DNA of 64,000 nucleotides from Bdellovibrio sp. (GCA_036676395.1 JAKFCY010000002.1:480001-544000), one strand, 5' to 3'; counted from the first letter of the stretch, positions 1-64,000 are shown. A program made the numbers and translations. Notes: generated by a model from the letters alone, not told the origin.

Positions 1-1914
<1,914 letters not shown>

Positions 1915-1985
1915 TTAAAATAATTCTCGGTCGCAAGACCAAATTTCGAATCTAACGTAATCGCTAAAAATCAATTAATACAATT

Positions 1986-2103
1986 TGCTGGTGTCTATAG
2001 CAGAGAGGTCACACCTGATCCCATTCCGAACTCAGAAGTTAAGCTCTCTTGCGGCGATGGTATTGCACGGGTAACTGTGTGAGAGAGTAGCACGATGCCA
2101 GCT
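1986..2103 (+). rRNA. rrf: 5S rRNA
   Basis: gctggtg...tgccagc terminal helix and conserved cccattccgaactcagaagttaag; lies directly after the 23S gene. Confidence 0.97.
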
Positions 2104-2113
2104 CTATTTTAGT

Positions 2114-2149
2114 AAACCCCGAGTACGCAAGTATTCGGGGTTTTTTTTT
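2114..2149 (+). terminator. rRNA operon intrinsic terminator
   Basis: aaaccccgagtac-gcaa-gtattcggggttt hairpin followed by a T tract. Confidence 0.9.
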
Positions 2150-2302
2150 GCCCAAAATCAATTGGGTTTCGTTTCTTTTCCTGCGCATTTTGAGCCTATG
2201 TCAATTCGTTAGACAGCTCGAATTAAGCTAACCCATTTATATTTCATTTTAGTAAATTTTTGACGGGCACTTTTATTGTAACAAGTCAGGTAGAGGTGTT
2301 CT

Positions 2303-3490
2303 ATGAAACTGAAACAACTTTACTATGCTCACGTCTTTTTGCTTTCCGCATTGGGCTCAGTCATAGCTTGTTCGCCAACTAAGTTTACTCCGGCAGTTGC
2401 TGTAAATGCAGACTGTACTACTGGGTGCGTGGTTAATCCTGATGGAACTAAAAAATGGGATGAAACACACAAAGTTGGAACGGGTAAGGTTGATATCTTA
2501 TTTGTTAATGATAATTCGGCTTCAATGTCAGTGGTTCAACATCGTTTAGCTCAAGCTTTTGGTGGATTTATCGAAAGACTTGATTCTCGCGAAATCGATT
2601 ATAAAATTGCAATGACAACAACTGATGCAACTAAGCTTTCTTCGACTCCATTATTATCTTTTGGCAATGGAACTACATTTTTAACCAAAGCTGATTCTAA
2701 TCGTGTTGCTCTTTTTAATGGTTCAATCGTTAGAACTGAAACTACAAATTGCGAAAATGTGATTAAATCTTTCTATAATACATATGGTCCTAGTTTTCAA
2801 ACTCGCAATGACTATGTTGCTGCTTACAATAATGCTTGTGCTTCAGGCGATGAACGTGGAATTTTAGCAGCTAACCATATTTTGAAAAATAATTCTGGTA
2901 GTTTTGTACGTGCAGATGCTCATTTAAATATTATTGTGATTTCAAATGAAGATGTTCGCAGTGGAAATACTGGATCTTTTACAACGGAAGATCGCGCGTC
3001 AAATTTAACTGCTACTGTTAACTCTGCTTTTGCGAGCAAATACTGGGAATTTAATTCAATTATTACTAAAGATGCGGTTTGTGCTCAGACGCAAAAATCA
3101 CAATTTAGAACTGCATCTGGCCAAGAAATCAAAGATCAGAACGGTAACTATGTAATTGGTGCTAACCCAGGTATAGAATACGCAGCTTTATCTGCATCTG
3201 CATCACAAGATATTGATGGTAATGCACAACCTCGCGGTCAAATTATTGATATTTGCCAAACGAACTACTCAGCTCACTTTAACAATATGGCAACCAAGGT
3301 TGCGGACTCTGCTCGTATGTTCAATTTAAAATGTAATCCTGCAGTAGCGCCAATAGTTGAAATCGTTGGTAACCCAGCGGCGACAGTTCCGCACACTTGG
3401 AATGGAAATCACATCGTGTTCAACCGTGGCTCTGAAGGTATTAATGTTCGCGTAAAATACAACTGTCCACAAACAGGTGGAGTTCAGTAA
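2303..3490 (+). CDS. Putative lipoprotein with vWA domain
   Basis: Lipobox-like VIAC after a hydrophobic N-terminus; DILFVNDNSASM gives a MIDAS DxSxS motif; several Cys pairs; RBS gaggtg. Confidence 0.75.
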   Translation: MKLKQLYYAHVFLLSALGSVIACSPTKFTPAVAVNADCTTGCVVNPDGTKKWDETHKVGTGKVDILFVNDNSASMSVVQHRLAQAFGGFIERLDSREIDYKIAMTTTDATKLSSTPLLSFGNGTTFLTKADSNRVALFNGSIVRTETTNCENVIKSFYNTYGPSFQTRNDYVAAYNNACASGDERGILAANHILKNNSGSFVRADAHLNIIVISNEDVRSGNTGSFTTEDRASNLTATVNSAFASKYWEFNSIITKDAVCAQTQKSQFRTASGQEIKDQNGNYVIGANPGIEYAALSASASQDIDGNAQPRGQIIDICQTNYSAHFNNMATKVADSARMFNLKCNPAVAPIVEIVGNPAATVPHTWNGNHIVFNRGSEGINVRVKYNCPQTGGVQ

Positions 3491-3551
3491 GAAACAGCAT
3501 AATGGATAAAGTTATCCATTGAGTCATCGCAAAATTATTCTAAGTTCGATC

Positions 3552-3582
3552 AAAGAGCGTCTTAAGTTGAGACGCTCTTTTT
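3552..3582 (+). terminator. Intrinsic terminator
   Basis: aaagagcgtct-N7-agacgctcttt followed by T-rich tail. Confidence 0.8.
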
Positions 3583-3655
3583 ATTTTTGCTAATTACTCT
3601 CGTAAAATTCATAAAAAATTCAATTTTACGAATTCAACAACCGATCATTTGTCAT

Positions 3656-4345
3656 ATGGCAATGGTAGACAGATACAAAAAATCAGGTGGCTTCATTCAA
3701 CTATTACAAGTTATTGAAACTTGTGGTCCTAAAAAGCGTGAGCAATTTATGAAAATCATAAATGAGGAAACTCCAAGATGGGGAGAAGCGATCGTAGCTA
3801 AAATGCTAAGCTTTGAAAAAATTCTTTCGTGGAAGCCAGAAGCCATCATGGAAATTACAGCACAAATGAATCCATTAGCTTTTGGTACAGCTTTAAAATC
3901 GTTACCTCAAGAGAAGTTCGATGAGTTTGCGGCGAAGCTTGGTCCTCAAGAGCGTCGTAAGTTCGAACAACTTTATAAAGAAGGTACTCCTGCGCCGAAT
4001 GAAATTTCTGCGTGCTTAGTGAAAGTGATTAATGAAACTCGTTTGTTATTCGCAGCAGGTACATTAAAATTTGATAAGATTGATCCTGATCTAACTATTC
4101 CTGACGAAATCGAAAGTAAATTAGAAAAAGGCAGCTTAGGAAGCGGTCCATCTTCTGGTGGTAATCGTACGGCTGAAGATGTAGTTAAAGAAGCTTCCGC
4201 TTCTTCAGGTATCCAATTAGGTAACCCGAATGAGGTCGATTCTTTACGTCGGAAAATTGTTGAGCTCAATAACGTGGTGATGGCTCTTAAAAAAGACAAC
4301 ACCTCGATGAAAGATAAGCTCGATAAAATCAAAAAGATCGCTTAA
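3656..4345 (+). CDS. FliG C-terminal-like domain protein with C-terminal coiled coil
   Basis: Start moved to ATG 3656 (MAMVDRYKK). Helical segment resembles FliG-C; heptad pattern at the C-terminus. Confidence 0.55.
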   Translation: MAMVDRYKKSGGFIQLLQVIETCGPKKREQFMKIINEETPRWGEAIVAKMLSFEKILSWKPEAIMEITAQMNPLAFGTALKSLPQEKFDEFAAKLGPQERRKFEQLYKEGTPAPNEISACLVKVINETRLLFAAGTLKFDKIDPDLTIPDEIESKLEKGSLGSGPSSGGNRTAEDVVKEASASSGIQLGNPNEVDSLRRKIVELNNVVMALKKDNTSMKDKLDKIKKIA

Positions 4346-4369
4346 ATAGCTTTATTTTGTAGCAACGTT

Positions 4370-4395
4370 AAAGAGAGGCGCCTAGCCTCTCTTTT
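4370..4395 (+). terminator. Intrinsic terminator
   Basis: aaagagaggc-N5-gcctctcttt hairpin plus Ts. Confidence 0.75.
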
Positions 4396-4517
4396 GCTTT
4401 TTGAGGGCTTGAAGAGCCATTTATGGAGCTTCTAGAGGCTAAAAGCTTGGCAAATCAGCTAACCCGACGAATTCAAACTTAAAATTGGGTGGAATTTTAG
4501 CTTTTGCTGCGAATTAT

Positions 4518-4546
4518 TTGACAACACAAGCCTGTCAGGATTAATT
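4518..4546 (+). promoter_or_regulatory. Candidate sigma70 promoter of tRNA-Pro
   Basis: Perfect TTGACA at 4518-4523; AT-rich imperfect -10 near 4540-4546. Confidence 0.4.
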
Positions 4547-4567
4547 TGTTTCTTCTTACGAAGTCGT

Positions 4568-4644
<77 letters not shown>

Positions 4645-4703
4645 ATTATTAAAAATCCCAAAAAAATCAATAGCTTAAAAATCCCAGATCCATTTACCCT
4701 GCT

Positions 4704-4978
4704 TTACCCCTGCCGCTTTTTATTTTTCCCTAAAGATTTAACAACATTATCAAATGTAGATCGATCTCGTTGAGCATTTACCATTTTTGTTTTCACACTT
4801 GAGTTACAAGATGTTGCTGTGAAATAGTTAAGTCGCCAGTCATATTTAAAATCTCTTTAGTGCCTCCGTGACGTAAGATATGCGTGCCGGTGTAGTCGAA
4901 GCCAGCTTTCTTATATGCAGTCGTGTAGATGTTGTAGGCCACTTTGTATTTCAAAGTGTTTCTTATGTGATGACCTAA
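4704..4978 (-). pseudogene. Tyrosine recombinase (integrase) C-terminal remnant
   Basis: Manual translation: ...AYKKAGFDYTGTHILRHGGTKEILNMTGDLTISQQHL, then a 1-nt frameshift into NSSVKTKMVNAQRD... HxLRH box at 4868-4882; expected catalytic Tyr reads Asn; N-terminal part absent. Confidence 0.8.
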
Positions 4979-4981
4979 GAA

Positions 4982-6262
4982 TTAATCGTCCACCAGTGGA
5001 ATCCGAATTTCAATATTAGTTCCAACGCCTATTTTGGATTGGATCGCCAAAGTCCCGCCGGCACTTTCTAAAGTTTTTCGTGCATGAAAGATGCCGAGAC
5101 CATTACCTGCAGCTTTTGAGTCTTGCTTTCCGAAGCTAATTTCGCGAGACCCAAGTACTTCTAAGATATGATCAGGAATTCCTATTCCATTATCCATAAT
5201 TGAAATGAGAGCAAGCTTATCAAAATATCTCAGGTTAACTCTAACTTCACCGACTGACTCAATGGATTCAATAGCGTTGTTTAAAATGTTGGACAAAATT
5301 CGACCGATATCTCCATCGTTAATATTTGTCGAAACAAGTTTGGCGTCTAGGTCCAAGCTTAGCTGGATTTTGTTCCCAACTAAGCCTTGCGCTTCTTTTT
5401 CTTTAGCTATGTTACTAATGATTTGATCGAGCTGTGAGTGTCCGTTGGCTTGAGTACTTTGATAACGCTCACTTCGCGATTTTGCATTGTTTAGCAAATC
5501 ATCTGCAATTTGATTAATTCTATTAACAGAGTTTTCTATAAGTTCTTTTTGTTCGTGCGGCAGACTGTTATCTAAAGTGCTCAATACGACATTTAATGTA
5601 GAGAGTGGAGATCGAATATCATGTGCCACTTGCTTACTTAAAGAAACGATTGCCTTATCTTTTTCTACAGCGATTGCTTGTTGTTGGTAAGCTTTAAAAC
5701 GATCTGCCATCTCCCAAGCTAAAGCCCAAGCGGCAGAAAAATTTAACGATAATGGATGTGGAATATTCGCTGTGGAAAATAGTTTTTTAAAAGACAGAAC
5801 CATTTCGGAGCTTAAGTATCTTAAAACTATTATCGAAATAAAAATTATACCTACAAAACAAAGTGAAACGACTTTTAAAAAATCCCAGGGTATCGGATTT
5901 GGTCTGCAAAAATCTATGTCGAACTCAAAATACTGCTGAGTAACACACTGTCCGTCGGCTTGAAGTTTTTTATTTCCGCTTACGAATCTATCGGGATTGT
6001 TTAGCTCAGAAATAGCTACATAATATTCTTCATCCTTAAGTGATATCTTTTGAGTGAAGTCTCGTTTGTTTGTGCTTTTTAAGTAATGTCCATTCCCTTC
6101 TAAAATTAGACGGAACTCATAGTTAACTAGATCTTTATTTTTTTGATTAGTAATAGAGATGATACCGAAAACAGTGATGGCAAAAAGTATGATAGCTGTG
6201 GAGATGATGACACCCGAAATTAATTCAGGATTTACGCGAGTTAGGCGAGAGGATGAGGCCAT
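4982..6262 (-). CDS. Membrane sensor histidine kinase (HisKA + HATPase)
   Basis: Two TM segments; H-box VAHDIRSPL; N-box NILNNAIES; G-boxes DNGIGI and GNGLGIF. Confidence 0.95.
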   Translation of the reverse strand: MASSSRLTRVNPELISGVIISTAIILFAITVFGIISITNQKNKDLVNYEFRLILEGNGHYLKSTNKRDFTQKISLKDEEYYVAISELNNPDRFVSGNKKLQADGQCVTQQYFEFDIDFCRPNPIPWDFLKVVSLCFVGIIFISIIVLRYLSSEMVLSFKKLFSTANIPHPLSLNFSAAWALAWEMADRFKAYQQQAIAVEKDKAIVSLSKQVAHDIRSPLSTLNVVLSTLDNSLPHEQKELIENSVNRINQIADDLLNNAKSRSERYQSTQANGHSQLDQIISNIAKEKEAQGLVGNKIQLSLDLDAKLVSTNINDGDIGRILSNILNNAIESIESVGEVRVNLRYFDKLALISIMDNGIGIPDHILEVLGSREISFGKQDSKAAGNGLGIFHARKTLESAGGTLAIQSKIGVGTNIEIRIPLVDD

Positions 6263-7167
6263 GAATTTATTCCTTTAATAGATTGAGTGCCCCAAGTTAA
6301 TTTATCCCAAGCAGGATTTGATGCGTATGCAACGGCAGGAAAATTTTGTGCTGGGGTCAATAAATTGATACTTATTTTATCTAGATTAAACAACTTTACT
6401 GGTGCTTTTGTAAAATCACCCTTTATTAAAAACTGAAAGGCTTCTAAATTTGCAGGTACCGAATAAAACTGTCTGTGGTCTTCAGGAATACCAACTGATG
6501 GCAATTTGACTGAGTCGACAATTTTTTGAAAATAAGAATTTTTCGCTAAAGAGATTAACAGTTTTTCTTCAGCGAGGTCGTTAAGAAAGCATGAATCAAA
6601 AATTGCTCCTAATTGTTTATGAATTATGAAACAAGTTAATACGTTGCCGGCACTGGAACTGACTTCGAACATGTAGGTTTTCCAACCATTTAAAGCCAAG
6701 CCAACACACAAAAGCTTATTTTTAAAACGTTGTACTTTAACTTTTTTCCAACCCGTTTTTTGCTGCCATGCTTGAATCAAGACGGCACGCTCTATAAGTT
6801 CTTCTCTAGATTTTTCTTGAGCCATAGAGTTAGTAGCACCAGCAGCAAATCCATTTGAGTTTTCCACTTGTGAAAAAGCAGGATTGCTACTATTTAAATG
6901 CTTTAACCACAGTCTTTCCCAAGCTTCTGCAAAAGCTTTTTGCATGGCTTTTAAATTAGATCGGTCAACACTATGGCCGATAGCTGTTTGATTAAATCCG
7001 CTAATTGTACATTCGTAAAAGTTAAAAGGAAAAAGGCCACCTGTATATTGGGCAAACTCCCAAACGATGGGAACCGTAAAACCATTTGAATCCTTCAATA
7101 AAGAAGTTTTGGACATCAGAAAATCTAGATCCCCAGGCCAGGTGAAATTATTTTCGGCGTAGGTCAT
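6241..7167 (-). CDS. Stand-alone YcaO-family protein
   Basis: YcaO motifs AMQKAFAEAWER and SNGFAAG...EELIER; C-terminal WPHPLA. Start placed at ATG 7167. Confidence 0.85.
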   Translation of the reverse strand: MTYAENNFTWPGDLDFLMSKTSLLKDSNGFTVPIVWEFAQYTGGLFPFNFYECTISGFNQTAIGHSVDRSNLKAMQKAFAEAWERLWLKHLNSSNPAFSQVENSNGFAAGATNSMAQEKSREELIERAVLIQAWQQKTGWKKVKVQRFKNKLLCVGLALNGWKTYMFEVSSSAGNVLTCFIIHKQLGAIFDSCFLNDLAEEKLLISLAKNSYFQKIVDSVKLPSVGIPEDHRQFYSVPANLEAFQFLIKGDFTKAPVKLFNLDKISINLLTPAQNFPAVAYASNPAWDKLTWGTQSIKGINSWPHPLA

Positions 7168-8554
7168 AAATACGAATTCGAGCGTCAAATTGATTCCAGT
7201 TAGAGGCATCGATATTTTCGCTTAACAAATATCGTTGTGTTCCAGTCATAAAAGGAATGGCGATAATTTTTCTCAGAATCGTTTCATGAAGGTTTAGCAG
7301 ATGTTGTTGTCGATTTTTTAGATCAACAGCATTAAATACTTGATCGTATTCTTTTTGAAAATTTACGCTCCAGGTGCTGAGTTGTCCAAACGGAGGGCTA
7401 GCTAAAAATGACCACGAGCCAGAAGCATCCTGTTGATTGCCTAAAAAAGAATAAACTCCTGCAAATTCATCATTATTAAAGGTCAAGCGATCTGTGTATT
7501 CAAACTCAGCCTTGATGTCATGATCTAAAAAAATCTGCTGCATTTTTTCTGTTAATTTTGGCATTTCTTTAAAGTTTGCACCTAATCTTATTTTGATAAT
7601 CAAAGTTGAAATGGCTTTTAATGGCTTTACATTCGGAGTGACATTTAAGCGCCCGTTGAAGCCCTTAGGGATCATCTGATCTTCCAGGAATAGTGAATTA
7701 TCAGGATCCGTTAACACCGAGACATAATCTCTGATTTCTTTTATAGCAGAAGCAAAAATTTGTCTGTTATTAATATCAAGGGCTTGTTTGTCTTGAGAAT
7801 TAAAGTGGAAAAATGTAATACTCATGGGATGCGATGACCAGATCTGTCTTGCGTTTGGTAAAACCATTTTTGTGTTTTTTAGGCTTGCTGCTGCGACGAT
7901 AGGAACAACATCGAAATGAATAGTTTTAAAAATCTGATTTCTTAAAGAAGGGTCCTTTAATTGTGTTAAAACAGCACTCATCGGCATTTCATCATTAAAG
8001 AGTGGGGAAAGTTTATTTGCAGAAAGCAATAGGGCACGTTCTGCATAGTTCCATGACTCAACAAAGTATGGTCCGACCGTTTTTGACCAACCAACCGTTT
8101 TATAATTAGAAGGGAACAAGCCTGAGTCTGCTAAAGAAAGCTCGTGAAGAATAGTAGTATCCATTTCAATTGGAAAATGAATTTTTAAAACACGCTCAGC
8201 TTCTAAAAACGTCACCTTATCAGCTAAGCTTAAATATTTAATATGCCTTTTGCTTCCAGTTCGAAGTGATTCTATCCATCCTAAAATTTCTTCTGAAGTA
8301 ACAGGGGTCCCATCAGACCATTTTCTTTGTGGCAAATGAAACACCCAAGTTTTTGGATCTTCTTGATAAAACCGATCAGCAAGACACCCTTCATAACCTG
8401 TCGCTGAAAACTTAGAATCTCGCACCAGTCCACAAGAAATATTTTCAAGTAAGTAATATTCCCAAATAGTTTCTGTATTATCGGGATCAAGGAGAGCTGG
8501 GGTTTCCTTTAGAAGCACAACTGGGAATAAAATTTTTATTGATGGCTTAGACAT
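7148..8554 (-). CDS. Family-5 (OppA/DppA-like) solute-binding protein; N-terminal anchor lies out of frame upstream
   Basis: LDP...ENISCGLV, KWSDGTPVTSEEI, VGPYFVESW and C-terminal IAIPF pattern typical of SBP_bac_5. Confidence 0.85.
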   Translation of the reverse strand: MSKPSIKILFPVVLLKETPALLDPDNTETIWEYYLLENISCGLVRDSKFSATGYEGCLADRFYQEDPKTWVFHLPQRKWSDGTPVTSEEILGWIESLRTGSKRHIKYLSLADKVTFLEAERVLKIHFPIEMDTTILHELSLADSGLFPSNYKTVGWSKTVGPYFVESWNYAERALLLSANKLSPLFNDEMPMSAVLTQLKDPSLRNQIFKTIHFDVVPIVAAASLKNTKMVLPNARQIWSSHPMSITFFHFNSQDKQALDINNRQIFASAIKEIRDYVSVLTDPDNSLFLEDQMIPKGFNGRLNVTPNVKPLKAISTLIIKIRLGANFKEMPKLTEKMQQIFLDHDIKAEFEYTDRLTFNNDEFAGVYSFLGNQQDASGSWSFLASPPFGQLSTWSVNFQKEYDQVFNAVDLKNRQQHLLNLHETILRKIIAIPFMTGTQRYLLSENIDASNWNQFDARIRIYDLRRK

Positions 8555-8635
8555 AATTTCCTTTTTAACAAAGATAGCAAAAAAAAATGCTATAGTTAAA
8601 AAAAAACTGCTAAAGATGATTTTAGCCTAGGAGTT

Positions 8636-8857
8636 TTAATCATTTTTTTTAATCGCTGTACAGTCCGTCGGTCCACAGTTTACGAGCGCACTATTTTCTT
8701 TCAAGTCTTTAATATCTATTTTTTTAATGTCGTTAACCTGATTTTTTTTATGTTCAGTTTTTAAGTCTTGGTTAATTGGACCAATTTGCAATTTAAATGC
8801 AGATGCTGTTCCAGCAAACATCACAATCGAACCAAGTAAAGATAAAAGCATTTTCAT
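8636..8857 (-). CDS. 73-aa secreted peptide, candidate YcaO substrate (RiPP precursor)
   Basis: RBS aagggg before ATG 8857; signal peptide MKMLLSLLGSIVMFAGTASA; C-terminal NCGPTDCTAIKKND; first gene of the operon. Confidence 0.7.
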   Translation of the reverse strand: MKMLLSLLGSIVMFAGTASAFKLQIGPINQDLKTEHKKNQVNDIKKIDIKDLKENSALVNCGPTDCTAIKKND

Positions 8858-9130
8858 AAATAGCCCCTTTTTTGTCAAAAAATACCACGCTGTTGCCAGA
8901 TTTTCCATATTCATTTCGTTAGTAAGTCTTAAAATAGAAAACTATTTACTTTTTACAATTAAATCCGGTTATCGGATTTATGTATGAGTAATTTTGTTGT
9001 GGCAGCCGCTATAAAAGACTGTCTATAAGGATTGAGTCAGAGTTTGCTCATCTCAATCAGGATCCAAACAACTTAAGTACTAACTAGCTGACTTTACTTG
9101 TTATTTATTCTCAAAATAGGACTTTACTTA

Positions 9131-9150
9131 GGTGTACACCAAGTGGTACT
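9131..9150. promoter_or_regulatory. Candidate TA operator
   Basis: Perfect palindrome ggtgtacacc (TGTACA core) followed by a second gtac site, about 30 bp upstream of the antitoxin. Confidence 0.6.
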
Positions 9151-9171
9151 ATCTAAATTAGAGGTATTTAT

Positions 9172-9429
9172 ATGCAAAATACAAATCCAAAACAATTTCG
9201 TGCTGAAATGAAAGATTACCTAGAGCTTGCAGCTAAGGAACCTATCCGCATTCAGCGTCGTGCCGGTGATTCTTATATCTTAGTTAAAGAAGAAGCTTAT
9301 CAAGAAATGCAGAACGAGATTTTATCTCTGCAAAGACGCTTACTTGGTATGTCACAGGCTGTTTCTGGACAGACTCAAGAATATAAAATTGGTGATCGAT
9401 CTAGATTAAAAAGACTTACACGAAAGTAA
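9172..9429 (+). CDS. Phd/YefM-family antitoxin
   Basis: N-terminus NPKQFRAEMKDYLELAAKEPIRIQRR...ILVKEEAY fits the Phd fold; RBS gaggt. Confidence 0.85.
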   Translation: MQNTNPKQFRAEMKDYLELAAKEPIRIQRRAGDSYILVKEEAYQEMQNEILSLQRRLLGMSQAVSGQTQEYKIGDRSRLKRLTRK

Positions 9430-9432
9430 TCT

Positions 9433-9768
9433 GTGACCAAATTTATTTTAACAGACCAGTACAATAGCTCACTTGAGCGTATTGAAGACCATATTCTTAC
9501 AACAGCAGATATTTCTCATGTAGAAAAGTTCTTAGATGAACACGATCGCTTATTAAAGTTTATCGAACAAAACCCTGCAACTGCCGCAGTTCATCCACTC
9601 ACAGGAGACCAAACTTGGGTCTTTGCTAGTGGGCGATATCGCGTATTTTATAAAGCTGTTGATATTAGTGCCACGCTAACAATCTTCATGACCGATATTA
9701 TCGACAATCGTGAATTAAATAAGAAAATCTATCCTGCGAATAGTATTCCGACTTACGATGAAGATTAG
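9433..9768 (+). CDS. RelE/ParE-family toxin
   Basis: 111 aa, 3 nt downstream of the antitoxin; LERIEDHI, NP and YRVFY motifs. Confidence 0.75.
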   Translation: MTKFILTDQYNSSLERIEDHILTTADISHVEKFLDEHDRLLKFIEQNPATAAVHPLTGDQTWVFASGRYRVFYKAVDISATLTIFMTDIIDNRELNKKIYPANSIPTYDED

Positions 9769-9929
9769 AAATTTTTAAAAGCGCAGTGAGTTGATAAAAC
9801 TCATTTACCCCTGCCGAACATGCACCTCGATAGATTTTAGTGGATTTTCGTGGACCTCGACATCTTCTAAGTTGTTGATGACACTGAAATCCGTAATCTT
9901 TTTAAGAGCTTGAAACAGGGGTGTAAGAG

Positions 9930-9950
9930 CCTATCGCCCCGACCAATTAT
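9930..9950 (+). repeat. attR core (21 bp)
   Basis: Identical to 4629-4649. Confidence 0.92.
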
Positions 9951-10056
9951 CTAAAATATTTCATTTTACAAACTACATAAAAGCCTAAGTCGCAAAATTT
10001 ATAGCTAAATTTTTGTTATATTCGATAGCTAAAACTCGAGAGCTGATTCAATAAAA

Positions 10057-11940
10057 TTATTGTAAACGTAGTTTCTTACGAAAATACCAAATCAATAAAT
10101 TCTTTGAATAGTTTTGATCTAAGTTTTTTTCTGACAACGCATTAGAACTTTCAGCCACACGTAATGAAATCATAAATGAGATCGTAAGATTTAATAGGCC
10201 AGTTACGACAACTCCAAGTAAGGCCAAATAAATCGCTGGCTCAGAAAAAATTCCAAAGCCTAACGTATAAATGGCTGCAGCAAGTGTTCCCGAGGATAGC
10301 GTAACATGGCGAACATCTATTGGCAGACCTAAAAATTCTCCCATGATTGGAACAATTCCAAGTGTAAAACCAAGAGCCGCATTTCCACAAAGTGCGCCAA
10401 AATTATTTTTTATAAAATTCACCCAGGCTGCTTTTTTTACATGCGACAGAAATGGAAATATTTTTGGTGAGTTCATAATGATTTCATCAAACTTGTAAAC
10501 CTTAAAAAAGTTATCTGCAGCTCCCGTGATGAAAGTTGAAAACCATAAAATATAACCCGTAAGGAAAGCATAAAATGGTGTAAAACTAAAAATAGACATG
10601 GAGGCGATTTGCGCCTGAGCTTTTTCAGCACTCATAAAGCTCTGACTAAATACAATTTGGGATAGGAACGAAATGAGTAATACTGTAGGTATAACAATTC
10701 CTACATTGCCCAGCACAGCCAAGAACTGAGATTTAAATACGGAATCAATTTCAGCTAAAATCTCTTTTTTCGATAATTTATCCCATTGATAATTTAAATG
10801 CGCCGCGATTGCTGCCGGTTGTTTGGTGGCTAAAGTAAAACCTAATAAGTAAATAACGATAAAACTTAAGGCGTAATTTAAACTGTAAATAAAGCCCAGC
10901 AGAAATGGCGCTACATGCAAATACGATGAAAGGGTTTTTAATAAAACAGTGAATCCAGTGATAAAGCCGCCACCACAAGCGCTGGTAAAAAGTTTGGTGA
11001 TCGCCTGACGTGAACGGCCGACATAATAGTCACCTTTTTCTGCGCTGGTGAGCGATACGACCTCAATAAGTTGGCTGCTGTAATGAAAAAATTGAAATTT
11101 AAGAGAATAGAAGTTTTTTCGTTCAATAAGAATAGCGGCCAAATATTTAAAACTAAAACCGTCATAAAGTTTTATTAAATTTTGGAGTCTAATTAGCCGT
11201 GATTTTACTTTTTTAATTCGAAATAGTGAATTTAGCTGGACACCAGTTTCGCGAAAATCATCAACGATTGAATCGATGCCCTTCAAATTGTTTGCAGTTA
11301 ACTGGATAAGTAATTCTGTATCTCTGATCTCTGTGAGGCTAATAACTTGCAGTGTTTTTACAAAGTCTGAATTAAATTTACCAGAGGATGTCATTTTAAA
11401 GACCGATGAATAAATGTCGGACATGTTTTTGTTAGCCAGAATATAAATGGCCCGTATTAAAGACTGTCTGATTTCATTTTTTAAATAAATGATTTTATCA
11501 GGCGGGAAGTAGCTAAGAATTTTGTTAAGTTGAGATTGGTCTACATTTAAAGATTCATCAAAGTGAAAATCCAGCTGTAACGCCTCATCAACTAAATGCG
11601 AAATTTCACAGTCATTCGATGGAACAGTTATAAATTTTTGACAAAACGCCCAAATCACTTCGTGAATAAATGAGTCTGATTCGCCACTGAAGGTATGCAC
11701 CAGCAGCGAATCAAATTGTATGTTCTCAATAAAAACCAGCCATTGCTGGACAAAAACCTCTCGAAACAATGGGTCTTTTTCAAGTAAATTATTGAGGTCA
11801 TCAATTCTTTGATTAAGAGTAGTTTTACCATTGGTGTTTAATAACCAAGTGGCAAACATAATGTACCAATTCCAATCCCACTCTTTGCCCTGATGTGTTC
11901 CGAACGAAAGTAATTCAGGCAGGCTTATTTTTTGAGACAT
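10057..11940 (-). CDS. Polytopic membrane protein of the Gcr / SpecificRecomb family
   Basis: GGGFITGFT, LNYALSF, FTLATKQPA and RHVTLSSG motifs; many TM helices in the C-terminal half. Confidence 0.75.
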   Translation of the reverse strand: MSQKISLPELLSFGTHQGKEWDWNWYIMFATWLLNTNGKTTLNQRIDDLNNLLEKDPLFREVFVQQWLVFIENIQFDSLLVHTFSGESDSFIHEVIWAFCQKFITVPSNDCEISHLVDEALQLDFHFDESLNVDQSQLNKILSYFPPDKIIYLKNEIRQSLIRAIYILANKNMSDIYSSVFKMTSSGKFNSDFVKTLQVISLTEIRDTELLIQLTANNLKGIDSIVDDFRETGVQLNSLFRIKKVKSRLIRLQNLIKLYDGFSFKYLAAILIERKNFYSLKFQFFHYSSQLIEVVSLTSAEKGDYYVGRSRQAITKLFTSACGGGFITGFTVLLKTLSSYLHVAPFLLGFIYSLNYALSFIVIYLLGFTLATKQPAAIAAHLNYQWDKLSKKEILAEIDSVFKSQFLAVLGNVGIVIPTVLLISFLSQIVFSQSFMSAEKAQAQIASMSIFSFTPFYAFLTGYILWFSTFITGAADNFFKVYKFDEIIMNSPKIFPFLSHVKKAAWVNFIKNNFGALCGNAALGFTLGIVPIMGEFLGLPIDVRHVTLSSGTLAAAIYTLGFGIFSEPAIYLALLGVVVTGLLNLTISFMISLRVAESSNALSEKNLDQNYSKNLLIWYFRKKLRLQ

Positions 11941-11966
11941 ACTTATTCCACCATTAAAGCTAAAGA

Positions 11967-12962
11967 CTATAAGTTATTGTTAAGTACCTGCCACATCGGC
12001 TTTGTTGACGGGACCATGTCTTGCATGAAGTACCACCAAAAATATCCTCCGATAAAACGGTCTTGCGAAATATTCATTCTATAATAACGTTCAATCATAT
12101 CTGTTTTCGCGGCTTGTGATTTAATTGTTCCGATTTCGCCAAAACCAATTTTAGAATTTGGAAACATTTGTGCAAGTTTTGCAAATACATCTTCCCAGTT
12201 AGGACGTAAGCCGTTGCAATCATCTTCGTAGTAACTGACAAACACATATTCAAGACCTGACTTCATTCTTGCGGGAACATTTTTACCGGCCCATGTAAAC
12301 ATCTCTTCGCTTGGATACATCCAGCAGGCTTCGTTATAGTATAAAGTGAGGGCTGTGGTTTTACCTTTTGATTTAATAAAATCATAGGCGCTCGTCATTT
12401 TCTGCGCGACTTCAGCGGCGTTACCTAGCCATTCTCCGTTAATTTCATTACCGATTTCCCAGATATCAACATAGGCATTAAGTGCGTTGTAATACTCTTC
12501 TGTGCGGGCTAAGTACTGCGCCGGTGTCACGTTTTTTACGTAGAAAGAATCTAACAATTCACCCATGACATAACTTACGCCGTGAATTTTTTGTGTAGGA
12601 CTTACGTAGTACGAAGCACTCATACCTTCATCAAACACAATTCGTGTGGTGGGTTTTTGTGACAGAGTTTTTAATGAGTTAACCGTATCATTGATATTTG
12701 CGACAGAATCAATGGTTACTCCATACATTTTTGTTGAGGGTGTTGGGTTAGGAGTTGGCGTTTGCGAAACCGGTGGGGTTTGTGAAACTGTAGGTGTTCC
12801 GGAAGTTATAGGTGTTGTTGGATCTTCAGGAGTTGAATCTGCGGTCTGGTTATTTGAACCAGACGAGCTTGTAGAATCTTTTTTGCAAGAAAAAGACGTT
12901 AAGGTTAAGATTAATAATAGAGAAATGACTATATTTTTTTTTGTTTTATTTCTTTTTTGCAT
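11967..12962 (-). CDS. Lipoprotein with TIM-barrel glycoside-hydrolase-like domain
   Basis: Lipobox SFSC; Pro/Thr linker; WEIGNEING and GFGEIG resemble clan GH-A acid/base and nucleophile motifs. Confidence 0.65.
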   Translation of the reverse strand: MQKRNKTKKNIVISLLLILTLTSFSCKKDSTSSSGSNNQTADSTPEDPTTPITSGTPTVSQTPPVSQTPTPNPTPSTKMYGVTIDSVANINDTVNSLKTLSQKPTTRIVFDEGMSASYYVSPTQKIHGVSYVMGELLDSFYVKNVTPAQYLARTEEYYNALNAYVDIWEIGNEINGEWLGNAAEVAQKMTSAYDFIKSKGKTTALTLYYNEACWMYPSEEMFTWAGKNVPARMKSGLEYVFVSYYEDDCNGLRPNWEDVFAKLAQMFPNSKIGFGEIGTIKSQAAKTDMIERYYRMNISQDRFIGGYFWWYFMQDMVPSTKPMWQVLNNNL

Positions 12963-13201
12963 AGTCCTGCGAGAATAAGGAACATGCGTGCTGATTAAAA
13001 CCTTAGCGAGCTAAACAAAGACGAAAACTAATCATTGGTCTGGGAGAAAAAAACTCCCTGAAATTTAATCGGCTCGTTTAAAACGCGTAAAGGTTTATTC
13101 GAAAACATTGCGCTTGAAAAATTTGATAGTGAAAGATTTGATGGGTATCGCGGATATTAATATGCCAAGTGATGTGTCAGGTTTGAATTTAATGGCCACG
13201 A

Positions 13202-13555
13202 TTATTTGGCAGCTACGATTTCGCTGAGCTCTAAACTAACTTGTTTAAATTCTTGATCTAATGACTGCGCGATGGGTTTTGCCTGAGTTAAATCTTTAGC
13301 TTGTCCCATTTTTTCTAATTGCAGACAAAGTTGTGAAAGTCGCAAAGCGCCCATATTGCCAGAGCTTGATTTTAAGCTATGAGCTTTGTCTTGAACGCCA
13401 AGGGCATCGCCTGCAGCGATCGCATTATGAAGATCAGTTATAATTGTTTCGCTGGTTGAAATGAAAACGGTGTGTAGTTCTGCTAATAATTCCAAGCCAC
13501 CTAAAGCTTTTAGATTTTCAATGACATCTGCATCCACACTTTTTACCTGATTCAT
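13202..13555 (-). CDS. Hpt-domain phosphotransfer protein
   Basis: AHSLKSSSGNMGA motif. Confidence 0.92.
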   Translation of the reverse strand: MNQVKSVDADVIENLKALGGLELLAELHTVFISTSETIITDLHNAIAAGDALGVQDKAHSLKSSSGNMGALRLSQLCLQLEKMGQAKDLTQAKPIAQSLDQEFKQVSLELSEIVAAK

Positions 13556-13693
13556 GAGAATATTAAAGCCTAAGTCTGCAAAAGCGTCATTAGTTTTTTT
13601 GTTTTGTCTGCCTTGCTGGACGAGCTCATTATAATTTTATTTAATTTGGAGATTTCTTGAAATTATTAAATATTTCGTCACAATAATTACAGG

Positions 13694-14407
13694 ATGTCGA
13701 AACTAGATGATGCAATAGCAAATGCCGTAGCAAAGATGCCAAGACCATTGTTGGTGTTTCTCGTATTAGCGGGAGCCTTAGGTTTTATTATTTCGCAAAA
13801 TCCTTTATCTGATGGTTGTGAAGTTGAAGTGAGTAATTTTGGCCGTGAAGTCGCTGGAATTATCACACGTGTAAAGAACAGTAAAAAGCTGGAGCAATAC
13901 CCTAAACTTGATTATGCCCGCGAGCAGTGTAAAGAAGGCAATAGCCAAGGCAGTTGCGAAGATTATTTTAAAGCCGTGAAGCGTGTTGCCGATGCAACGC
14001 GAGTCGTATCACCAAAGTGTTACATCAAGCTTAAAGAAGAATATAAAAGTTTAACTAATGTCTTGGCGACCGGAATAAAAATCATGGCGCTTGCTGCCTG
14101 GGGTGAGAAGCCACCCGAAGGCATTGGCCAACGTATGGGTTGGCTAACAGAAGGCGATATTTACGGTTTTTGCCGCGCTAAAAACGGTTTAGTGCTGTTG
14201 ACCAGTCTTGAGGAATACAAAGTTTTACGAGCTGCGGTCTATCGTGAGTTTCCTGACCGCTGGCCCGAGACGTTACCCCTGGAAAAGCGTGCGGAGATAC
14301 CTCGTCCAAGAGCCCTGCAGTCGTTAGCGAACGTAACAGGCTCTTTAAAAGAGAGCGATGTCTATGAGCGCAGTTTGTTTTCGCTTCGTTGTGATTTGTA
14401 CCAGTAG
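13694..14407 (+). CDS. Hypothetical membrane-anchored Cys-containing protein
   Basis: 237-aa ORF with one N-terminal TM helix and six Cys. Confidence 0.7.
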   Translation: MSKLDDAIANAVAKMPRPLLVFLVLAGALGFIISQNPLSDGCEVEVSNFGREVAGIITRVKNSKKLEQYPKLDYAREQCKEGNSQGSCEDYFKAVKRVADATRVVSPKCYIKLKEEYKSLTNVLATGIKIMALAAWGEKPPEGIGQRMGWLTEGDIYGFCRAKNGLVLLTSLEEYKVLRAAVYREFPDRWPETLPLEKRAEIPRPRALQSLANVTGSLKESDVYERSLFSLRCDLYQ

Positions 14408-14410
14408 TCA

Positions 14411-14623
14411 TTATAAACCTGCCACTTGAATAAAGCGCCATTGATTACTGTTCTTGTCTTGAACTTCTCCGATAAAGTAAAAATCCTCTGCTGTAATGCT
14501 CTGAATAACAAAGCGTGATTTGGATTTTTTGACCACGCGCCAGTCAACTGGTTGAAGGCCGAACTCGCGTAGACCTAATTGTAAACTTACTAACTGTGTG
14601 TTTGCCGATAAAAACTTTAACAT
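14411..14623 (-). CDS. Small hypothetical protein
   Basis: 70 aa; strong RBS aggggg before the ATG; fills the gap without overlap. Confidence 0.6.
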   Translation of the reverse strand: MLKFLSANTQLVSLQLGLREFGLQPVDWRVVKKSKSRFVIQSITAEDFYFIGEVQDKNSNQWRFIQVAGL

Positions 14624-14750
14624 TTGTTCCCCCTAATTTTTGTTTGCGTGCCTTCAGCACATCTTGTTGCTTGAGGTCTATTGCAAGACGAGGTGACAAG
14701 TTTAAAGTACTGGCTTTACGATATATTGAAGTTGGCCTTAGGAGGACTCC

Positions 14751-15206
14751 ATGGTTTCGGAAAAGTTCCAAAAAATAGGATTGTTAAGAGTTTTGAAACA
14801 AGTATTTACAATAGAATTATTGGTTCTGTTGCTTTGGATTCCTTGTGTAATTTTTATATTTAAATTTATTCAAGATCGAAAGATTGCAGGGCTTGTTGCG
14901 GGAGCTGGTTTTTTGCTGATTCCAGTGTTTAATATTTTTCGTGAGCGAAAAAGCACAGCGAGTTCGTCATCACGTTTAGCGCGTGTTTTTGCGAGTGGCG
15001 CTTTTTTTCTTTTATCAGCGATGCCGATTTTTTTATTTCGTGTATTTAACTGGGAGAAAAGTTTAGAAGAGATTTCAATCTTCGGGGCGCTATCAGGCCG
15101 TGAGCTTCATAGCTTATCGAATATCTTATATGTCGTGATGATTGCAGTGTATTTTTTGACGAATATCTTAGACGCAAAAAAAACGGCGCCGTTTAAAGCG
15201 CCGTAA
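14751..15206 (+). CDS. Hypothetical 4-TM membrane protein
   Basis: Four hydrophobic segments; start uncertain. Confidence 0.6.
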   Translation: MVSEKFQKIGLLRVLKQVFTIELLVLLLWIPCVIFIFKFIQDRKIAGLVAGAGFLLIPVFNIFRERKSTASSSSRLARVFASGAFFLLSAMPIFLFRVFNWEKSLEEISIFGALSGRELHSLSNILYVVMIAVYFLTNILDAKKTAPFKAP

Positions 15207-15249
15207 GGGATCACAACAACAAGTTGTAACGTCTTATTAGTATATCAGA

Positions 15250-15546
15250 TTAGTACTCAAAAGGAACTGCGCTGATAAGTTCTGGACGTGAACTTGTATC
15301 ATAAGCATCTGTACCATTAGGTAATAAGCCTAGTGTACGAGCCTTTTTTACTGCTCCAGCTACTTTCTTTTGTTGAGAAAGACTTAGCTTAGAGATACGA
15401 GCTGGAGTGATCTTACCCGCATCGGCAATAAAGCGGCTTAATGAAGCTGGGTCTTTATAGTCAAAAACGTGATCGCCAGTGTATTCTGTGCGGTATTTGT
15501 TGCGAACTGATTTGCGGTTTTCTTTACCGTTATTTTCTTTTTCCAT
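15250..15546 (-). CDS. rpsR: 30S ribosomal protein S18
   Basis: DYKD...LSRFI...GKITPARIS...QQKKVAGAVKKARTLGLLP. Confidence 0.95.
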   Translation of the reverse strand: MEKENNGKENRKSVRNKYRTEYTGDHVFDYKDPASLSRFIADAGKITPARISKLSLSQQKKVAGAVKKARTLGLLPNGTDAYDTSSRPELISAVPFEY

Positions 15547-15644
15547 TTAAACCTCTTGCCAATTGAAGAATATCTGAATATACCAGATATCTCGGTTTTG
15601 GAAGTACTATTTGTACTTGTGATGTAAATAATTAGGAGTAATAA

Positions 15645-15938
15645 ATGAGCCGTTGTGAATTATCAGGCAAATCGCCTGTTGTTAAAAATTTAGTGAGCCA
15701 CTCGAATATCAAAACTAAATCGACGGCTATGCCAAATGTGCAAAGAAAACGCATATTTAGCAAGACTTTGAACCAGATGGTGCGCCTTTATATGGCAACT
15801 AGCACTATTAGAGATATGGAACACACTGGTGGTTTTGATAAATTTATCATCAATCAAGATGATAAAGTTTTATCTCAACGCGCTTTAGACGTTAAAGCCC
15901 GTATCCGTCGTAAAATGAACAAAGCTAAAAAAGCGTAA
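15645..15938 (+). CDS. rpmB: 50S ribosomal protein L28
   Basis: MSRCELSGK...NLVSHSNIKTK...PNVQ; RBS aggag. Confidence 0.95.
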   Translation: MSRCELSGKSPVVKNLVSHSNIKTKSTAMPNVQRKRIFSKTLNQMVRLYMATSTIRDMEHTGGFDKFIINQDDKVLSQRALDVKARIRRKMNKAKKA

Positions 15939-15951
15939 TTAGGGACTATAT

Positions 15952-16227
15952 ATGTTAAAATTAAAAATCAAAAAAGGCGACAAAGTACAAGTTATTGCTG
16001 GCGCTGATAAAGGTAAAAAAGGTTCTGTATTAGAAGTTAGCCCGACAGCGATGAAAGTCAAAGTTGAAGGCGTTAAAGTACAAACTCACTACGATAAAAA
16101 AGACGGTCTTCTTAAAAAAGAAGGTTTCATCGATTACTCAAACGTTAAGTTAGTTGAAGCGAAAGCTAAAGCTGCTAAAGCGACTGAGAAAAAAGCGACT
16201 AAAAAAGCTTCTGCTAAAGCAAAGTAA
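15952..16227 (+). CDS. rplX: 50S ribosomal protein L24 (KOW motif)
   Basis: KIKKGDKVQVIAGADKGKKGSV...VEGV...IDYSNV. Confidence 0.9.
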   Translation: MLKLKIKKGDKVQVIAGADKGKKGSVLEVSPTAMKVKVEGVKVQTHYDKKDGLLKKEGFIDYSNVKLVEAKAKAAKATEKKATKKASAKAK

Positions 16228-16261
16228 TTAAAGTCTAGAGAACGTTAAGTTCTTTAATATG

Positions 16262-16292
16262 AAAGGCAATTTGTTGATTCAAATTGCCTTTT
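16262..16292 (+). terminator. Intrinsic terminator after rpmB-rplX
   Basis: aaaggcaatttg...caaattgccttt hairpin. Confidence 0.75.
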
Positions 16293-16431
16293 GTCGTTTA
16301 GGCCTAATATTCCTAAATCGAATACGGTCTGGGAAGCTCCTTCCCAGACTTGATCTGACAAAGATTCGGTAATTGTCCAGTCGGACTTCTGCTTAGTGAC
16401 CAATCAAAAATAACCACCGAAACTAATCCAT

Positions 16432-16734
16432 ATGCGTCATGCTATTATAATTATCAGCTTATGGTTGGGTTCAGTTCAAACACTGGCCGCAGACAAAAAC
16501 AATATGTTCGTTTTCTGCGAACGCCAGCGCGATGTTCGTTGGATTCGGGTCTTTTCATCAAGTGATGGCAAGTGTAAAACCGTTTATTCTAAAGATGGCT
16601 ACTCACAAGTCGTGAGCTCTGCAACATTCTATTCGTCGTGCGAGGCGGTACTGCTTAATGTGAAGAGGAATGTTGAAGGCGGCGGCTTTAAATGTCGTGA
16701 GGCTGTTTTAGCAAACTTTGTCGAAATCGAATAA
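16432..16734 (+). CDS. Small secreted Cys-containing hypothetical protein
   Basis: Signal peptide ending TLA-A; four Cys. Confidence 0.7.
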   Translation: MRHAIIIISLWLGSVQTLAADKNNMFVFCERQRDVRWIRVFSSSDGKCKTVYSKDGYSQVVSSATFYSSCEAVLLNVKRNVEGGGFKCREAVLANFVEIE

Positions 16735-16736
16735 GA

Positions 16737-17570
16737 ATGAAAATCACTCTGCTTCAGTTAAACTCATCAGATGATATCTCTAAAAATTTAGAGCGAATTA
16801 TTACTCTGATGGAGTCACATTTGGCGGAGCAAGCGACACAAGCTCTTAAGAGATCTCGCCTATTTGTACTTCCGGAAAACAGCTTGTATTTTCGCATTAT
16901 CGAAGGTGAATCTTTAAAAGCGTTAACTTTAGATTCTGTCGAAATTCAAACCTTACAAAAACTATGCGACACGCATAAAGTAGATTTGCATTTTACAACA
17001 GCGATGTCAGACCAAGGTAAAGTTTGGAATGCGTCGGTGCTGATTAGTCCGAATGAACCCGCGAAAATAATTTATAAAAAAATTCATCTTTTCGATATTC
17101 AGCTCGAGGGGCAAAAGGCCATTCGGGAATCAGATTTTTTCACTCACGGTGAAGAGGTCACAGGTTTTGAAGTAGAGGGCCTAAGATTTGGCTCGTCGAT
17201 TTGTTATGACATACGATTTTCTGAGCTCTATCACCAATTGGCCAAAAACCAAGTGGATGTGATTTTAGTGCCTGCGGCCTTTTTGGTAAAAACTGGGCAA
17301 GCCCATTGGGAGACTCTTTTGCGAGCCCGTGCGATTGAATCGCAGGCCTACGTTTTAGCTCCGGCTCAGGTTGGTGAGCATCAAAGTACCCAAGCTGGCA
17401 AAACTGCAGCACGCTTTACTTATGGGCATTCCATGGCCATCGATCCGTGGGGCCAAGTGGTTGAGTGTAGAGCTGAAGGTGTGGGCTGTTTAGATATAGA
17501 AATCAGTTTAGATCTTGTTCGATCGGTGCGTCGACAAATCCCCATGATCAATCACAGACGCCTTAAGTGA
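16737..17570 (+). CDS. Carbon-nitrogen hydrolase (Nit1-like amidase)
   Basis: LPEN, YKKIHLFD, ICYDIRFSE and ARAIE; E-K-C triad. Confidence 0.93.
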   Translation: MKITLLQLNSSDDISKNLERIITLMESHLAEQATQALKRSRLFVLPENSLYFRIIEGESLKALTLDSVEIQTLQKLCDTHKVDLHFTTAMSDQGKVWNASVLISPNEPAKIIYKKIHLFDIQLEGQKAIRESDFFTHGEEVTGFEVEGLRFGSSICYDIRFSELYHQLAKNQVDVILVPAAFLVKTGQAHWETLLRARAIESQAYVLAPAQVGEHQSTQAGKTAARFTYGHSMAIDPWGQVVECRAEGVGCLDIEISLDLVRSVRRQIPMINHRRLK

Positions 17571-17612
17571 TTTCTCCTTTATTTTTCATTTAGAAATATA
17601 TAAAGTTGAGAG

Positions 17613-17903
17613 ATGAAAAAATCTTCTTCTATCTCTAAGAAAAAGCCCGTTATGCGTGCAGTTCTATTTATTTGTTTATCATTGTTTGTTTTAGGTTTGG
17701 TGATGACGATTCATCAAGCCGCACAAGCCGCAGATCGTGGCATAGCTGCGTCTGGTGATAGTACAGAGTTTCAACTGTTAGATATGTACCGTGAGAAAAA
17801 ATACAAAGGCGCTTTGGATGAAGAGGAGTTAAAAGTTTTAACAGATCTTCAAACATCAGATTCAAAAAAGAAAAAATCGCAAGAATCTGAAGAGGGGTTT
17901 TAG
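17613..17903 (+). CDS. Hypothetical membrane-anchored protein
   Basis: N-terminal TM helix; abuts the next gene. Confidence 0.65.
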   Translation: MKKSSSISKKKPVMRAVLFICLSLFVLGLVMTIHQAAQAADRGIAASGDSTEFQLLDMYREKKYKGALDEEELKVLTDLQTSDSKKKKSQESEEGF

Positions 17904-19637
17904 ATGGTTCATGATCATTTACCTGAAGGTGTGACTAGAGACACTATGGAAGTTGACGTTCTTATCGTGGGTGGCGGTGCTGCCGGACTTTCTTGTGCTT
18001 ATAAAATTGCAACTGATATTGAAAAACATAATCAAGCTATCGCTGATGGCAAACTTAATGCTGAACCGATTCCGGAACAAATGATTGTTGTTCTTGAGAA
18101 AGCCACAGAAATCGGTGCGCACAGTTTTTCTGGTGCGGTATTAAAGCCAACAGCTTTAAAAGAATTAATTCCGAACTACTTGGAACTTGGTTGCCCGTTA
18201 GATTCAGAAGTTAAAAAAGATGCGGTTTATTATTTAAGTAATAATTCAGCAATTAAACTTCCGATCACTCCGCCGCCATTTCATAATGTCGGTAATTATA
18301 TTGTTTCACTATCTAAACTTAATCGTTGGTTAGCTGGGCAGTGTGAAGCTAAAGGGATTAATATTTTTCCAGGTTTTGCTGCTGTAGAAGCTCTTTATGA
18401 AGGCGATCGCATCGTTGGTGTTCGCACTGGCGATAAAGGCCGTGATAAAGAAGGTAACCCAAAAGCAAACTTTGAACCGGGTTTAATCTTAAAAGCAAAA
18501 ACAACTGTGTTTGCTGAAGGAACGCGTGGAAGTTTATTTAAACAAGTTTCTAAAAAATTAGATCTTCGCGCAGGAAAAAATCCTGAAGTGTTCGAAGAAG
18601 GTGTTAAAGAAGTTATTCAAATGCCTGCGGGCACTGTTGAGCCTGGACAAGTCATTCATACGATGGGGTTTCCGTTAAAGAAATCTATCGGTGGAACTTT
18701 TATTTACACGATTCCTGGAGATAAAATTATCTTAGGGTTAGTGGCGTACTTAGACACTAAAGATCCATTACTTGATCCACATAAAGAATTACAAAAATTA
18801 AAAACTCATCCATTTATTGCCAACATGATCAAGGGCGGAAAAGTTTTAGCTTACGGTGGTAAGACTCTTCCTGCCGGTGGTTGGTATTCGATGCCAAAAC
18901 TTTATGGTGATGGTTGGATGGTGTGTGGTGATTCTGCCAGCATGGTGGATGTGCAAAAATTAAAAGGAATTCATTTGGCGATGAAATCGGGAATGGCTGC
19001 TGCAGAAGCTGCTTTTACCGCGATTCAAAAACAGGATTCGTCGCATGAAGTATTAAAAGCTTATGAAGATAAAGTGCATGCTTCATATGTAAAATCTGAA
19101 TTATACAGAGTCAGAAACTTTCACCAAACTTTATCATTAGGTTTTGTGAAATCATTACCGTTAATCGCACTGCAAGAAATCACGGGTGGCCGTGGCTTAG
19201 TTGATAATATGAAAAGCCACGAGGATGCCGATGTCACAGCTTCGGTAAAAGAAGTTTGGGGTACGGATGATGCCCTAACTTCGACGCCTGAAAACAGGCT
19301 GCCGAAGCCTGATGGCGTATTGATGTTTGATAAATTAGGAAGCGTTTACTTAACGGGGACCATGCATGACGAGGATTCGCCAAATCACCTTTTATTAGGG
19401 GATGCGAGTATCTGTCGTAATGTTTGTGAGCCTAAGTATAAGTCTCCTTGTGTGCAGTTCTGCCCAGCTAGCGTATATGAGATGCTACCGTCACAAGTTG
19501 AAGCCGGTAAGTACGATTTACAAATTAATTATACGAACTGTATTCACTGTAAGACCTGTGATATTAAATGCCCAACAAAGAACATTGATTGGACAGTTCC
19601 CGAAGGCGGGGGCGGTCCGAAATACACAGAAACCTAA
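17904..19637 (+). CDS. Electron-transfer-flavoprotein:ubiquinone oxidoreductase
   Basis: GGGAAGL FAD motif; KGIHLAMKSG; C-terminal FCPASVYE and NCIHCKTCDIKCP 4Fe-4S motif. Confidence 0.96.
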   Translation: MVHDHLPEGVTRDTMEVDVLIVGGGAAGLSCAYKIATDIEKHNQAIADGKLNAEPIPEQMIVVLEKATEIGAHSFSGAVLKPTALKELIPNYLELGCPLDSEVKKDAVYYLSNNSAIKLPITPPPFHNVGNYIVSLSKLNRWLAGQCEAKGINIFPGFAAVEALYEGDRIVGVRTGDKGRDKEGNPKANFEPGLILKAKTTVFAEGTRGSLFKQVSKKLDLRAGKNPEVFEEGVKEVIQMPAGTVEPGQVIHTMGFPLKKSIGGTFIYTIPGDKIILGLVAYLDTKDPLLDPHKELQKLKTHPFIANMIKGGKVLAYGGKTLPAGGWYSMPKLYGDGWMVCGDSASMVDVQKLKGIHLAMKSGMAAAEAAFTAIQKQDSSHEVLKAYEDKVHASYVKSELYRVRNFHQTLSLGFVKSLPLIALQEITGGRGLVDNMKSHEDADVTASVKEVWGTDDALTSTPENRLPKPDGVLMFDKLGSVYLTGTMHDEDSPNHLLLGDASICRNVCEPKYKSPCVQFCPASVYEMLPSQVEAGKYDLQINYTNCIHCKTCDIKCPTKNIDWTVPEGGGGPKYTET

Positions 19638-19742
19638 AAGTCTTTGCGTATTTAAAGGCGTAGAAGTAGTCTGCGCCTTCATTAAAAACAAAGAGTATTC
19701 ACAAGCGGAAGTGAACGCTCTAACGGATAAAGGGAGAACCAG

Positions 19743-20939
19743 ATGGCTCGTTTTTTTGCGTCATGTCCAATCGGCATGGTCGATCTAGTAGAACAAGAAT
19801 TAAAAGACTTAGGATTAAAAACCGGTGATAAAACTATCGGCGGCGTTTTATTTGAATCGAACTGGGAAGGTTGTTACAAAGCCAATCTTCATTCTCGTTA
19901 CGCAAGTCGTATTTTAAAACCACTTTTAGATTTTAACGCTTACAGCGGCGAAGAACTTTATAACAACGTTCGTAAGCACGATTTCACAAAATACATTTCT
20001 GCGGATCAAACTATGACAATCGATGCAGTTGTTAAAGAATGTTCGATTCCAGATCAACGCTTTTTAGCTATGAAGACTAAAGATGCGATTGTAGATCAAT
20101 TTCGCGATAAATTCGGTAAACGCCCAGACGTTGCGAAAGATAATCCATCAATGCGTATTCATATCAAAGGTTATAAAAATAAATACCACATGGCTTTAGA
20201 CACTTCAGGTAGTTCGCTGTTCATGCGTGGCTATCGCACGATGACTGGTGAAGCTCCATTAAAAGAAAACTTAGCAGCGGGTCTTTTAGGCTTAACTGAA
20301 TGGGATCGCAAGTCTCCGTTAGTGGATCTATTTTGCGGTTCGGGAACAATCTTGATTGAAGCGGCGATGATGGCGGCAAACATGGCGCCTGGAATTCACC
20401 GTAATCATTTCGGATTTATGAACTTAGCAGACTACAACGAAGACACTTGGTTAAAAGTGATCAACGAAGCAGAGTCTCAGGAAAAAGACACTTTAGATTT
20501 TAAATTATACGGTTATGACCATGATAAAAAAGTTCTTCAATTTGCAAAAGACAATGCCCGCAATGCAGGTGTCAGCAAATTTATCGAATTTAAAGGAACT
20601 TCAATTGCTGTAGCAGCTCCGCCAGTGACTGGCGAAGATAATACTGAAGTTAAGGGAACAGTTATTTGTAATCCTCCGTACGGCGCTCGTATCGGTGATG
20701 AAGATAACTTAAAAGACGTTTACCGTGATTTAGGTTTCACTTTAAAAAATCGCTTTCAAGGTTGGGATGCTTGGTTATTATCAGGCAGTAAAGACTTATT
20801 GGGCGAGATGAAATTAAAATCAACGCGTAAGTATTATTTAATGAACGGAAACATCGAATGCCGTTTCTTAAAATATGAAATGTACACTGGTTCTAAGCGC
20901 ACACCGAAAGCGGTTGTTGCGACGACGACAGAGCAGTAA
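19743..20939 (+). CDS. THUMP-domain RNA methyltransferase (RlmL-like)
   Basis: APLKENLAA, DLFCGSGTILIEAA and NPPYG motifs. Confidence 0.92.
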   Translation: MARFFASCPIGMVDLVEQELKDLGLKTGDKTIGGVLFESNWEGCYKANLHSRYASRILKPLLDFNAYSGEELYNNVRKHDFTKYISADQTMTIDAVVKECSIPDQRFLAMKTKDAIVDQFRDKFGKRPDVAKDNPSMRIHIKGYKNKYHMALDTSGSSLFMRGYRTMTGEAPLKENLAAGLLGLTEWDRKSPLVDLFCGSGTILIEAAMMAANMAPGIHRNHFGFMNLADYNEDTWLKVINEAESQEKDTLDFKLYGYDHDKKVLQFAKDNARNAGVSKFIEFKGTSIAVAAPPVTGEDNTEVKGTVICNPPYGARIGDEDNLKDVYRDLGFTLKNRFQGWDAWLLSGSKDLLGEMKLKSTRKYYLMNGNIECRFLKYEMYTGSKRTPKAVVATTTEQ

Positions 20940-20952
20940 TTGCGTTTGAGTC

Positions 20953-20976
20953 TTAAGCCGGAAGTTTGCCGTCGTC
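20953..20976 (+). repeat. Dispersed 24-bp intergenic repeat, copy 1
   Basis: ttaagccggaagtttgccgtcgtc; 21/24 identical to 48212-48235. Confidence 0.65.
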
Positions 20977-21000
20977 GGGCGGTGTCATTTTCACAAAACA

Positions 21001-21033
21001 AAAAAAGGCAGAGTTAATAACTCTGCCTTTTTT
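21001..21033. terminator. Bidirectional intrinsic terminator
   Basis: A6-ggcagagtt-aat-aactctgcc-T6 between convergent genes. Confidence 0.88.
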
Positions 21034-21061
21034 GTTTTGCTACATATTGGTGGATCGTTAA

Positions 21062-21562
21062 TTACATACGGTCTTGATCAAGAGCGATGTTAAGTTTTTC
21101 TAAACCTAAGTTAACTCCGAAACCTTTTGTAAATTGTAATGATAAGTTCACAGTTAAAGCTGGGATATCAGTGTGAGCTGCAGCTAAAACACCTACGCCA
21201 CGGATTACAGAAGCTTGTCCTTGAACTAATAAGTAGTTACCTAATAGATCTTTTGGGTTGTTAGTAAATAAAGCGATGTTAGCTGCGGTGCCTACGAATG
21301 CCATTTTACCGAAAGCCACTTGTGGTCCGATGAAGTGAGACTTCGCTTTTAAAGTGATTGGGTAAGACTCTGTAACACCAGATGCGCTAATGCAACGTAA
21401 GCTGCCTTTTGCTTCTAATTTGTATTTACCTACGATAACTTTTAAGCCTGACGCTTGACCTTTAAAAGTCATGTTACAAGCCCATGCAGGGATATCTGCT
21501 TTTGCTTGAGTTGTAAGACCTAATCCGAACACCATTGCCATTGCTACTAATACTGATTTCAT
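21062..21562 (-). CDS. Secreted hypothetical beta-rich protein
   Basis: Signal peptide ending AKA; RBS aggagg. Confidence 0.8.
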   Translation of the reverse strand: MKSVLVAMAMVFGLGLTTQAKADIPAWACNMTFKGQASGLKVIVGKYKLEAKGSLRCISASGVTESYPITLKAKSHFIGPQVAFGKMAFVGTAANIALFTNNPKDLLGNYLLVQGQASVIRGVGVLAAAHTDIPALTVNLSLQFTKGFGVNLGLEKLNIALDQDRM

Positions 21563-21663
21563 TAAAACCTCCTAAGGTTTGTTATTTGTTGTTGAAACCA
21601 GAGATAAATACTTTTTGGTCTGCCGTCTAGAGGGGGTCAGTGTCTTCCTGTTCCGATATTTTA

Positions 21664-21686
21664 AATCGGGACACTATGTCCCGATT
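21664..21686. promoter_or_regulatory. Perfect inverted repeat between divergent genes (candidate operator)
   Basis: aatcgggaca-cta-tgtcccgatt. Confidence 0.55.
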
Positions 21687-21725
21687 AGCTTGCGTTTTTT
21701 ACACACTAGAGTTATAGATCTAGTT

Positions 21726-22499
21726 ATGAAAATGACAATTAAGAGCTTTCTTTTGCTGGAGTTAACAAAACGTCAGACGCGTAACTCGGCGTATTCATTA
21801 CGTGCGTTCGCTCGTGATTTGGGTATTGGCGTGACTACATTATCAGATGTATTAGCTGACAAGCGCAGCCTATCTAAAACGAATTTAGAAAAAGTGTCGA
21901 TTAAGCTGATGTTGTCGCCGATGGAGCTTGAGCAAGTTTGGCAAGAGTACAAACAGAACTATCAAAAAGATTTAGAAATTGATGAACATGCCTTAGTTGA
22001 TGAAGACACTTTTCGTCTTATTGGTGATTGGAAGCATTTAGCCATTTTAAATTTAGCAAAGATTCCTGCAAATCAGGCGGGAAAGCCCAGTTGGATTGCG
22101 AGGCGTTTAGGGACAACTACTGAAGAAGCAGCAGCTACACTAGAGCGTTTACTCAGACTTAAACTTGTTAAAAAACAAGAAAGTAAACTGGTGAGAACAT
22201 CTAAGCCCATTGTAACGTCTAATAACATTCCGTCGATGGCAATTCGTAAATATCACGCTGAAAATCTTTGGTTAGCCGAAAAAACTTTACACGAAGAGGA
22301 CGTTTCTCGGCGCCAATTTGTCTCGACAACTTTGGCGATTAACCCTGAAAATTTGCCACGTGCGACTGAATTAATGATTAAGACTCGAAATAAAATCGAA
22401 GCGATGCTAGAAGAGGGGCCAGTCACAGAAGTATATACGGTTTCTTTTCAAATGTTTCCGCTCACTAAACTTCAAGCGACTAAAGGAGATAAAAAATGA
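21726..22499 (+). CDS. TIGR02147/DUF4423-family HTH protein
   Basis: RNSAYSLRAFARDLGI..LSDVL..KRSLS, IGDWKHLAILNL, AIRKYH, VYTVSFQMFPLT. Start moved to ATG 21726. Confidence 0.85.
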   Translation: MKMTIKSFLLLELTKRQTRNSAYSLRAFARDLGIGVTTLSDVLADKRSLSKTNLEKVSIKLMLSPMELEQVWQEYKQNYQKDLEIDEHALVDEDTFRLIGDWKHLAILNLAKIPANQAGKPSWIARRLGTTTEEAAATLERLLRLKLVKKQESKLVRTSKPIVTSNNIPSMAIRKYHAENLWLAEKTLHEEDVSRRQFVSTTLAINPENLPRATELMIKTRNKIEAMLEEGPVTEVYTVSFQMFPLTKLQATKGDKK

Positions 22500-23485
22500 A
22501 AACAACTTTAACTAAATTAGTAGTTCTTTTCACAGTTCTTTCAACTCAATCTGTTTTTGCTGGTGGCGACCGTGTTAATAACGGCGGCGGCTTAGCAGAA
22601 AAAAATGTGATGTACGCTTACGAGAAATTAGGAAGCTATATTAAGCTTTGCCTAGATTCAGATACATGTAAGTTGAATTCAACTCAGTATTATATCTTAC
22701 AGAAAATCTATAACGGATTACCTACAGATAAAAATTCAAACCAATTGTCTTTTTCTTCTGAGCAGGCAAATCCAGGAAGATTTATTATCGATGGAAATGT
22801 TCGTGTTGCTAAAACGGGAAGTCTGCCTGGTAGCGCGATCATGATTAATACAGATCTATTATATAATAAGAATCAAAGCGGCGTTTATGAGGCGATGAGC
22901 ATCCCTGAGGCTGTGGCAGTACTGGTGCATGAGTTCGGTCATCACTACGGTAACAACAGCCATGAAGAGTTAGACTTAATTGGCGTGCGTATTTCTTTAT
23001 TGCTACAATCAAAAGTAATCACAACGCCGTTAGTGCCATGGAGATCTGATATCGCAATGACGGTCTTGAATCAGGATGCGACAGGTTCGTTTCCTGAGGT
23101 TATCTTGTACGTAGGCAATGACATTATCGATATCAGCCATTTCTACAAAGCTGAAATTGAATGTACAGGATTTAAAATTCCGATTCCTTTATTGCCTGTT
23201 CCGGATATCAACATTAACGGCAAAACTCCAAAAGCTTCAATTTTTCATAACCTTCACTGGGATAAAATCAAAGATAAAGACACATCTTTAGAAGTGCAGA
23301 TTACGGGTAATGTGTCGAATCGTTGTAAAGTACAGAGCGATACTGAAATTCGTAGCAATTCATCTCAGTTATCAATTAAATTTAAAATGAATAAAGGTAT
23401 AGACACTTGGGTTTATGACAAATCGTCACTAAGCCTGAAACAGTTTGAAGACCAATGGTGGAAAATCATTAAACTTCCGAACTAA
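22496..23485 (+). CDS. Secreted protein with HExxH zinc-metallopeptidase-like motif
   Basis: Signal peptide ending VFA-GG; LVHEFGHHYG; ATGA overlap with the upstream gene. Confidence 0.7.
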   Translation: MKTTLTKLVVLFTVLSTQSVFAGGDRVNNGGGLAEKNVMYAYEKLGSYIKLCLDSDTCKLNSTQYYILQKIYNGLPTDKNSNQLSFSSEQANPGRFIIDGNVRVAKTGSLPGSAIMINTDLLYNKNQSGVYEAMSIPEAVAVLVHEFGHHYGNNSHEELDLIGVRISLLLQSKVITTPLVPWRSDIAMTVLNQDATGSFPEVILYVGNDIIDISHFYKAEIECTGFKIPIPLLPVPDININGKTPKASIFHNLHWDKIKDKDTSLEVQITGNVSNRCKVQSDTEIRSNSSQLSIKFKMNKGIDTWVYDKSSLSLKQFEDQWWKIIKLPN

Positions 23486-23493
23486 GAAGAAAT

Positions 23494-23525
23494 AAAAAAA
23501 GGCAGAGTGAAGACTCTGCCTTTTT
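23494..23525. terminator. Bidirectional intrinsic terminator
   Basis: A7-ggcagagt-gaag-actctgcc-T5. Confidence 0.88.
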
Positions 23526-23550
23526 AGTTTTTAGGATATTTTTAATTTTC

Positions 23551-23922
23551 TTACGACGGTTTATATACGCCAAAGTAAGCTGCGGTGATAAAGATTGCCA
23601 TTAATAAGAAATACATAGGCCAGCCAAGTTGGCCTTTTCTTTTTAATAACGAGATGATTCCGCCCATGATTAACCAGATCACTAGTTTTACGTAGATCCA
23701 AGAAGGCAAGCCACTACTGTGCATGAAGCCCATGCGCGCTAATAAACCGAAACCACTGACTAACATAAATAATAAACCCACGCCGTGAGTGACGAAGGCG
23801 AAAATTTTTACTTTGCCAGCGATTTGGTGGCCTGACCAAGCAAGCACTAACATTCCCACTAACCCTGACGTCAGCAAGAAGATTCCTGTTAAGTGAAGCA
23901 TTTTATAAATTTCGTATGGCAT
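23551..23922 (-). CDS. Small 4-TM membrane protein (SirB2-like)
   Basis: YKMLHL, HGVGLL..LVSGFGLL, WIYVKL and YKP motifs. Confidence 0.7.
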   Translation of the reverse strand: MPYEIYKMLHLTGIFLLTSGLVGMLVLAWSGHQIAGKVKIFAFVTHGVGLLFMLVSGFGLLARMGFMHSSGLPSWIYVKLVIWLIMGGIISLLKRKGQLGWPMYFLLMAIFITAAYFGVYKPS

Positions 23923-23926
23923 GGTG

Positions 23927-25009
23927 TTAGTCTCCTTCGTTGAGTCCTAAGTGTTTTAGAATTTTCGCAACTTGTTTACGTATTTTTGGTAAACTTTGTT
24001 GCGACATCATAATCTTTAAATTTTCTTTGTGATCTATTTGCGGGTAACCGCCGTAGACGCCTGATTTTTCGATCGAGCTGACTACGCCAGTGCGTCCAGT
24101 TAGAATTACATTATCGGCTACAGTTAAGTGGCCTAGAACGCCAACGCTTCCGGCTGCGGTGACTTGGCGGCCGATTTTTGTAGAGCCTGCCACGATAAAC
24201 CCAGCGGCGATGAGAGCGTTTTCGCCGATGTCGCAGTTATGTGCGATGTGAATAAAGTTATCAAACTTTGAACCTTTGCGGATACGGGTTTCGGTCATCG
24301 TTGCGCGATCAACCGCACATTGAGCGCCGAATTCACAATTGTCTTCGATGATCACTTGGCCGATTTGGGCAATCTTATGATGAGTGCCTTGTTTATCAGT
24401 TACGAAACCAAAACCGTCAGAGCCAAAAACATTTTGTGGGCCGATCACACAGTTTTTGCCGATATGACAGTTGAAACCCAGAAAAACTTGGGCTGATAAT
24501 TTTGTGTTGTCGCCAATTGTAGAATCATTTTCTAAAATAGTTTGGGCGCCGATAATACAATTATCGCCGATCACCACGTTTTTTCCGATTACGGCAAAAG
24601 GTTCGATGGTGACGTTTTTTCCAACACGAGCGGTGGGGTCAACAAAAGCTTGCGGGTGGATTCCGGAATTAACTGGTTTGTAGCCGTTAAAATTTTTTAA
24701 CACTTCAGCCATTGCGGTGTGCACATTTGCGGTTGTCCAAACGGATTTACTTTTATCGATAACGTTTTGAACGAGTGGGAGTAGTTTTTCAGGAATGATA
24801 TAACCTAGAGCATTTTGTTTAATGGCAATTTGTAAAAGCTCATCTGTGTTGGCGAAAACTAAACTAGTGGCATTCGCCTGTGCCGGGGGCGCCACTTGAG
24901 TAAATAAGCTGCTTTGCGATTGGACGAGTTTAAGTGAAGGGCAAGCTGCTGTAAGGGTCTCTGAAGAGACTGACGTCATAAGAGGTCTTTGATTCGCTTG
25001 TAAATTCAT
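23927..25009 (-). CDS. lpxD: UDP-3-O-(3-hydroxyacyl)glucosamine N-acyltransferase
   Basis: Hexapeptide repeats; GSDGFGF, VDRA and DNFIHIAHNCDIG. Start could be the second Met. Confidence 0.94.
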   Translation of the reverse strand: MNLQANQRPLMTSVSSETLTAACPSLKLVQSQSSLFTQVAPPAQANATSLVFANTDELLQIAIKQNALGYIIPEKLLPLVQNVIDKSKSVWTTANVHTAMAEVLKNFNGYKPVNSGIHPQAFVDPTARVGKNVTIEPFAVIGKNVVIGDNCIIGAQTILENDSTIGDNTKLSAQVFLGFNCHIGKNCVIGPQNVFGSDGFGFVTDKQGTHHKIAQIGQVIIEDNCEFGAQCAVDRATMTETRIRKGSKFDNFIHIAHNCDIGENALIAAGFIVAGSTKIGRQVTAAGSVGVLGHLTVADNVILTGRTGVVSSIEKSGVYGGYPQIDHKENLKIMMSQQSLPKIRKQVAKILKHLGLNEGD

Positions 25010-25120
25010 GCTGTTAGAGTAATGCTTTGCAACAGAAAAGACAGCATTTTACTTGTCCGAGACATGGCGCAGGATATACATAAATAGTTGATTAGATAAA
25101 TAAGACATTATTTCACGGAG

Positions 25121-25744
25121 ATGATAATGGCTAAAAAAGCAACTGCATCAAAAAAAGCAACTAAACCTGTAGCTAAACCTGCAGCCAAAGCTGCAGCAAA
25201 AAAACCGGAAGCTAAAAAAGCGGCTCCGGCGGTAAAGGCATCAGCTAAACCAATAGCTAAGCCTGCACCTGCAAAAGCGAAAGCAGCTGCCCCTAAAGTC
25301 GCAAAACCTGCAGCAAAACCAACAAAAGCCACTCCAGTTTCTAAAAGTGAAGCAGTTAAACCTGCTTTGATGACTAAAAAAGGTAAAGCTGAAGAGGTTG
25401 TAGAGCCAAAAGATCAGGGCGATCTGCTTATTGAAAAAGCCAAAGAAGAAATGGCGAACATCAACAGCGCGAAAAATGCCGCTGAAAAAAACGCTAAAGT
25501 TAAACCAATTAAAATTGAACGTGGAAATGCTGCTGATGAAAAAGCTAAATGGCAGGAGCTGTTTAAACGTCACGGAAAAGACAAAGCGAACTCTTATAAA
25601 ATGACAGATAGTTTTGACGCTATGAAGCCTCTACAGCATAAAGTATTGGGTTGGGGATTTATTTTAAGCAATGAAAATAACCGCCTAGAAGTTCTGTTTG
25701 AAAACGGAATAAAAATGTTGATTAGTAACTACAAGCCCTCTTAA
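25121..25744 (+). CDS. Protein with histone-H1-like Ala/Lys/Pro-rich N-terminus and small C-terminal domain
   Basis: AKPAAKAAAKK repeats; C-terminal HKVLGWGFI...LEVLFENG. Confidence 0.75.
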   Translation: MIMAKKATASKKATKPVAKPAAKAAAKKPEAKKAAPAVKASAKPIAKPAPAKAKAAAPKVAKPAAKPTKATPVSKSEAVKPALMTKKGKAEEVVEPKDQGDLLIEKAKEEMANINSAKNAAEKNAKVKPIKIERGNAADEKAKWQELFKRHGKDKANSYKMTDSFDAMKPLQHKVLGWGFILSNENNRLEVLFENGIKMLISNYKPS

Positions 25745-25755
25745 TATATTCGTGC

Positions 25756-25977
25756 ATGTCAAAAGATGATTTAGTTACTTTAGATGGAAAAGTGGTGGAT
25801 GCTCTTGCTGGAGGCCTGTACAAGGTAGAGTTAGAGTCAAACAAAGTTGTGGTGAGTGCCAAACTTTGCGGAAAAATGCGCCGATTTAATATCCGAATCG
25901 TCGTTGGAGATCGTGTGAGTGTCGGAGTTTCTCCGTACGATCCAACCCACGGCCTCATCATGTACCGTCATAAATAA
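25756..25977 (+). CDS. infA: Translation initiation factor IF-1
   Basis: GKMRRFNIRIVVGDRVSVGVSPYDPTHGLIMYR. Confidence 0.97.
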   Translation: MSKDDLVTLDGKVVDALAGGLYKVELESNKVVVSAKLCGKMRRFNIRIVVGDRVSVGVSPYDPTHGLIMYRHK

Positions 25978-26055
25978 TATAACTAAGAAATTTCTCGTCA
26001 CAGCCCCACAACACAGATAAAATTATCAAAAACATAAAAGAGTCACAGAGGTTTT

Positions 26056-28449
26056 ATGGATCAAATGTTAGGTCAGTATTTAACTCGTTTTGTAACTTCA
26101 GTTCCGTTAAAATCGGCGGCTGCAGTATTAGAACTAGCAGCAGAAGGCGGTACAGTTCCGTTTATCGCCCGTTACCGTAAAGAAAAAACAGGTAACTTGG
26201 ATGAAGTGCAAATTCGCGCAGTTATCGAAGCAGCAGAAACTTTTGCTGAAGTTGTAAAGCGTAAAGCTTTCTTAGTAAAAGAGATCGGCGAGCAAAAGAA
26301 TTTAACGCCGGAAATCGAAAAGCGTATTACTCTTTCTTGGGATCTTAATGAACTTGAAGAGATCTATAAACCATTCAAGAAAAAGAAAAAAACCAAAGCT
26401 ACAGTAGCCCGCGATGCTGGTTTAGAACCCCTTGCGAACTGGATTTGGGATATGGGTCACGCAACTATTAAAGATCCTGCGACGATGGAAATCAAAGCAA
26501 AGTCTTTCTTAAACCCAGATCAAAAAATCGTAACTTACGAAGATGCTCTTAAAGGCGCTCAGGATATTATCGTTGAGAGAATTGCCAATGAGCCTTCATT
26601 GCGTGAAAAAGTTGTACAAAATTATTTTGAAAAAGGAAAAGTGGGCGCAAAAGCTGCGAAAGGCTTTAAACCAAATTCGAAATACGAAATGTACGCTAAA
26701 GACTACAGCGATTCTGTTAAAAATTTATTAGAAGAAAAAGCATCGCACAGATACATGGCGATGAAACGTGGTTGGGAAGAAGAAGAGTTAACTGTAGAGA
26801 TTTCTGCAGAAGACGACATCTTGTTAATGATGTACGAAAAATTCGCGACATCGACTCCAGAAAATGCTTTTGGAACTTATTTAAAAGAATCAGCTCGTTT
26901 AGCGATGAACGTTTATGTTGTTCCTTCGGTTAAAAATGAAGTGCATGCAAAACTTAAAGAAAAATCTGATGAACATGCGATTAAAGTTTTCGCTGAAAAC
27001 GTTCGCCGTGTATTATTAGGTTCTCCGTTCGGGCCACGTTGTGTACTTGGAGTCGATCCAGGTTTACGTACAGGTTGTAAGATTGCACTTATTGATAAAG
27101 GCGGAAACTTTGTGTCTCACACTGTGATGTACACATTAGGTGATAACGCTGAGCAAGCAGCTAAAACTTTGGTTAACGAGGTGACTAAGCAAATTAAAAT
27201 TGAAGCGATCGCAGTCGGTAACGGTACAGGCGGACGCGAAACTGAAATTTTCTTGAAAAAAGTTTTAAAAGATATCGGTAAAGCTGAAATTCCAGTTGTT
27301 ATGGTGAATGAATCAGGCGCTTCAGTGTATTCAGCTTCTGATGTGGCTCGTACGGAATTTCCGGATTTAGATATTACGGTAAGAGGCGCGATCTCGATTG
27401 CTCGTCGTTTACAAGATCCTTTAGCTGAGCTTGTGAAAATTGATCCGAAATCTATCGGTGTTGGCCAGTACCAACATGACGTTAATCAAACTCAACTAAA
27501 AAAAGGCCTGGAAGGCGTTGTTGAAAGTTGTGTGAATAACGTAGGTGTTGATGTGAATACAGCATCATCTTCATTATTAGCTCATGTTTCTGGTATCGGC
27601 CCAGGATTAGCTACTGCCATCGTTGAACACAGAAAGAAAAACGGTTTATTCACTGAACGTTCTGAATTATCTAAAGTTCCAAGATTTACGCCTAAAGTTT
27701 TTGAACAAGCTGCGGGTTTTTTAAGAATTTTAAATGGTAAAGTATTTCTAGATTCTACAGGCATTCATCCTGAGCGTTACTCTGCTGTTCGTGATATGGC
27801 TCAAGATTTAAATGTAAATTTAAATGAATTAGTCGGCGAAGGCGCAAAAAAACTTGTAGCAACAAGAACTAAATGGGCAAAAATCGTTGGTGAATTCACG
27901 TTCGATGATATTTATAAAGAATTAGAAAAACCAGGTCGTGATCCACGTGACCCATATAAAGTTTTCCAATTTAAAGATGATATTTTTGAAGTAAAAGATC
28001 TTAAAGAAGGAATGATTTGTCCGGGTATCGTGACAAATGTTACTAACTTTGGAGCTTTCGTTGATATCGGCGTTCACCAAGATGGTTTAGTGCATATCTC
28101 TGAACTTGCACACAAGTTCGTTGAAGATCCACGTAAAGTTGTTAATCCGGGTGATCAAGTGACTATTCGCGTATTAAAAGTTGATTTAGCGAAAAACCAA
28201 ATTGCTTTATCGATGAAACTCGAAGCTGCTCCAGATCATAAATCTTTCAGAGATATGAAAGAAGGGAATCCACGTCCTCAAGGCGATCGCCCACAAAATC
28301 GTGATGGCGGGCGCCCTCAAGGTGACCGTGGCGGGCAAAGACCGGGTGGTTTTGGTGGCGGTAACCGTGATCAACAACCTCGCGGCGGACAAGGCGGCAA
28401 CGGGTTTACAAATAATCCATTTGCGGCGTTGTTAACGAACAAAAAGTAA
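26056..28449 (+). CDS. tex: Tex-family RNA-binding transcription accessory protein
   Basis: TVPFIARYRKEKTG, GVDPGLRTGCK, IGVGQYQHDV and C-terminal S1 domain FGAFVDIGVHQDGLVHISEL. Confidence 0.96.
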   Translation: MDQMLGQYLTRFVTSVPLKSAAAVLELAAEGGTVPFIARYRKEKTGNLDEVQIRAVIEAAETFAEVVKRKAFLVKEIGEQKNLTPEIEKRITLSWDLNELEEIYKPFKKKKKTKATVARDAGLEPLANWIWDMGHATIKDPATMEIKAKSFLNPDQKIVTYEDALKGAQDIIVERIANEPSLREKVVQNYFEKGKVGAKAAKGFKPNSKYEMYAKDYSDSVKNLLEEKASHRYMAMKRGWEEEELTVEISAEDDILLMMYEKFATSTPENAFGTYLKESARLAMNVYVVPSVKNEVHAKLKEKSDEHAIKVFAENVRRVLLGSPFGPRCVLGVDPGLRTGCKIALIDKGGNFVSHTVMYTLGDNAEQAAKTLVNEVTKQIKIEAIAVGNGTGGRETEIFLKKVLKDIGKAEIPVVMVNESGASVYSASDVARTEFPDLDITVRGAISIARRLQDPLAELVKIDPKSIGVGQYQHDVNQTQLKKGLEGVVESCVNNVGVDVNTASSSLLAHVSGIGPGLATAIVEHRKKNGLFTERSELSKVPRFTPKVFEQAAGFLRILNGKVFLDSTGIHPERYSAVRDMAQDLNVNLNELVGEGAKKLVATRTKWAKIVGEFTFDDIYKELEKPGRDPRDPYKVFQFKDDIFEVKDLKEGMICPGIVTNVTNFGAFVDIGVHQDGLVHISELAHKFVEDPRKVVNPGDQVTIRVLKVDLAKNQIALSMKLEAAPDHKSFRDMKEGNPRPQGDRPQNRDGGRPQGDRGGQRPGGFGGGNRDQQPRGGQGGNGFTNNPFAALLTNKK

Positions 28450-28510
28450 TTTTAAATAGAAGTATATAAATAAGACCGGGATAAACCGGTCTAAAATAAA
28501 GGAAGACACC

Positions 28511-28621
28511 ATGGCATTAAAAGTTGGCGGAAAAAGCAAAACTAAGAAAAATAAATCAGCTCGTCACAAAGCTAAAAGAATCACTAAGAAAAAACGTATG
28601 ATCAAAGCTAATAAAAAGTAG
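28511..28621 (+). CDS. 36-aa highly basic small protein (not in ORF track)
   Basis: RBS aaggaag; MALKVGGKSKTKKNKSARHKAKRITKKKRMIKANKK; 17 of 36 residues K/R. Confidence 0.7.
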   Translation: MALKVGGKSKTKKNKSARHKAKRITKKKRMIKANKK

Positions 28622-28637
28622 TTTTGAACTGTCGATT

Positions 28638-29249
28638 TTGAAAACTAAGAATCTTTTTCTTATTCGACATGGTGAAACGGATTGGAATCGTGCTAAACGG
28701 TTCCAAGGCCGCACCGATATCCCCTTAAATGATGAGGGGCGTGTACAAGCTCTTGGCTTGTGTTCACGTATGATAGAACTAAAAATTGATTTGGTTGTAT
28801 CTAGTTCTTTGTCGCGGGCTTATGAAACCGCTTTAATCGCGATCCAAGATGTTAAACTTCCGATCCAAAAAGATGATCGTCTGCAAGAAACCAATATTGG
28901 TGAAGCCGAAGGTCTTACGCATGAAGAAATTTCTGAAAAATTTGGCATTGGCCATATCGAACGTTGGCGTTCGTATGAAGAACGTGATTTGGATTTTAGA
29001 TACCCTAGCGGGGAGTCGAAAAGACAGATGATGGTCCGTGTGCGTGAGGCTGTTTTGGACATTGCGCAAAACAATTCACACCAAAATATAGCGGTGTTTG
29101 CTCATGGAATGGTTATGCGCGCTTTAACCTTCGCTTTTCACCAAGGTGTTGCATGGGATTTGTCGCAATTTCACAATGGCTGTATTCACCATTTTGTGTG
29201 GGACGACAAAAGGCCAGAACACATGAAATACATTGGTAAAGTAAATTAA
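28638..29249 (+). CDS. Histidine phosphatase (phosphoglycerate mutase family)
   Basis: IRHGETDWN, SSSLSRAYETA and AHG; TTG start. Confidence 0.92.
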   Translation: MKTKNLFLIRHGETDWNRAKRFQGRTDIPLNDEGRVQALGLCSRMIELKIDLVVSSSLSRAYETALIAIQDVKLPIQKDDRLQETNIGEAEGLTHEEISEKFGIGHIERWRSYEERDLDFRYPSGESKRQMMVRVREAVLDIAQNNSHQNIAVFAHGMVMRALTFAFHQGVAWDLSQFHNGCIHHFVWDDKRPEHMKYIGKVN

Positions 29250-29276
29250 TCGTTTAAAATATCAGCAGGAGAATCT

Positions 29277-31097
29277 ATGCCTGCGTACTTTAAAAAAGTC
29301 TTTCTTAATTCAACCGGATCATTTTTACCAGGACCTGCCGTCAATAATGACGAAATGGATTCTTACATCGGTTCAATCAATACCCAGTCTAACCGAATCA
29401 AGCGCCGTATCTTAGCTGAAAATGGAATTAAATCACGTCACTACGGCATCGATAAAGAAGGCCGTACTATGTTTTCTTCTGCTGATATGGCAATCAAAGC
29501 GATCGAACATACTTTAGAAAATACCGGCGTAAAAATGGATGACGTTCAATTTTTAAGTACTGGCACCGTTGGTGCTGATATGGCCGCACCGGGTTTTGCG
29601 AATCTTGTGCAAGGGCAGTTGCGTGCAGCTCCAATGCAAACGATGAGTTTTCAAGGGATTTGTGCTTCGGGCGTAGCCGCTATGAAAGCTGCAGCTTCAG
29701 TTGTTGAGCTTGGTGAATTTGATAGATCAATGGCGGTAGCGACAGAGTTTCCGTCACGTTTATTTAAAGCATCTCGTTTTCAACAAGTTGAAGAAAACTT
29801 AGATTTTGATTCTCACTTTTTACGTTGGATGTTGTCTGATGGATCAGGTGCAGTGCTCATGGAAAATAAGCCGCGTGAGACGGGTATTTCATTAAAGCTA
29901 GATTGGATTCATTTAAAATCTTTCAGTGGTGATTACCCAACCTGTATGCAAATCGGTGCTCCATGGGGCAGTGGCAATAATAAAAGTTATTTAGATTATT
30001 CGTCATTAGCTGAAGCTGAAAAAGCTGGTTCATTTTTACTTCGCCAGGATATTCGCTTATTACCAAATTTATTTGATGTGGGTATCAGTGAATTTATTGA
30101 TTTAGTTTTAAAAAATGAAATTCAACCAAATGAAGTGGATCATTTCTTATGTCATTACTCTTCAGAGAGATTTTCTGGTGTTGTAAATACTTTGATGGAT
30201 AAAGCGGGTCTTCGCATTCCGCCAGAAAAATGGTTTAGCAACTTAACCAGTAAAGGCAATACAGGAGCTGCTTCAATTTTTATTATGCTTGATGAATTTA
30301 TGAAGACTAAAAAGCCTAAAATTGGTGAAAAGATTCTTTGTTTTATTCCTGAGTCTGGCCGCTTTACTGTTTCATTTATGTTGTTTGAAGTTATGGAAGA
30401 CGGAAAGTCTAAAAAAATTGAAAGACAAAAGCCAGAACGCAAATTAGTGGAAAACTTATTGTTAGAGCTAGGCAGTGTTTGGCACAGCTACCGCTCTAGT
30501 GTATTTCGCACAGAATTTGCGAATAAGATTTTTAATAATAATTTTTCTGTCGAAGATTACCAACAGTGGATGGAAAACTGGATTCCGCAGGTGCGCGAAG
30601 GTAGTATTTGGATGCGCACAGCGATTAAGAATTTATCGAATAAGTTTGAAGGCATTCAAGAATTAATTGAAGAGCATGCCGGCGAAGAGCAATTCGATTT
30701 TAAAGTATTATATGCCGATTACCAAAATTCAGGCGGAAAAAAAGATATTGACGATTTAAAGCGTAACCCAGGTGGCGAGGCTTTAAATAAATATATGTAC
30801 GAGCGCGCTAATGGCGTAAACCCGCTAGGGTTATTAGGTGGTATCTTTATCATTGAAGGAACAGGCCAAAAGATTATTCCGACGATGTTACCGTTCTTGA
30901 AAAAGAGCTTAAATTTGCAAATGAATGTCTTTAAGTTCTTAGAGTATCACGGTGAAAATGACGTGAAACATTTAGAACGTTGGGCAAATGCGGTTGAATT
31001 GGCTTTAACACTAGAGCCAGAAGCTTATCATGACATCTTAGCTACCGCTAAAGAAGTAGCTAGGCTTTACCACGCACAATGGGAGCAAGTACTATGA
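29277..31097 (+). CDS. StlD/DarB-like (FabH-type) ketosynthase fused to a heme-oxygenase-like diiron domain
   Basis: Cys-His-Asn triad (GICASG, CHYSS, GNTGAAS); FLRWMLSDGSGA; PESGRF. C-terminal ~210 aa has EEHAGEE, IIEGTG and YHGENDVKH. Confidence 0.85.
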   Translation: MPAYFKKVFLNSTGSFLPGPAVNNDEMDSYIGSINTQSNRIKRRILAENGIKSRHYGIDKEGRTMFSSADMAIKAIEHTLENTGVKMDDVQFLSTGTVGADMAAPGFANLVQGQLRAAPMQTMSFQGICASGVAAMKAAASVVELGEFDRSMAVATEFPSRLFKASRFQQVEENLDFDSHFLRWMLSDGSGAVLMENKPRETGISLKLDWIHLKSFSGDYPTCMQIGAPWGSGNNKSYLDYSSLAEAEKAGSFLLRQDIRLLPNLFDVGISEFIDLVLKNEIQPNEVDHFLCHYSSERFSGVVNTLMDKAGLRIPPEKWFSNLTSKGNTGAASIFIMLDEFMKTKKPKIGEKILCFIPESGRFTVSFMLFEVMEDGKSKKIERQKPERKLVENLLLELGSVWHSYRSSVFRTEFANKIFNNNFSVEDYQQWMENWIPQVREGSIWMRTAIKNLSNKFEGIQELIEEHAGEEQFDFKVLYADYQNSGGKKDIDDLKRNPGGEALNKYMYERANGVNPLGLLGGIFIIEGTGQKIIPTMLPFLKKSLNLQMNVFKFLEYHGENDVKHLERWANAVELALTLEPEAYHDILATAKEVARLYHAQWEQVL

Positions 31098-31987
31098 TAG
31101 AAACGAATGACATGTTTGCGAATATGCAGCATGACCCGGATGATCCAAGTCCGTGGCAGGCCATGTATTTAGATCAAAGCACGCCACTTCGTCCGTCTTC
31201 AAAAACAATGTGGCTGATCAATTCGAGTTCGAATTCGCGCCAGTTTGTTCTGCCATTCGCAAGATTTATTGCGAAAATTATGATTATTACTTTTCAGATT
31301 ATTAAAGCGTTATCGCCGATTGATTGGCGTGCTTCACGTTTGTTGCATCAATTAATTTATTGGGGCTTAAAATATTTTGTTAAAAAAGAAGCGAACTATC
31401 TTATTTTACGACATTTTCATGCTGGCTCTGAGCTTTTAGGATTTATCGCAGGCAATGTGCCTGGTGCAAATATTCCGATGAATCCTTTAAAGCCTAAAAA
31501 TTTAGAAGCCCTTAAAGATAATTTATTTTTAACCCATGATCTGAATTTATATAATTTTGTGATTAATTTAAATCGCGAACTTAGAGAGAAAAATTTAAAA
31601 ATTAAACCGATTGCTTCACCGAATTTTTCAATGGTCACTGAAGGTGAATTTGATATCGAGATGCCTAAAGAAGGTTTATTTAATTTTATTGATTTAGAAA
31701 CGGCGATTGAAATTTATACTCCGGTGTATCAGTTCTTTTTAACGGATAATGATTTTTGGCGTGCCACAAATTCATTGCAACTAGATGAAACGATCGGCCT
31801 TTATGGTTCGACGATTTTAGGTTCGGATAAACATTTGTTATTGGTAAATAATAAACATCCGTTAGTGTCGCTGATCACCTTAAGTGCTGGATTTCGATTA
31901 GTGCTACATGGTTTATCAACTGAGATGGGGCATTGGCTATTAGTATCGAAAAAACTTGAACAGCGCGAAAAAGAGAAAACGGCTTAG
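31094..31987 (+). CDS. Conserved hypothetical protein (recalled as DUF6999-like)
   Basis: ATGA overlap with the upstream gene; DPSPWQAMYLDQS, NYLILRHFH and NSLQLDE. Family name is from memory. Confidence 0.65.
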   Translation: MIETNDMFANMQHDPDDPSPWQAMYLDQSTPLRPSSKTMWLINSSSNSRQFVLPFARFIAKIMIITFQIIKALSPIDWRASRLLHQLIYWGLKYFVKKEANYLILRHFHAGSELLGFIAGNVPGANIPMNPLKPKNLEALKDNLFLTHDLNLYNFVINLNRELREKNLKIKPIASPNFSMVTEGEFDIEMPKEGLFNFIDLETAIEIYTPVYQFFLTDNDFWRATNSLQLDETIGLYGSTILGSDKHLLLVNNKHPLVSLITLSAGFRLVLHGLSTEMGHWLLVSKKLEQREKEKTA

Positions 31988-31990
31988 ATC

Positions 31991-32701
31991 ATGAATTTAG
32001 AACAATTTGTTTTACAACTGAATCACTGGCAATTTTTTTTAGTCAGCTTTATTGGCTTTTCAGTACTGTATTTTTCATTTTGTTCGATTTCATACTATCT
32101 ATTTTGCGTAAAAAGAATCTGGCCACGAGTTCAGGATAAAGAATTTCGTTCTGGACAAATTAAGACTGAAATTAAGAGATCGTTTTTGTCGATATTTATG
32201 TTTTCGTTACTGGCGATTTGGATGTGTGAGGGATTAAGACGGGGAGTTTACCGCTATGATTTTAATTTTTCGTTAAACACATTTTTAATTGAAGTTGTTG
32301 TGCTTTTTTTCTGGAATGAAATTTACTTTTACAGTTTTCACAGATTGTTTCATTTAAAATCATTATACAAATATCACGTCGATCATCATTATTCGTTCGT
32401 GCCGTCTCCTTTTTCAGCTTACAGTTTTCATTGGAGCGAAGGGGTTATCTTAGGAGCAGTCATGCCAGTGGTCATGCTGTTTCACGACTTTCAGTTTTAC
32501 GCAATTATGGTACTGCCGGCGATGAGTATTTCAATGAACGTGTTAGGGCATTCTAACATCGATTTTTTCCCGAAATCTGGTCAGGGCAGTTTGTTAAGTT
32601 TTTCGAAACGCCATAGTCTGCATCATAAAATTCCCCATTCAAATTTTGGATTTTTCTTACCCTGGTTTGACCAGGTTTTTGGGACCGTGGCCAAAGACTA
32701 A
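31991..32701 (+). CDS. Sterol desaturase / fatty acid hydroxylase family protein
   Basis: His boxes HRLFH, HVDHH and HSLHH; NFG..WFDQVFGT. Confidence 0.9.
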   Translation: MNLEQFVLQLNHWQFFLVSFIGFSVLYFSFCSISYYLFCVKRIWPRVQDKEFRSGQIKTEIKRSFLSIFMFSLLAIWMCEGLRRGVYRYDFNFSLNTFLIEVVVLFFWNEIYFYSFHRLFHLKSLYKYHVDHHYSFVPSPFSAYSFHWSEGVILGAVMPVVMLFHDFQFYAIMVLPAMSISMNVLGHSNIDFFPKSGQGSLLSFSKRHSLHHKIPHSNFGFFLPWFDQVFGTVAKD

Positions 32702-32795
32702 TGTTAGCCATTCTAGGCTCGGTGTAGATAACTTTGACAGTGTATTAGACTACGTAGCTGACGGGGTTGGAACGGCTTTAGCTATATAAAGCTTT

Positions 32796-34610
32796 ATGAA
32801 AAAACAACGCTCATTATCAATCGTATTAGCCGGTACTTTAGCTGTCTCATTTTTAGCTCCATTTTCTGCCAAGGCCCAAGTGGCTGCTGCTGAAGTTCAA
32901 GCGGCTGGCGAAGGTGTTATTACCAGCGAATTATTGGGTATTGAGATTCGGCAGTTTTCGAATCTTTTAGGGGTCGATGCAGAACTGGTTCAAACCGTTT
33001 TTAAAACTATTTCAATTGATACAAAATTAAAATTAAAAGAAATGGTCGCGATCTGGGCGTCACAAGGTTTATTGTTCAATCCAAGCTCACAATTAGGAAT
33101 TGTTAAGACTGGTGATAAATCTGAAATCTTTGATGTAGCTGAAAAGGATCTTTCACAAGTTGAAAATGACATTTTAGATTTATTGATCTCGCTTCATGGT
33201 GATAGTAAATTGGTGCCGTTTATTTCTTCTTTGATCGAAATCTTAAAACAAGATCCAAAGTATGGTCCAACGGTAAGTGCAGTAACTCCAGATCAAAAAT
33301 TAATGATCTTATCAATGTTAGATCAAACTATTTCTTCGACGGGTGCTTTGCGCAAATTTTCGCCTCAGACCTGGACGCAACTATCTGAGCAGTTGGAAAC
33401 TAAACTAAATCGCTTTGAGAAAAATCAAAAATCACAAACCAGACTTTCAAATCCGGTATTCTTAACAGAATTGTATGATGCAGCTAATTCAAAGTATTAC
33501 GCCACTCAGAACTCTAAATTATTAATCGATGGCCCAGCTTCTTTTGCTTTACGTGATCAAAAAATGAGTGAAGCTAAGCAAACGATCAATATGCTTACTT
33601 GGGCTGTGATCGATGATAAAACAGGTCAAGAGTTAGCTGATTTACTTATTGCTAAAGCTAAGAAAAATGTAAAAGTTCGTCTTATCGTAGATGGTCAGGT
33701 AAGTTATAAACCGCACTACAATCGTGAAGTTAAACGTATGGAAGAAAACGGCGTGCAGGTTATTCGCTGGATGAATCCAAAAGCTTCATTTATGGGTCAG
33801 CACCGTAAAATGTTAGTTATTGATGATAAGTTTGCAGTCATGGGCGGAATGAATCCAGGCGATACTTACAGCCATAAAGCCGGTGCAGGTAAAGACTTAT
33901 GGCGTGACACCGATGTGGCATTCGAAGGAACAGCTGCAGAGCAAGCGCAACGTTTATTCATGAAAATCTGGAATAAACAAATTTCTGACCGCAAGCTACC
34001 ACTTAAACAAATCACAATTGTAAACTATTTTACAACGGGAACTAATGACGGAAAAGCGATGCTTGTAGAGCATCAACCCATGTCTGCAGGTGATCAGCAT
34101 AATATTTTGTTAACGATAATGAAATCAATCCGTGGTGCGGAAAAAACTGTGGATATCGAGAATGCATATGTTATTACGTTTCCGTCATTAACATATGAAA
34201 TTAAAGAAGCCGTTGAGCGTGGTGTTAAAGTTAGAATTTTAACGAATTCAACAAACAGTGTGGATGAAAAAGTTGTGGCACTTCCAATCGTACGCAGTGC
34301 TAAAAAGCTTTTAGATGTAGGTGCAGAAGTTTACTTAAAAACAGGCAGCACATTACATTCTAAGTTTATGATTGTAGATCAACGTTTATTTTTAATCGGA
34401 AGTTATAACTTACACCCGAGATCTGAAAAGATGGAAGGTGAGACGATTGTTGTCTTTGATAATACAAAACTTGCATTAGAAGCAACAGCTGCTTTTGAAA
34501 ATGATATCCAGGCTGATAAAGCCATTAAAATGGATCCAGCTCAGGAAGTTATTATTCCGGTAACGGGTGAAACACTTTTACCATTGCGTATGTTTTACGA
34601 TCAGTTGTAA
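32796..34610 (+). CDS. Secreted phospholipase D / cardiolipin-synthase-like protein
   Basis: Signal peptide ending AKA; two HKD motifs (HRKMLVIDD, HSKFMIVD). Confidence 0.9.
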   Translation: MKKQRSLSIVLAGTLAVSFLAPFSAKAQVAAAEVQAAGEGVITSELLGIEIRQFSNLLGVDAELVQTVFKTISIDTKLKLKEMVAIWASQGLLFNPSSQLGIVKTGDKSEIFDVAEKDLSQVENDILDLLISLHGDSKLVPFISSLIEILKQDPKYGPTVSAVTPDQKLMILSMLDQTISSTGALRKFSPQTWTQLSEQLETKLNRFEKNQKSQTRLSNPVFLTELYDAANSKYYATQNSKLLIDGPASFALRDQKMSEAKQTINMLTWAVIDDKTGQELADLLIAKAKKNVKVRLIVDGQVSYKPHYNREVKRMEENGVQVIRWMNPKASFMGQHRKMLVIDDKFAVMGGMNPGDTYSHKAGAGKDLWRDTDVAFEGTAAEQAQRLFMKIWNKQISDRKLPLKQITIVNYFTTGTNDGKAMLVEHQPMSAGDQHNILLTIMKSIRGAEKTVDIENAYVITFPSLTYEIKEAVERGVKVRILTNSTNSVDEKVVALPIVRSAKKLLDVGAEVYLKTGSTLHSKFMIVDQRLFLIGSYNLHPRSEKMEGETIVVFDNTKLALEATAAFENDIQADKAIKMDPAQEVIIPVTGETLLPLRMFYDQL

Positions 34611-34626
34611 AAAAAAGGACATTGCT

Positions 34627-35358
34627 GTGAATGATGTTTTAATTTTTTTAGCCATTTTAGCTTTCGGAACTTTTAAATACGGTACTCTGATGGGTATTCC
34701 GTACTACATTTTTTGGAAAGTAAAACCAGCATGGTTAAATAATTTTAAAAAAATTCAAGTGCAAGAGCGGGCAAAACCGCAAGTCGCCTTAGAGATGAAA
34801 TATTCAAGCTATACACTAGTTATTCAGGCGATCTTTTTTTTCGGCATTTATAAATTGAACCAGCTTGGCTTTGTGCAGATCGTGGCTGAGCAGCCGTTAT
34901 GGAAAGATTTAGTCGCGCTGGGCATTTACGTCTTGATCTATGATCCATTCTTCTATGTGCTTCATCACATCATGCATAAGAATAAGTGGTTATATCGCAA
35001 TATTCACGTTGTGCATCACCGCTCACTTAATCCAACACCTTGGGCGACTTATTCGTTTCATCCCATTGAAGCAGCTGCAAACTTGTTATATTTTATTCCG
35101 TTTTTCTTTTTAACGAGTGTCAGTGTGCCAATGCTTTTGTTTATTTTGATCGTCACTGACTCGGCAAATTTAGCCGGCCATTTGGGATATGAAGTTTTCT
35201 CAGAGAAAGTGCAAAACAGCTGGTGGGGACGTTGGATCACGACGCCGACTCATCATAATATTCATCATCAGGTATCTAATTCGAATTTTGGCTTGTATTT
35301 CAATGGCTGGGATCTTTGGTTCAAGACCTTAAATGCAAAAGATAAGCGTAAAACTTAG
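34627..35358 (+). CDS. Sterol desaturase / fatty acid hydroxylase family protein
   Basis: His boxes HHIMH, HVVHH and HNIHH; GTG start at 34627 after aagga RBS. Confidence 0.9.
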   Translation: MNDVLIFLAILAFGTFKYGTLMGIPYYIFWKVKPAWLNNFKKIQVQERAKPQVALEMKYSSYTLVIQAIFFFGIYKLNQLGFVQIVAEQPLWKDLVALGIYVLIYDPFFYVLHHIMHKNKWLYRNIHVVHHRSLNPTPWATYSFHPIEAAANLLYFIPFFFLTSVSVPMLLFILIVTDSANLAGHLGYEVFSEKVQNSWWGRWITTPTHHNIHHQVSNSNFGLYFNGWDLWFKTLNAKDKRKT

Positions 35359-35501
35359 TTAATATAAGTGATTAGGGTTTGGAAGCCCAACGTTGCTTTG
35401 GCCATCACTGTGTCTTGCTCTGCGGCAAGCTGCTTCACTAAGTAAACTACAGTAAATGCGCCAACGTAAAATAAGAATAGTCTTTTTCTAAATTCAATCA
35501 T
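35355..35501 (-). CDS. Possible 48-aa membrane peptide (not in ORF track)
   Basis: MIEFRKRLFLFYVGAFTVVYLVKQLAAEQDTVMAKATLGFQTLITYIN; basic N-terminus plus hydrophobic helix; no clear RBS. Confidence 0.4.
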   Translation of the reverse strand: MIEFRKRLFLFYVGAFTVVYLVKQLAAEQDTVMAKATLGFQTLITYIN

Positions 35502-35604
35502 GGAGCGAAGATACCGCATTTTTGCCTATCGGAGAGAAAAATCTGAGGCTTGGTGAAAAGAATAAAAGGTTGTCAAAAATCTAGACAGGGCAGACAATAC
35601 GTCT

Positions 35605-36282
35605 ATGTCATCAGTCGTCGAAATCAAGAATATATCAAAGAGTTATAAATTAGGGGAAACCCATGTGGACGCCATCAAGGATTTGTCTTTAGTTGTGACT
35701 AAAGGGGAGTTTACGGCGCTTATCGGGGCATCGGGATCGGGCAAAACTACGCTTTTAAATTTAATTGGGTGTTTAGACAGTGTCGATCGCGGTGAGATTT
35801 TAATTGATGGCATGAACGTGAAGCGGCTTAACGAAAACCAAAAAAGCCAGCTGCGTAATGAAAAAATTGGTTTTATTTTTCAATCGTTTAATTTAATCCC
35901 TGTGTTAAATATTTATGAAAATGTTGAATTGCCATTAACCGTGCGTAAAGACATTCAAGCTGCAGAACGTAAAGCAAAAGTTGAAGCGGCTTTAAAAGAT
36001 GTAGGCCTTTTAGAATTTGCGCATCATCGTCCAGACCAACTATCAGGTGGACAACGTCAGCGCGTGGCCATAGCCAGAGCCTTGGTGACATCACCGGCCC
36101 TGATCTTAGCGGATGAGCCAACGGCAAACTTAGATTCAAAAACTGCCAATTTAATTATCGATTTAATGTTAGAATTAAATAAAACAAAACATGTGACTTT
36201 TTTCTTTTGCACCCATGATGAAAAATTAATGAGCCGTGTTCAAAAAATTGTAAAAATTAAAGATGGTCAGATCGAAGCATGA
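35605..36282 (+). CDS. ABC transporter ATP-binding protein (LolD/MacB-type)
   Basis: GASGSGKTT, LSGGQRQRVAIARAL and ADEPTANLD. Confidence 0.96.
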   Translation: MSSVVEIKNISKSYKLGETHVDAIKDLSLVVTKGEFTALIGASGSGKTTLLNLIGCLDSVDRGEILIDGMNVKRLNENQKSQLRNEKIGFIFQSFNLIPVLNIYENVELPLTVRKDIQAAERKAKVEAALKDVGLLEFAHHRPDQLSGGQRQRVAIARALVTSPALILADEPTANLDSKTANLIIDLMLELNKTKHVTFFFCTHDEKLMSRVQKIVKIKDGQIEA

Positions 36283-37598
36283 TTTGGAAATTTGCTTACA
36301 GAAATTTATTGCGCAATAAACGCCGATCATTATCGACCGGCGTAGCTATTTGCGTAGGCTTTGTAGGATTAAACTTACTAGGTGCTTATATTTACCGCGC
36401 TAAGATGGCCTTAGATACAACATCAATTTATTCGGCACAAAAAGGTCATGTCAGTATTTATAAAAAAGATTCTATTGAACAGTATCAAATTAAACCTAAA
36501 AAATATATTTTTAGCACCGAAGAGCAAAAGAAAATTGATCAGGTCTTAACAGAATTCACTTCTGAAGTTGAATATGTCGGAAAACAAATTTCTGTTCCGG
36601 GATTACTTTCAAATGGAACTAAATCTCATCCCGTAGTTATTTATGGTTTTGATCCTGTAGCCTTTAAAAAATCTTTAACTCAGCCAGCGCTATTAGAATG
36701 GGCTAAAGATTGGGTACTGCCTTCACAGCTTGAAGATGCCGACTTATTTTTAAAAAATCCTGAGACACTTTCGATCACGCCAAAAATTGCCGAGCTCTTA
36801 TCTTTTAAATATCCGTTAAAGAGCAATGAACCCGTGCAAATTGCAGCGCGCACTTTAGAAGGGGATTTAAACGCGATCAATGCAGATCTTGGTGCGGAAC
36901 ACACAACGGGCATGCAATTTCTTGAAGATACTATTGTATTGATTCCAATAGCTAAGGTTCAGGAGTTGTTGGCCACGGATGCGGTGGAAACAATTTCAGT
37001 TTATTTAAAACACGATGTTTCGGTGGATCGATTTATAAGCGAATTGAAAAGTAAGACAACGGCATTAGGCTTCGATACTGATATTTATAGATTTGATGAC
37101 CCTATCATTAATGCCATTCATTCGGGATCGATGGGTTTTTTATACGTTATGGGCGGATTTTTTCTATTTTTAATCTGCACGGCGGTGAGCCTTACGATTA
37201 TTAATTCTCTGACGATGGGGATTATTGAACGTACACGCGAAATTGGAACTTTGCGGGCCGTAGGATTTAAAAGTTTAGATGTCGTACAATTGTTTGTGCG
37301 CGAAAGTGTTTTGCTATCAGTGATCAGCATGTTTTTTGGAGTTTTGATTTCGTTTTTAGTTTCAAGTGCGATTAATGCTGCAAATATTCGGTTTTTTCCG
37401 CCTGGCGCCAGCACCATGATTCAATTTGTCTTAAAGTGGAATTTATATATTGCCGGGTTTGTTTTTATTTTGCTTTTTGTTATTGCCACAGTTTCATCAT
37501 TTTTTGTGATTAAGAGTAAATTGCGCACTAAATTAATTGCCTTACTTAATGACACATCAACTTTCGATGATGATAGCGAAGAAGAGGAATCACCATGA
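36279..37598 (+). CDS. ABC permease, FtsX/LolCE-like
   Basis: AYRNLLRNKRRS; ERTREIGTLRAVG; 1+3 TM topology. Confidence 0.92.
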   Translation: MIWKFAYRNLLRNKRRSLSTGVAICVGFVGLNLLGAYIYRAKMALDTTSIYSAQKGHVSIYKKDSIEQYQIKPKKYIFSTEEQKKIDQVLTEFTSEVEYVGKQISVPGLLSNGTKSHPVVIYGFDPVAFKKSLTQPALLEWAKDWVLPSQLEDADLFLKNPETLSITPKIAELLSFKYPLKSNEPVQIAARTLEGDLNAINADLGAEHTTGMQFLEDTIVLIPIAKVQELLATDAVETISVYLKHDVSVDRFISELKSKTTALGFDTDIYRFDDPIINAIHSGSMGFLYVMGGFFLFLICTAVSLTIINSLTMGIIERTREIGTLRAVGFKSLDVVQLFVRESVLLSVISMFFGVLISFLVSSAINAANIRFFPPGASTMIQFVLKWNLYIAGFVFILLFVIATVSSFFVIKSKLRTKLIALLNDTSTFDDDSEEEESP

Positions 37599-38317
37599 AA
37601 TTATTAATCTTATTATTAGCCATCCCGTTTTATGCTAATGCTGATTTAGCGACGGACTTGTTAAAAGCTTCAGATCGCGCCCGTGGCAGTGTAAAAGATG
37701 GCGTTCAGTGGAATGCTGTGATTGAAACCCAAGAAAACGGCGAAAGCAGTACACGTGAATTTAATATTAAAGCCAAAGGCGACGATGCTTATGTGGAATC
37801 GACAAAGCCTGCAAAAAACAAAGGCGAGATTTATATTTTTAATGATCGTAACATGTGGTTTTTTAAACCCTCACTTAAAAAGCCAATTTCAATTTCAGCC
37901 CGCCAAAAGCTAACAGGGCAAGCGGCTAACGGAGATATCGCTTCGACTCACTATGCACGCGATTACGCTGCTGTTATTGAAAAAACTGAGCTGTTAAATG
38001 GCGATAAAATGCACGTCTTATTATTAACAGCGAAATCTAAAAGTTTAACCTATGATAAAATCAGATACTGGATCAGTGATAAAACTAAATTAGCCATGAA
38101 GGCCGAATTTTTAACTTTGCAAGGTAAGCCCTTTAAAGTGGGACTCTTAAAGTACGGTAACACTTTAACTGCTGGCGGAGAAACCTTTCCGTTTATCAGT
38201 GAGCTAGTGATTGTGGATGCGAAGTTTGGCAATAACAAGAGCACGATCAATTACAAAACTCCTAAAGTGGTTCAGCTATCAAATTCGATTTTTAATGTGA
38301 ATAACCTAACGAGATAA
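37595..38317 (+). CDS. LolA-like outer-membrane lipoprotein-sorting family protein
   Basis: Signal peptide; NMWFFKPSLKKPISIS..QKLTG...GDIA; YDKIRYWI. Confidence 0.85.
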   Translation: MKLLILLLAIPFYANADLATDLLKASDRARGSVKDGVQWNAVIETQENGESSTREFNIKAKGDDAYVESTKPAKNKGEIYIFNDRNMWFFKPSLKKPISISARQKLTGQAANGDIASTHYARDYAAVIEKTELLNGDKMHVLLLTAKSKSLTYDKIRYWISDKTKLAMKAEFLTLQGKPFKVGLLKYGNTLTAGGETFPFISELVIVDAKFGNNKSTINYKTPKVVQLSNSIFNVNNLTR

Positions 38318-38321
38318 TTTA

Positions 38322-39635
38322 ATGATTCTAAAGATCGCTCTTCGCAACACTATAAAAAACTGGCGCCACTCGATTTCGGCGTTATTAAGCTTATCGGCTT
38401 CGTTTGTGTCGCTTGTGCTATTTGATGGTTATATGGACGATGTTAAAGCCATGTATATTGATAATTTTACTCACCGTCAGATGTTGGGTGATATTATTAT
38501 TGAACACAAAGACCAGTATTCAAAAGAAGGCATTAGTTCTCCGTGGGAATTTTGGATCAGCAAAGAAGATCAAATTTACATTCAGCAAAAAGTAACTGCT
38601 AAGCCGATTAAGGCTGAAATCGTTATTCGCAATTTAAATTTTCAAGGAATGATCACTAACGGCATTCAATCGCAGATTTTATTAGGACGTGGTTATGATC
38701 CTCTTGAAGGTGAAAAAATGCGCGGTAAAAATTGGTCATGGAATGTGACCTATGGAACACCACTGGATCGCCAAGAAAGTGCGTTCACGGGAGCTTTAGG
38801 ACAAGGTTTGGCCAGAAAGCTTGCCTGCACATGGACAAAAGATCCTAACGTTATGACTTTTTACGGTGGTTATGAACAAGTTGCTAAACCATTTGAGTGT
38901 CTGACCAAAGATTTACAAATTTCATCAACAACGGTGGATGGTCAATTAAATGCAATTGATATTACAGCGGTTGCGCTAATGGATGCGGGTTATAAGGACG
39001 TTGATGATCGCTATATTCAGACATCTCTTGAAGCTGCGCAAACTTTAATGAACACTGATAAGGTGAGTTTTATTTCAATTTCAACGGCAGGTCGGTCTGT
39101 GGATGAAGCGATTGATTACCTGAACACTGATGTTTTTAAAGATAAAAAGTATTTACAGGCCCAGCGTTGGCAAAATCACCGTCTAGGTGAGATGTACACG
39201 AAGACGATGGATTTTTTATCGATCTTTAGAAATTTTGTGGTCGTTGTCATTGTGTTGGTTTCAACATTATCGGTGTTAAACACGATGGTGAAGCTTGTGA
39301 AAGAACGCACACGTGAAATCGGAACTATGCGAAGCATTGGTTTTTTACCACAGCAAGTGGTGAAGATGTTCTTTCTGGAAAGCGTATTTTTATCAGTAAT
39401 GGGAACAGCTGTCGGAGCAGTGATAGCGCTAGGGCTTACGTTCATTTTTAATTCAGTTAAAATAATGTATAAAGCAGGGCTTCTGTCAGAGCCAGTAGCA
39501 TTTCGAATCGCATTTTATCCCGATGCTTATATAGCTGCTTTTATTCTATTAGTATCTGTAGGAACAGTGGCAACTTATTTTGCTACAAGACAAATTATTA
39601 AAAGTAAGATTATTGATAACTTAACGTATGTGTAA
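38322..39635 (+). CDS. ABC permease, FtsX/LolCE-like
   Basis: ALRNTIKNWRHS; ERTREIGTMRSIG. Confidence 0.92.
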   Translation: MILKIALRNTIKNWRHSISALLSLSASFVSLVLFDGYMDDVKAMYIDNFTHRQMLGDIIIEHKDQYSKEGISSPWEFWISKEDQIYIQQKVTAKPIKAEIVIRNLNFQGMITNGIQSQILLGRGYDPLEGEKMRGKNWSWNVTYGTPLDRQESAFTGALGQGLARKLACTWTKDPNVMTFYGGYEQVAKPFECLTKDLQISSTTVDGQLNAIDITAVALMDAGYKDVDDRYIQTSLEAAQTLMNTDKVSFISISTAGRSVDEAIDYLNTDVFKDKKYLQAQRWQNHRLGEMYTKTMDFLSIFRNFVVVVIVLVSTLSVLNTMVKLVKERTREIGTMRSIGFLPQQVVKMFFLESVFLSVMGTAVGAVIALGLTFIFNSVKIMYKAGLLSEPVAFRIAFYPDAYIAAFILLVSVGTVATYFATRQIIKSKIIDNLTYV

Positions 39636-40878
39636 ATGGTTAGTCTTCTTATCATTACAGCTTCCATTAATAGCAAGTGCGCAAAATTTTGAGTTTGCGT
39701 TCAGTTATGAAGCGTATTTATTTGGTGAGCAGCGTGATTATGCAGATTCAGTTTTAAATCTGGGAAATGAAGTTTTAAATGTGCCTGAAACAGCAGGTTT
39801 TTTAGATCAGCGCGCTGAATTTAAGTGGTTAATTAATGATGCAAAGATTATTCTTCGTCCAAGAATAGTTTCGTACCAGCAAAATTATAAAACTGAACAG
39901 ACGTTAAAGGAAGAATCGCAAAGTGACACGGAGATTAATTTAGCCGATGCATTTTACGAACAGTATATCACTGACCGTATTTTTACCACTGTAGGTTTGC
40001 AGGTTTACCAATGGGGACCAGCTGAAGTTTTAAATCCGTCAAATCCATTTTTTCATTTTAACACTAATCAGCGAAGTCTTGTGTACAAAGAAAAAGGCAA
40101 AGCACTGCTGCGATTAAATTGGAATGCCAAAGTCGATAACAACTTTGTTTTTATGGTAGAACCAGTTTCAAATAACGAAACCCACTGGATTGCAGAAGAA
40201 AAATTTAAACCGCAGGTTGCAGCAAAATTTGAAACGGCATGGACAGGTACGAGAAATTTCTTAGGCTTTGTGGCTGGAATTCCTGATAATGCTGATTTTT
40301 TTATCGGCGAATATTTTCAATATGAATTTACCGAAGGTTTTAGTATTTACGCTGACGCTAAACACGGTGTGAATACCTTTTTCTATGAGCCACAAACGCA
40401 AGGTTTGTTTCAACGAATGTTGCCGAGCAATCAAGACGGAACAGTGAGTACGTTAGCGGTAGGTGGACTTCGTTATGAAGATACTTTTGATGCACGTTTA
40501 GAATATATTTACAATTCAGCAGGATACGATCAAAAAACTTTTGATAGCGCATTGATCGGAAGTTCTCAGCTTTCGCCTTTTTTAGTTGATAACATTAAAC
40601 GCTTTCAATTCTCTGGATTGGAACTGTTTAGCCAAAACTACGTTTATTTTTCGGTTAGAAAAACGGATCCCTTTGATATTAAAGATTTGAGTTTATTTTT
40701 TAGATCTTTGACATCATTAATGGATAGTTCGGGTGTTGAACAATTTGAATTCGATAAATCAGTTTTAGACTGGGCAAATATCTTTGGCCAATACTCTGCT
40801 TATCGCGGGGAGCAAGATAGCGAATTTAAATTAGTTGATGATTGGAAAGTCTCTGCTGGTGTAAAAGTTATTTATTAG
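39628..40878 (+). CDS. Putative outer-membrane beta-barrel protein
   Basis: Signal peptide; GLQVYQWG...NP motif; alternating aromatic strands; terminal aromatic residue (VKVIY). Confidence 0.7.
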   Translation: MCKWLVFLSLQLPLIASAQNFEFAFSYEAYLFGEQRDYADSVLNLGNEVLNVPETAGFLDQRAEFKWLINDAKIILRPRIVSYQQNYKTEQTLKEESQSDTEINLADAFYEQYITDRIFTTVGLQVYQWGPAEVLNPSNPFFHFNTNQRSLVYKEKGKALLRLNWNAKVDNNFVFMVEPVSNNETHWIAEEKFKPQVAAKFETAWTGTRNFLGFVAGIPDNADFFIGEYFQYEFTEGFSIYADAKHGVNTFFYEPQTQGLFQRMLPSNQDGTVSTLAVGGLRYEDTFDARLEYIYNSAGYDQKTFDSALIGSSQLSPFLVDNIKRFQFSGLELFSQNYVYFSVRKTDPFDIKDLSLFFRSLTSLMDSSGVEQFEFDKSVLDWANIFGQYSAYRGEQDSEFKLVDDWKVSAGVKVIY

Positions 40879-41644
40879 AAATAATTTTTTCTACGATTTC
40901 GCAAAAGCCATGGCCTGATTCAGCGGGCGAAACGTAAGCTGGAAGATGTTTCATTTGCGTGGAAAAATTACGAACGTTCGCTACGCCAAACGTGTGATGA
41001 AAATTTTCAAACAAAGGTTCATCATTGGGTGAATCGCCGACATAAGCACACTGTTCTAAAATTTGAGTTTCAGTTAAGCCGAATTCTTTTTGTAATAAAA
41101 GTTTTGCGGTAGTGACCTTATTAAAATCACCAAACCAGCCATTCACATGAATTGAACTTACTTTAGCAGTGGCCCCATGGGCGTGAAAGACATCAACGAT
41201 TTGTTTTATTTCGCTATCTGTTAGACGAGGAATGTCTTCGCAGAAGTCTATGGCTAGATCGTAAATGCGGCAAAATTGATCTGCTGAAATTGCAGCATTA
41301 GGAATTTTCTGTTTAATTTCGGCTGCAATGATTTGCAATTTTTTTTGATTTTCGCTTAAAGTTTTTTCATCGGAAAAATTCCAGCGCTGCATTTTTTTAT
41401 TGAGATAACGATAATACAGGCCGCCATTTTCGCCGATCACTGCATCAATTGGCCAAAAGCGGGCGATCATGTCGCACCAACCAGCCGGACGTCCAGTCAC
41501 AGGAATCACAGTGATACCGTGCTGCTTCAATTTGCTTATTGCAGAGTAAGATTCGCTGCTCAGCTGGCCGTTCGTCGTGATCGTATCATCGATATCGGTA
41601 AGCAAAAATTTGATTTTATGCGCGAATTCAGCAAGGGGCTTCAT
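40868..41644 (-). CDS. HAD-IIB family hydrolase
   Basis: DIDDTIT, VTGR and VGDSPND motifs. Confidence 0.92.
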   Translation of the reverse strand: MKPLAEFAHKIKFLLTDIDDTITTNGQLSSESYSAISKLKQHGITVIPVTGRPAGWCDMIARFWPIDAVIGENGGLYYRYLNKKMQRWNFSDEKTLSENQKKLQIIAAEIKQKIPNAAISADQFCRIYDLAIDFCEDIPRLTDSEIKQIVDVFHAHGATAKVSSIHVNGWFGDFNKVTTAKLLLQKEFGLTETQILEQCAYVGDSPNDEPLFENFHHTFGVANVRNFSTQMKHLPAYVSPAESGHGFCEIVEKIISNK

Positions 41645-41728
41645 TAACGTCCTTAAGAAAGCAGTTGTTTTTTATATGTAGTCACTACATATAATATAGA
41701 CACTCTATCATAAAGGATACAACACACA

Positions 41729-44434
41729 ATGGCTAAAAAAGCTGCAGCATCGGGTGATTCAAGTTCCGGGATTAAGTTAGTTATCGTTGAGTCACCGACG
41801 AAGGCCAAAACAATTCGTAAATTTTTAGGCAAAGATTATATCGTTGAATCTTGCATGGGCCACGTTCGCGATCTGCCACAATCTTCAAAAGATATTCCTG
41901 AAAAAGTTAAAAAAGAAAAATGGGCGCAGTTAGGTGTGAACGTCGATAAAAATTTCGAGCCGTTGTATTGCATTCCGAAAGATAAAGTAAAAGTAATAAA
42001 AAATTTAAAAGATAAACTTGAAGATGCAGATATGCTGTATCTAGCAACCGATGAAGACCGCGAAGGTGAATCGATCAGCTGGCATTTACAAGAAGTTTTA
42101 AAACCACGTGTGCCAACAAAACGCATGGTGTTTCATGAGATCACGAAAGAAGCGATTAATAAGTCGTTAAATGAAACTAGAGAGATTGATTATAACTTAG
42201 TGCGCGCACAAGAAGCCCGCCGTATTTTAGATCGTTTGGTGGGTTACACAATTTCGCCGTTACTTTGGAAAAAAGTTGCTTACGGATTATCTGCAGGACG
42301 CGTGCAATCAGTAGCCGTAAAGCTTATCGTAGATCGCGAAAAAGAGCGCATCCGTTTTAAAAAATCAAATTACTATGGATTAACGGCTTACTTAGATAAA
42401 GCTGGCGAAGGTTTTGAAGCAAAACTTTTAACCGTTGATCAAAAGCGTGTAGCGACAGGTAAAGACTTCGATGGCTTAACGGGCCAGTTAAATGCCGGAA
42501 AAGATGTCTTAGTTCTTGATGCAAAAGCATCGCAAGCTTTAGCTTCAAAAGTACAGGCAGCCGCATGGAAAGTAACTGAAGTTGAAGAAAAACCAGTGCA
42601 CCGCAAGCCTTACGCTCCGTTTATCACTTCGACTTTACAGCAAGAGGCCAATCGTAAACTTGGAATGAGTTCGCGTGAAGCGATGCAAGTGGCGCAAAAA
42701 CTTTACGAGCAAGGTTTCATTACTTATATGCGTACAGATTCTACGTCATTATCACAAGAAGCGATTAAGGCTGCTCGTGAAGCGATCGTTGATAAATACG
42801 GTAAAGATTATTTGCCGGCAGAACCTCGCATTTATAGCGGTAAAAAAGTAAAGGGTGCGCAAGAGGCCCATGAGTGTATTCGTCCGGCGGGAACACAATT
42901 TCAAGATCCAGATGCAACTGGCTTGATTGGTCCGCAATTAAAACTTTATGATTTAATCTGGAAACGCACGATGGCTTCGCAAATGACTGACTCACGTCAA
43001 AAGCAAGTGTCAGCAAAATTATCTGCAGAGAACACGATCTTTAATGCTACGGGCACAACGATTGAGTTTCCGGGATTTTTACGTGCCTACGTTGAAGGTT
43101 CGGATGATCCAGAAGCAGATTTAGAATCTCGCGAAGTGCGTTTACCGCAATTAAAACAAAATGATTCTGTTAAGGCGCAAAAAATGGAACCAACTGCACA
43201 TGAAACAAAACCACCAGCGCGTTTTACAGAGGCGTCATTAGTTCAAACGATGGAAAAAGAAGGCATTGGCCGTCCATCAACTTATGCAAGCGTTATCGGT
43301 ACAATCGTAGATCGTGGTTACGTTAAAAAAGTGGGGAATGCTTTAATTCCGACTTTTACAGCAATGGTTGTTTCAAAACTTTTAACAAATCATTTAACTC
43401 AGTATGTGGATTTAGGATTTACTTCAGCGATGGAGTTATCACTGGATAATATCGCCGAAGGTGATTTAAACTGGGAAAAATATTTGAATAGTGTTTACCA
43501 CGGTGATACAGGGCTTCGTGCTTTAGTTTCTAGAGAAGAAGGAAACATTGATCCGGAAACTGCGCGTACAATTAAACTTGATGGTTTAGAAAAATACGAA
43601 TTTCATGTTGGTAAATACGGTGCTTATGTAAAAACAAAAAGAGGCGAAGAATCTTTCAGCGCTTCAATTCCAGATGCAGAAGCTCCGGCTGATGTGACTT
43701 CTGAATCAATTGAAAAATTAATCGAGCAAAAATTAAAAGGTGCCGATTCGTTAGGTGTTGATCCAAAAACCGGTAAAAAGATTTACGTCCTGAATGGCCG
43801 TTATGGCGCTTACGTGCAGTTAGGTGAGAATGATGATGAAGAAATCAAACGTTCAACATTGCCTCCGGGTATGGATCCGATTGCAGTCACTTACGAAATG
43901 GCTTTAGAAATTTTAGCATTACCTAAATCACTAGGATTAAATCCTGGTAACGGCAAAGACATCAAAGCTGGTGTTGGTCGTTTCGGGCCATACGTAGTTT
44001 GTGATGGCGATTACCGTTCGATTCCAAAAACAGAATCAGTTTTCACAATGAATTTAGAAAAGGCGTTAGCCTTATTTGCGATTCCTAAAAAGGGCCGTGG
44101 TAAAGCAGCTGCACTTAAAGAATTTGGTAAACATCCAAATTTTGACGTTGAAGTGAGTTTATTTAATGGACCTTACGGCCCATACTTAAAAGCCGGTAAA
44201 ACAAATGTTGGCTTACCTGAAGATGTGACTGCTGATAACATCACTAAAGAGAAGGCTTTTGAGCTAATGAATGAGAAGTTAGCTGAAGCTGCCCCGAGTA
44301 AAGGTGCAGGTAAAGGCAAAAAAGCAAAGGGTGCAAAAAAACCGGCTAAAACCGTTAAAAAAGCACCAGCTTCTACCGAAAAAGCTGAAGCACCTGCAGC
44401 CAAGAAGAAAGTGATCACTAAAAAGAAGAAATAA
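41729..44434 (+). CDS. topA: DNA topoisomerase I
   Basis: IVESPTKAKTI, ATDEDREGE, SAGRVQS and ITYMRTDS; C-terminal GRYGxY repeats; Lys-rich tail. Confidence 0.98.
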   Translation: MAKKAAASGDSSSGIKLVIVESPTKAKTIRKFLGKDYIVESCMGHVRDLPQSSKDIPEKVKKEKWAQLGVNVDKNFEPLYCIPKDKVKVIKNLKDKLEDADMLYLATDEDREGESISWHLQEVLKPRVPTKRMVFHEITKEAINKSLNETREIDYNLVRAQEARRILDRLVGYTISPLLWKKVAYGLSAGRVQSVAVKLIVDREKERIRFKKSNYYGLTAYLDKAGEGFEAKLLTVDQKRVATGKDFDGLTGQLNAGKDVLVLDAKASQALASKVQAAAWKVTEVEEKPVHRKPYAPFITSTLQQEANRKLGMSSREAMQVAQKLYEQGFITYMRTDSTSLSQEAIKAAREAIVDKYGKDYLPAEPRIYSGKKVKGAQEAHECIRPAGTQFQDPDATGLIGPQLKLYDLIWKRTMASQMTDSRQKQVSAKLSAENTIFNATGTTIEFPGFLRAYVEGSDDPEADLESREVRLPQLKQNDSVKAQKMEPTAHETKPPARFTEASLVQTMEKEGIGRPSTYASVIGTIVDRGYVKKVGNALIPTFTAMVVSKLLTNHLTQYVDLGFTSAMELSLDNIAEGDLNWEKYLNSVYHGDTGLRALVSREEGNIDPETARTIKLDGLEKYEFHVGKYGAYVKTKRGEESFSASIPDAEAPADVTSESIEKLIEQKLKGADSLGVDPKTGKKIYVLNGRYGAYVQLGENDDEEIKRSTLPPGMDPIAVTYEMALEILALPKSLGLNPGNGKDIKAGVGRFGPYVVCDGDYRSIPKTESVFTMNLEKALALFAIPKKGRGKAAALKEFGKHPNFDVEVSLFNGPYGPYLKAGKTNVGLPEDVTADNITKEKAFELMNEKLAEAAPSKGAGKGKKAKGAKKPAKTVKKAPASTEKAEAPAAKKKVITKKKK

Positions 44435-44436
44435 AT

Positions 44437-45339
44437 ATGTCTGACGAAAATAAAAAAGGCCAGCTCGAGCTGGGACAAACAAGATCAAAAGAGCCCGATA
44501 GAAATCTTCATCGCGGCGGTCGAAGTTTTTATTTTTTCGACTTCGATGATAACATTGCTTTTTTAACTACGCCTTTAGTTTTATTTCATAAAGAAACAAA
44601 AGAAGAATTACATTTATCCAGCGCTGAATGGGCCGTGCAGCATTCAAGCATTGGCAAATCAGGCCCCTACGAGCATTACGATATTAATTGGGATGATGTG
44701 AGCGGAACCTTCAGATGTTTTCGTGACGTACAAATCGAAGAGATGGAGCGTTTACAAGGTAAAAAACAAACTTTCGTGCAAGATGTGATGTTAGCCCTGG
44801 GGCATCCAGACGGACAATGGAAAGGCCCTTCGTGGGATTGTTTTTACCATGCAGTATTTAATCAACGTCCGATTTCAGTGATCACAGCACGTGGCCATTC
44901 ATCAGCGACTTTACGTGCGGGTATTTATGAATTCGTAAAAAATGGTCACTTACCTTTAGAGCCAAATTATTTAAGTTTATTCGCCTGCAGTAATAAACAA
45001 GTACGCCAAAGCTTTGGTGATATTGAATTAAAATTGACTACCGCAGAGTTAAAACAAAAGGCCATTCGTGCATCAGTTGAACGCGCGATTGAAGTTTATG
45101 GTTATAGTCCACATCACCGTTTTGGTATGAGTGATGATGATCCACGAAATATCCAATTGATCGTGGAAGAAATGACTCGACTAAAGTCGCAATACCCAGA
45201 GATGTCGTTTTTCATGATCGAGACTCATGGTGGGGATTTCGTGAAACACGAGATTTCGCAGCACGGCTTATTAACGCCACTCGTAAATGATGGTCTAGAG
45301 CAACTAGATTTATTTGATCAGCTCTCTAAACGAAAATAG
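44437..45339 (+). CDS. HAD-superfamily-like hypothetical protein
   Basis: FFDFDDNI (DxD), ITARGH and GMSDDD motifs. Confidence 0.65.
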   Translation: MSDENKKGQLELGQTRSKEPDRNLHRGGRSFYFFDFDDNIAFLTTPLVLFHKETKEELHLSSAEWAVQHSSIGKSGPYEHYDINWDDVSGTFRCFRDVQIEEMERLQGKKQTFVQDVMLALGHPDGQWKGPSWDCFYHAVFNQRPISVITARGHSSATLRAGIYEFVKNGHLPLEPNYLSLFACSNKQVRQSFGDIELKLTTAELKQKAIRASVERAIEVYGYSPHHRFGMSDDDPRNIQLIVEEMTRLKSQYPEMSFFMIETHGGDFVKHEISQHGLLTPLVNDGLEQLDLFDQLSKRK

Positions 45340-45517
45340 TTTATTTAAACAAACTGATTCGGATTAAGACACTTTATAAAAATCACTTAACATAATACTT
45401 GTTTACAGGTTCAGACGAAGGGCATAACTGCCAATATTGTCTGCACTCTTATCAAGAGTAGGTCTATAATAACCGTTAGTATATTGTAGTACTAAACAGT
45501 TAAGGAAGCACTTACCT

Positions 45518-47554
45518 ATGAAATCACAAAAGTATTTATTGGCGGCCGCAGCAGCAGTTCTGGCATTGTCTTATGCACAACCAGAAGCGCAAGCGCAGAT
45601 CTTTGATTTTAATAAAACATTAGATTGTAACTGGGTAGACCCCATTCAATCAGCGTATTTAGCAAATCACTTAACTTATAAAAGCGAAGATGCAGAATTG
45701 CAAAAGCGTGTAGTTGAGCAATACATCAAACGCCAAGACCCGGCTAAAATTTATTTAGTTCAAAGCGATGTTGATCAAATCAAAGGAACTTTGAAAAATC
45801 TTTTTGAATCTTTAAAAAAGAAAGATTGTAAATTTATCGCTTCGATTCAAGACACCGTGTTAAAACGCGCTGGTGAAAGAGTTGAATTCGTTAAAACTTA
45901 CTTAGGAAAAGATTTTAAATTTAATAAAGACACTGAGTTTGTTTATGATCCAGATAAAAAGGATTACCCAAAAACTCAAAAAGAAGCTGAAGAATTTTTA
46001 GCTAAATATGTGCAGTTTCAAGTAGCCAACTACTTAGCAACTGATATCAAACTTGATGAAGCTAAAACGCGCGTAATTAAAAACTACGAAAGAAATTTAA
46101 AACGTCTAAAAGAAATCAAATACGATGATTTAGTAGCTAATTACTTAAATTCATTCGCATTGGCTTTAGATCCGCATTCATCTTTTTTCAGCAAAGATTA
46201 CTATGAAGATTTTAATATCGACATGAAATTAAAATTAGAAGGTATCGGAGCCACGTTATCTCAGGATGATGGTTTTACAACTATTGAAGCTTTAGTCACT
46301 GGTGGAGCTGCGGCGAAATCTGGTCAATTAGAGCCAAAAGATAAAATCGTTGCCGTGAGTAAAGGTAACAAAATGGAAAACGTTGTCGATATGGAATTAA
46401 AAGATGTCGTGAAACTTATCCGCGGACCTAAAGGCACAAAAGTAAAATTATCTATTTTACGCAAAGAAGCTTCGGGTAATAAAAAATTCGAAGTTGAATT
46501 AACTCGTGAAGTTATCGCTTTAGAAGACAACGCGATCACAATTTATTACCAAGATAAAGTGATCAACGGCGAAACTAAAAAAATCGGTATTATTAACTTT
46601 CCATCTTTCTATGCTGACTCTGGTAAAGGCGGAAAAACATCTTCTGCTGATATGAGAAAAGTTTTAGCTGATGCTAGAGCTAAAAAAGCAGACGGGATCG
46701 TGATCGATCTTTCGAACAACGGTGGTGGATCATTGGATGACGCTGTCAAAATCGGTGGTATGTTTATCAAAACCGGTAACATCGTAAAACAATCTTCACG
46801 TCGTGGCGCTGAAACTCCGTTAGCTGACACAGATGAAAAAGTTGACTGGGATGGACCTGTAGTTGTGTTAACATCACGTGTATCGGCTTCAGCTTCTGAA
46901 ATTTTATCAGGTGCTTTAAAAGATTATAACCGCGCAGTCATTGTTGGTGGAGATCACACTTACGGTAAAGGTTCGATCCAAACAGTTCTTCCGATTCCGG
47001 GTGAACTTGGAGCTTTAAAAGTAACTATCGGTATGTTTTTTATTCCGGGTGGATATTCAACACAACATAAAGGTGTTGATGCAGATATCGTTTTCCCGTC
47101 TCCGTACCATGTGGATGATATCGGTGAAAAATCAATGGATTATTCATTGCCTCCGAAAAAGATCGACCAGTTTGTTTCTAAAGAAGCGGCAGTTGGTAAA
47201 GGCGAAGGCCAATGGAACACGATTAAGCCTGAATGGATTAAGTCTTTAAAACAACGCGCTGATGAGCGCATTGGTAAAAATGACGAATTCAAAAAAATTA
47301 CTGAAGAGTTAGAAAAAACTAAAAAACTAGGTAAAACAATTAAAGTGGCTGAAATCGTAAAAGAAAAAGATAAAACTGAAAAAGAAAAAGCCAAAGCTAA
47401 AAAGGCAAACAAGTACGCTGCTAAAGCCGAAAAAGAAAAAGAATACTTAAAACGCCCTGAAGTTCAGGAAGCGGCTAACATCTTAGGGGATTTAATCATC
47501 CTTGAAGAAGGCAAAGTTAAGGATTTAACTAAGCTTACAAACGCAGTTAACTAA
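45518..47554 (+). CDS. Carboxy-terminal processing protease (S41A, Prc/Tsp-like)
   Basis: Signal peptide; DPHS; PDZ GIGA; DLSNNGGGSL; SASASEI; TYGKGSIQ. Confidence 0.94.
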   Translation: MKSQKYLLAAAAAVLALSYAQPEAQAQIFDFNKTLDCNWVDPIQSAYLANHLTYKSEDAELQKRVVEQYIKRQDPAKIYLVQSDVDQIKGTLKNLFESLKKKDCKFIASIQDTVLKRAGERVEFVKTYLGKDFKFNKDTEFVYDPDKKDYPKTQKEAEEFLAKYVQFQVANYLATDIKLDEAKTRVIKNYERNLKRLKEIKYDDLVANYLNSFALALDPHSSFFSKDYYEDFNIDMKLKLEGIGATLSQDDGFTTIEALVTGGAAAKSGQLEPKDKIVAVSKGNKMENVVDMELKDVVKLIRGPKGTKVKLSILRKEASGNKKFEVELTREVIALEDNAITIYYQDKVINGETKKIGIINFPSFYADSGKGGKTSSADMRKVLADARAKKADGIVIDLSNNGGGSLDDAVKIGGMFIKTGNIVKQSSRRGAETPLADTDEKVDWDGPVVVLTSRVSASASEILSGALKDYNRAVIVGGDHTYGKGSIQTVLPIPGELGALKVTIGMFFIPGGYSTQHKGVDADIVFPSPYHVDDIGEKSMDYSLPPKKIDQFVSKEAAVGKGEGQWNTIKPEWIKSLKQRADERIGKNDEFKKITEELEKTKKLGKTIKVAEIVKEKDKTEKEKAKAKKANKYAAKAEKEKEYLKRPEVQEAANILGDLIILEEGKVKDLTKLTNAVN

Positions 47555-47617
47555 AAGGTAGGGCATGCAGCCCGCACCGTCCCTTTTTGGGGAGCGGCGT
47601 ATAAATTTAGATTCTTG

Positions 47618-47648
47618 AAAAGGAGAGTGTAATAACTCTCCTTTTTTT
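47618..47648 (+). terminator. Intrinsic terminator
   Basis: aaaaggagagt...actctccttttttt. Confidence 0.8.
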
Positions 47649-47661
47649 ATAGGATTTAGTA

Positions 47662-48195
47662 ATGTATCGAATTCATATTTTAGGCGCATCAGGTTCTGGG
47701 GTTTCTACGTTAGGTGAAAGTATTGGGCGTCGTCTCGATATTTCTGTATTTGATTGTGATTCGTATTACTGGGAAAAAACCAACCCGCCGTTTTTAAAAG
47801 CTACGCCTATTCCTGATCGACAGAAAACATTGCTTACGGATCTAACGTCACACGAATCATGGGTATGTACAGGTTCTATGGATTCTTGGAGTGAGCCGTT
47901 TGAAAGTCTTTTTACTCATATTGTATTTTTGTATGTTCCAAGCGAAGTTCGAGTTAGTCGCCTTCGCGCGCGTGAAAAAAAGCTTTGGGGTGCACGAATC
48001 TCTGAAGGTGGAGATATGCATGTTGAACATGAAAAATTCATGGCTTGGGCCGCTCAGTATGATGAGGGGTTGAAGAATGGACGAAGCCTTCCGCGACATG
48101 AAGCATGGCTTGCGAAACAGCGTGCGCCAATCCTTCATATTGAGGGAGAATTAGGTTTTGAAGAGGCTCTTAATCGAGTTCTAAATTTTATTTAG
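47662..48195 (+). CDS. P-loop kinase (adenylate-kinase-like)
   Basis: GASGSGVSTL; DSYYW. Confidence 0.8.
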   Translation: MYRIHILGASGSGVSTLGESIGRRLDISVFDCDSYYWEKTNPPFLKATPIPDRQKTLLTDLTSHESWVCTGSMDSWSEPFESLFTHIVFLYVPSEVRVSRLRAREKKLWGARISEGGDMHVEHEKFMAWAAQYDEGLKNGRSLPRHEAWLAKQRAPILHIEGELGFEEALNRVLNFI

Positions 48196-48211
48196 TTTTT
48201 ATATGTGTGCT

Positions 48212-48235
48212 TTAAGCCGGAAGTTGATCGTCGTC
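48212..48235 (+). repeat. Dispersed 24-bp intergenic repeat, copy 2
   Basis: ttaagccggaagttgatcgtcgtc; 21/24 identical to 20953-20976. Confidence 0.65.
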
Positions 48236-48248
48236 AGTGTGCAACAAT

Positions 48249-48578
48249 TTAATCGACGATGAAGAGCTTAGCTCCGGCAGTCGTTGAAGATTTATGGGCC
48301 TCTGCGTCCGTTGCAACTTGATAACTCACTCCAGGAGTCATCGTGAATTTTCGGCCGTCTTTCAGTTCGGTGACGAGTTCACCTTCCATAACTAGTAAGA
48401 CATGTCCGCGCGAGCACCAATGATCAGCGACATAGTTTGCTGTGTATTCGACCATTCTGACCCGGATATTGCCGACCTCAATAGTTTTCCAAATGGCCAT
48501 TCCTGTTTCACCTTTATGTTCGGTGCGCGGAACTTTGCTCCAGTCTGTTGTCATAAACGGAACATCTTGAATTTTCAT
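48249..48578 (-). CDS. DHCW-motif cupin-fold protein
   Basis: ADHWCSRGH; HKGETG; KLFIVD. Confidence 0.92.
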   Translation of the reverse strand: MKIQDVPFMTTDWSKVPRTEHKGETGMAIWKTIEVGNIRVRMVEYTANYVADHWCSRGHVLLVMEGELVTELKDGRKFTMTPGVSYQVATDAEAHKSSTTAGAKLFIVD

Positions 48579-49147
48579 AAATGTCCTTTCAGTTTTAAAG
48601 GTTTTACTGATTCGAAAACTTTTTCAGATATTTCTTTTCCAGCAAGTCTTTCAATCATCCAAAGGGCTAAACGATCTCCAGATAAACACCGCGCTCCCGT
48701 GGCGATGTTTCCTTCAGCAACAAAAGGCTCTTGAACGGCATTCACACCCATACTCGCGAGAAGATCATGAGCCGTTGGGTATGTTGTGGCCTTTTTATTT
48801 TGAAGTAAACCGAGAGCTGCCAAAAGCAGTGCGCCTGAGTCGACAGCTGCGATAACTTGCTTGGTTTCATCGAGTTTAAAGTTGGCAAGAAATTTTTTGT
48901 CTTGGATGAGCTCTCTAGATTCATAACCGCTGCAGAAAAAGACGGCGTCACATTCATTTGCAAAACTGTAGAATTTTGTCGGCTGAAGATCGAGGCCTGC
49001 AGCTGATTTAATTTTGGAATCATCACCAAGAATTTCAACCTGCCAGTTTTCCTGTAGGCCCATAAGACGAACTCTGTTGAGAAGATCCCACGGTAAATAG
49101 AAATCTAAGTCGGTGAATTTATTAAAAATAACAATGCCGATTTTCAT
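48575..49147 (-). CDS. DJ-1/PfpI family protein
   Basis: FTDLD..LPWDLL; GALLLAALGLL..KKATT; the usual nucleophile Cys position reads D. Confidence 0.85.
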   Translation of the reverse strand: MKIGIVIFNKFTDLDFYLPWDLLNRVRLMGLQENWQVEILGDDSKIKSAAGLDLQPTKFYSFANECDAVFFCSGYESRELIQDKKFLANFKLDETKQVIAAVDSGALLLAALGLLQNKKATTYPTAHDLLASMGVNAVQEPFVAEGNIATGARCLSGDRLALWMIERLAGKEISEKVFESVKPLKLKGHL

Positions 49148-49620
49148 ATTTTTTCAGTTCTCTTGTAAATATCGTTGTTTTTAATTTCTAACCAATTTTG
49201 TGGGGCCTTTGTCACTTCGAAGCCGAATTTTTGATAAAGTTCGTGTGCATCTTTTGTGGCTAAACAAATGCGGCGTAAGCTTTGGAGCGCAGGATGGGCC
49301 ATCACGCAGTTCATAAGCCACTTTGCAAGGCCAAGTTTGCGAAAATCGTTTTCGATATACACATCACAAATCCAAGCAAAGCTTGCATAGTCAGTAACGA
49401 TGCGGGCAAAGCCAATTTGTTCTTTGTTGTTGCCGTATATTTGATAAACTCCAAAACATAATGAATTTTCAATTCCGCATGTGACGATGTCTAGCGGAAT
49501 GCCTGGTGACCAATAAGAATCTACAGAGAGAAAATTGTGGATCTTGGGGATTTGTAAAAATGATTTATCAGTGCTGATCAGGAAATTGTCTTTTTCCCAA
49601 CTTTGAATTTCGGTTTTCAT
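49144..49620 (-). CDS. GNAT-family N-acetyltransferase
   Basis: QIGFARIVTD, DVYI..FRKLGLAK and LYQKFGF. Confidence 0.92.
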   Translation of the reverse strand: MKTEIQSWEKDNFLISTDKSFLQIPKIHNFLSVDSYWSPGIPLDIVTCGIENSLCFGVYQIYGNNKEQIGFARIVTDYASFAWICDVYIENDFRKLGLAKWLMNCVMAHPALQSLRRICLATKDAHELYQKFGFEVTKAPQNWLEIKNNDIYKRTEKI

Positions 49621-49694
49621 GTTTTCGATTCTACAATAATAAACACATAGTTTTCACTGTTCCTTTTATGATTTACTGTGCCATACTTCACCTT

Positions 49695-50276
49695 ATGCAA
49701 AAAAAGATTCTGATTCTACAAGGCCATCCAGACAAGCAAAGTTTTAACCACGCTCTACATACCGCTTATAAACAAGGGGCGTTAAAGGCGGGCGCCCAAG
49801 TTGAAGAGATTTTTGTTGGAGATTTAGATTTTAAATTAAATTTACAATATGGTTATCGCCAGCGTACAGAACTCGAGCCTTGTTTGATCGAGGCTCAGAA
49901 AAAAATTACTTGGGCTGATCATATCGTCGTGATTTATCCAGTTTGGTGGGGAGCAGTTCCTGCGGTTTTAAAAGGTTTTTTTGACCGCGTGATGCTGCCT
50001 GGGTTTGCTTTTCAAAAAAGAGAGAACTCGGTGTGGTGGGATAAACTATTAACGGGAAAAACAGCGCGCATTATTTCAACGATGGATCAGCCGCCCTGGT
50101 ATTACTTTTTAGTGTATGGTTCGCCCACACATCGCGCGGTGAAAAAACTGACTTTAGAATTTTGTGGGGTAAAGCCTGTGAAGATAACTTCGATTGGACC
50201 GGTTCGTCTTTCGAAAGAAGAGTTTCGAACAAACTGGCTGAGAAAAGTTGAAGAGATAGGGTTCACACAAAAATAA
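49695..50276 (+). CDS. NAD(P)H-dependent oxidoreductase (flavodoxin-2 family)
   Basis: GHPD..SFN; YPVWWG.VPAVLKGFFDRV. Start moved to ATG 49695. Confidence 0.92.
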   Translation: MQKKILILQGHPDKQSFNHALHTAYKQGALKAGAQVEEIFVGDLDFKLNLQYGYRQRTELEPCLIEAQKKITWADHIVVIYPVWWGAVPAVLKGFFDRVMLPGFAFQKRENSVWWDKLLTGKTARIISTMDQPPWYYFLVYGSPTHRAVKKLTLEFCGVKPVKITSIGPVRLSKEEFRTNWLRKVEEIGFTQK

Positions 50277-50283
50277 TTTAGAT

Positions 50284-50316
50284 AAAAAAAAGGAGAGTGA
50301 AAACTCTCCTTTTTTT
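50284..50316. terminator. Bidirectional intrinsic terminator
   Basis: A-tract-ggagagt-gaaa-actctcc-T-tract between convergent genes. Confidence 0.88.
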
Positions 50317-50353
50317 ATGACTTGCTGTGACCAGAAAGAGGGCCTGGCACCGA

Positions 50354-51235
50354 TTAGCTAGCTTGTAATTTAGCGATACGTTGGGCTAATGGCGGATGTG
50401 TTCTTAACAGATCGACCAATTTTGCTTTACGATCTGAAATTTGGAACGTAGCAAGTGGTTGCTCTTCAGGAATAGGCGCTGTTTCGTTTTGCAAACGTTG
50501 AAGCGCTCTGATCATTTTATCTTTACCGCCAAGGCGGGCTCCGCCGGCATCGGCGCGAAATTCACGGTAGCGTGAGAACGCAGATACAACAAACATACCT
50601 AAGATATTAAATACGATATCTAAAATTAAAGTCGCTACCCAGCGAACTGTGTGCGCGCTTTTTTCTTCGACTTGTGTTGATAATAAATGACCAATTACAC
50701 GTGCTAAGAACATACCGAATGCATTCACTACGCCTTGAACAAGTGTCATGGTGACCATGTCACCGTTGGCAACGTGGGCGATTTCGTGGGCGATAACGCC
50801 TTCGACTTCGTCTTTGTTCATTTTATTCATTAAGCCTGTTGATACAGCGACTAGTGAATTTGAACGGCTTGGGCCTGTGGCGAAAGCGTTCATTTCGGGG
50901 CTGTCAAAGACGCCGACTTCAGGCATTTTTGCTAATTCGGCATTTCTAGCCAAACGGTAGACCGTTTGAATAAGCCATTGTGCTTCTGGTTCGCGAGCAT
51001 CTGCGGGAATAATTTTTACTCCCATCATCTTTTTTGCCATGAATTTCGACAACAATAGAGAAATAAAAGCACCACCAAAACCCCAAACTAAACAGAATGC
51101 GGCAAGTGAGGCGTAATTAATGCCATAAGCTTGTAAGTAAGGCTGAACGCCAAGAACATTAAGGATAATGTTAATAGTGATCATGATCAGGACGTTAACA
51201 ATAATTATCATCCCAAAACGCTTTAAAAAGTTCAT
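50354..51235 (-). CDS. htpX: Protease HtpX (M48)
   Basis: NAFATG, AHEIAHVANGDMVT, SRYREFRAD and THPPL..RI. Confidence 0.96.
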   Translation of the reverse strand: MNFLKRFGMIIIVNVLIMITINIILNVLGVQPYLQAYGINYASLAAFCLVWGFGGAFISLLLSKFMAKKMMGVKIIPADAREPEAQWLIQTVYRLARNAELAKMPEVGVFDSPEMNAFATGPSRSNSLVAVSTGLMNKMNKDEVEGVIAHEIAHVANGDMVTMTLVQGVVNAFGMFLARVIGHLLSTQVEEKSAHTVRWVATLILDIVFNILGMFVVSAFSRYREFRADAGGARLGGKDKMIRALQRLQNETAPIPEEQPLATFQISDRKAKLVDLLRTHPPLAQRIAKLQAS

Positions 51236-51444
51236 TTGAGTCTCCTGCGTGCACTCAGCACGACTTAAATTACTTACCTAAAGGTGAGTTGTTATAGTTT
51301 AGAGTCAAGTCGGGGAATGCGCAAATGCAAACGAACTGAGCAAGCGGGTGCATTACTTTGGGATGGTTCCAAACTGGTGCTGGATCGCCTAAATACGCTT
51401 TTAATTGTGGTAACTGCCTAGGGGATTTGTTATATTTTTTTCGC

Positions 51445-52545
51445 ATGAAAAAAACGTCAGTTTCATCTTCGAAAAAGTCTGCATCAGCAAACAAAGCCTT
51501 GCTGATGAAAAATAAACCCACAGAAAAAGTTAAACCTGCGGCCAAAATTAATTTTGGCGGTTTAAGTAAAGAACTTTTATTAACTATGCATTCAAACATG
51601 GTTAAGACACGTGTTCTTGAAGAGCGTTTAATTAAAATCTATCGCGCCGGAGAATCATTTTTCTGGATCGGTGGGCCTGGTGAAGAAGCTTGGGGAGTTC
51701 CATTGGGAATGTTGGCTAAAAAAGGCCAAGGCCCTGAGTATGATTATTTACATTTACACTACCGCTGTTCGCCGACACTTATCGCGATGGGTTTAGATAT
51801 GGTTGATTCGATTCGTTTAATGATGAATCGCGTGACTGACCCCAATACCGGCGGAAGAAATTTCTCGAATCACTTTGCGATTTCAAAATGGAATATTGCA
51901 CCGGTGACGTCGCCGTTAGAAGTGCAATACCCAATTGCTTGCGGAACAGCTCACGTGCAAAAACGCACAGGCAAAAAAGCCATCACGATCGTAACTGGTG
52001 GTGATGCGGGAACTGCAGAGGGTGACTTCGCATCAAGCTTAATTTTAGCTTCGCGTAAAGGCCAAGAGCTTCCGATGTTAATCACAGTACAAAATAACAA
52101 ATGGGGAATTTCGACTTGTTACGATGGTCAACATGGCGAAAATTTTATCGCTGATCGCGCACGTGCATTTAATATTAAATCACAAGTGATCAACGGCAAT
52201 GATCCCGTTGAAGTTTACTTAACGGTAAAAGAAGATATGGAATACATTCGTAAAACAGGAAAGCCTGCCTTTATCGAAGCGATGGTTTCACGTCTTTATG
52301 GACACTCATCTGCGTCGGGTGCAAATCCAATTCAGAACGAAGTTGATCCGGTAAAAGATTTCGAGAAAAAATTATTACAAGCTGGGCTTTTAAAAGAATC
52401 TGAAGTTAAAGAACTTTGGGCTAACTTTGAAGCTGAAGGCGTGCGTGCAACTGAAATCGCACGTTCTGAAGGTGTACCAAGTGCAGATAGCATCTGGGAA
52501 AACACATACGTGAATAGTGAAAATGCAGATTGGAGAAAATTCTAA
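51445..52545 (+). CDS. 2-oxoacid (probably branched-chain) dehydrogenase E1 alpha
   Basis: TPP motif GDAGTAEGDF...NNKWGIS; RLYGHSS. Start at MKKTS or later. Confidence 0.88.
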   Translation: MKKTSVSSSKKSASANKALLMKNKPTEKVKPAAKINFGGLSKELLLTMHSNMVKTRVLEERLIKIYRAGESFFWIGGPGEEAWGVPLGMLAKKGQGPEYDYLHLHYRCSPTLIAMGLDMVDSIRLMMNRVTDPNTGGRNFSNHFAISKWNIAPVTSPLEVQYPIACGTAHVQKRTGKKAITIVTGGDAGTAEGDFASSLILASRKGQELPMLITVQNNKWGISTCYDGQHGENFIADRARAFNIKSQVINGNDPVEVYLTVKEDMEYIRKTGKPAFIEAMVSRLYGHSSASGANPIQNEVDPVKDFEKKLLQAGLLKESEVKELWANFEAEGVRATEIARSEGVPSADSIWENTYVNSENADWRKF

Positions 52546-53600
52546 TGGCAAATATGGCTCAAGCCATTCGATTGGCTCTTCATTACGCTGAAAATAATTA
52601 CGATTTAAAAGATGTTTTCGGACAAGATGTGGGCGCTCCATTAGGAGGCGTTTTCACAGCCACCCAAGGTGTTAAATGCGCTTGGAATTCTCCGTTAGAT
52701 GAACGTGGAATTATCGGCATGGCCATGGGTATTGCTATGACCGGAGACCGTTGTGTCGCTGAAATTCAATTCGTCGATTATATTTTCAATACAATCGATT
52801 TATTAAAAATCGCCGGCAATACTTTATGGTGCACGAACGGTCAGTTTAACTTACCAATGACGGTCATGAGCCCGGTAGGTGCCGGTATTCGTGGATCTGT
52901 GTACCATTCGCATTCATTCGATGCTTGGGCTTCGCGCTTAGCTGGATGGAAAGTGGTGATGCCGTCTAATCCTCTGGATGCTTACGGTTTATTATTATCA
53001 TGTATTTTGGATCCGAACCCGACGATGTTTTTAAAGCCTAAAGCTTTAATGCGTGTTCGTGGTGAAGAATTAATTCCTGGTGAACCATCGGATGAAAAAG
53101 AATTAAAAAATATGATCGATGCTCCAATCGGAGATCGTTCAACTTGGAAAGCCAACTGGCCTAAAATTCAAGAATATCTTGTTCCTTTCGGAGTAGGTAA
53201 AATCACTCGCACGGGATCACAGATCACTGTGGTTTCTTACGGCCGGCATTTATTACTTTGTAATGAAGTGGCTGATCAATTAGCGGCTGAAGGTTATTCA
53301 GTGGAAGTGATCGATTTACGTTCGATTTATCCGTATGACTGGCAGATGATAAAGTCTTCTGTGCAAAAAACTGGTCGCGTATTATTTGTGAATGAAGACA
53401 CTGAAGTAACGAACTTTGGTGAGCATTTAGCTTACCGTGTAACACAGGAATTATTCTATGAATTACAAGCTCGTCCTCGCGTAGTAGCAGGAAAACATGT
53501 TCCGGGAATTGGTTTGCATCCAAATCTTGAAGATGCAAGCGTTCCACAAAAACATGAAATCGCTGAAGCAATTCGCGAAATTTGCGGCGAAGTCCCGTAG
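52545..53600 (+). CDS. 2-oxoacid dehydrogenase E1 beta
   Basis: FGQDVG..GGVF.AT, EIQFVDYI, HSHS and EVIDLRSI; TAATG overlap with the alpha gene. Confidence 0.92.
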   Translation: MANMAQAIRLALHYAENNYDLKDVFGQDVGAPLGGVFTATQGVKCAWNSPLDERGIIGMAMGIAMTGDRCVAEIQFVDYIFNTIDLLKIAGNTLWCTNGQFNLPMTVMSPVGAGIRGSVYHSHSFDAWASRLAGWKVVMPSNPLDAYGLLLSCILDPNPTMFLKPKALMRVRGEELIPGEPSDEKELKNMIDAPIGDRSTWKANWPKIQEYLVPFGVGKITRTGSQITVVSYGRHLLLCNEVADQLAAEGYSVEVIDLRSIYPYDWQMIKSSVQKTGRVLFVNEDTEVTNFGEHLAYRVTQELFYELQARPRVVAGKHVPGIGLHPNLEDASVPQKHEIAEAIREICGEVP

Positions 53601-53615
53601 AAAGATATTAGATAT

Positions 53616-54446
53616 ATGGCAAGGACGACAACTCAGAAAAAACCTCGTGTACGTAAGCTTCCTTTTGATAAGTATGATCTTTATTTAAATGCTGTGCAGT
53701 CTCCGGATGGAGATGTTCAGTTTTACCGCGAGCGCTACAAAGAATTTTTTGGCGCTCCGAAAAAAGGTTTAACTTTACGTGAAGATTTTTGCGCCGGTGG
53801 TGCGATTAGCTGTGAGTGGGTTAAACTTCATAAAGATAATACCTCTTGTGGTTTAGATCTTGATGATGAGCCAATGAATTACGGCCGTCAAAATTATATT
53901 TCAAAACTTACACCTGAACAGCAAAAGCGTGTCGTGCTTATTAATAAAAATGTATTGCACCCGGGGCTTCCGAAAGCTGATATCGCGGCAGCTACAAATT
54001 TTTCGTATTATATTTTCAGAGACCGTAAAACGTTAACTGCCTATTTTAAAAACGTTTATTCTTCGATTCAGAAAAAAGGTCTATTCATCGTTGATATGTT
54101 CGGCGGTACGGCTTGTACTGATGCTTCTCAGGATCGCATTCCAATCAGAAGCGGATTTACTTACTATTGGGAACAAAAAGATTTTGATCCGGTAACTAAC
54201 TACGCTAATTTTGGAATTCATTTTCGTTACAAAGGTAAAATGTATAAAAATGTTTTTACCTATGAGTGGCGTATGTGGACCATTGCTGAAATCAGAGAAA
54301 TGATGATTGAAGCAGGTTTTGACGATGCGGTTGTATACTGGGAAGGCTCTAAGCGTGATGGTTCTGGAAACGGTGTATTCACACGTGTAACTGAAGGCGA
54401 AGCTTGTTTAAGCTGGATTGCCTACGTTATCGGGGTCAAAAAATAA
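53616..54446 (+). CDS. Class I SAM-dependent methyltransferase
   Basis: LY..AVQSP, LREDFCAGG and GLDLD. Confidence 0.8.
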   Translation: MARTTTQKKPRVRKLPFDKYDLYLNAVQSPDGDVQFYRERYKEFFGAPKKGLTLREDFCAGGAISCEWVKLHKDNTSCGLDLDDEPMNYGRQNYISKLTPEQQKRVVLINKNVLHPGLPKADIAAATNFSYYIFRDRKTLTAYFKNVYSSIQKKGLFIVDMFGGTACTDASQDRIPIRSGFTYYWEQKDFDPVTNYANFGIHFRYKGKMYKNVFTYEWRMWTIAEIREMMIEAGFDDAVVYWEGSKRDGSGNGVFTRVTEGEACLSWIAYVIGVKK

Positions 54447-54820
54447 TGAAGCAAACCCTAAGAATTAATTCTTATGAAGTTTGGATGAGTTTGGGTGTCA
54501 CTAAAGACGAACAAACTAATCTTCAGCCCGTGCATTTTGATATTACTTTGCAATTTGATAAACCGGTAAAAGGGTCGGCAAGCGACAATTTAGATGATGC
54601 GATTAACTATGTTGATCTTGCATATCATGTAAAAAAAGTCGCAACGACCAGGCCTTTTAATTTGATTGAGAACGTTTGTTTTATTACTCATCAACATTTG
54701 ACTGAGTATTTAAAAACACATGGCTTTGCCGGCGAATTAACCACTGAAGCTACGAAAGTGCGCGTTCCGGTGGCCTCATTGCTTGGTGGAGTCAAATTTA
54801 CATGTCAAAGCACAGTGTAG
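54446..54820 (+). CDS. folB: Dihydroneopterin aldolase
   Basis: LGVTKDEQ..LQPV.FDI, SDNLDDAINY and FNLIE; TAATG overlap. Confidence 0.88.
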   Translation: MKQTLRINSYEVWMSLGVTKDEQTNLQPVHFDITLQFDKPVKGSASDNLDDAINYVDLAYHVKKVATTRPFNLIENVCFITHQHLTEYLKTHGFAGELTTEATKVRVPVASLLGGVKFTCQSTV

Positions 54821-56091
54821 TTTTAGGTCTTGGGTCTAATATTGAACCGATTAAACATTTACGTTCAGCTCTAGCTGAAATTAAGCGCTTATCTGGAGTC
54901 ACTGTAGTTAATGTTGCCAGTATTTATGAATCCGATGCGCTATTACCTGAAAATGCACCCAACACCTGGAATAAAAAATATTTAAACTCTGCTGTTGAAA
55001 TAGAAGTCGTAAACTTTGAGCCGTTAAAGTTATTAAAAGATATTAAAGTTATCGAACAAAAACTAGGGCGTGCCGGAACAGATCGCTGGGCTCCTCGTAA
55101 TATCGATATTGATATCTTATGGGTACAGGATTTTACATTTAACAATGAAGCTTTAAACATCCCGCATGCGCAGATTTTAAATCGTCCGTTTGCTTTACTT
55201 CCGTTATTAGAATTACGTCCGGATTTTCCGTTTAATGAGCCCGATTGGATGTGGCAAAATCCGAAGCCTTTTCACACGGCGATTTCTAAAAAGTATGTTT
55301 GGCCAAAGTTCGCCGGAATTTTAAATATCACCGATGATTCTTTCTCGGGTGATGGGGTAATGACATCGGTCACCCAGCGCTTAGGTGAGCTTCTTGATGC
55401 AGGGGCTGAGATTATCGATATCGGAGCCGAATCAACGCGCCCCGGGGCTTTGGTGATTGATCCTGATGTTGAGATCAGACGTTTGATATTTACCTTAGAT
55501 ACGATTAATAAATATAAAACAGATTACAATCGTCAGTTTGAAATTTCGATTGATTCGCGTAAGCCAGAAGTGATGCAAAAAATTGTGAATAACTATCACA
55601 TAGATTACATCAATGATGTCGAAGGCTTTCGCCAACCACAGATGCGTGAATTATTAAAGCTAACTTCGGCGAAAGCGATTTGTATGCACTCGTTTTCTGT
55701 GCCACCAATTAAAACCGAAACGATTTCTGAAAACGAAGATGTTTGGATTTATTTAACCCAGTGGTGGGAAAACCAAAAAGAATTATTTTCGAAAGATAAT
55801 ATCGCGCTTGATCGGATGATTTTTGATCCCGGCATTGGTTTTGGCAAAACGCCCCAGCAGAGCGTAGATATCCTGAATTACCTGGAAGGTTTTAGCAGTA
55901 TTCGCGAAGAAATTTATCTGGGCTATTCGCGTAAATCATTTTTAAGTCTAATGACCGATAAGCCAGCTGCTGAGCGCGACCCTGAAACAGCCTTGGTGAC
56001 GGAGGCGATTAACCAAGCCTATGCGCAGTACTTACGAGTGCACGATGTGGCACAGAATAAGCAAGCCCTTACAGTAAGGACACTGTTATGA
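54802..56091 (+). CDS. folKP: Bifunctional HPPK-DHPS (FolK-FolP fusion)
   Basis: N-terminal LGLGSNI, PRNIDIDIL and PH; C-terminal GILNITDDSFSGDG, DIGAESTRPG, DPGIGFGK, SRKSF and RVHDV. Confidence 0.93.
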   Translation: MSKHSVVLGLGSNIEPIKHLRSALAEIKRLSGVTVVNVASIYESDALLPENAPNTWNKKYLNSAVEIEVVNFEPLKLLKDIKVIEQKLGRAGTDRWAPRNIDIDILWVQDFTFNNEALNIPHAQILNRPFALLPLLELRPDFPFNEPDWMWQNPKPFHTAISKKYVWPKFAGILNITDDSFSGDGVMTSVTQRLGELLDAGAEIIDIGAESTRPGALVIDPDVEIRRLIFTLDTINKYKTDYNRQFEISIDSRKPEVMQKIVNNYHIDYINDVEGFRQPQMRELLKLTSAKAICMHSFSVPPIKTETISENEDVWIYLTQWWENQKELFSKDNIALDRMIFDPGIGFGKTPQQSVDILNYLEGFSSIREEIYLGYSRKSFLSLMTDKPAAERDPETALVTEAINQAYAQYLRVHDVAQNKQALTVRTLL

Positions 56092-57347
56092 AAGAATTAA
56101 CATTTAATGCTGCTGTCGCAGAGCTTGAAGCTTTAAGCATTATGCCAAAGTCGATGCCTGGTTTGGATAAACTAAACCAAGCCTTGCAACATAAGACTTG
56201 GTTTCAAGATTTGCCCGCAGAAAAAATTATCACGGTAGCGGGAACCAATGGCAAAGGCACGACCTGTGCTGCGTTGCAGACGTTATTGTTATCTGCAGGT
56301 AAAAAAATAGGATTATACACTTCGCCGCATTTAATTTCGACCACCGAAAGAATTCGTGTCAATGGTGAGCCGGTTTCAGAAGCCCAATTTATTCAGCTCT
56401 ACCAAGAAAATAAGCATTTAATCGCCCAGTATGAGTTAACGCATTTTGAAAGTTTAACTTTAATGGCTGCAGATTGTTTTTTTTCAAAGAACAATCTGGA
56501 TTACGTGATTTTTGAAGTGGGCCTTGGCGGTACTTATGACGCTACTAATGTGTTTCCTAATCGCTATTCAATAATTACCGCCCTGGCGATGGATCATCAA
56601 AATATTTTAGGTAATACGGTGTTAGAGATTGCTCAGAATAAGTTTGGTATTATTAAATCAAATTCAAAAGTAATTCATCATCCATTGCCTCCAGAAGTGT
56701 TTGCTTTATTTTCTGAAGTTTTAAGTAAAACTAATTCGCAGGCTATTGCGGCAGTGCCTGGCACCGTGACATGTGAAAAATCTTTTGAGCCCTATTGGTT
56801 TTTACAAACTCCTTGGGGAAAAACCATGATTAATCTTCCCGGGCAGCGGGCTTGCGATAATATCATGACCGCGCTGACCGTGTTTGAAGAATTAGGCTTT
56901 GAACCACAAGATCATTTGCATAGTTTAGAAAATATCCCGTGGCAGGGTCGTATGCAAAAAATCAAATGGCCACATATTCCGGCTCCGGTTTATTTATCGG
57001 GTGATCACAATATTCAAGGCGTGCAAAGCTTAGCGCATATCCTGCACTATTTTGAATGGAATGAATTGCATCTGGTTGTGGGCATTGGCCAGGATAAAGC
57101 TGCTGAAGAAATGTTACGTATTTTATTTGCGCTACCGCGCATGAAGCTGCATTTAACGATGACGCCATTTAAAGGTCGCACCGTGATGGATTATCCGGAA
57201 GAACTTCGTACAAAAGCGGCGAGTGAAAATGATGACGTGATCAAGTTATTGAATTCATTATCTGTAACTAAAAATGACTTAGTCGTGGTGACTGGCTCGC
57301 TTTACTTAGTTGGCCAAGTGTTGAGCGAGCTTTCAGTAAATTCTTAG
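56088..57347 (+). CDS. folC: Folylpolyglutamate synthase / dihydrofolate synthase
   Basis: VAGTNGKGTT, YTSPHL...ERIR, EVGLGG.YDATN and TGSLYLVG. Confidence 0.95.
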   Translation: MKELTFNAAVAELEALSIMPKSMPGLDKLNQALQHKTWFQDLPAEKIITVAGTNGKGTTCAALQTLLLSAGKKIGLYTSPHLISTTERIRVNGEPVSEAQFIQLYQENKHLIAQYELTHFESLTLMAADCFFSKNNLDYVIFEVGLGGTYDATNVFPNRYSIITALAMDHQNILGNTVLEIAQNKFGIIKSNSKVIHHPLPPEVFALFSEVLSKTNSQAIAAVPGTVTCEKSFEPYWFLQTPWGKTMINLPGQRACDNIMTALTVFEELGFEPQDHLHSLENIPWQGRMQKIKWPHIPAPVYLSGDHNIQGVQSLAHILHYFEWNELHLVVGIGQDKAAEEMLRILFALPRMKLHLTMTPFKGRTVMDYPEELRTKAASENDDVIKLLNSLSVTKNDLVVVTGSLYLVGQVLSELSVNS

Positions 57348-58072
57348 ATAAATCCAGAATTCGCAATAGCAATAAGTGAACTGATCGAAGTTAAATCGCG
57401 ATCAGCGTAGCGGGTTTTTTCACGTTGGGAGAGGCGCGCAAATTCATTTACTAGTTCATTTAAGCGATCATAAAAAGCAGTTTTTGATTTTTCACTTAAG
57501 CGTAAATACGACAACCGATGCAAATGATCAGCGCTGTTTTTGTGGTTTAAAACTTTTTTCAAAGTGTTTTCTGACCATTCGTGGTTTAGCTTCTTAACTA
57601 AAGGCCCATCGCTGGCCCAGCGAAATAAACCTTTGTGCACTGATACAACCCGTTGGTTTTTTCCGATCTTGATCAGATCTAGGTTTTCTAATTTCATCAA
57701 ATTACGTTGCAGTTGTTCGTTAGTTAGCTTTTCAGATTTTTTAATCACGTCTAAGGTTTTTTCTTCGACGGCTAAAAACCAATACACCCTAAAAAGCAGG
57801 TTGTTTTCAAACAACGCGTTTTCTTGTTTTGGACTTAAGCGCACATTTTTTACTTCGGATTCATCCGCGATTTGAAACAAATCAGCCAGGGAGAGGCCTA
57901 TTAATCTTGTGATTTGTTCCACGCGGGTTAGCGAAATATCTTTGCTTGTTAAAAGTTTTTTTACGCCGGATTCGCTCATCGCTAATTCATCGGCCAGCAT
58001 TTTATAGGTGATTTTTTTCACCTTTAAAACCTTCTTTAACGTTTCGACCACACTGTTTTTAGCCATTACCAT
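57344..58072 (-). CDS. Cro/C1-type HTH transcriptional regulator
   Basis: LK.KKITYKMLADELAMSESGVKKLL HTH. Confidence 0.85.
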   Translation of the reverse strand: MVMAKNSVVETLKKVLKVKKITYKMLADELAMSESGVKKLLTSKDISLTRVEQITRLIGLSLADLFQIADESEVKNVRLSPKQENALFENNLLFRVYWFLAVEEKTLDVIKKSEKLTNEQLQRNLMKLENLDLIKIGKNQRVVSVHKGLFRWASDGPLVKKLNHEWSENTLKKVLNHKNSADHLHRLSYLRLSEKSKTAFYDRLNELVNEFARLSQREKTRYADRDLTSISSLIAIANSGFI

Positions 58073-58103
58073 TACCTGTTTTCTGGCCTTTTCCGGGCCT
58101 AAA

Positions 58104-58120
58104 GTACCTTAATACGGTAC
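58104..58120. promoter_or_regulatory. Candidate operator between the divergent HTH regulator and peptidase
   Basis: GTACC-N7-GGTAC inverted repeat. Confidence 0.5.
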
Positions 58121-58186
58121 CTTTTAAACAAATATATAAGAAAAAGTTCAGAGTTGTTAAGATAAAAGTATAGGTTGGAGGTAAAA

Positions 58187-58966
58187 ATGAGTCGAAAGTC
58201 TAGTTTGATCAAAAATTCTGAACACATAAAAGCCATGCGCAAAGCTTGTGGTATCTCATCACAGCTGCACACGTTATCCATGACAGGAGTGGTTTCGGGG
58301 TTATCTGAAAAAAATCTCGCAGATAAGCTTGTAAGATTTTATAACACCACTGAAGCTGCAAGTTGGGCGTATCCAATGTTAGTCGGCAGCGGAAAACGCA
58401 CGACGATTATTCACGCAAGTCCTACGCAAAAGAAAATACAATCTGGCGAATTAGTTCTGATTGATATGGGAGTTAAGATTGATGGCTTTGCTTCAGATAT
58501 CACACGCACTTGGCCAGTTGATAAAAAATTTACGCGTGAACAGAAAATGATTTATCAAATTGTGTTAAATGCGCAGATGGCTGTGATCAAAGCTGCTAAG
58601 CCTGGTGAAACATTAACTGGCTTACATGAATTATCTCGTCAATATTTGTTAGACGGATTATTACGTCATAAAATTATTGGCAAAGATGAATTGAGTGAGG
58701 TTTTTCCACATAAGACATCACATTGGATCGGACGTTTAGTTCACGATGCTTGCCCATACTTTAATGAAGATCAAACCGCAGTGAAGTTAGTTGCGGGAAT
58801 GGTTTTTACGGTAGAGCCAGGATTATATTTAAAAGATAATTATGGAAAATACAGCAAGATAGGAATTCGCATCGAAGATGTGGTGCTGGTCACTGAAGAT
58901 GGTTGTGAAGTCATCTCCAGTGTAGCCAAAGAAATTGAAGAGATCGAAGAGCTTAGAGCTTATTAA
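58187..58966 (+). CDS. M24 peptidase (aminopeptidase-P-like, catalytic domain only)
   Basis: IDMG, SDITRT, HKTSHWIG..VHD, TVEPGLY and GIRIEDVV; ATG 58187 after ggagg. Confidence 0.9.
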   Translation: MSRKSSLIKNSEHIKAMRKACGISSQLHTLSMTGVVSGLSEKNLADKLVRFYNTTEAASWAYPMLVGSGKRTTIIHASPTQKKIQSGELVLIDMGVKIDGFASDITRTWPVDKKFTREQKMIYQIVLNAQMAVIKAAKPGETLTGLHELSRQYLLDGLLRHKIIGKDELSEVFPHKTSHWIGRLVHDACPYFNEDQTAVKLVAGMVFTVEPGLYLKDNYGKYSKIGIRIEDVVLVTEDGCEVISSVAKEIEEIEELRAY

Positions 58967-60770
58967 AGCCTTCAAGTTTAACAGCAACAGTGTCTAAGGC
59001 CTTTATCCAAAACTTTTTATCAGTGATATCTTCACCTAAATGTTTTTGGACAAGGTCTTCGGCTGTCATTAAACCAGTGTCACGTAAGATCGCAGTGTAT
59101 TTAGCGCTGAAATCTTTGCCCCATTCGTCTTTGCGGGCGTACAGACTTAAGCTGAATAAATAGCCGAACGTGTACGGGAAGTTGTAGAAGCTTAATCCAG
59201 CCATTGAAAAGTGCAGTTTTGTGGCCCAGAACATTGGATCAGGCTGCGATAATGAATCACCGTACCATTTTGTGTAAGCATCTTTCATCAATCCAGTTAA
59301 TTCATCCGGATTAACATACCCAGCTTTACGTTTTTCGTAAAAATTCTTTTCGTATTCAAAACGAGTCGGAATATTTAATAGTAATGAAACCGCACCTTCA
59401 GCGATTGACCAGTAGACATCTAAAACTTCGTCTTTAGTTTTTGCTGAAGAGATTTGGTAATCAAATAATGTTTGTTCAGCGAAAATACTTGCAGTTTCTG
59501 CCAATGACATTGTGTACATCGTGCTGATCTTAGTCATATCACGCATAGCCCAGTTATGGTAAGCGTGACCTAATTCATGCGCTAGCGTTGAAGTGTTTTG
59601 TGAAGAGCCTGAGAAAGTCATAAACACGCGTGGGCTGCGGCTTTTTGAAAAACCACCGCAGTATGCGCCGTTACGTTTGTTCGGCCGTACACTCATGTCG
59701 ATCCAGTTTTTATCTAACATCATTTGCGCAAACTCACCGAATGCCGGATCCATGTGTGTAAATGCGTCTTTCACTTGTTTGAATGATTCTTTAAACGTTA
59801 ACTCTGTTTCAGATTTAACCGGAGCAGGAGCTACTAAATCCCAAGGATCTAATTGTTTTTTACCGTAGTACTTAGCCATCGTCTTTGCAGCGGCTTGGAT
59901 TTTTGGACGGTAGTCGCTACATGCATCGATCATCGCTTGCAGGGTTTCAGCTTTGATCCGATTACTGTGTAATGGTTCGTCTAAGAAATCTAATTTCTTT
60001 GTAGGCGTTGAGCGTAAGTTATTTATGTCGTGTCTCCAGCCGGCTAAAGCATTTACGATCGCTGCGGCTGTTTGTTGATGTTCTTTCCAGGTATTTTGAA
60101 TACCTTCCCAGCTGGCTTTACGTAAAGATTCATCGCTGCCTTGTGTGTTACCGAAAGCGACGGCGATACTTGTTGGCTCAGGATATGACGGGTGATCGAT
60201 TTTCACTCGAGCGCTACTTGAAATAGAACTGTAGAGGTTACCCCAAGAGGTATGGCCATCTTTTCTTAAAGTCGATATGATCTCTTCTTCTTTTTCAGAA
60301 AGAAGATGATCTTTTTTCATTCTGGAACGCGAATAGTAAAAGGCATAATCTTTAATTTTTTCGGCTTTAAAAAACTTAGCAAAGTTTTCGTCGCTGGTTT
60401 TCGATAAAAATAAATTTAGCGGAGTCATGGCAATTTCAAATTGCGAAAACATATCTTTATATAAGTAAGAATACATTTTCTCGGCTTCAACATTCTTTGA
60501 ATCTAAGGAAAATTCGAATGAAGCATATGATGATAAGTTGTAAAGTAACAACATCGCTTCAGAAGAAATGAAAAGAGTTTCTTGCATGCCTTCTAAAGCT
60601 TGCGGTGGAAGCGGTTCTTGTGGATTCGTTAATTGCGGACCGAAGTTTTTCAAATTAGCCGTAATCTTTGCGATCGCAGCTTTAACTTCGTTGATATCAG
60701 TATTCCACTCTTTAGAAGTAAATGATGGATACTCGGTGGTGTTATCCCAGCGTGGTAAAATTTCATTCAT
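58953..60770 (-). CDS. pepF: Oligoendopeptidase F (M3B)
   Basis: TLAHELGHAYH, LAETASIFAE and FYNFPYTFG; ATG 60770 after aagga. Confidence 0.92.
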   Translation of the reverse strand: MNEILPRWDNTTEYPSFTSKEWNTDINEVKAAIAKITANLKNFGPQLTNPQEPLPPQALEGMQETLFISSEAMLLLYNLSSYASFEFSLDSKNVEAEKMYSYLYKDMFSQFEIAMTPLNLFLSKTSDENFAKFFKAEKIKDYAFYYSRSRMKKDHLLSEKEEEIISTLRKDGHTSWGNLYSSISSSARVKIDHPSYPEPTSIAVAFGNTQGSDESLRKASWEGIQNTWKEHQQTAAAIVNALAGWRHDINNLRSTPTKKLDFLDEPLHSNRIKAETLQAMIDACSDYRPKIQAAAKTMAKYYGKKQLDPWDLVAPAPVKSETELTFKESFKQVKDAFTHMDPAFGEFAQMMLDKNWIDMSVRPNKRNGAYCGGFSKSRSPRVFMTFSGSSQNTSTLAHELGHAYHNWAMRDMTKISTMYTMSLAETASIFAEQTLFDYQISSAKTKDEVLDVYWSIAEGAVSLLLNIPTRFEYEKNFYEKRKAGYVNPDELTGLMKDAYTKWYGDSLSQPDPMFWATKLHFSMAGLSFYNFPYTFGYLFSLSLYARKDEWGKDFSAKYTAILRDTGLMTAEDLVQKHLGEDITDKKFWIKALDTVAVKLEGFNKL

Positions 60771-60818
60771 AAAAATCCTTTCGATTAATGCGTTGCTCCC
60801 CAAAAAGGGACGGCCTAC

Positions 60819-61340
60819 CTATTTCGGAAAATCTGTTCTTACAAATAAGCTTTTTACTTGTAGGTCGATAGCTTTTAATTTTTCGATAGCATCAATGCCA
60901 CCGCGGTTGATCACACATAACACGGTGTTGATGTTCGCTTTTACGGATCTAAGATCTGCGGTGCTTAAAATAACTTGGCCACCAGAAGTGATGACATCTT
61001 CGATAATGCACACGCGTTTATTTTCAATCACAGCACCTTCGGCGAATAAACATGTTCCGTAATCTTTGGCTGTTTTTCTGACGAAGCAAACTGGAATGCC
61101 TGTCTCGAGCGAGATTGCGGTTGCGACTGGGATGCCGCCCATTTCAAGGCCTGCTAAGACTTCTGTGTCTTTTGGAACGAGCTGTGCCATCTGGCGAGCA
61201 ATTTCGCGCAATAGTTCTGGCTGCGCTTCGAAACGGTATTTATCAAAGTACTCGTGAGAAATTTGCCCAGAGCGAAGTTTGAATTCTCCGGTTAAGTGAG
61301 CGACATCGAAAAGTTTTTTAGCCAGTTCAGAGTGAGTCAT
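60819..61340 (-). CDS. pyrE: Orotate phosphoribosyltransferase
   Basis: GEFKLRSGQ.S..YFD, VRK.AKDYG and IIEDVITSGG; ATG 61340 after aagga. Confidence 0.94.
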   Translation of the reverse strand: MTHSELAKKLFDVAHLTGEFKLRSGQISHEYFDKYRFEAQPELLREIARQMAQLVPKDTEVLAGLEMGGIPVATAISLETGIPVCFVRKTAKDYGTCLFAEGAVIENKRVCIIEDVITSGGQVILSTADLRSVKANINTVLCVINRGGIDAIEKLKAIDLQVKSLFVRTDFPK

Positions 61341-61427
61341 GCAGTTTCCTTTAGACACTAAATTGTTCGAAAAAGTTTGGCTTAGATTATGCTTTCTATT
61401 CATAAGTTGGAAGTCATGGTGCTATGT

Positions 61428-61652
61428 ATGAAAAAGCAATTTAGCTTATGGATTGAACAGTTAGGGGAGCAATTGATTAGTCGAGGTAAAGCCTCAGACT
61501 TTCAAACCCTTCGTCTTTTCGCTATCTTAGCAGGCCTGACTCTGGTTTTTGTCGTCATGCTGACAGTCGTGCAGTTCTCTCCAACTGCTCCAAATCACAG
61601 CGAAATTAAGCCGATGCAAGACTTAAGTACTGAAGCCAAGCTGGCTCCATAA
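61428..61652 (+). CDS. Small single-TM hypothetical protein
   Basis: One hydrophobic helix; fills the gap; start uncertain. Confidence 0.55.
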   Translation: MKKQFSLWIEQLGEQLISRGKASDFQTLRLFAILAGLTLVFVVMLTVVQFSPTAPNHSEIKPMQDLSTEAKLAP

Positions 61653-61675
61653 TCTGTCTTAGATAAAACAAACTA

Positions 61676-62713
61676 TTATTTTCGGTGCTGTTTTTTACGT
61701 TGATGCCATTGTTCCATGGCGTACTTGCGCATGTCTTCGATGTTGTCGAATTCATCCATGATTTCAACGCCCAGTAGGGTTTCTACGGCGTCTTCAAGAG
61801 TCACCAAGCCGGTGGTTACGCCGTATTCATCGTTAACAATAGCTAAGTGGGATTTTTCTTTAATGAAAAAATCAAGTACATGAGAAACAGTCATACGCTC
61901 GGTCACATTTGAAATGGGCATAATTAATTCTGAGATTTTTTTGTGATGTTGATCCGCAGATAAGGCCTCTAAGATTTTATAACGGTGGGTGATTCCGATA
62001 ATGCGATCTAAAGAATCTTGATAAACAGGAATGCGAGAAAAGCGAATGGGCTTAAATTTTTTCGAAACCTCGTGAACACTCATCTCGCCGTCAAGAGCCA
62101 TAAAAACTGATCGTGGTGTCATGATGTCAGAGACAAAAACGTTATCTAACTTCATTAAATTTTTAATAATTGTAGATTCTTTGGCTTTTAAAGTGCCTTC
62201 TTCGACGCCGATTTCGGCATTCTTAATCATTTCATCACGAGTGATGTCTGGCTCTTCAGTGTTTGAAGCTAAAATGTGAGAAATTAAATCTGACATTTTT
62301 ACAAACGGATACACCGATATAGTCATGATCTGTACGCAGTAAGCGCAGAAAAAAGAAAATGATTTAGGATTGTTTTTACCGATAGTTTTCGGAACGATCT
62401 CAGAAAAAACTAAAATCATGAAAGTTAAAAATACAGAAAATAAAGTGACGTAGCTATCGCCGAATTCATTGTGAACAGCGTAGGCGATCCATGCTGAACC
62501 TAAAGTGTTTGAAATTGTATTTAAAGTTAAGATGGCAGAAATCGAACGGTCCATACGATCGACGACATGTTTTAAAACTTTTCCAGATTTTGGCCGTTGA
62601 TCGACGGCGACTTCTACGAATGCCGGCGATAGTGAAAGTAAAACAGCTTCACAAAGCGAGCAGATAAAAGAAATCGAAAGAATCAAAACAAAAGCGAGAA
62701 GAATTAAAGCCAT
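61676..62713 (-). CDS. CNNM/CorB-type (DUF21 + CBS) membrane protein
   Basis: SLCEAVLLS, SEIVPKT, MTPR, FSRIPVY and DEYG...GLVTLED. Confidence 0.93.
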   Translation of the reverse strand: MALILLAFVLILSISFICSLCEAVLLSLSPAFVEVAVDQRPKSGKVLKHVVDRMDRSISAILTLNTISNTLGSAWIAYAVHNEFGDSYVTLFSVFLTFMILVFSEIVPKTIGKNNPKSFSFFCAYCVQIMTISVYPFVKMSDLISHILASNTEEPDITRDEMIKNAEIGVEEGTLKAKESTIIKNLMKLDNVFVSDIMTPRSVFMALDGEMSVHEVSKKFKPIRFSRIPVYQDSLDRIIGITHRYKILEALSADQHHKKISELIMPISNVTERMTVSHVLDFFIKEKSHLAIVNDEYGVTTGLVTLEDAVETLLGVEIMDEFDNIEDMRKYAMEQWHQRKKQHRK

Positions 62714-62934
62714 AGAAGTCGATATCCTATCATTGATTTGGAAGCAAAAGCTAAGAGCAACTCGACTTTTGGCGCGGAATAATTGGCCACTATGCTTAAG
62801 TTTGATGCAAAAAAACAGCAGTGTTGTTTCCAGTGCAGCGTTGGTTTTCTGAGGGTAACTGGCGAACGTTCATTAGTTTAGATTTGTCTTTTGCGAACCA
62901 TTTTGTAGTCGCTTTTTTTGAAGCTATTATAAAA

Positions 62935-63456
62935 TTAAAATAAATACATCAATGTCGCGCTAGGGTACGTGTCTTTAACTGTTCTGATTTCAGACAGTGA
63001 ACTAGTTGTATCACTTTTATAAACAGTGGTGCGATCAGAGACTTGAAAACCAATATGAAATTGTCCGCCGATATGTTCTAGATAACCAAAATCAATTTGT
63101 TGGCCTTCGCCATTTGTCCAAGTGCCGACTTGGGCTAAGATATCGTAATGGCCTAAAATAAACCAGCCACGCTGCCAGTAATAACCTACAGATGGTCCGT
63201 AAGCTTTGCCAGCTTCACTGCCTGCTTCATTGCGTGATTCGATTAAATAACGAAATCCAAAAGTAGGTCCGCCGCGAACAAAGTACAATAAATTCATATC
63301 GACTTTATTTGTGTACACCGAGTTTTGAAAACTATCTTGAGACTGGCGATAAGTGAGTCCGCCTTGAACGATAATTGAATACATGCGTGGGGCCAACGCT
63401 GCCGAGCAATTCAAAGATAGAAAAAAAATAAAAAAGATCCAGCAATAGTGACGCAT
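62935..63456 (-). CDS. Putative small outer-membrane beta-barrel protein
   Basis: Signal peptide; amphipathic strands; terminal YLF. Confidence 0.65.
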   Translation of the reverse strand: MRHYCWIFFIFFLSLNCSAALAPRMYSIIVQGGLTYRQSQDSFQNSVYTNKVDMNLLYFVRGGPTFGFRYLIESRNEAGSEAGKAYGPSVGYYWQRGWFILGHYDILAQVGTWTNGEGQQIDFGYLEHIGGQFHIGFQVSDRTTVYKSDTTSSLSEIRTVKDTYPSATLMYLF

Positions 63457-63624
63457 ATTTTCATTTCCATTTTAGGACATGTAAAAACAAATTGTATATC
63501 AAATTTCACAAATCTTAGGGCATTTTAAGCCTAAGTTTTCGATATTTACCGCTTAGTATGCATTTGAAAGTGGTCTAAGTATTGAAAAGTCTAATTGTTC
63601 TAAAATTTTTTAAAGGAGATAAAA

Positions 63625-64000
63625 ATGTCGAAACTGTTAACTGCGCCGTTATGCGCCTTAATTTTAGTAATTGGACTTTCAGGTTGTAATGATTCGGATG
63701 ACGAAATTTCTGAAAGCCTTGGTTCATCATCTGATTTGACAATGCAACAAATCGGCGAAGCCATGGTGTCGATTGATGAATCCAGTGGTAATTCAAGCGG
63801 AACCGTCACACGTTCAAGTTTTCTTGAAGCGTCATGTAGCGGTGTAAGTTTTGGGGCTTGCGGTGCCAGCGTTTCAAGTACGACCGTTAAAGATTTTGGC
63901 GGCTGCACGATTGCCGGTGGTCTTGTTTCGGTTTCGGGAACTGTTTCATTGGCTTTTGCCGGAACAGGATCAGGAACCTGCACGATTCCAACAAACGGAG
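63625..64000 (+). CDS. Lipoprotein, truncated by window edge (not in ORF track)
   Basis: RBS aaggag; MSKLLTAPLCALILVIGLSGC lipobox; open frame, rich in Ser/Gly/Cys, to the window end. Confidence 0.85.
   Translation, partial: MSKLLTAPLCALILVIGLSGCNDSDDEISESLGSSSDLTMQQIGEAMVSIDESSGNSSGTVTRSSFLEASCSGVSFGACGASVSSTTVKDFGGCTIAGGLVSVSGTVSLAFAGTGSGTCTIPTNG

Follow-up and report, generated by a model that had tools for sequence, protein, structure and literature searches.

A candidate peptide-signalling cassette with a mini-YcaO and an orphan histidine kinase on a tRNA-Pro islet of Bdellovibrio

Why would a small secreted peptide, a family-5 peptide-binding protein (SBP), a YcaO and a sensor histidine kinase (HK) be encoded side by side in Bdellovibrio sp. 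(GCA_036676395.1)? The question arises from a 64,000-nucleotide stretch of DNA (JAKFCY010000002.1:480001-544000; hereafter the window), in which a sequence-only reading had seen four co-directional genes, proposed to write and read a modified-peptide signal. All four ORFs are present where they had been placed, on the minus strand in the order peptide, SBP, YcaO and HK, with every frame intact (Table 1). YcaO and HK overlap by 22 nt, as had been noticed; the accompanying 20-nt overlap of SBP and YcaO holds with a YcaO start at Met15 (7167) and becomes 62 nt from the first ATG (7209). The ATG said to overlap the peptide stop is real (8643-8641), but the SBP does not begin there. The protein families also stand, HK being clear by Pfam, and YcaO and SBP, both sub-threshold in Pfam, being confirmed by fold.

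Table 1. The cassette, the islet that carries it and the islet borders; positions count from the first letter of the window.
Feature	Position	Strand	Description and evidence
tRNA-Pro (UGG)	4568..4644	+	ARAGORN, Rfam; islet integration site
Left direct repeat	4629..4656		tRNA-Pro 3' end plus 12 nt; repeat search
53-codon ORF, possible tyrosine recombinase C-terminal remnant	4793..4954	-	H-x-L-R-H-like stretch by eye
Orphan sensor histidine kinase	4982..6262	-	426 aa; TM1 17-35, loop ~38-127, TM2 129-147, HisKA, HATPase_c
Mini-YcaO	6241..7167	-	308 aa from Met15; first ATG 7209 (322 aa); weak Pfam, family alignment, model, Foldseek and VIA
Family-5 (cluster C) SBP	7148..8554	-	468 aa from first in-frame ATG; Pfam, homologues, model, fold search
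24 codons in SBP frame upstream of SBP ATG	8555..8626	-	Hydrophobic anchor-like segment; no ATG, GTG or TTG
15-codon mini-ORF	8596..8643	-	ATG 8643-8641 overlaps peptide stop 8638-8636; ends in T9 run
T9 run	8598..8606	-	U UUU UUU UAA in mini-ORF frame; candidate site of -1 ribosomal shift or one-extra-U transcription slippage
Precursor peptide	8636..8857	-	73 aa; Sec-type signal 1-20, Lys-rich conserved middle, C-terminal Asn60-Cys61-x4-Cys66 core
Phd/YefM-like antitoxin (9172-9429) and ParE/RelE-like toxin (9433-9768)	9172..9768	+	Pfam (both at or under threshold), PHROGs; inside islet
Right direct repeat	9930..9957		Repeat search; 93% identity to left copy

The cassette is the cargo of a 5.3-kb islet whose edges are 28-nt direct repeats. 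These derive from the 3' end of the tRNA-Pro gene, as in tRNA-integrated genomic islets, and among 51 further genomes of the genus none has an orthologue of the SBP (E ≤ 1e-40); together the two observations support the earlier claim of a mobile island. Besides the cassette, the islet contains only the Phd/ParE-like pair and a short ORF, for which we infer a recombinase or integrase label from the stretch spotted by eye; Pfam and PHROG searches gave it no match. No ABC permease, ATPase, response regulator or exporter lies between the repeats, in agreement with what had been read from the sequence. Left of 4907, related contigs diverge from this stretch. Promoter and terminator scans returned chance-level results, and a 21-nt repeat (6379 and 9399, 81%) looks like chance.

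The SBP–YcaO–HK series recurs, in the same order and on one strand, in genomes of Bdellovibrionota and Elusimicrobiota and on metagenome contigs. Because it is found in other phyla, the arrangement is far beyond chance, and the gene order that the sequence-only reading had put at stake is conserved. A YcaO-profile search gave 12 genome loci, all 12 with an SBP directly upstream and ten with an HK directly downstream. Of 53 loci with a YcaO match, a count that includes duplicates, all but two (51) adjoin an SBP and/or HK, and 31 show the three genes together. Linkage is still kept for mini-YcaO paralogues at E values of 1e-4 to 1e-18. Exceptions are L007, L050 and L051, with no HK beside YcaO, and L059, where SBP and HK occur without YcaO. 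The 22-nt YcaO/HK overlap recurs at 21 of 36 loci, which indicates translational coupling. Literature searches found no paper on a layout of YcaO, histidine kinase and SBP, and the sequence-only reading had known of no described Gram-negative system of this kind; the papers listed for YcaO with Bdellovibrio, and those retrieved for YcaO with a sensor kinase, were unrelated by title and abstract, and a search for RiPPs combining YcaO with a Sec signal peptide yielded only work on MNIO enzymes.

The mini-YcaO scores 18.7 bits against PF02624, below the Pfam gathering threshold of 25.7; PF02624 had no match in a genome-wide Pfam search, and the protein does not reach the NCBIfam threshold either. 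A precomputed PF02624 match is carried by 14 of 22 homologues. Homologues favour the start at Met15, and the predicted model leaves residues 1-18 disordered. Sequence-profile matches to solved structures were weak (best E 0.047), so that a fold search was needed. With the model (pLDDT 90), the top Foldseek matches are all YcaOs, and VIA gives Z scores of 19.7 for McbD, 17.5 for LynD, 17.0 for M. kandleri YcaO, 14.6 for E. coli YcaO and 12.2 for TruD, with unrelated structures at 6.6 or below. The YcaO fold is confirmed at the level of this predicted structure.

Five residues of two ExxER motifs (E95, E98, R99, E137 and R141) do not vary among 23 YcaO sequences, nor do G120-A123 of an SNGFAAG stretch, with G124 nearly so; both features align with the same motifs in M. 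jannaschii YcaO (MJ1094). Paired acidic YcaO residues reportedly bind ATP/Mg, a result attributed to Dunbar et al. 2014. The C terminus reads SWPHPLA in the window and PWPHPLA in most orthologues, with only xPHPx kept across the wider family. The WPHPLA ending resembles the PxPxP motif that a passage of PMC12670281 ties to azoline-forming YcaOs. As a putative backbone-modifying enzyme, the protein keeps the fold and the acidic ATP/Mg motifs, and its C terminus may be of the PxPxP kind.

Fold and acidic motifs align the mini-YcaO with the azoline-forming cyclodehydratases of linear azol(in)e peptides and cyanobactins (McbD, LynD and TruD), the PxPxP-like ending may do so, and here too a Cys lies beside the presumed target amide. 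Unlike those systems, the cassette has an enzyme of about 308 aa without E1-like/RRE partner and dehydrogenase, a single conserved site, a substrate with a Sec signal where those have a leader, and linkage to an SBP and a kinase. No E1-like/ocin-ThiF/RRE partner or SagB-type dehydrogenase occurs in the 5.3-kb islet or adjoins the cassette in related loci, and the islet has no protease. TfuA (PF07812) gave no match in the 99.3%-complete genome and was detected in the control genome. Thioamide chemistry may still apply, as a section of PMC13063428 describes TfuA-independent thioamidation.

What might the enzyme modify? The 73-aa peptide has an ATG preceded by an AGGGG Shine–Dalgarno sequence (an alternative, longer reading runs to 92 aa from 8914) and a single N-terminal hydrophobic segment that ends in ASA. 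The sequence-only reading had asked whether a short signal-peptide ORF recurs with the cassette, and at most loci it does: a strict test, which required Asn-Cys within the final 25 residues, finds one immediately before the SBP at 12 of 19 non-redundant loci, against a background of 2 in 1233 other small ORFs. Inspection adds four further loci; at three the ORF is missing. All eight close orthologues examined share N60, C61 and C66, while the four residues between the cysteines come in six versions, a pattern that resembles the specificity variation of peptide signals. Elusimicrobiota precursors have a single Cys.

The SBP reaches 27.9 bits against PF00496 (cut-off 32.4), a family carried by 37 of the 41 proteins in its homologue list, the window's own included. 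Its predicted model (pLDDT 92.6) has 170 PDB matches at E ≤ 1e-3 and, among the matches listed, all are of family-5 type (AapF, OppA, MppA, NikA, DppA and CntA). The best is AapF (7kz8/7kz9; E 4e-27, TMq 0.79, identity 13-14%), and similarity to NikA, CntA and NikZ is about equal to that to OppA. Judged by the model, a peptide/opine/metallophore-type fold is confirmed. An ABC permease or ATPase partner is found neither in the islet nor adjoining the cassette in related loci.

New here is the architecture at the SBP start. From the ATG at 8643-8641 runs a mini-ORF whose frame is neither that of the peptide nor that of the SBP, and the anchor codons, which are in the SBP frame and would extend it to 492 aa, have no start codon. 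At 17 of 21 evaluable loci the SBP gene has a start codon ahead of an N-terminal anchor, and the anchor is missing in 24 of 41 SBP homologues as called. The positive-inside rule places the anchor N-in in 10 cases and N-out in 5, with 9 ties. The T9 run could join the mini-ORF to the anchor codons, through -1 shifting by the ribosome or slippage during transcription; it has no indel in two related strains. RNA folding around it did not stand out from shuffled sequences (z -1.4), so we claim no frameshift-stimulating hairpin. Within the SBP, Cys41 and Cys57 are both present in 39 sequences, both absent in 42 and single in 2. This joint pattern probably reflects one clade, so the pair is a weak argument that the SBP forms a disulfide and lies in the periplasm.

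The kinase matches PF00512 (31.2 bits) and PF02518 (61.2 bits), and H214, the conserved His of HisKA, is invariant. Its periplasmic loop of about 90 residues contains invariant R67, C106 and C119. No response regulator accompanies it in the islet, and among related loci a sigma-54 type regulator lies downstream only at L011; cassette kinases of Elusimicrobiota have weak receiver-like tails.

We tentatively read the four genes as one self-contained module that makes a modified peptide and then senses it through SBP and kinase, an interpretation that falls a little short of probable. What the data show are the four genes with their folds, the conservation of their linkage, the Asn-Cys motif and the borders of the islet, which supports in part the signal, writer and reader first proposed. 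For the rest, namely substrate, product, both binding steps and output, we infer a YcaO-made thiazoline peptide that would be read by SBP and kinase. The mini-YcaO would act in the cytoplasm, using ATP, on the 73-aa precursor; the target would be the amide of the invariant Asn60-Cys61 pair, and the product most probably a thiazoline formed by cyclodehydration. The modified precursor would then leave via Sec, cleavage falling after Ala20, and its C-terminal core may be captured in the periplasm by the SBP, a binding protein anchored in the membrane and lacking a transporter; once loaded, the SBP may act on the 90-residue loop of the orphan kinase, which would pass the signal to an unlinked response regulator. 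Since the YcaO needs ATP and has no signal, and the peptide is Sec-exported, modification would have to precede export, an order that a passage of PMC12452194 describes as rare or highly unusual among RiPPs. A mature peptide of 53 aa would not easily leave a diderm cell, which makes cell-to-cell signalling doubtful. Against the module stand the missing E1-like/RRE partner, dehydrogenase, protease and exporter, the startless anchor codons of the window's SBP, the anchorless SBP homologues, the divided positive-inside count, the exceptions to linkage and to the Asn-Cys ORF, and the absence of a response regulator from the islet.

Parts of such a module have precedents. In LuxP-LuxQ and TorT-TorS, a periplasmic binding protein is the co-sensor of a histidine kinase, and the cassette likewise pairs the gene of a transporter-less binding protein with that of a 2-TM kinase whose loop is periplasmic. 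It differs in that the binding protein is of family 5 and anchored at most loci and the presumed ligand comes from the same operon; the contact of SBP and kinase is proposed here from gene linkage. The Gram-positive operons agr (AgrD/AgrB/AgrC) and comQXPA encode a precursor, a modifying enzyme and a sensing kinase. The cassette would combine these roles in one operon too, and its variable segment between conserved residues recalls pherotypes, but it shares no homologous parts with them and has a diderm host, Sec export, an interposed SBP and no response regulator next to it. AapF of Pseudomonas sp. PDC86 is a family-5 protein that serves a signal, HEHEAA, which it binds, in place of a nutrient, as is proposed for the cassette SBP; its setting is an ABC importer supplying a LuxR-type receptor in the cytoplasm. 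The islet has a kinase and no transporter, and identity to AapF is 13-14%.

The cysteines invite another explanation, which we consider unlikely: a thiazoline/Cys peptide could chelate metal or meet oxidants in the periplasm, with a NikA/CntA-like SBP and the kinase reporting the state of the envelope to the same cell. The SBP model resembles NikA, CntA and NikZ about as closely as OppA, the kinase loop offers two invariant cysteines, and a mature peptide probably too large to exit a diderm cell easily would be no obstacle. Copper-binding bufferins offer a parallel, being, in a passage of PMC12452194, Sec-exported peptides with conserved Cys that are modified in the cytoplasm before export. 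As described there, they depend on an MNIO and a DUF2063 partner, whereas the cassette has a YcaO, no copper context, and an SBP with a kinase. The islet holds no metal-related gene, the single Cys of Elusimicrobiota precursors is thin for a chelator, and a hypervariable loop between invariant cysteines fits recognition specificity better.

It is distinctly unlikely that the target of the YcaO is instead a protein, be it SBP, kinase or one encoded elsewhere, as ribosomal protein uL16 is for E. coli YcaO; the exported peptide would then serve the SBP-kinase pair as a ligand or accessory without being modified. Stand-alone protein-modifying YcaOs exist, according to a part of PMC13063428, the mini-YcaO has no RRE partner, and the SBP/YcaO gene overlap suggests coupled synthesis. 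The SBP, however, is anchored or exported at most loci and the kinase cysteines are periplasmic, putting both beyond an ATP-using enzyme once folded, and the Asn-Cys of the peptide is the only short invariant Cys motif that travels with the YcaO.

A bacteriocin-like RiPP, sensed by SBP and kinase for control of production or immunity, is more improbable again. NisK senses nisin, a precedent for such autoinduction; McbD of microcin B17 is the nearest fold to the YcaO, and the islet also carries a toxin-antitoxin pair. Yet exporter, immunity gene, dehydrogenase and leader protease are all missing, the peptide has one conserved modifiable site in place of many azole sites, and a kinase link kept across phyla points to sensing as the core.

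That the genes are chance neighbours or a decaying remnant, sharing an islet and no function, is barely credible: the startless anchor codons, a recombinase that is at best a remnant and the sub-threshold Pfam scores of YcaO and SBP would fit, but conservation already contradicts it, with order and 22-nt overlap recurring across phyla, frames intact, catalytic motifs invariant and both models confident.

The module reading can be carried further, to a version we regard as doubtful. The cassette would then give diderm cells a portable unit for strain-specific signalling by peptide, in which YcaO forms a heterocycle at the Asn-Cys of a Sec-exported peptide, the four-residue loop between the cysteines sets the pherotype, and the anchored, transporter-less SBP and orphan kinase do the reading. 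In this lineage, synthesis of the anchored SBP would be coupled to translation of the peptide: ribosomes would re-initiate at the overlapping ATG, and the conserved T9 run would then give rise to a -1 shift or to slippage of the transcript.

To our knowledge, kinase sensing of modified-peptide signals is not established in Gram-negative-type cells, and the layout appears to be an undescribed route for making and sensing such a signal. The mini-YcaO, close to the smallest YcaO size and free of the usual partners, may serve as a tractable model of substrate recognition, and a unit of few genes, self-contained on a 5.3-kb islet, should be transferable to a laboratory host. Recoding at the SBP start, if real, would provide a natural receptor whose membrane anchoring hinges on a frameshift. 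If the module reading is true, YcaO backbone chemistry would serve signalling, not antibiotic production, in Gram-negative-type cells.

The cassette comprises four co-directional genes encoding a precursor peptide, a family-5 SBP, a short YcaO (mini-YcaO) and a histidine kinase. The YcaO/kinase overlap of 22 nt proposed in the sequence-only reading is confirmed by the ORF coordinates and is also present at 21 of the 36 related loci. The 20-nt SBP/YcaO overlap also holds, counted to the SBP stop, with the YcaO starting at Met15 (7167); this is the start used in homologues, and residues 1–18 of the model are disordered. Kinase identity is clear from Pfam (HisKA plus HATPase_c), and two hydrophobic segments (17–35 and 129–147) enclose a loop of ~90 residues in which R67, C106 and C119 are invariant across homologues. 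The kinase N terminus (Met-Ala-x-Ser-Ser-Arg) is conserved because it is the other reading frame, within the 22-nt overlap, of the conserved YcaO C terminus WPHPLA-stop.

Coordinates of the cassette, its islet and neighbouring features in the window.
Feature	Position	Strand	Remark
MIDAS-family adhesin-like gene; 252-aa protein	2303–4345		NF052240, E 3e-76, below its cut-off; FliG C-terminal domain in the 252-aa protein
tRNA-Pro(UGG)	4568–4644	plus	
Left direct repeat	4629–4656		28 nt, tRNA-Pro 3′ end
Histidine kinase ORF	6262–4982	minus	426 aa
YcaO ORF	7209–6241	minus	322 aa
SBP ORF	8554–7148	minus	468 aa
Second nine-T run	8579–8587		11 nt past the first
First nine-T run	8606–8598		
Precursor peptide ORF	8857–8636	minus	73 aa from ATG; AGGGG precedes ATG
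Right direct repeat	9930–9957		93% identical to left copy
Recombinase gene; 331-aa ORF	10057–12962		PF10136, 627 aa, E 8e-104; 331-aa ORF without any family
Hpt phosphotransfer protein	13202–13555		PF01627, E 4e-15; stand-alone

Conservation of the gene order, on which the proposed peptide-signalling role leaned, is borne out: SBP–YcaO–kinase recurs in Bdellovibrionota, Elusimicrobiota and metagenome loci. A YcaO profile built from 22 homologues finds 12 loci among species genomes, labelled Bdellovibrionales/Bdellovibrionaceae (five), Oligoflexales (one), Elusimicrobiota (five) and Armatimonadota (one); the Armatimonadota locus and one Elusimicrobiota locus were counted as one because the encoded proteins are identical. 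In all 12 the YcaO is immediately preceded by the SBP gene on the same strand, and in ten it is immediately followed by the kinase; of the remaining two, L012 is cut off by the end of its contig and L007 lacks a kinase at that position. Within the bacterial family, 78 of 182 genomes match the mini-YcaO at E ≤ 1e-3, mostly as distant paralogues, and an SBP and/or kinase adjoins the YcaO at 28 of the best 30 loci. No neighbour is seen at the other two, L033 and L036, whose available sequence is short (2256 and 1799 nt). Scanning metagenomes with an SBP profile added 19 loci of the same order. Among all 53 loci with a YcaO hit, duplicates included, an SBP and/or kinase adjoins the YcaO in 51, and all three genes are present in 31. 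Departures include L059, which has SBP and kinase without a YcaO, and a single Elusimicrobia lineage (L007, L050 and L051) in which the YcaO has no adjoining kinase, the SBP has no anchor and the sole candidate precursor overlaps the SBP start, with Asn-Arg-Cys in place of Asn-Cys.

Paralogues fall into two layouts. Most are SBP–YcaO–kinase; eight loci from the same family (L022, L025, L027, L031, L037, L039, L040 and L042) are YcaO–gap–SBP. The gap encodes a secreted protein of 97–99 residues ending in a Cys-Trp-Thr motif in L022, L027, L039 and L042, and a 118-residue secreted ORF without Cys in L031; no secreted ORF was seen in the gaps of L025, L037 and L040. Run against a set of 1.84 billion representative proteins, the YcaO profile matches 121 clusters with E ≤ 1e-30 and 254 with E ≤ 1e-10. 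Among the 150 best matches listed, nearly all are ~300 residues or shorter, and the nearest Atlas clusters are mostly labelled Bdellovibrionota. L009 and L010, from an Elusimicrobiota and an Armatimonadota metagenome-assembled genome, encode the same SBP and YcaO without any difference, and their kinase and precursor matches are likewise identical; the cause is a binning error or else a transfer that is very recent. At L063 (genome G059), positions 3019–4356 encode a kinase that shares 46% identity with that of the window. It immediately precedes the SBP gene, no peptide ORF intervenes, and this locus may hold two cassettes in tandem.

In related loci the SBP gene is immediately preceded by a small ORF whose product begins with a hydrophobic signal segment and carries a C-terminal Asn-Cys. 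Under a strict test (30–130 residues, an end no more than 260 nt ahead of the SBP start, a hydrophobic window within the first 45 residues and Asn-Cys within the last 25), 12 of 19 non-redundant loci pass, compared with 2 of 1233 small ORFs from other parts of that DNA. Inspection reveals an Asn-Cys ORF at L005, L006, L012 and L059, which failed through start choice, masking or overlap; neither test nor inspection finds one upstream of the SBP in L007, L053 or L065. The window peptide has seven close orthologues (65–97% identical). Comparison of all eight shows conservation of the signal and of much of a Lys-rich middle, and Asn60, Cys61 and Cys66 are invariant, with six versions of the four residues between the two cysteines.

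Predicted structures settle the family assignment of the YcaO and the SBP, both of which score below the Pfam threshold (18.7 versus 25.7 bits for YcaO; 27.9 versus 32.4 bits for SBP_bac_5) and for which NCBIfam gave nothing useful. The top Foldseek matches to the YcaO model (pLDDT 90) are all YcaO structures. VIA-align places McbD first (Z 19.7; 264 residues aligned, RMSD 3.5), followed by LynD (17.5), the ATP-dependent peptidase YcaO 7u58 (17.1) and the YcaOs of M. kandleri (17.0), M. jannaschii (16.1) and E. coli (14.6), against Z ≤ 6.6 for unrelated chains. The family alignment shows no variation at E95, E98, R99, E137 and R141, nor at G120–A123 of a Ser-Asn-Gly-Phe-Ala-Ala-Gly stretch whose G124 is nearly invariant; these residues align to the matching motifs of the M. 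jannaschii enzyme, and together we take them to be the ATP/Mg site.

The window enzyme ends in WPHPLA, which resembles the C-terminal PxPxP motif described as canonical for azoline-forming YcaOs (PMC12670281). The wider mini-YcaO family retains Pro-His-Pro two or three residues before the end. Structural alignment reaches the last residue with azoline formers and ends at 306–314 with thioamide formers, and no TfuA is encoded in the 99.3%-complete genome. Taken together, these features make cyclodehydration, with Cys61 closing onto the carbonyl of Asn60, the favoured prediction for the chemistry. Thioamidation would have to proceed without TfuA, for which PMC13063428 provides a precedent; a further alternative, ATP-driven cleavage, draws on the presence of 7u58 among the structural matches.

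The SBP model (pLDDT 92.6) matches family-5 binding proteins, best AapF (TMq 0.79), a binder of a signalling molecule, then OppA, MppA, NikA and CntA. An ATG overlapping the peptide stop (8643–8641), remarked on in the sequence-only reading, is real but opens a 15-codon mini-ORF in a different frame from the SBP, ending in TAA inside the first nine-T run. The SBP frame itself continues without a stop through the 24 codons that precede its first ATG, encoding Lys, a 17-residue hydrophobic stretch and Lys-Lys-Glu, with no ATG, GTG or TTG among them. Such an anchor, with a normal start codon in front of it, is encoded at 17 of the 21 related loci that could be evaluated; the anchor codons lack a start in the window and L053, and L007 and L055 fall below the hydrophobicity cut. 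Two orthologues (86% and 73% identical) are called with a short hydrophobic extension ahead of this Met, so their frame, too, is open at this point and encodes hydrophobic residues. Within the anchor-coding stretch lies a second nine-T run, which specifies three Phe residues when read in the SBP frame.

Ribosomes slipping by −1 on U UUU UUU would connect the mini-ORF with anchor and SBP; insertion of a single additional U by RNA polymerase at the first run is a candidate route to the same connection, transcript slippage on A/T runs being documented in bacteria (PMC1088944). Alternatives to recoding are initiation at a non-standard codon and an anchor-less SBP begun at ATG 8554, which has its own AAGGA. 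An assembly slip was rejected: an independent assembly of a sequencing run that may be the source shows the identical sequence. Two further studies provide contigs that differ by ~6% (270 differences over 4194 nt) and span the site with no indel; in the longer contig, each of the 11 gap letters falls outside the site. This comparison covers indels, and substitutions within the T run may occur beyond the differences listed.

The suggestion of a mobile island is upheld by the direct repeats derived from tRNA-Pro and by the distribution of the SBP, whose orthologues (E ≤ 1e-40) occur in five of 182 family genomes, the window's included, and in none of 51 other genomes of the genus. This sparseness fits horizontal arrival of the cassette, of which the genome of the window holds a single copy. 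The 5.3 kb between the repeats encode just the four cassette genes, a Phd/ParE-like pair and a 53-codon ORF, so the islet is, as proposed, without transporter, regulator or exporter. By eye the 53-codon ORF may be a recombinase remnant, a label for which Pfam and PHROG profiles gave no supporting match. Contigs of two related strains cease matching left of 4907, within this ORF; the left end of the islet thus varies between strains. Just past the right repeat, the recombinase gene and its companion ORF may form a second mobile element inserted in tandem. The Hpt protein lies outside the islet, 3.2 kb beyond it. The first features of the window are the tail of a 23S rRNA gene and then a 5S rRNA gene; the adhesin-like gene and the protein with the FliG C-terminal domain lie between these and the tRNA.

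From demonstrated elements—the parts, their folds and linkage, the Asn-Cys motif and the islet—we tentatively propose, at a little under an even chance, a circuit that makes and senses its own modified peptide. Cytoplasmic YcaO would activate the Asn60–Cys61 amide before export; Sec would export the peptide, with signal peptidase cutting after Ala-Ser-Ala20; the anchored SBP would bind the C-terminal core and act on the kinase loop carrying R67, C106 and C119. Modification before Sec export is rare, with bufferins as precedent (PMC12452194). The circuit may be cell-autonomous, since a 53-residue peptide is unlikely to exit a diderm cell unaided. The main rival is a circuit that reports metal or redox state.

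Azoline-forming YcaOs are the closest known relatives for the enzyme, and bufferins for a Sec-exported modified Cys peptide. LuxPQ and TorTS are SBP-plus-kinase systems and resemble the cassette in that pairing; agr and comQXPA, which hold peptide, modifier and kinase in one operon, resemble it in that arrangement. The combination seen in the window is absent from all of these, and full-text literature searches found no paper on the layout. What the window newly contributes is the borders of the tRNA-Pro islet, the variable loop between invariant cysteines of the peptide, the overlap-driven conservation of the kinase N terminus and a start-less SBP anchor with its nine-T run.

Follow-up and report, generated by a model that had tools for sequence, protein, structure and literature searches.

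Gene organisation of the locus

The window analysed here is a stretch of 64,000 nucleotides from Bdellovibrio sp. (GCA_036676395.1, JAKFCY010000002.1:480001-544000). Between positions 29277 and 40878 it carries ten genes on the plus strand, whose domains were assigned by Pfam and NCBIfam profile searches of the ten ORFs. The first, KS-HDO (29277..31097), encodes a fusion of a StlD/DarB-type ketosynthase (NF005293) to a heme-oxygenase-like dimetal (HDO) domain (PF14518). Its end is overlapped by 19 nt by the gene of a DUF6999 protein (31079..31987, PF22523), which is followed by FAH1 (31991..32701, PF04116), coding for a membrane enzyme of the FA_hydroxylase superfamily (His-box diiron). After a gap of 94 nt come the gene of a PLD-superfamily enzyme with a signal-like N-terminus (32796..34610) and FAH2, which encodes a second FA_hydroxylase-superfamily enzyme (34627..35358, PF04116). 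The remaining five genes encode an ABC ATPase of the LolD/MacB type (35605..36282, PF00005), a FtsX-type permease (36279..37598, PF02687), a candidate periplasmic carrier of the LolA_like family (37595..38317, PF17131), a second FtsX-type permease (38322..39635, PF02687) and a candidate outer-membrane beta-barrel protein recognised by its predicted structure (39628..40878). KS-HDO, DUF6999, FAH1 and FAH2 (29277-32701 and 34627-35358) are called hereafter module A, and the ABC ATPase to barrel genes (35605-40878) module B.

Within the KS-HDO/DUF6999/FAH1 group and within module B, neighbouring genes overlap or are separated by gaps of at most 19 nt. The start of FAH2 was placed at 34567 by the ORF finder, which makes it overlap the PLD gene. 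A GTG at 34627, behind an AAGGA motif, is the more likely start: the protein is then 243 aa long, like FAH2 of locus L005, the overlap disappears and the gap between the two genes is 16 nt.

The two halves of the locus are 246 nt apart. In this interval, at the boundary between the modules, lies a conserved small ORF on the minus strand (35355..35519), convergent with FAH2 and divergent from the ABC ATPase gene. Its product, of 48 aa (from MIEF...) or at most 54 aa, contains a single hydrophobic helix and has no Pfam match; in the five relatives compared it is 48 aa long in every case, with mostly conservative changes. A conserved promoter-like site, TTGTCA...GACAAT, precedes the ABC ATPase gene.

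A preliminary description of this DNA had listed ten plus-strand genes with named domains, and all ten ORFs were recovered at the coordinates given there, with those domains. It had also called them co-directional. All ten do lie on the plus strand, but since a minus-strand ORF occupies the gap between FAH2 and the ABC ATPase gene, the run is not strictly one of ten uninterrupted co-directional genes. The LolA_like gene, placed there after both permeases, actually lies between the two FtsX genes. The description had further recognised no ACP, DarA-type aromatase or acyl-CoA ligase; likewise, the Pfam and NCBIfam searches detected no ACP, AMP-ligase or Dar partner among the ten genes.

A ketosynthase fused to a dimetal domain

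The N-terminal domain of KS-HDO (aa 1-372) is a KAS III of the StlD/DarB type. Its closest solved relative is StlD, with 255 bits versus at most 44 bits for FabH-type enzymes, and the alignment with the StlD structure 5gk0 is domain-wide (residues 7-371, E 1.2e-74). Residues C129, H293 and N328, which we take to be the catalytic Cys/His/Asn positions, are conserved in 10/10 aligned fusions, and together with E157 they are invariant in alignment A1. H293 aligns with the His of 5gk0 that is Ala in 5gk2, and E157 with a Glu of the StlD sequence. The full-length StlD match and the retained Cys/His/Asn set place the domain in the family by homology. By score, it falls below both curated cut-offs, with 367.8 bits on NF005293 (StlD/DarB, cut-off 450) and 312.1 bits on NF053539 (DarB, cut-off 550). 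Stand-alone DarB genes of two related Bdellovibrionales, G042 and G043, reach 505.6 and 544.6 bits on NF005293 and pass the cut-off, so the chemistry of KS-HDO may differ.

The C-terminal domain (aa ~395-606) matches PF14518 at 31.7 bits (cut-off 28.9), and its profile (A3) matches the HO-like protein 3dde with an E value of 1.7e-5. Six residues, H467, E471, E527, H558, D562 and H565, are invariant in 20/20 sequences and align to the H/E/E/H/D/H of 3dde; they are candidate metal ligands. The PF14518 match and this set of three His and three carboxylates identify the domain as an HDO. A 2026 mini-review of HDOs describes a 3H/3C ligand motif for the group, gives its founding member UndA as a fatty-acid decarboxylase, and reports decarboxylation and C-C cleavage of carboxylate substrates (PMC13108848). 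The domain resembles the HDOs UndA, CADD, SznF and BesC in its PF14518 match and in six positions that fit this pattern. Unlike them, it is fused to a ketosynthase, and its sole solved sequence relative, 3dde, is a protein without assigned function. The words ‘ketosynthase’, ‘fused’ and ‘fusion’ are absent from the main text of that mini-review (PMC13108848).

Module A is widespread and lacks the Dar partners

The DUF6999 protein scores 398 bits on PF22523. It is all-helical; one of the helices is hydrophobic (aa 56-81), and His, Asp, Glu and Asn residues are invariant at many positions. Searches with its structure model (pLDDT 87.6, pTM 0.87) gave no fold relatives (best Foldseek E 1.4, best VIA Z 4.2); no relative of known function was detectable and no paper on DUF6999 was found. 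FAH1 and FAH2 score 75.5 and 90.5 bits, respectively, on PF04116 (cut-off 31), and the three His boxes of the FA_hydroxylase superfamily (HX3H, HX2HH, HX2HH) are present in both. In FAH1, which has three TM-like segments, they read HRLFH, HVDHH and HSLHH.

A scan yielded an estimated ~740 matching stretches among species genomes, and 80 loci were kept for neighbourhood counts. In 77 of them, from Bdellovibrionota, Beta- and Gammaproteobacteria, Acidobacteriota and Myxococcota, DUF6999 lies directly next to KS-HDO; two of the three others stop at a contig edge. FA_hydroxylase was found in 61/80 loci, and one ORF cluster, identified by Pfam as FA_desaturase for the two members checked, lies directly upstream of KS-HDO in 51/80. 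Module A is a widely conserved, compact lipid cassette, so far unstudied.

DarB homologs are described as producing a cyclohexanedione acid, which the partner aromatase DarA turns into a resorcinol (PMC13748660). G042 and G043 contain a canonical DarB-DarG-DarH-ACP cluster and, as positive controls, both yielded the DarA-position protein and DarG; the DarA query was the 301-aa gene upstream of the stand-alone DarB of G043, taken as DarA from its position. No homolog of the DarA-position protein or of DarG was found in the genome of the window (G000) or in G012 and G025, none of which showed a partner aromatase beside the ketosynthase, and DarH gave no match in G000. Like the ketosynthases of the DarAB(C) and StlCD systems, the one studied here is a clear StlD homolog with conserved Cys/His/Asn, and it probably uses fatty-acid-derived thioesters. 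It differs from them by its fusion to a dimetal oxidase domain, its scores under the curated cut-offs, the lack of a DarA/StlC-position gene, DarG, DarH and ACP, and its obligate partner, DUF6999, accompanied by His-box membrane enzymes.

The PLD-superfamily gene is lineage-specific

The PLD protein scores 133 bits on PLDc_2 and belongs to the superfamily by its two HxKxxxxD (HKD) motifs (aa 336 and 521). It shares two intact HKD motifs with the ClsA/B/C cardiolipin synthases and phospholipases D, and among NCBIfam models cardiolipin synthases match it best. However, these scores are far under the cut-offs (TIGR04265, 148.8 for a cut-off of 290; ClsB, 106.9 for 281), and the protein differs from cardiolipin synthases by a signal-like, cleavable-looking N-terminal segment and by a first region of ~230 aa to which no Pfam or NCBIfam model was matched. 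It is probably a periplasmic enzyme.

Orthologs turned up only in the clade of the window (G016, G018, G036 and L002-L004, L010). In L005, FAH1 and FAH2 adjoin with no PLD gene between them. Relatives at 40% identity are present in G010 and G022, both devoid of modules A and B. Module A also has PLD-family ORFs within it or directly next to it in Variovorax (L046, L068, L040, L050), and between KS-HDO and DUF6999 in Methylotenera (L080). A single Achromobacter locus (L063) was examined; its PLD gene, located ~5 kb from the core, behind aspartyl-tRNA synthetase-type and endonuclease/exonuclease/phosphatase-family genes, was read as a housekeeping cardiolipin synthase in coincidental synteny.

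Module B resembles a Lol transport set

The ABC ATPase contains Walker A and LSGGQ motifs and scores 125 bits on PF00005 and 239.6 on the LolD model TIGR02211 (cut-off 307.75). The two permeases reach 51.9 and 67.9 bits on PF02687, and 31.5 and 54.1 bits on the lolCE model TIGR02212 (cut-off 362.45); stronger lolCE matches sit elsewhere in the same genome (best, 257.9 bits). Permease 1 consists of TM1, a periplasmic domain of ~245 aa and three further TM segments. The carrier candidate has a signal peptide (N-terminus MKLLILLLAIPFYANA) and scores 101.7 bits on PF17131 but does not match PF03548, the canonical LolA family, a member of which is encoded elsewhere in the genome (G000:C3:300286). 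Module B thus stays below the equivalog level of LolCDE and LolA.

The last protein has a signal peptide and a C-terminus ending in ...KVIY, and gave no Pfam match. Its model, of moderate confidence (pLDDT 69.8), is a closed antiparallel barrel of the 18-strand type, in which about 20 strands are modelled, the number not being settled; with the signal peptide and the aromatic C-terminus, it has the features of an outer-membrane beta-barrel. Foldseek gave at least 500 matches, 312 of those counted having E<=0.001, and all top ones listed are outer-membrane barrels, including ChiP, OccK7 and AlgE (E 1.6e-10 to 4e-10, TM 0.5-0.56). The family is small: a cut-off of E<=1e-5 gives 100 proteins, which carry either no name or the label ‘hypothetical’ and have no Pfam domain; the family is almost wholly from Bdellovibrionales in those sources that name a taxon.

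As in LolCDE-LolA-LolB, an ATPase and a periplasmic LolA-fold carrier go together in module B with two FtsX-type permeases whose periplasmic domains are large. Unlike LolCDE-LolA-LolB, the module lies far below the Lol cut-offs, shares the genome with a LolA gene and stronger LolCE-like matches located elsewhere, and has as outer-membrane partner a porin/AlgE-like barrel instead of LolB or Omp85.

Linkage between the two modules

The full ten-gene set was found only in the closest relatives of the window (G016, G018, G036; L002-L004, L010, two lists that may overlap as genomes). Modules A and B adjoin in two arrangements. The first is that of the window, these relatives and L005, where the genes are adjacent and co-directional; in L005, the two modules have a 348-aa gene on the minus strand between them. 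In the second, found in L006 and L009, part of B is inverted. The barrel gene was present in 11/11 fusion-bearing genomes of the genus versus 5/25 without the fusion, an association that may be overstated, because related genomes are non-independent samples.

Separation of the modules was also observed. In G012 and G025, A and B are carried by different contigs, 265-822 kb in size. G026 (99% complete) has B but neither A nor DUF6999, and four less complete genomes have B without A; conversely, A is present without B in G037. No module B gene was located within 10 kb of A in 64/80 loci, and none of the 70 loci from outside the genus-level group of the window showed B next to the core. Intact B was observed in three other genomic contexts, where its neighbours are two-component genes, peptidases or hydrolases. 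Module B is a self-contained unit confined to the genus of the window.

A lack of co-occurrence in other genomes had been named in the preliminary description as evidence against the cluster. This applies to the ten-gene set as a whole, found only in close relatives, but not to the four-gene core, which co-occurs widely, and for this core the expected synteny is real: the DUF6999 and FA_hydroxylase counts given above attest to it, and PLD-family genes recur beside it. The domain and homolog searches also bear out its idea of a StlD/DarB-type condensing core with oxidative tailoring and without the usual Dar partners. The term ‘dedicated’, in contrast, is not supported for the envelope export set, which can be unlinked from A or A-less, was not found beside the core in the loci outside the genus-level group, and is split from it here by the small ORF.

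A probable composite locus

The proposed ten-gene cluster is made of two or three separable modules. Our main reading, to which we give a probability of about 60%, is that the locus is a composite of the lipid cassette A, a lineage-specific PLD accessory and the Lol-like module B. We infer substrates and product from the chemistry of StlD and DarB. From a 3-oxoacyl and a 2-enoyl thioester supplied by fatty-acid metabolism, the ketosynthase would build a carboxylated dialkyl-cyclohexanedione, which the fused 3-His/3-carboxylate dimetal domain would oxidise with O2. By analogy with UndA, we would guess that an oxidative decarboxylation aromatises the ring, in place of the missing DarA/StlC aromatase. 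Tailoring of the ring or the chains may then fall to FAH1 and FAH2 (in Proteobacteria, a hydroxylase and an FA_desaturase) together with the DUF6999 protein, which is membrane-associated, and a phosphodiester head group may be attached or taken off by the PLD-type accessory. For module A, we consider an oxidised lipid of the cyclohexanedione or resorcinol type the most likely product.

It is unlikely that module A makes neither a cyclohexanedione nor a resorcinol. The divergent KAS III would in that case perform another condensation or an acyl transfer, giving for instance a 3-oxo acid, the dimetal domain would decarboxylate or cleave it to an olefin, a ketone or a hydroxy lipid, and the His-box enzymes would modify this. 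The sub-threshold scores of the ketosynthase on both Dar/Stl models, the missing DarA, DarG, DarH and ACP, and FA_hydroxylase and FA_desaturase partners that are typical acyl-chain modifiers all suit such a route, as do the decarboxylation and C-C cleavage reported for HDOs (PMC13108848). Yet the domain-wide similarity to StlD, by far its closest solved relative, and the invariant E157 aligned with the StlD Glu argue for the family chemistry.

How the other genes relate to this cassette can be read in two opposite ways. The PLD enzyme and module B may have nothing to do with A, the former being a secreted phospholipase of a predator, the latter sorting lipoproteins or other envelope cargo, and their position an accident of rearrangement. 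The narrow range of the PLD ortholog, its 40% homologs in genomes without A and B, the unrelated neighbourhoods of B elsewhere and the small, almost exclusively Bdellovibrionales barrel family (where a taxon is named) are consistent with this. We nevertheless hold it somewhat unlikely, given the independent recruitment of PLD-family genes beside the core in Variovorax and Methylotenera, the co-occurrence of A and B in every fusion-bearing genome of the genus, and the tight insertion of the PLD gene between FAH1 and FAH2. A single ten-gene pathway, in which the first five genes make a lipid and the last five deliver it to the outer membrane, would account for this co-occurrence, for the shared orientation, and for adjacency persisting through the rearrangement in L006 and L009. 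Aryl-polyene clusters include LolA-like genes. Lipid synthesis is coupled with outer-membrane localisation in published clusters of this kind. Such a pathway is nonetheless quite improbable, in view of the genomes where A and B are unlinked or occur alone, the loci with no B gene in range, the antisense ORF, wide gap and promoter-like site ahead of the ABC ATPase gene, and the minus-strand gene that intervenes in L005.

Under the composite reading, module B would be an accessory, paralogous Lol-like machine, with its ATPase, a heterodimeric FtsX pair, the LolA_like carrier and a porin-like barrel, and would bring a hydrophobic cargo to the outer membrane or move it across. Export of the module A product by B is possible; that this product is its cargo is a tentative assignment, to which we give somewhat less than even odds. 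A comparable export logic is predicted for Borrelia BBJ23-29 (PMC13078400), where a non-polar ligand would reach the outer membrane by an ATP-driven step; the MacB-like, LolA-like and barrel components of that predicted set resemble the part list of module B.

Gene content and flanks of the locus

The source genome is 3.4 Mb long and 99.3% complete, and the nearest named loci are those of Pseudobdellovibrio and "Bdellovibrio sp. qaytius" records, in which the first gene is 91–93% identical. The ORF listing of the window gave ten ORFs on the plus strand (29277–40878), and the domain calls made for them in the preliminary description were borne out by Pfam and NCBIfam. Module A, the core cassette (29277–32701 and 34627–35358), begins with a fusion of a StlD/DarB-type KAS III ketosynthase to a PF14518 heme-oxygenase-like dimetal domain (KS-HDO), followed by DUF6999 and by two FA_hydroxylase proteins, FAH1 and FAH2, each with three His boxes. 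A PLD protein with a signal-like N-terminus and both of its HKD motifs present lies between the two hydroxylases (32796–34610). Module B (35605–40878) consists of a LolD/MacB-type ATPase with Walker A and LSGGQ motifs, a LolA_like protein between two FtsX permeases, and a 416-aa protein without family match.

The upstream flank contains Tex and a histidine phosphatase, the downstream flank a convergent HAD hydrolase and topA. The His_Phos_1 gene (28638–29249, plus strand) ends 27 nt ahead of KS-HDO; its position behind Tex is kept only in the closest relatives (L001–L005, L010), and in this clade the core may share a transcript with it. The genes at the start of the window (1–2103 and 4568–4641) are those for 23S rRNA (3' part only), 5S rRNA and a tRNA.

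The transport set is a module of its own

The 416-aa protein has a signal peptide and the C-terminus ...KVIY. Its model, built from ten homologs, is a closed beta-barrel (pLDDT 69.8), which matches ChiP, OccK and AlgE with E values of about 1e-10. It belongs to a small family (100 proteins at E<=1e-5 in an index of 5.8 billion proteins) that has no Pfam domain and whose members are named "hypothetical" only.

Of 36 further genomes from the genus, 11 had the fusion and 16 the barrel, leaving out of the fusion count one genome (G024) with only a 34%-identical stand-alone ketosynthase that contains an internal stop. The barrel was present in all 11 fusion carriers. It was also present in five genomes lacking the fusion, including one that is 99% complete (G026), and a search of these five for the DUF6999 family found none. 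Outside the genus, within the same order, 0 of 24 genomes had the barrel and one had the fusion. The two sets lie about 10 kb apart only in the window's genome and in G016, G018 and G036. In G012 and G025, modules A and B are on separate contigs of 265–822 kb; the 19-kb regions fetched from these genomes contain in one place an intact fusion-DUF6999-FAH1-FAH2 series, and in the other an intact ATPase-FtsX-LolA_like-FtsX-barrel series. No common family was found among the neighbours of module B compared in three unlinked genomes. Arrangement also varies among linked loci: L005 has the window's gene order without PLD, the halves being separated by a 348-aa minus-strand gene, and in L006 and L009 the transport unit, two genes of which are inverted, lies ahead of the core.

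The transport set is thus its own module, separable from the core. The ten genes had been described as one lipid cluster with a dedicated envelope export set; this is not supported as stated, module B being unlinked in G012 and G025 and occurring without module A in five genomes. Elsewhere, the window's genome encodes a canonical LolA (PF03548) as well as proteins that match lolCE better, and module B is therefore a paralogous, accessory system. A second LolA_like domain (142 bits) is located at G000:C3:320791-321336 of the same genome, within a 1022-aa open frame that possibly joins it to a transporter.

The boundary between the modules

The largest gap in the ten-gene run (35359–35604) separates FAH2 from the ATPase gene and holds a minus-strand ORF, which converges on the former and diverges from the latter. 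This conserved small ORF (35355–35519, 48–54 aa) encodes one hydrophobic helix and has no Pfam match. Its 48-aa core (MIEF...) is of equal length in five of five relatives, with mostly conservative changes. Just upstream of the ATPase start is a promoter-like site on the plus strand, TTGTCA-17-GACAAT (35570–35598). All five relatives aligned share its first part, GGTTGTCAAA, without change, and the remainder, AATCTAGACA, is nearly identical. With TGTC...GACA as an inverted repeat, the site is possibly an operator. A consensus scan for promoter-like sites did not exceed chance overall (32 versus 38.1 expected). Terminator-like sites numbered 20 versus 11.5 in shuffles (sd 3.2), at positions that do not settle operon structure. 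From the sequence, we read the locus as two putative transcription units, split at the small minus-strand ORF.

Conservation of the core cassette

Scanning a single genome of each species led to an estimate of 740 matching stretches. A relative was encoded in 538 of the 602 stretches scanned, and the 80 loci retained belong to Bdellovibrionota, Beta- and Gammaproteobacteria, Vicinamibacteria and Polyangiales. Their gene content was determined by querying the window's proteins against six-frame ORFs, and neighbours were counted after clustering all ORFs within 6 kb. Behind the fusion, DUF6999 is encoded in 77 of the 80 loci; two of the three exceptions (L016 and L059) stop at a contig edge. The third, Iodobacter arcticus L032 (11863–13200), has no DUF6999 ORF behind the fusion, and masked bases are not the explanation. 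In L005 the DUF6999 match (11773–12731) is broken into two overlapping frames, possibly by a frameshift or an assembly error.

An FA_hydroxylase is encoded within 6 kb in 61/80 loci, and a clustered gene stands directly upstream of the fusion in 51/80, Pfam confirming FA_desaturase for two of its members. Proteobacterial loci usually run hydroxylase, desaturase, fusion, DUF6999, and those of Bdellovibrionales fusion, DUF6999, then one or two hydroxylases. Of the 70 loci from outside the genus-level group of the window, none had transport genes nearby. Overall, several hundred bacterial species are estimated to carry the core cassette, including members of the well-studied genera Bordetella, Achromobacter, Variovorax, Lysobacter, Collimonas and Cellvibrio, and no paper on it was found in the titles and abstract starts searched (supplements and subscription-only papers being outside the search).

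The ketosynthase-dimetal fusion

The ketosynthase domain matched StlD (5gk0) over residues 7–371 with 255 bits, against 44 bits or less for any FabH. Residues C129, H293, N328 and E157 were invariant in ten diverse fusions, and H293 aligns to a site where chain 5gk0 has His and 5gk2 has Ala. The domain scored 367.8 bits, below the curated StlD/DarB cut-off of 450, and the stand-alone DarB genes of two other Bdellovibrionales genomes (G042 and G043) scored 505.6 and 544.6 bits; it therefore represents a distinct branch of the StlD/DarB family.

For the C-terminal domain, a profile of 20 sequences detected one solved relative, the HO-like protein 3dde (E 1.7e-5). Six invariant residues, H467, E471, E527, H558, D562 and H565, align to H/E/E/H/D/H of 3dde. 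Judged by this alignment, they are the 3-His/3-carboxylate set given as the HDO hallmark in a 2026 mini-review, which names the fatty-acid decarboxylase UndA as founding member and whose main text does not contain the words "ketosynthase", "fused" or "fusion" (PMC13108848). A protein atlas search with the dimetal domain returned its own family only, and nothing relevant on a characterised KS-HDO fusion was found in literature titles and abstract starts.

Missing Dar partners

Canonical stand-alone DarB-DarG-DarH clusters are present in G043 (L087, G043:C67:61000-73000), with an ACP-like gene nearby, and in G042 (L088, G042:C72:26500-38500), followed by ABC transporter genes. In both genomes DarB is preceded by a conserved gene of 301–316 aa, which presumably occupies the DarA position of published clusters. 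Neither this gene nor DarG was found in the window's genome, G012 or G025, and both were found in the controls G042 and G043. DarH was not found in the window's genome, in a search run without control genome.

DarB homologs are reported to release a cyclohexanedione acid; a partner aromatase, the only conserved neighbour of DarB homologs, is required to reach the resorcinol (PMC13748660). In that work EcDarB was assayed with pairs of 3-oxoacyl-SNAC and 2-enoyl-SNAC. In chemistry the closest known system is DarAB/StlCD; HDOs, UndA among them, are closest to the fused domain, and LolCDE-LolA is closest for the transport logic; by membership tests, each is homologous to its counterpart here but not equivalent. 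Borrelia BBJ23-29, itself computationally predicted, is also closest to module B in transport logic (PMC13078400).

DUF6999

The DUF6999 protein has one hydrophobic helix, and its model is all-helical (pLDDT 87.6, pTM 0.87). An alignment of 29 members contains 59 invariant columns, many of them His, Asp, Glu and Asn. Structure searches gave nothing usable, either with Foldseek (best E 1.4) or with VIA-align against 48,161 chains (best Z 4.2, to helical bundles and GPCRs), and a profile had no hits among PDB sequences. Sulfotransferase leads from the protein atlas were at chance level (0.81) and were rejected. A HMMER profile pass over 1.84 billion representatives retrieved 436 DUF6999 cluster representatives; the 150 of these that were listed had E values of 3e-24 or better and were taken as family members. 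A second domain was sought in the eight longest proteins scanned and was absent from seven, with no informative fusion; a partial GATase_2 match in one protein is probably a chimera. The name DUF6999 was not mentioned in the titles and abstract starts searched. A complex prediction of KS-HDO with DUF6999, run without controls, scored 0.00, which has no bearing on binding either way. The search of genomes for the DUF6999 family also gave an above-cut-off match in the Caulobacter vibrioides control genome; at least this one gene may thus be present in a model organism.

Recruitment of PLD genes

Orthologs of the window's PLD (63–97% identity) were found only in G016, G018 and G036, and 40%-identical homologs in two genomes without modules A and B (G010 and G022). 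A PLD-family ORF is located within 6 kb of the fusion in 17/80 loci. In Variovorax it directly follows DUF6999 in L046 and L068, follows it after a 740-nt gap in L040, and lies just ahead of the core in L050. In the Methylotenera MAG L080 (8557–18638) the order is MFS transporter, KS-HDO, PLD, DUF6999, a sulfatase-family gene (LtaS/EptA-like) and a Kdo/WaaP-family kinase, and these neighbours hint at envelope lipid modification. The Variovorax and Methylotenera proteins are only distant kin of the window's PLD (38–95 bits), so these are separate recruitments. The one Achromobacter locus checked out of five (L063) has a PLD about 5 kb from the core, with antiporter, aspartyl-tRNA synthetase-type and endonuclease/exonuclease/phosphatase-family genes in between; it was dropped as coincidental synteny.

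A proposed pathway

In the pathway that we consider most likely, the ketosynthase domain would join one 3-oxoacyl and one 2-enoyl thioester into a carboxylated cyclohexanedione, whose carboxylate would be taken by the fused dimetal domain and oxidised with O2. Conceivably, oxidative decarboxylation would aromatise the ring, replacing DarA. The membrane-associated His-box enzymes and DUF6999 would then hydroxylate or desaturate the ring or the chains, and in the window's clade the PLD-type enzyme, apparently periplasmic, may work on a phosphodiester head group. Module B would pull a hydrophobic cargo from the inner membrane and pass it by the LolA_like carrier to the barrel. That this cargo is the product of module A falls somewhat short of an even chance.

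Taken jointly, module A would make a new phenolic (resorcinol- or quinol-type) class of membrane lipid, the KS-fused dimetal oxidase aromatising instead of DarA and DUF6999 being a metalloenzyme of unseen fold that performs a further step; in this lineage the periplasmic PLD-type transferase would add a phosphatidyl group, and the Lol-like ABC/LolA_like/barrel machine would deliver the lipid to the outer membrane. We give this joint reading a probability of roughly one in eight. If true, a non-protein lipid cargo would for the first time have a LolA-fold pathway dedicated to it. Identification of the product would assign a function to DUF6999, a well-predicted fold without solved relative, would test a new HDO role, direct action on a ketosynthase product, and could possibly uncover an unrecognised oxygen-dependent membrane lipid.

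What the window contributes is the PLD and Lol-like neighbours, their separability, and the antisense small ORF at the boundary. The core occurs in close relatives with or without PLD and with or without an adjoining transport set, so that lipid export by a Lol-like machine is directly testable.
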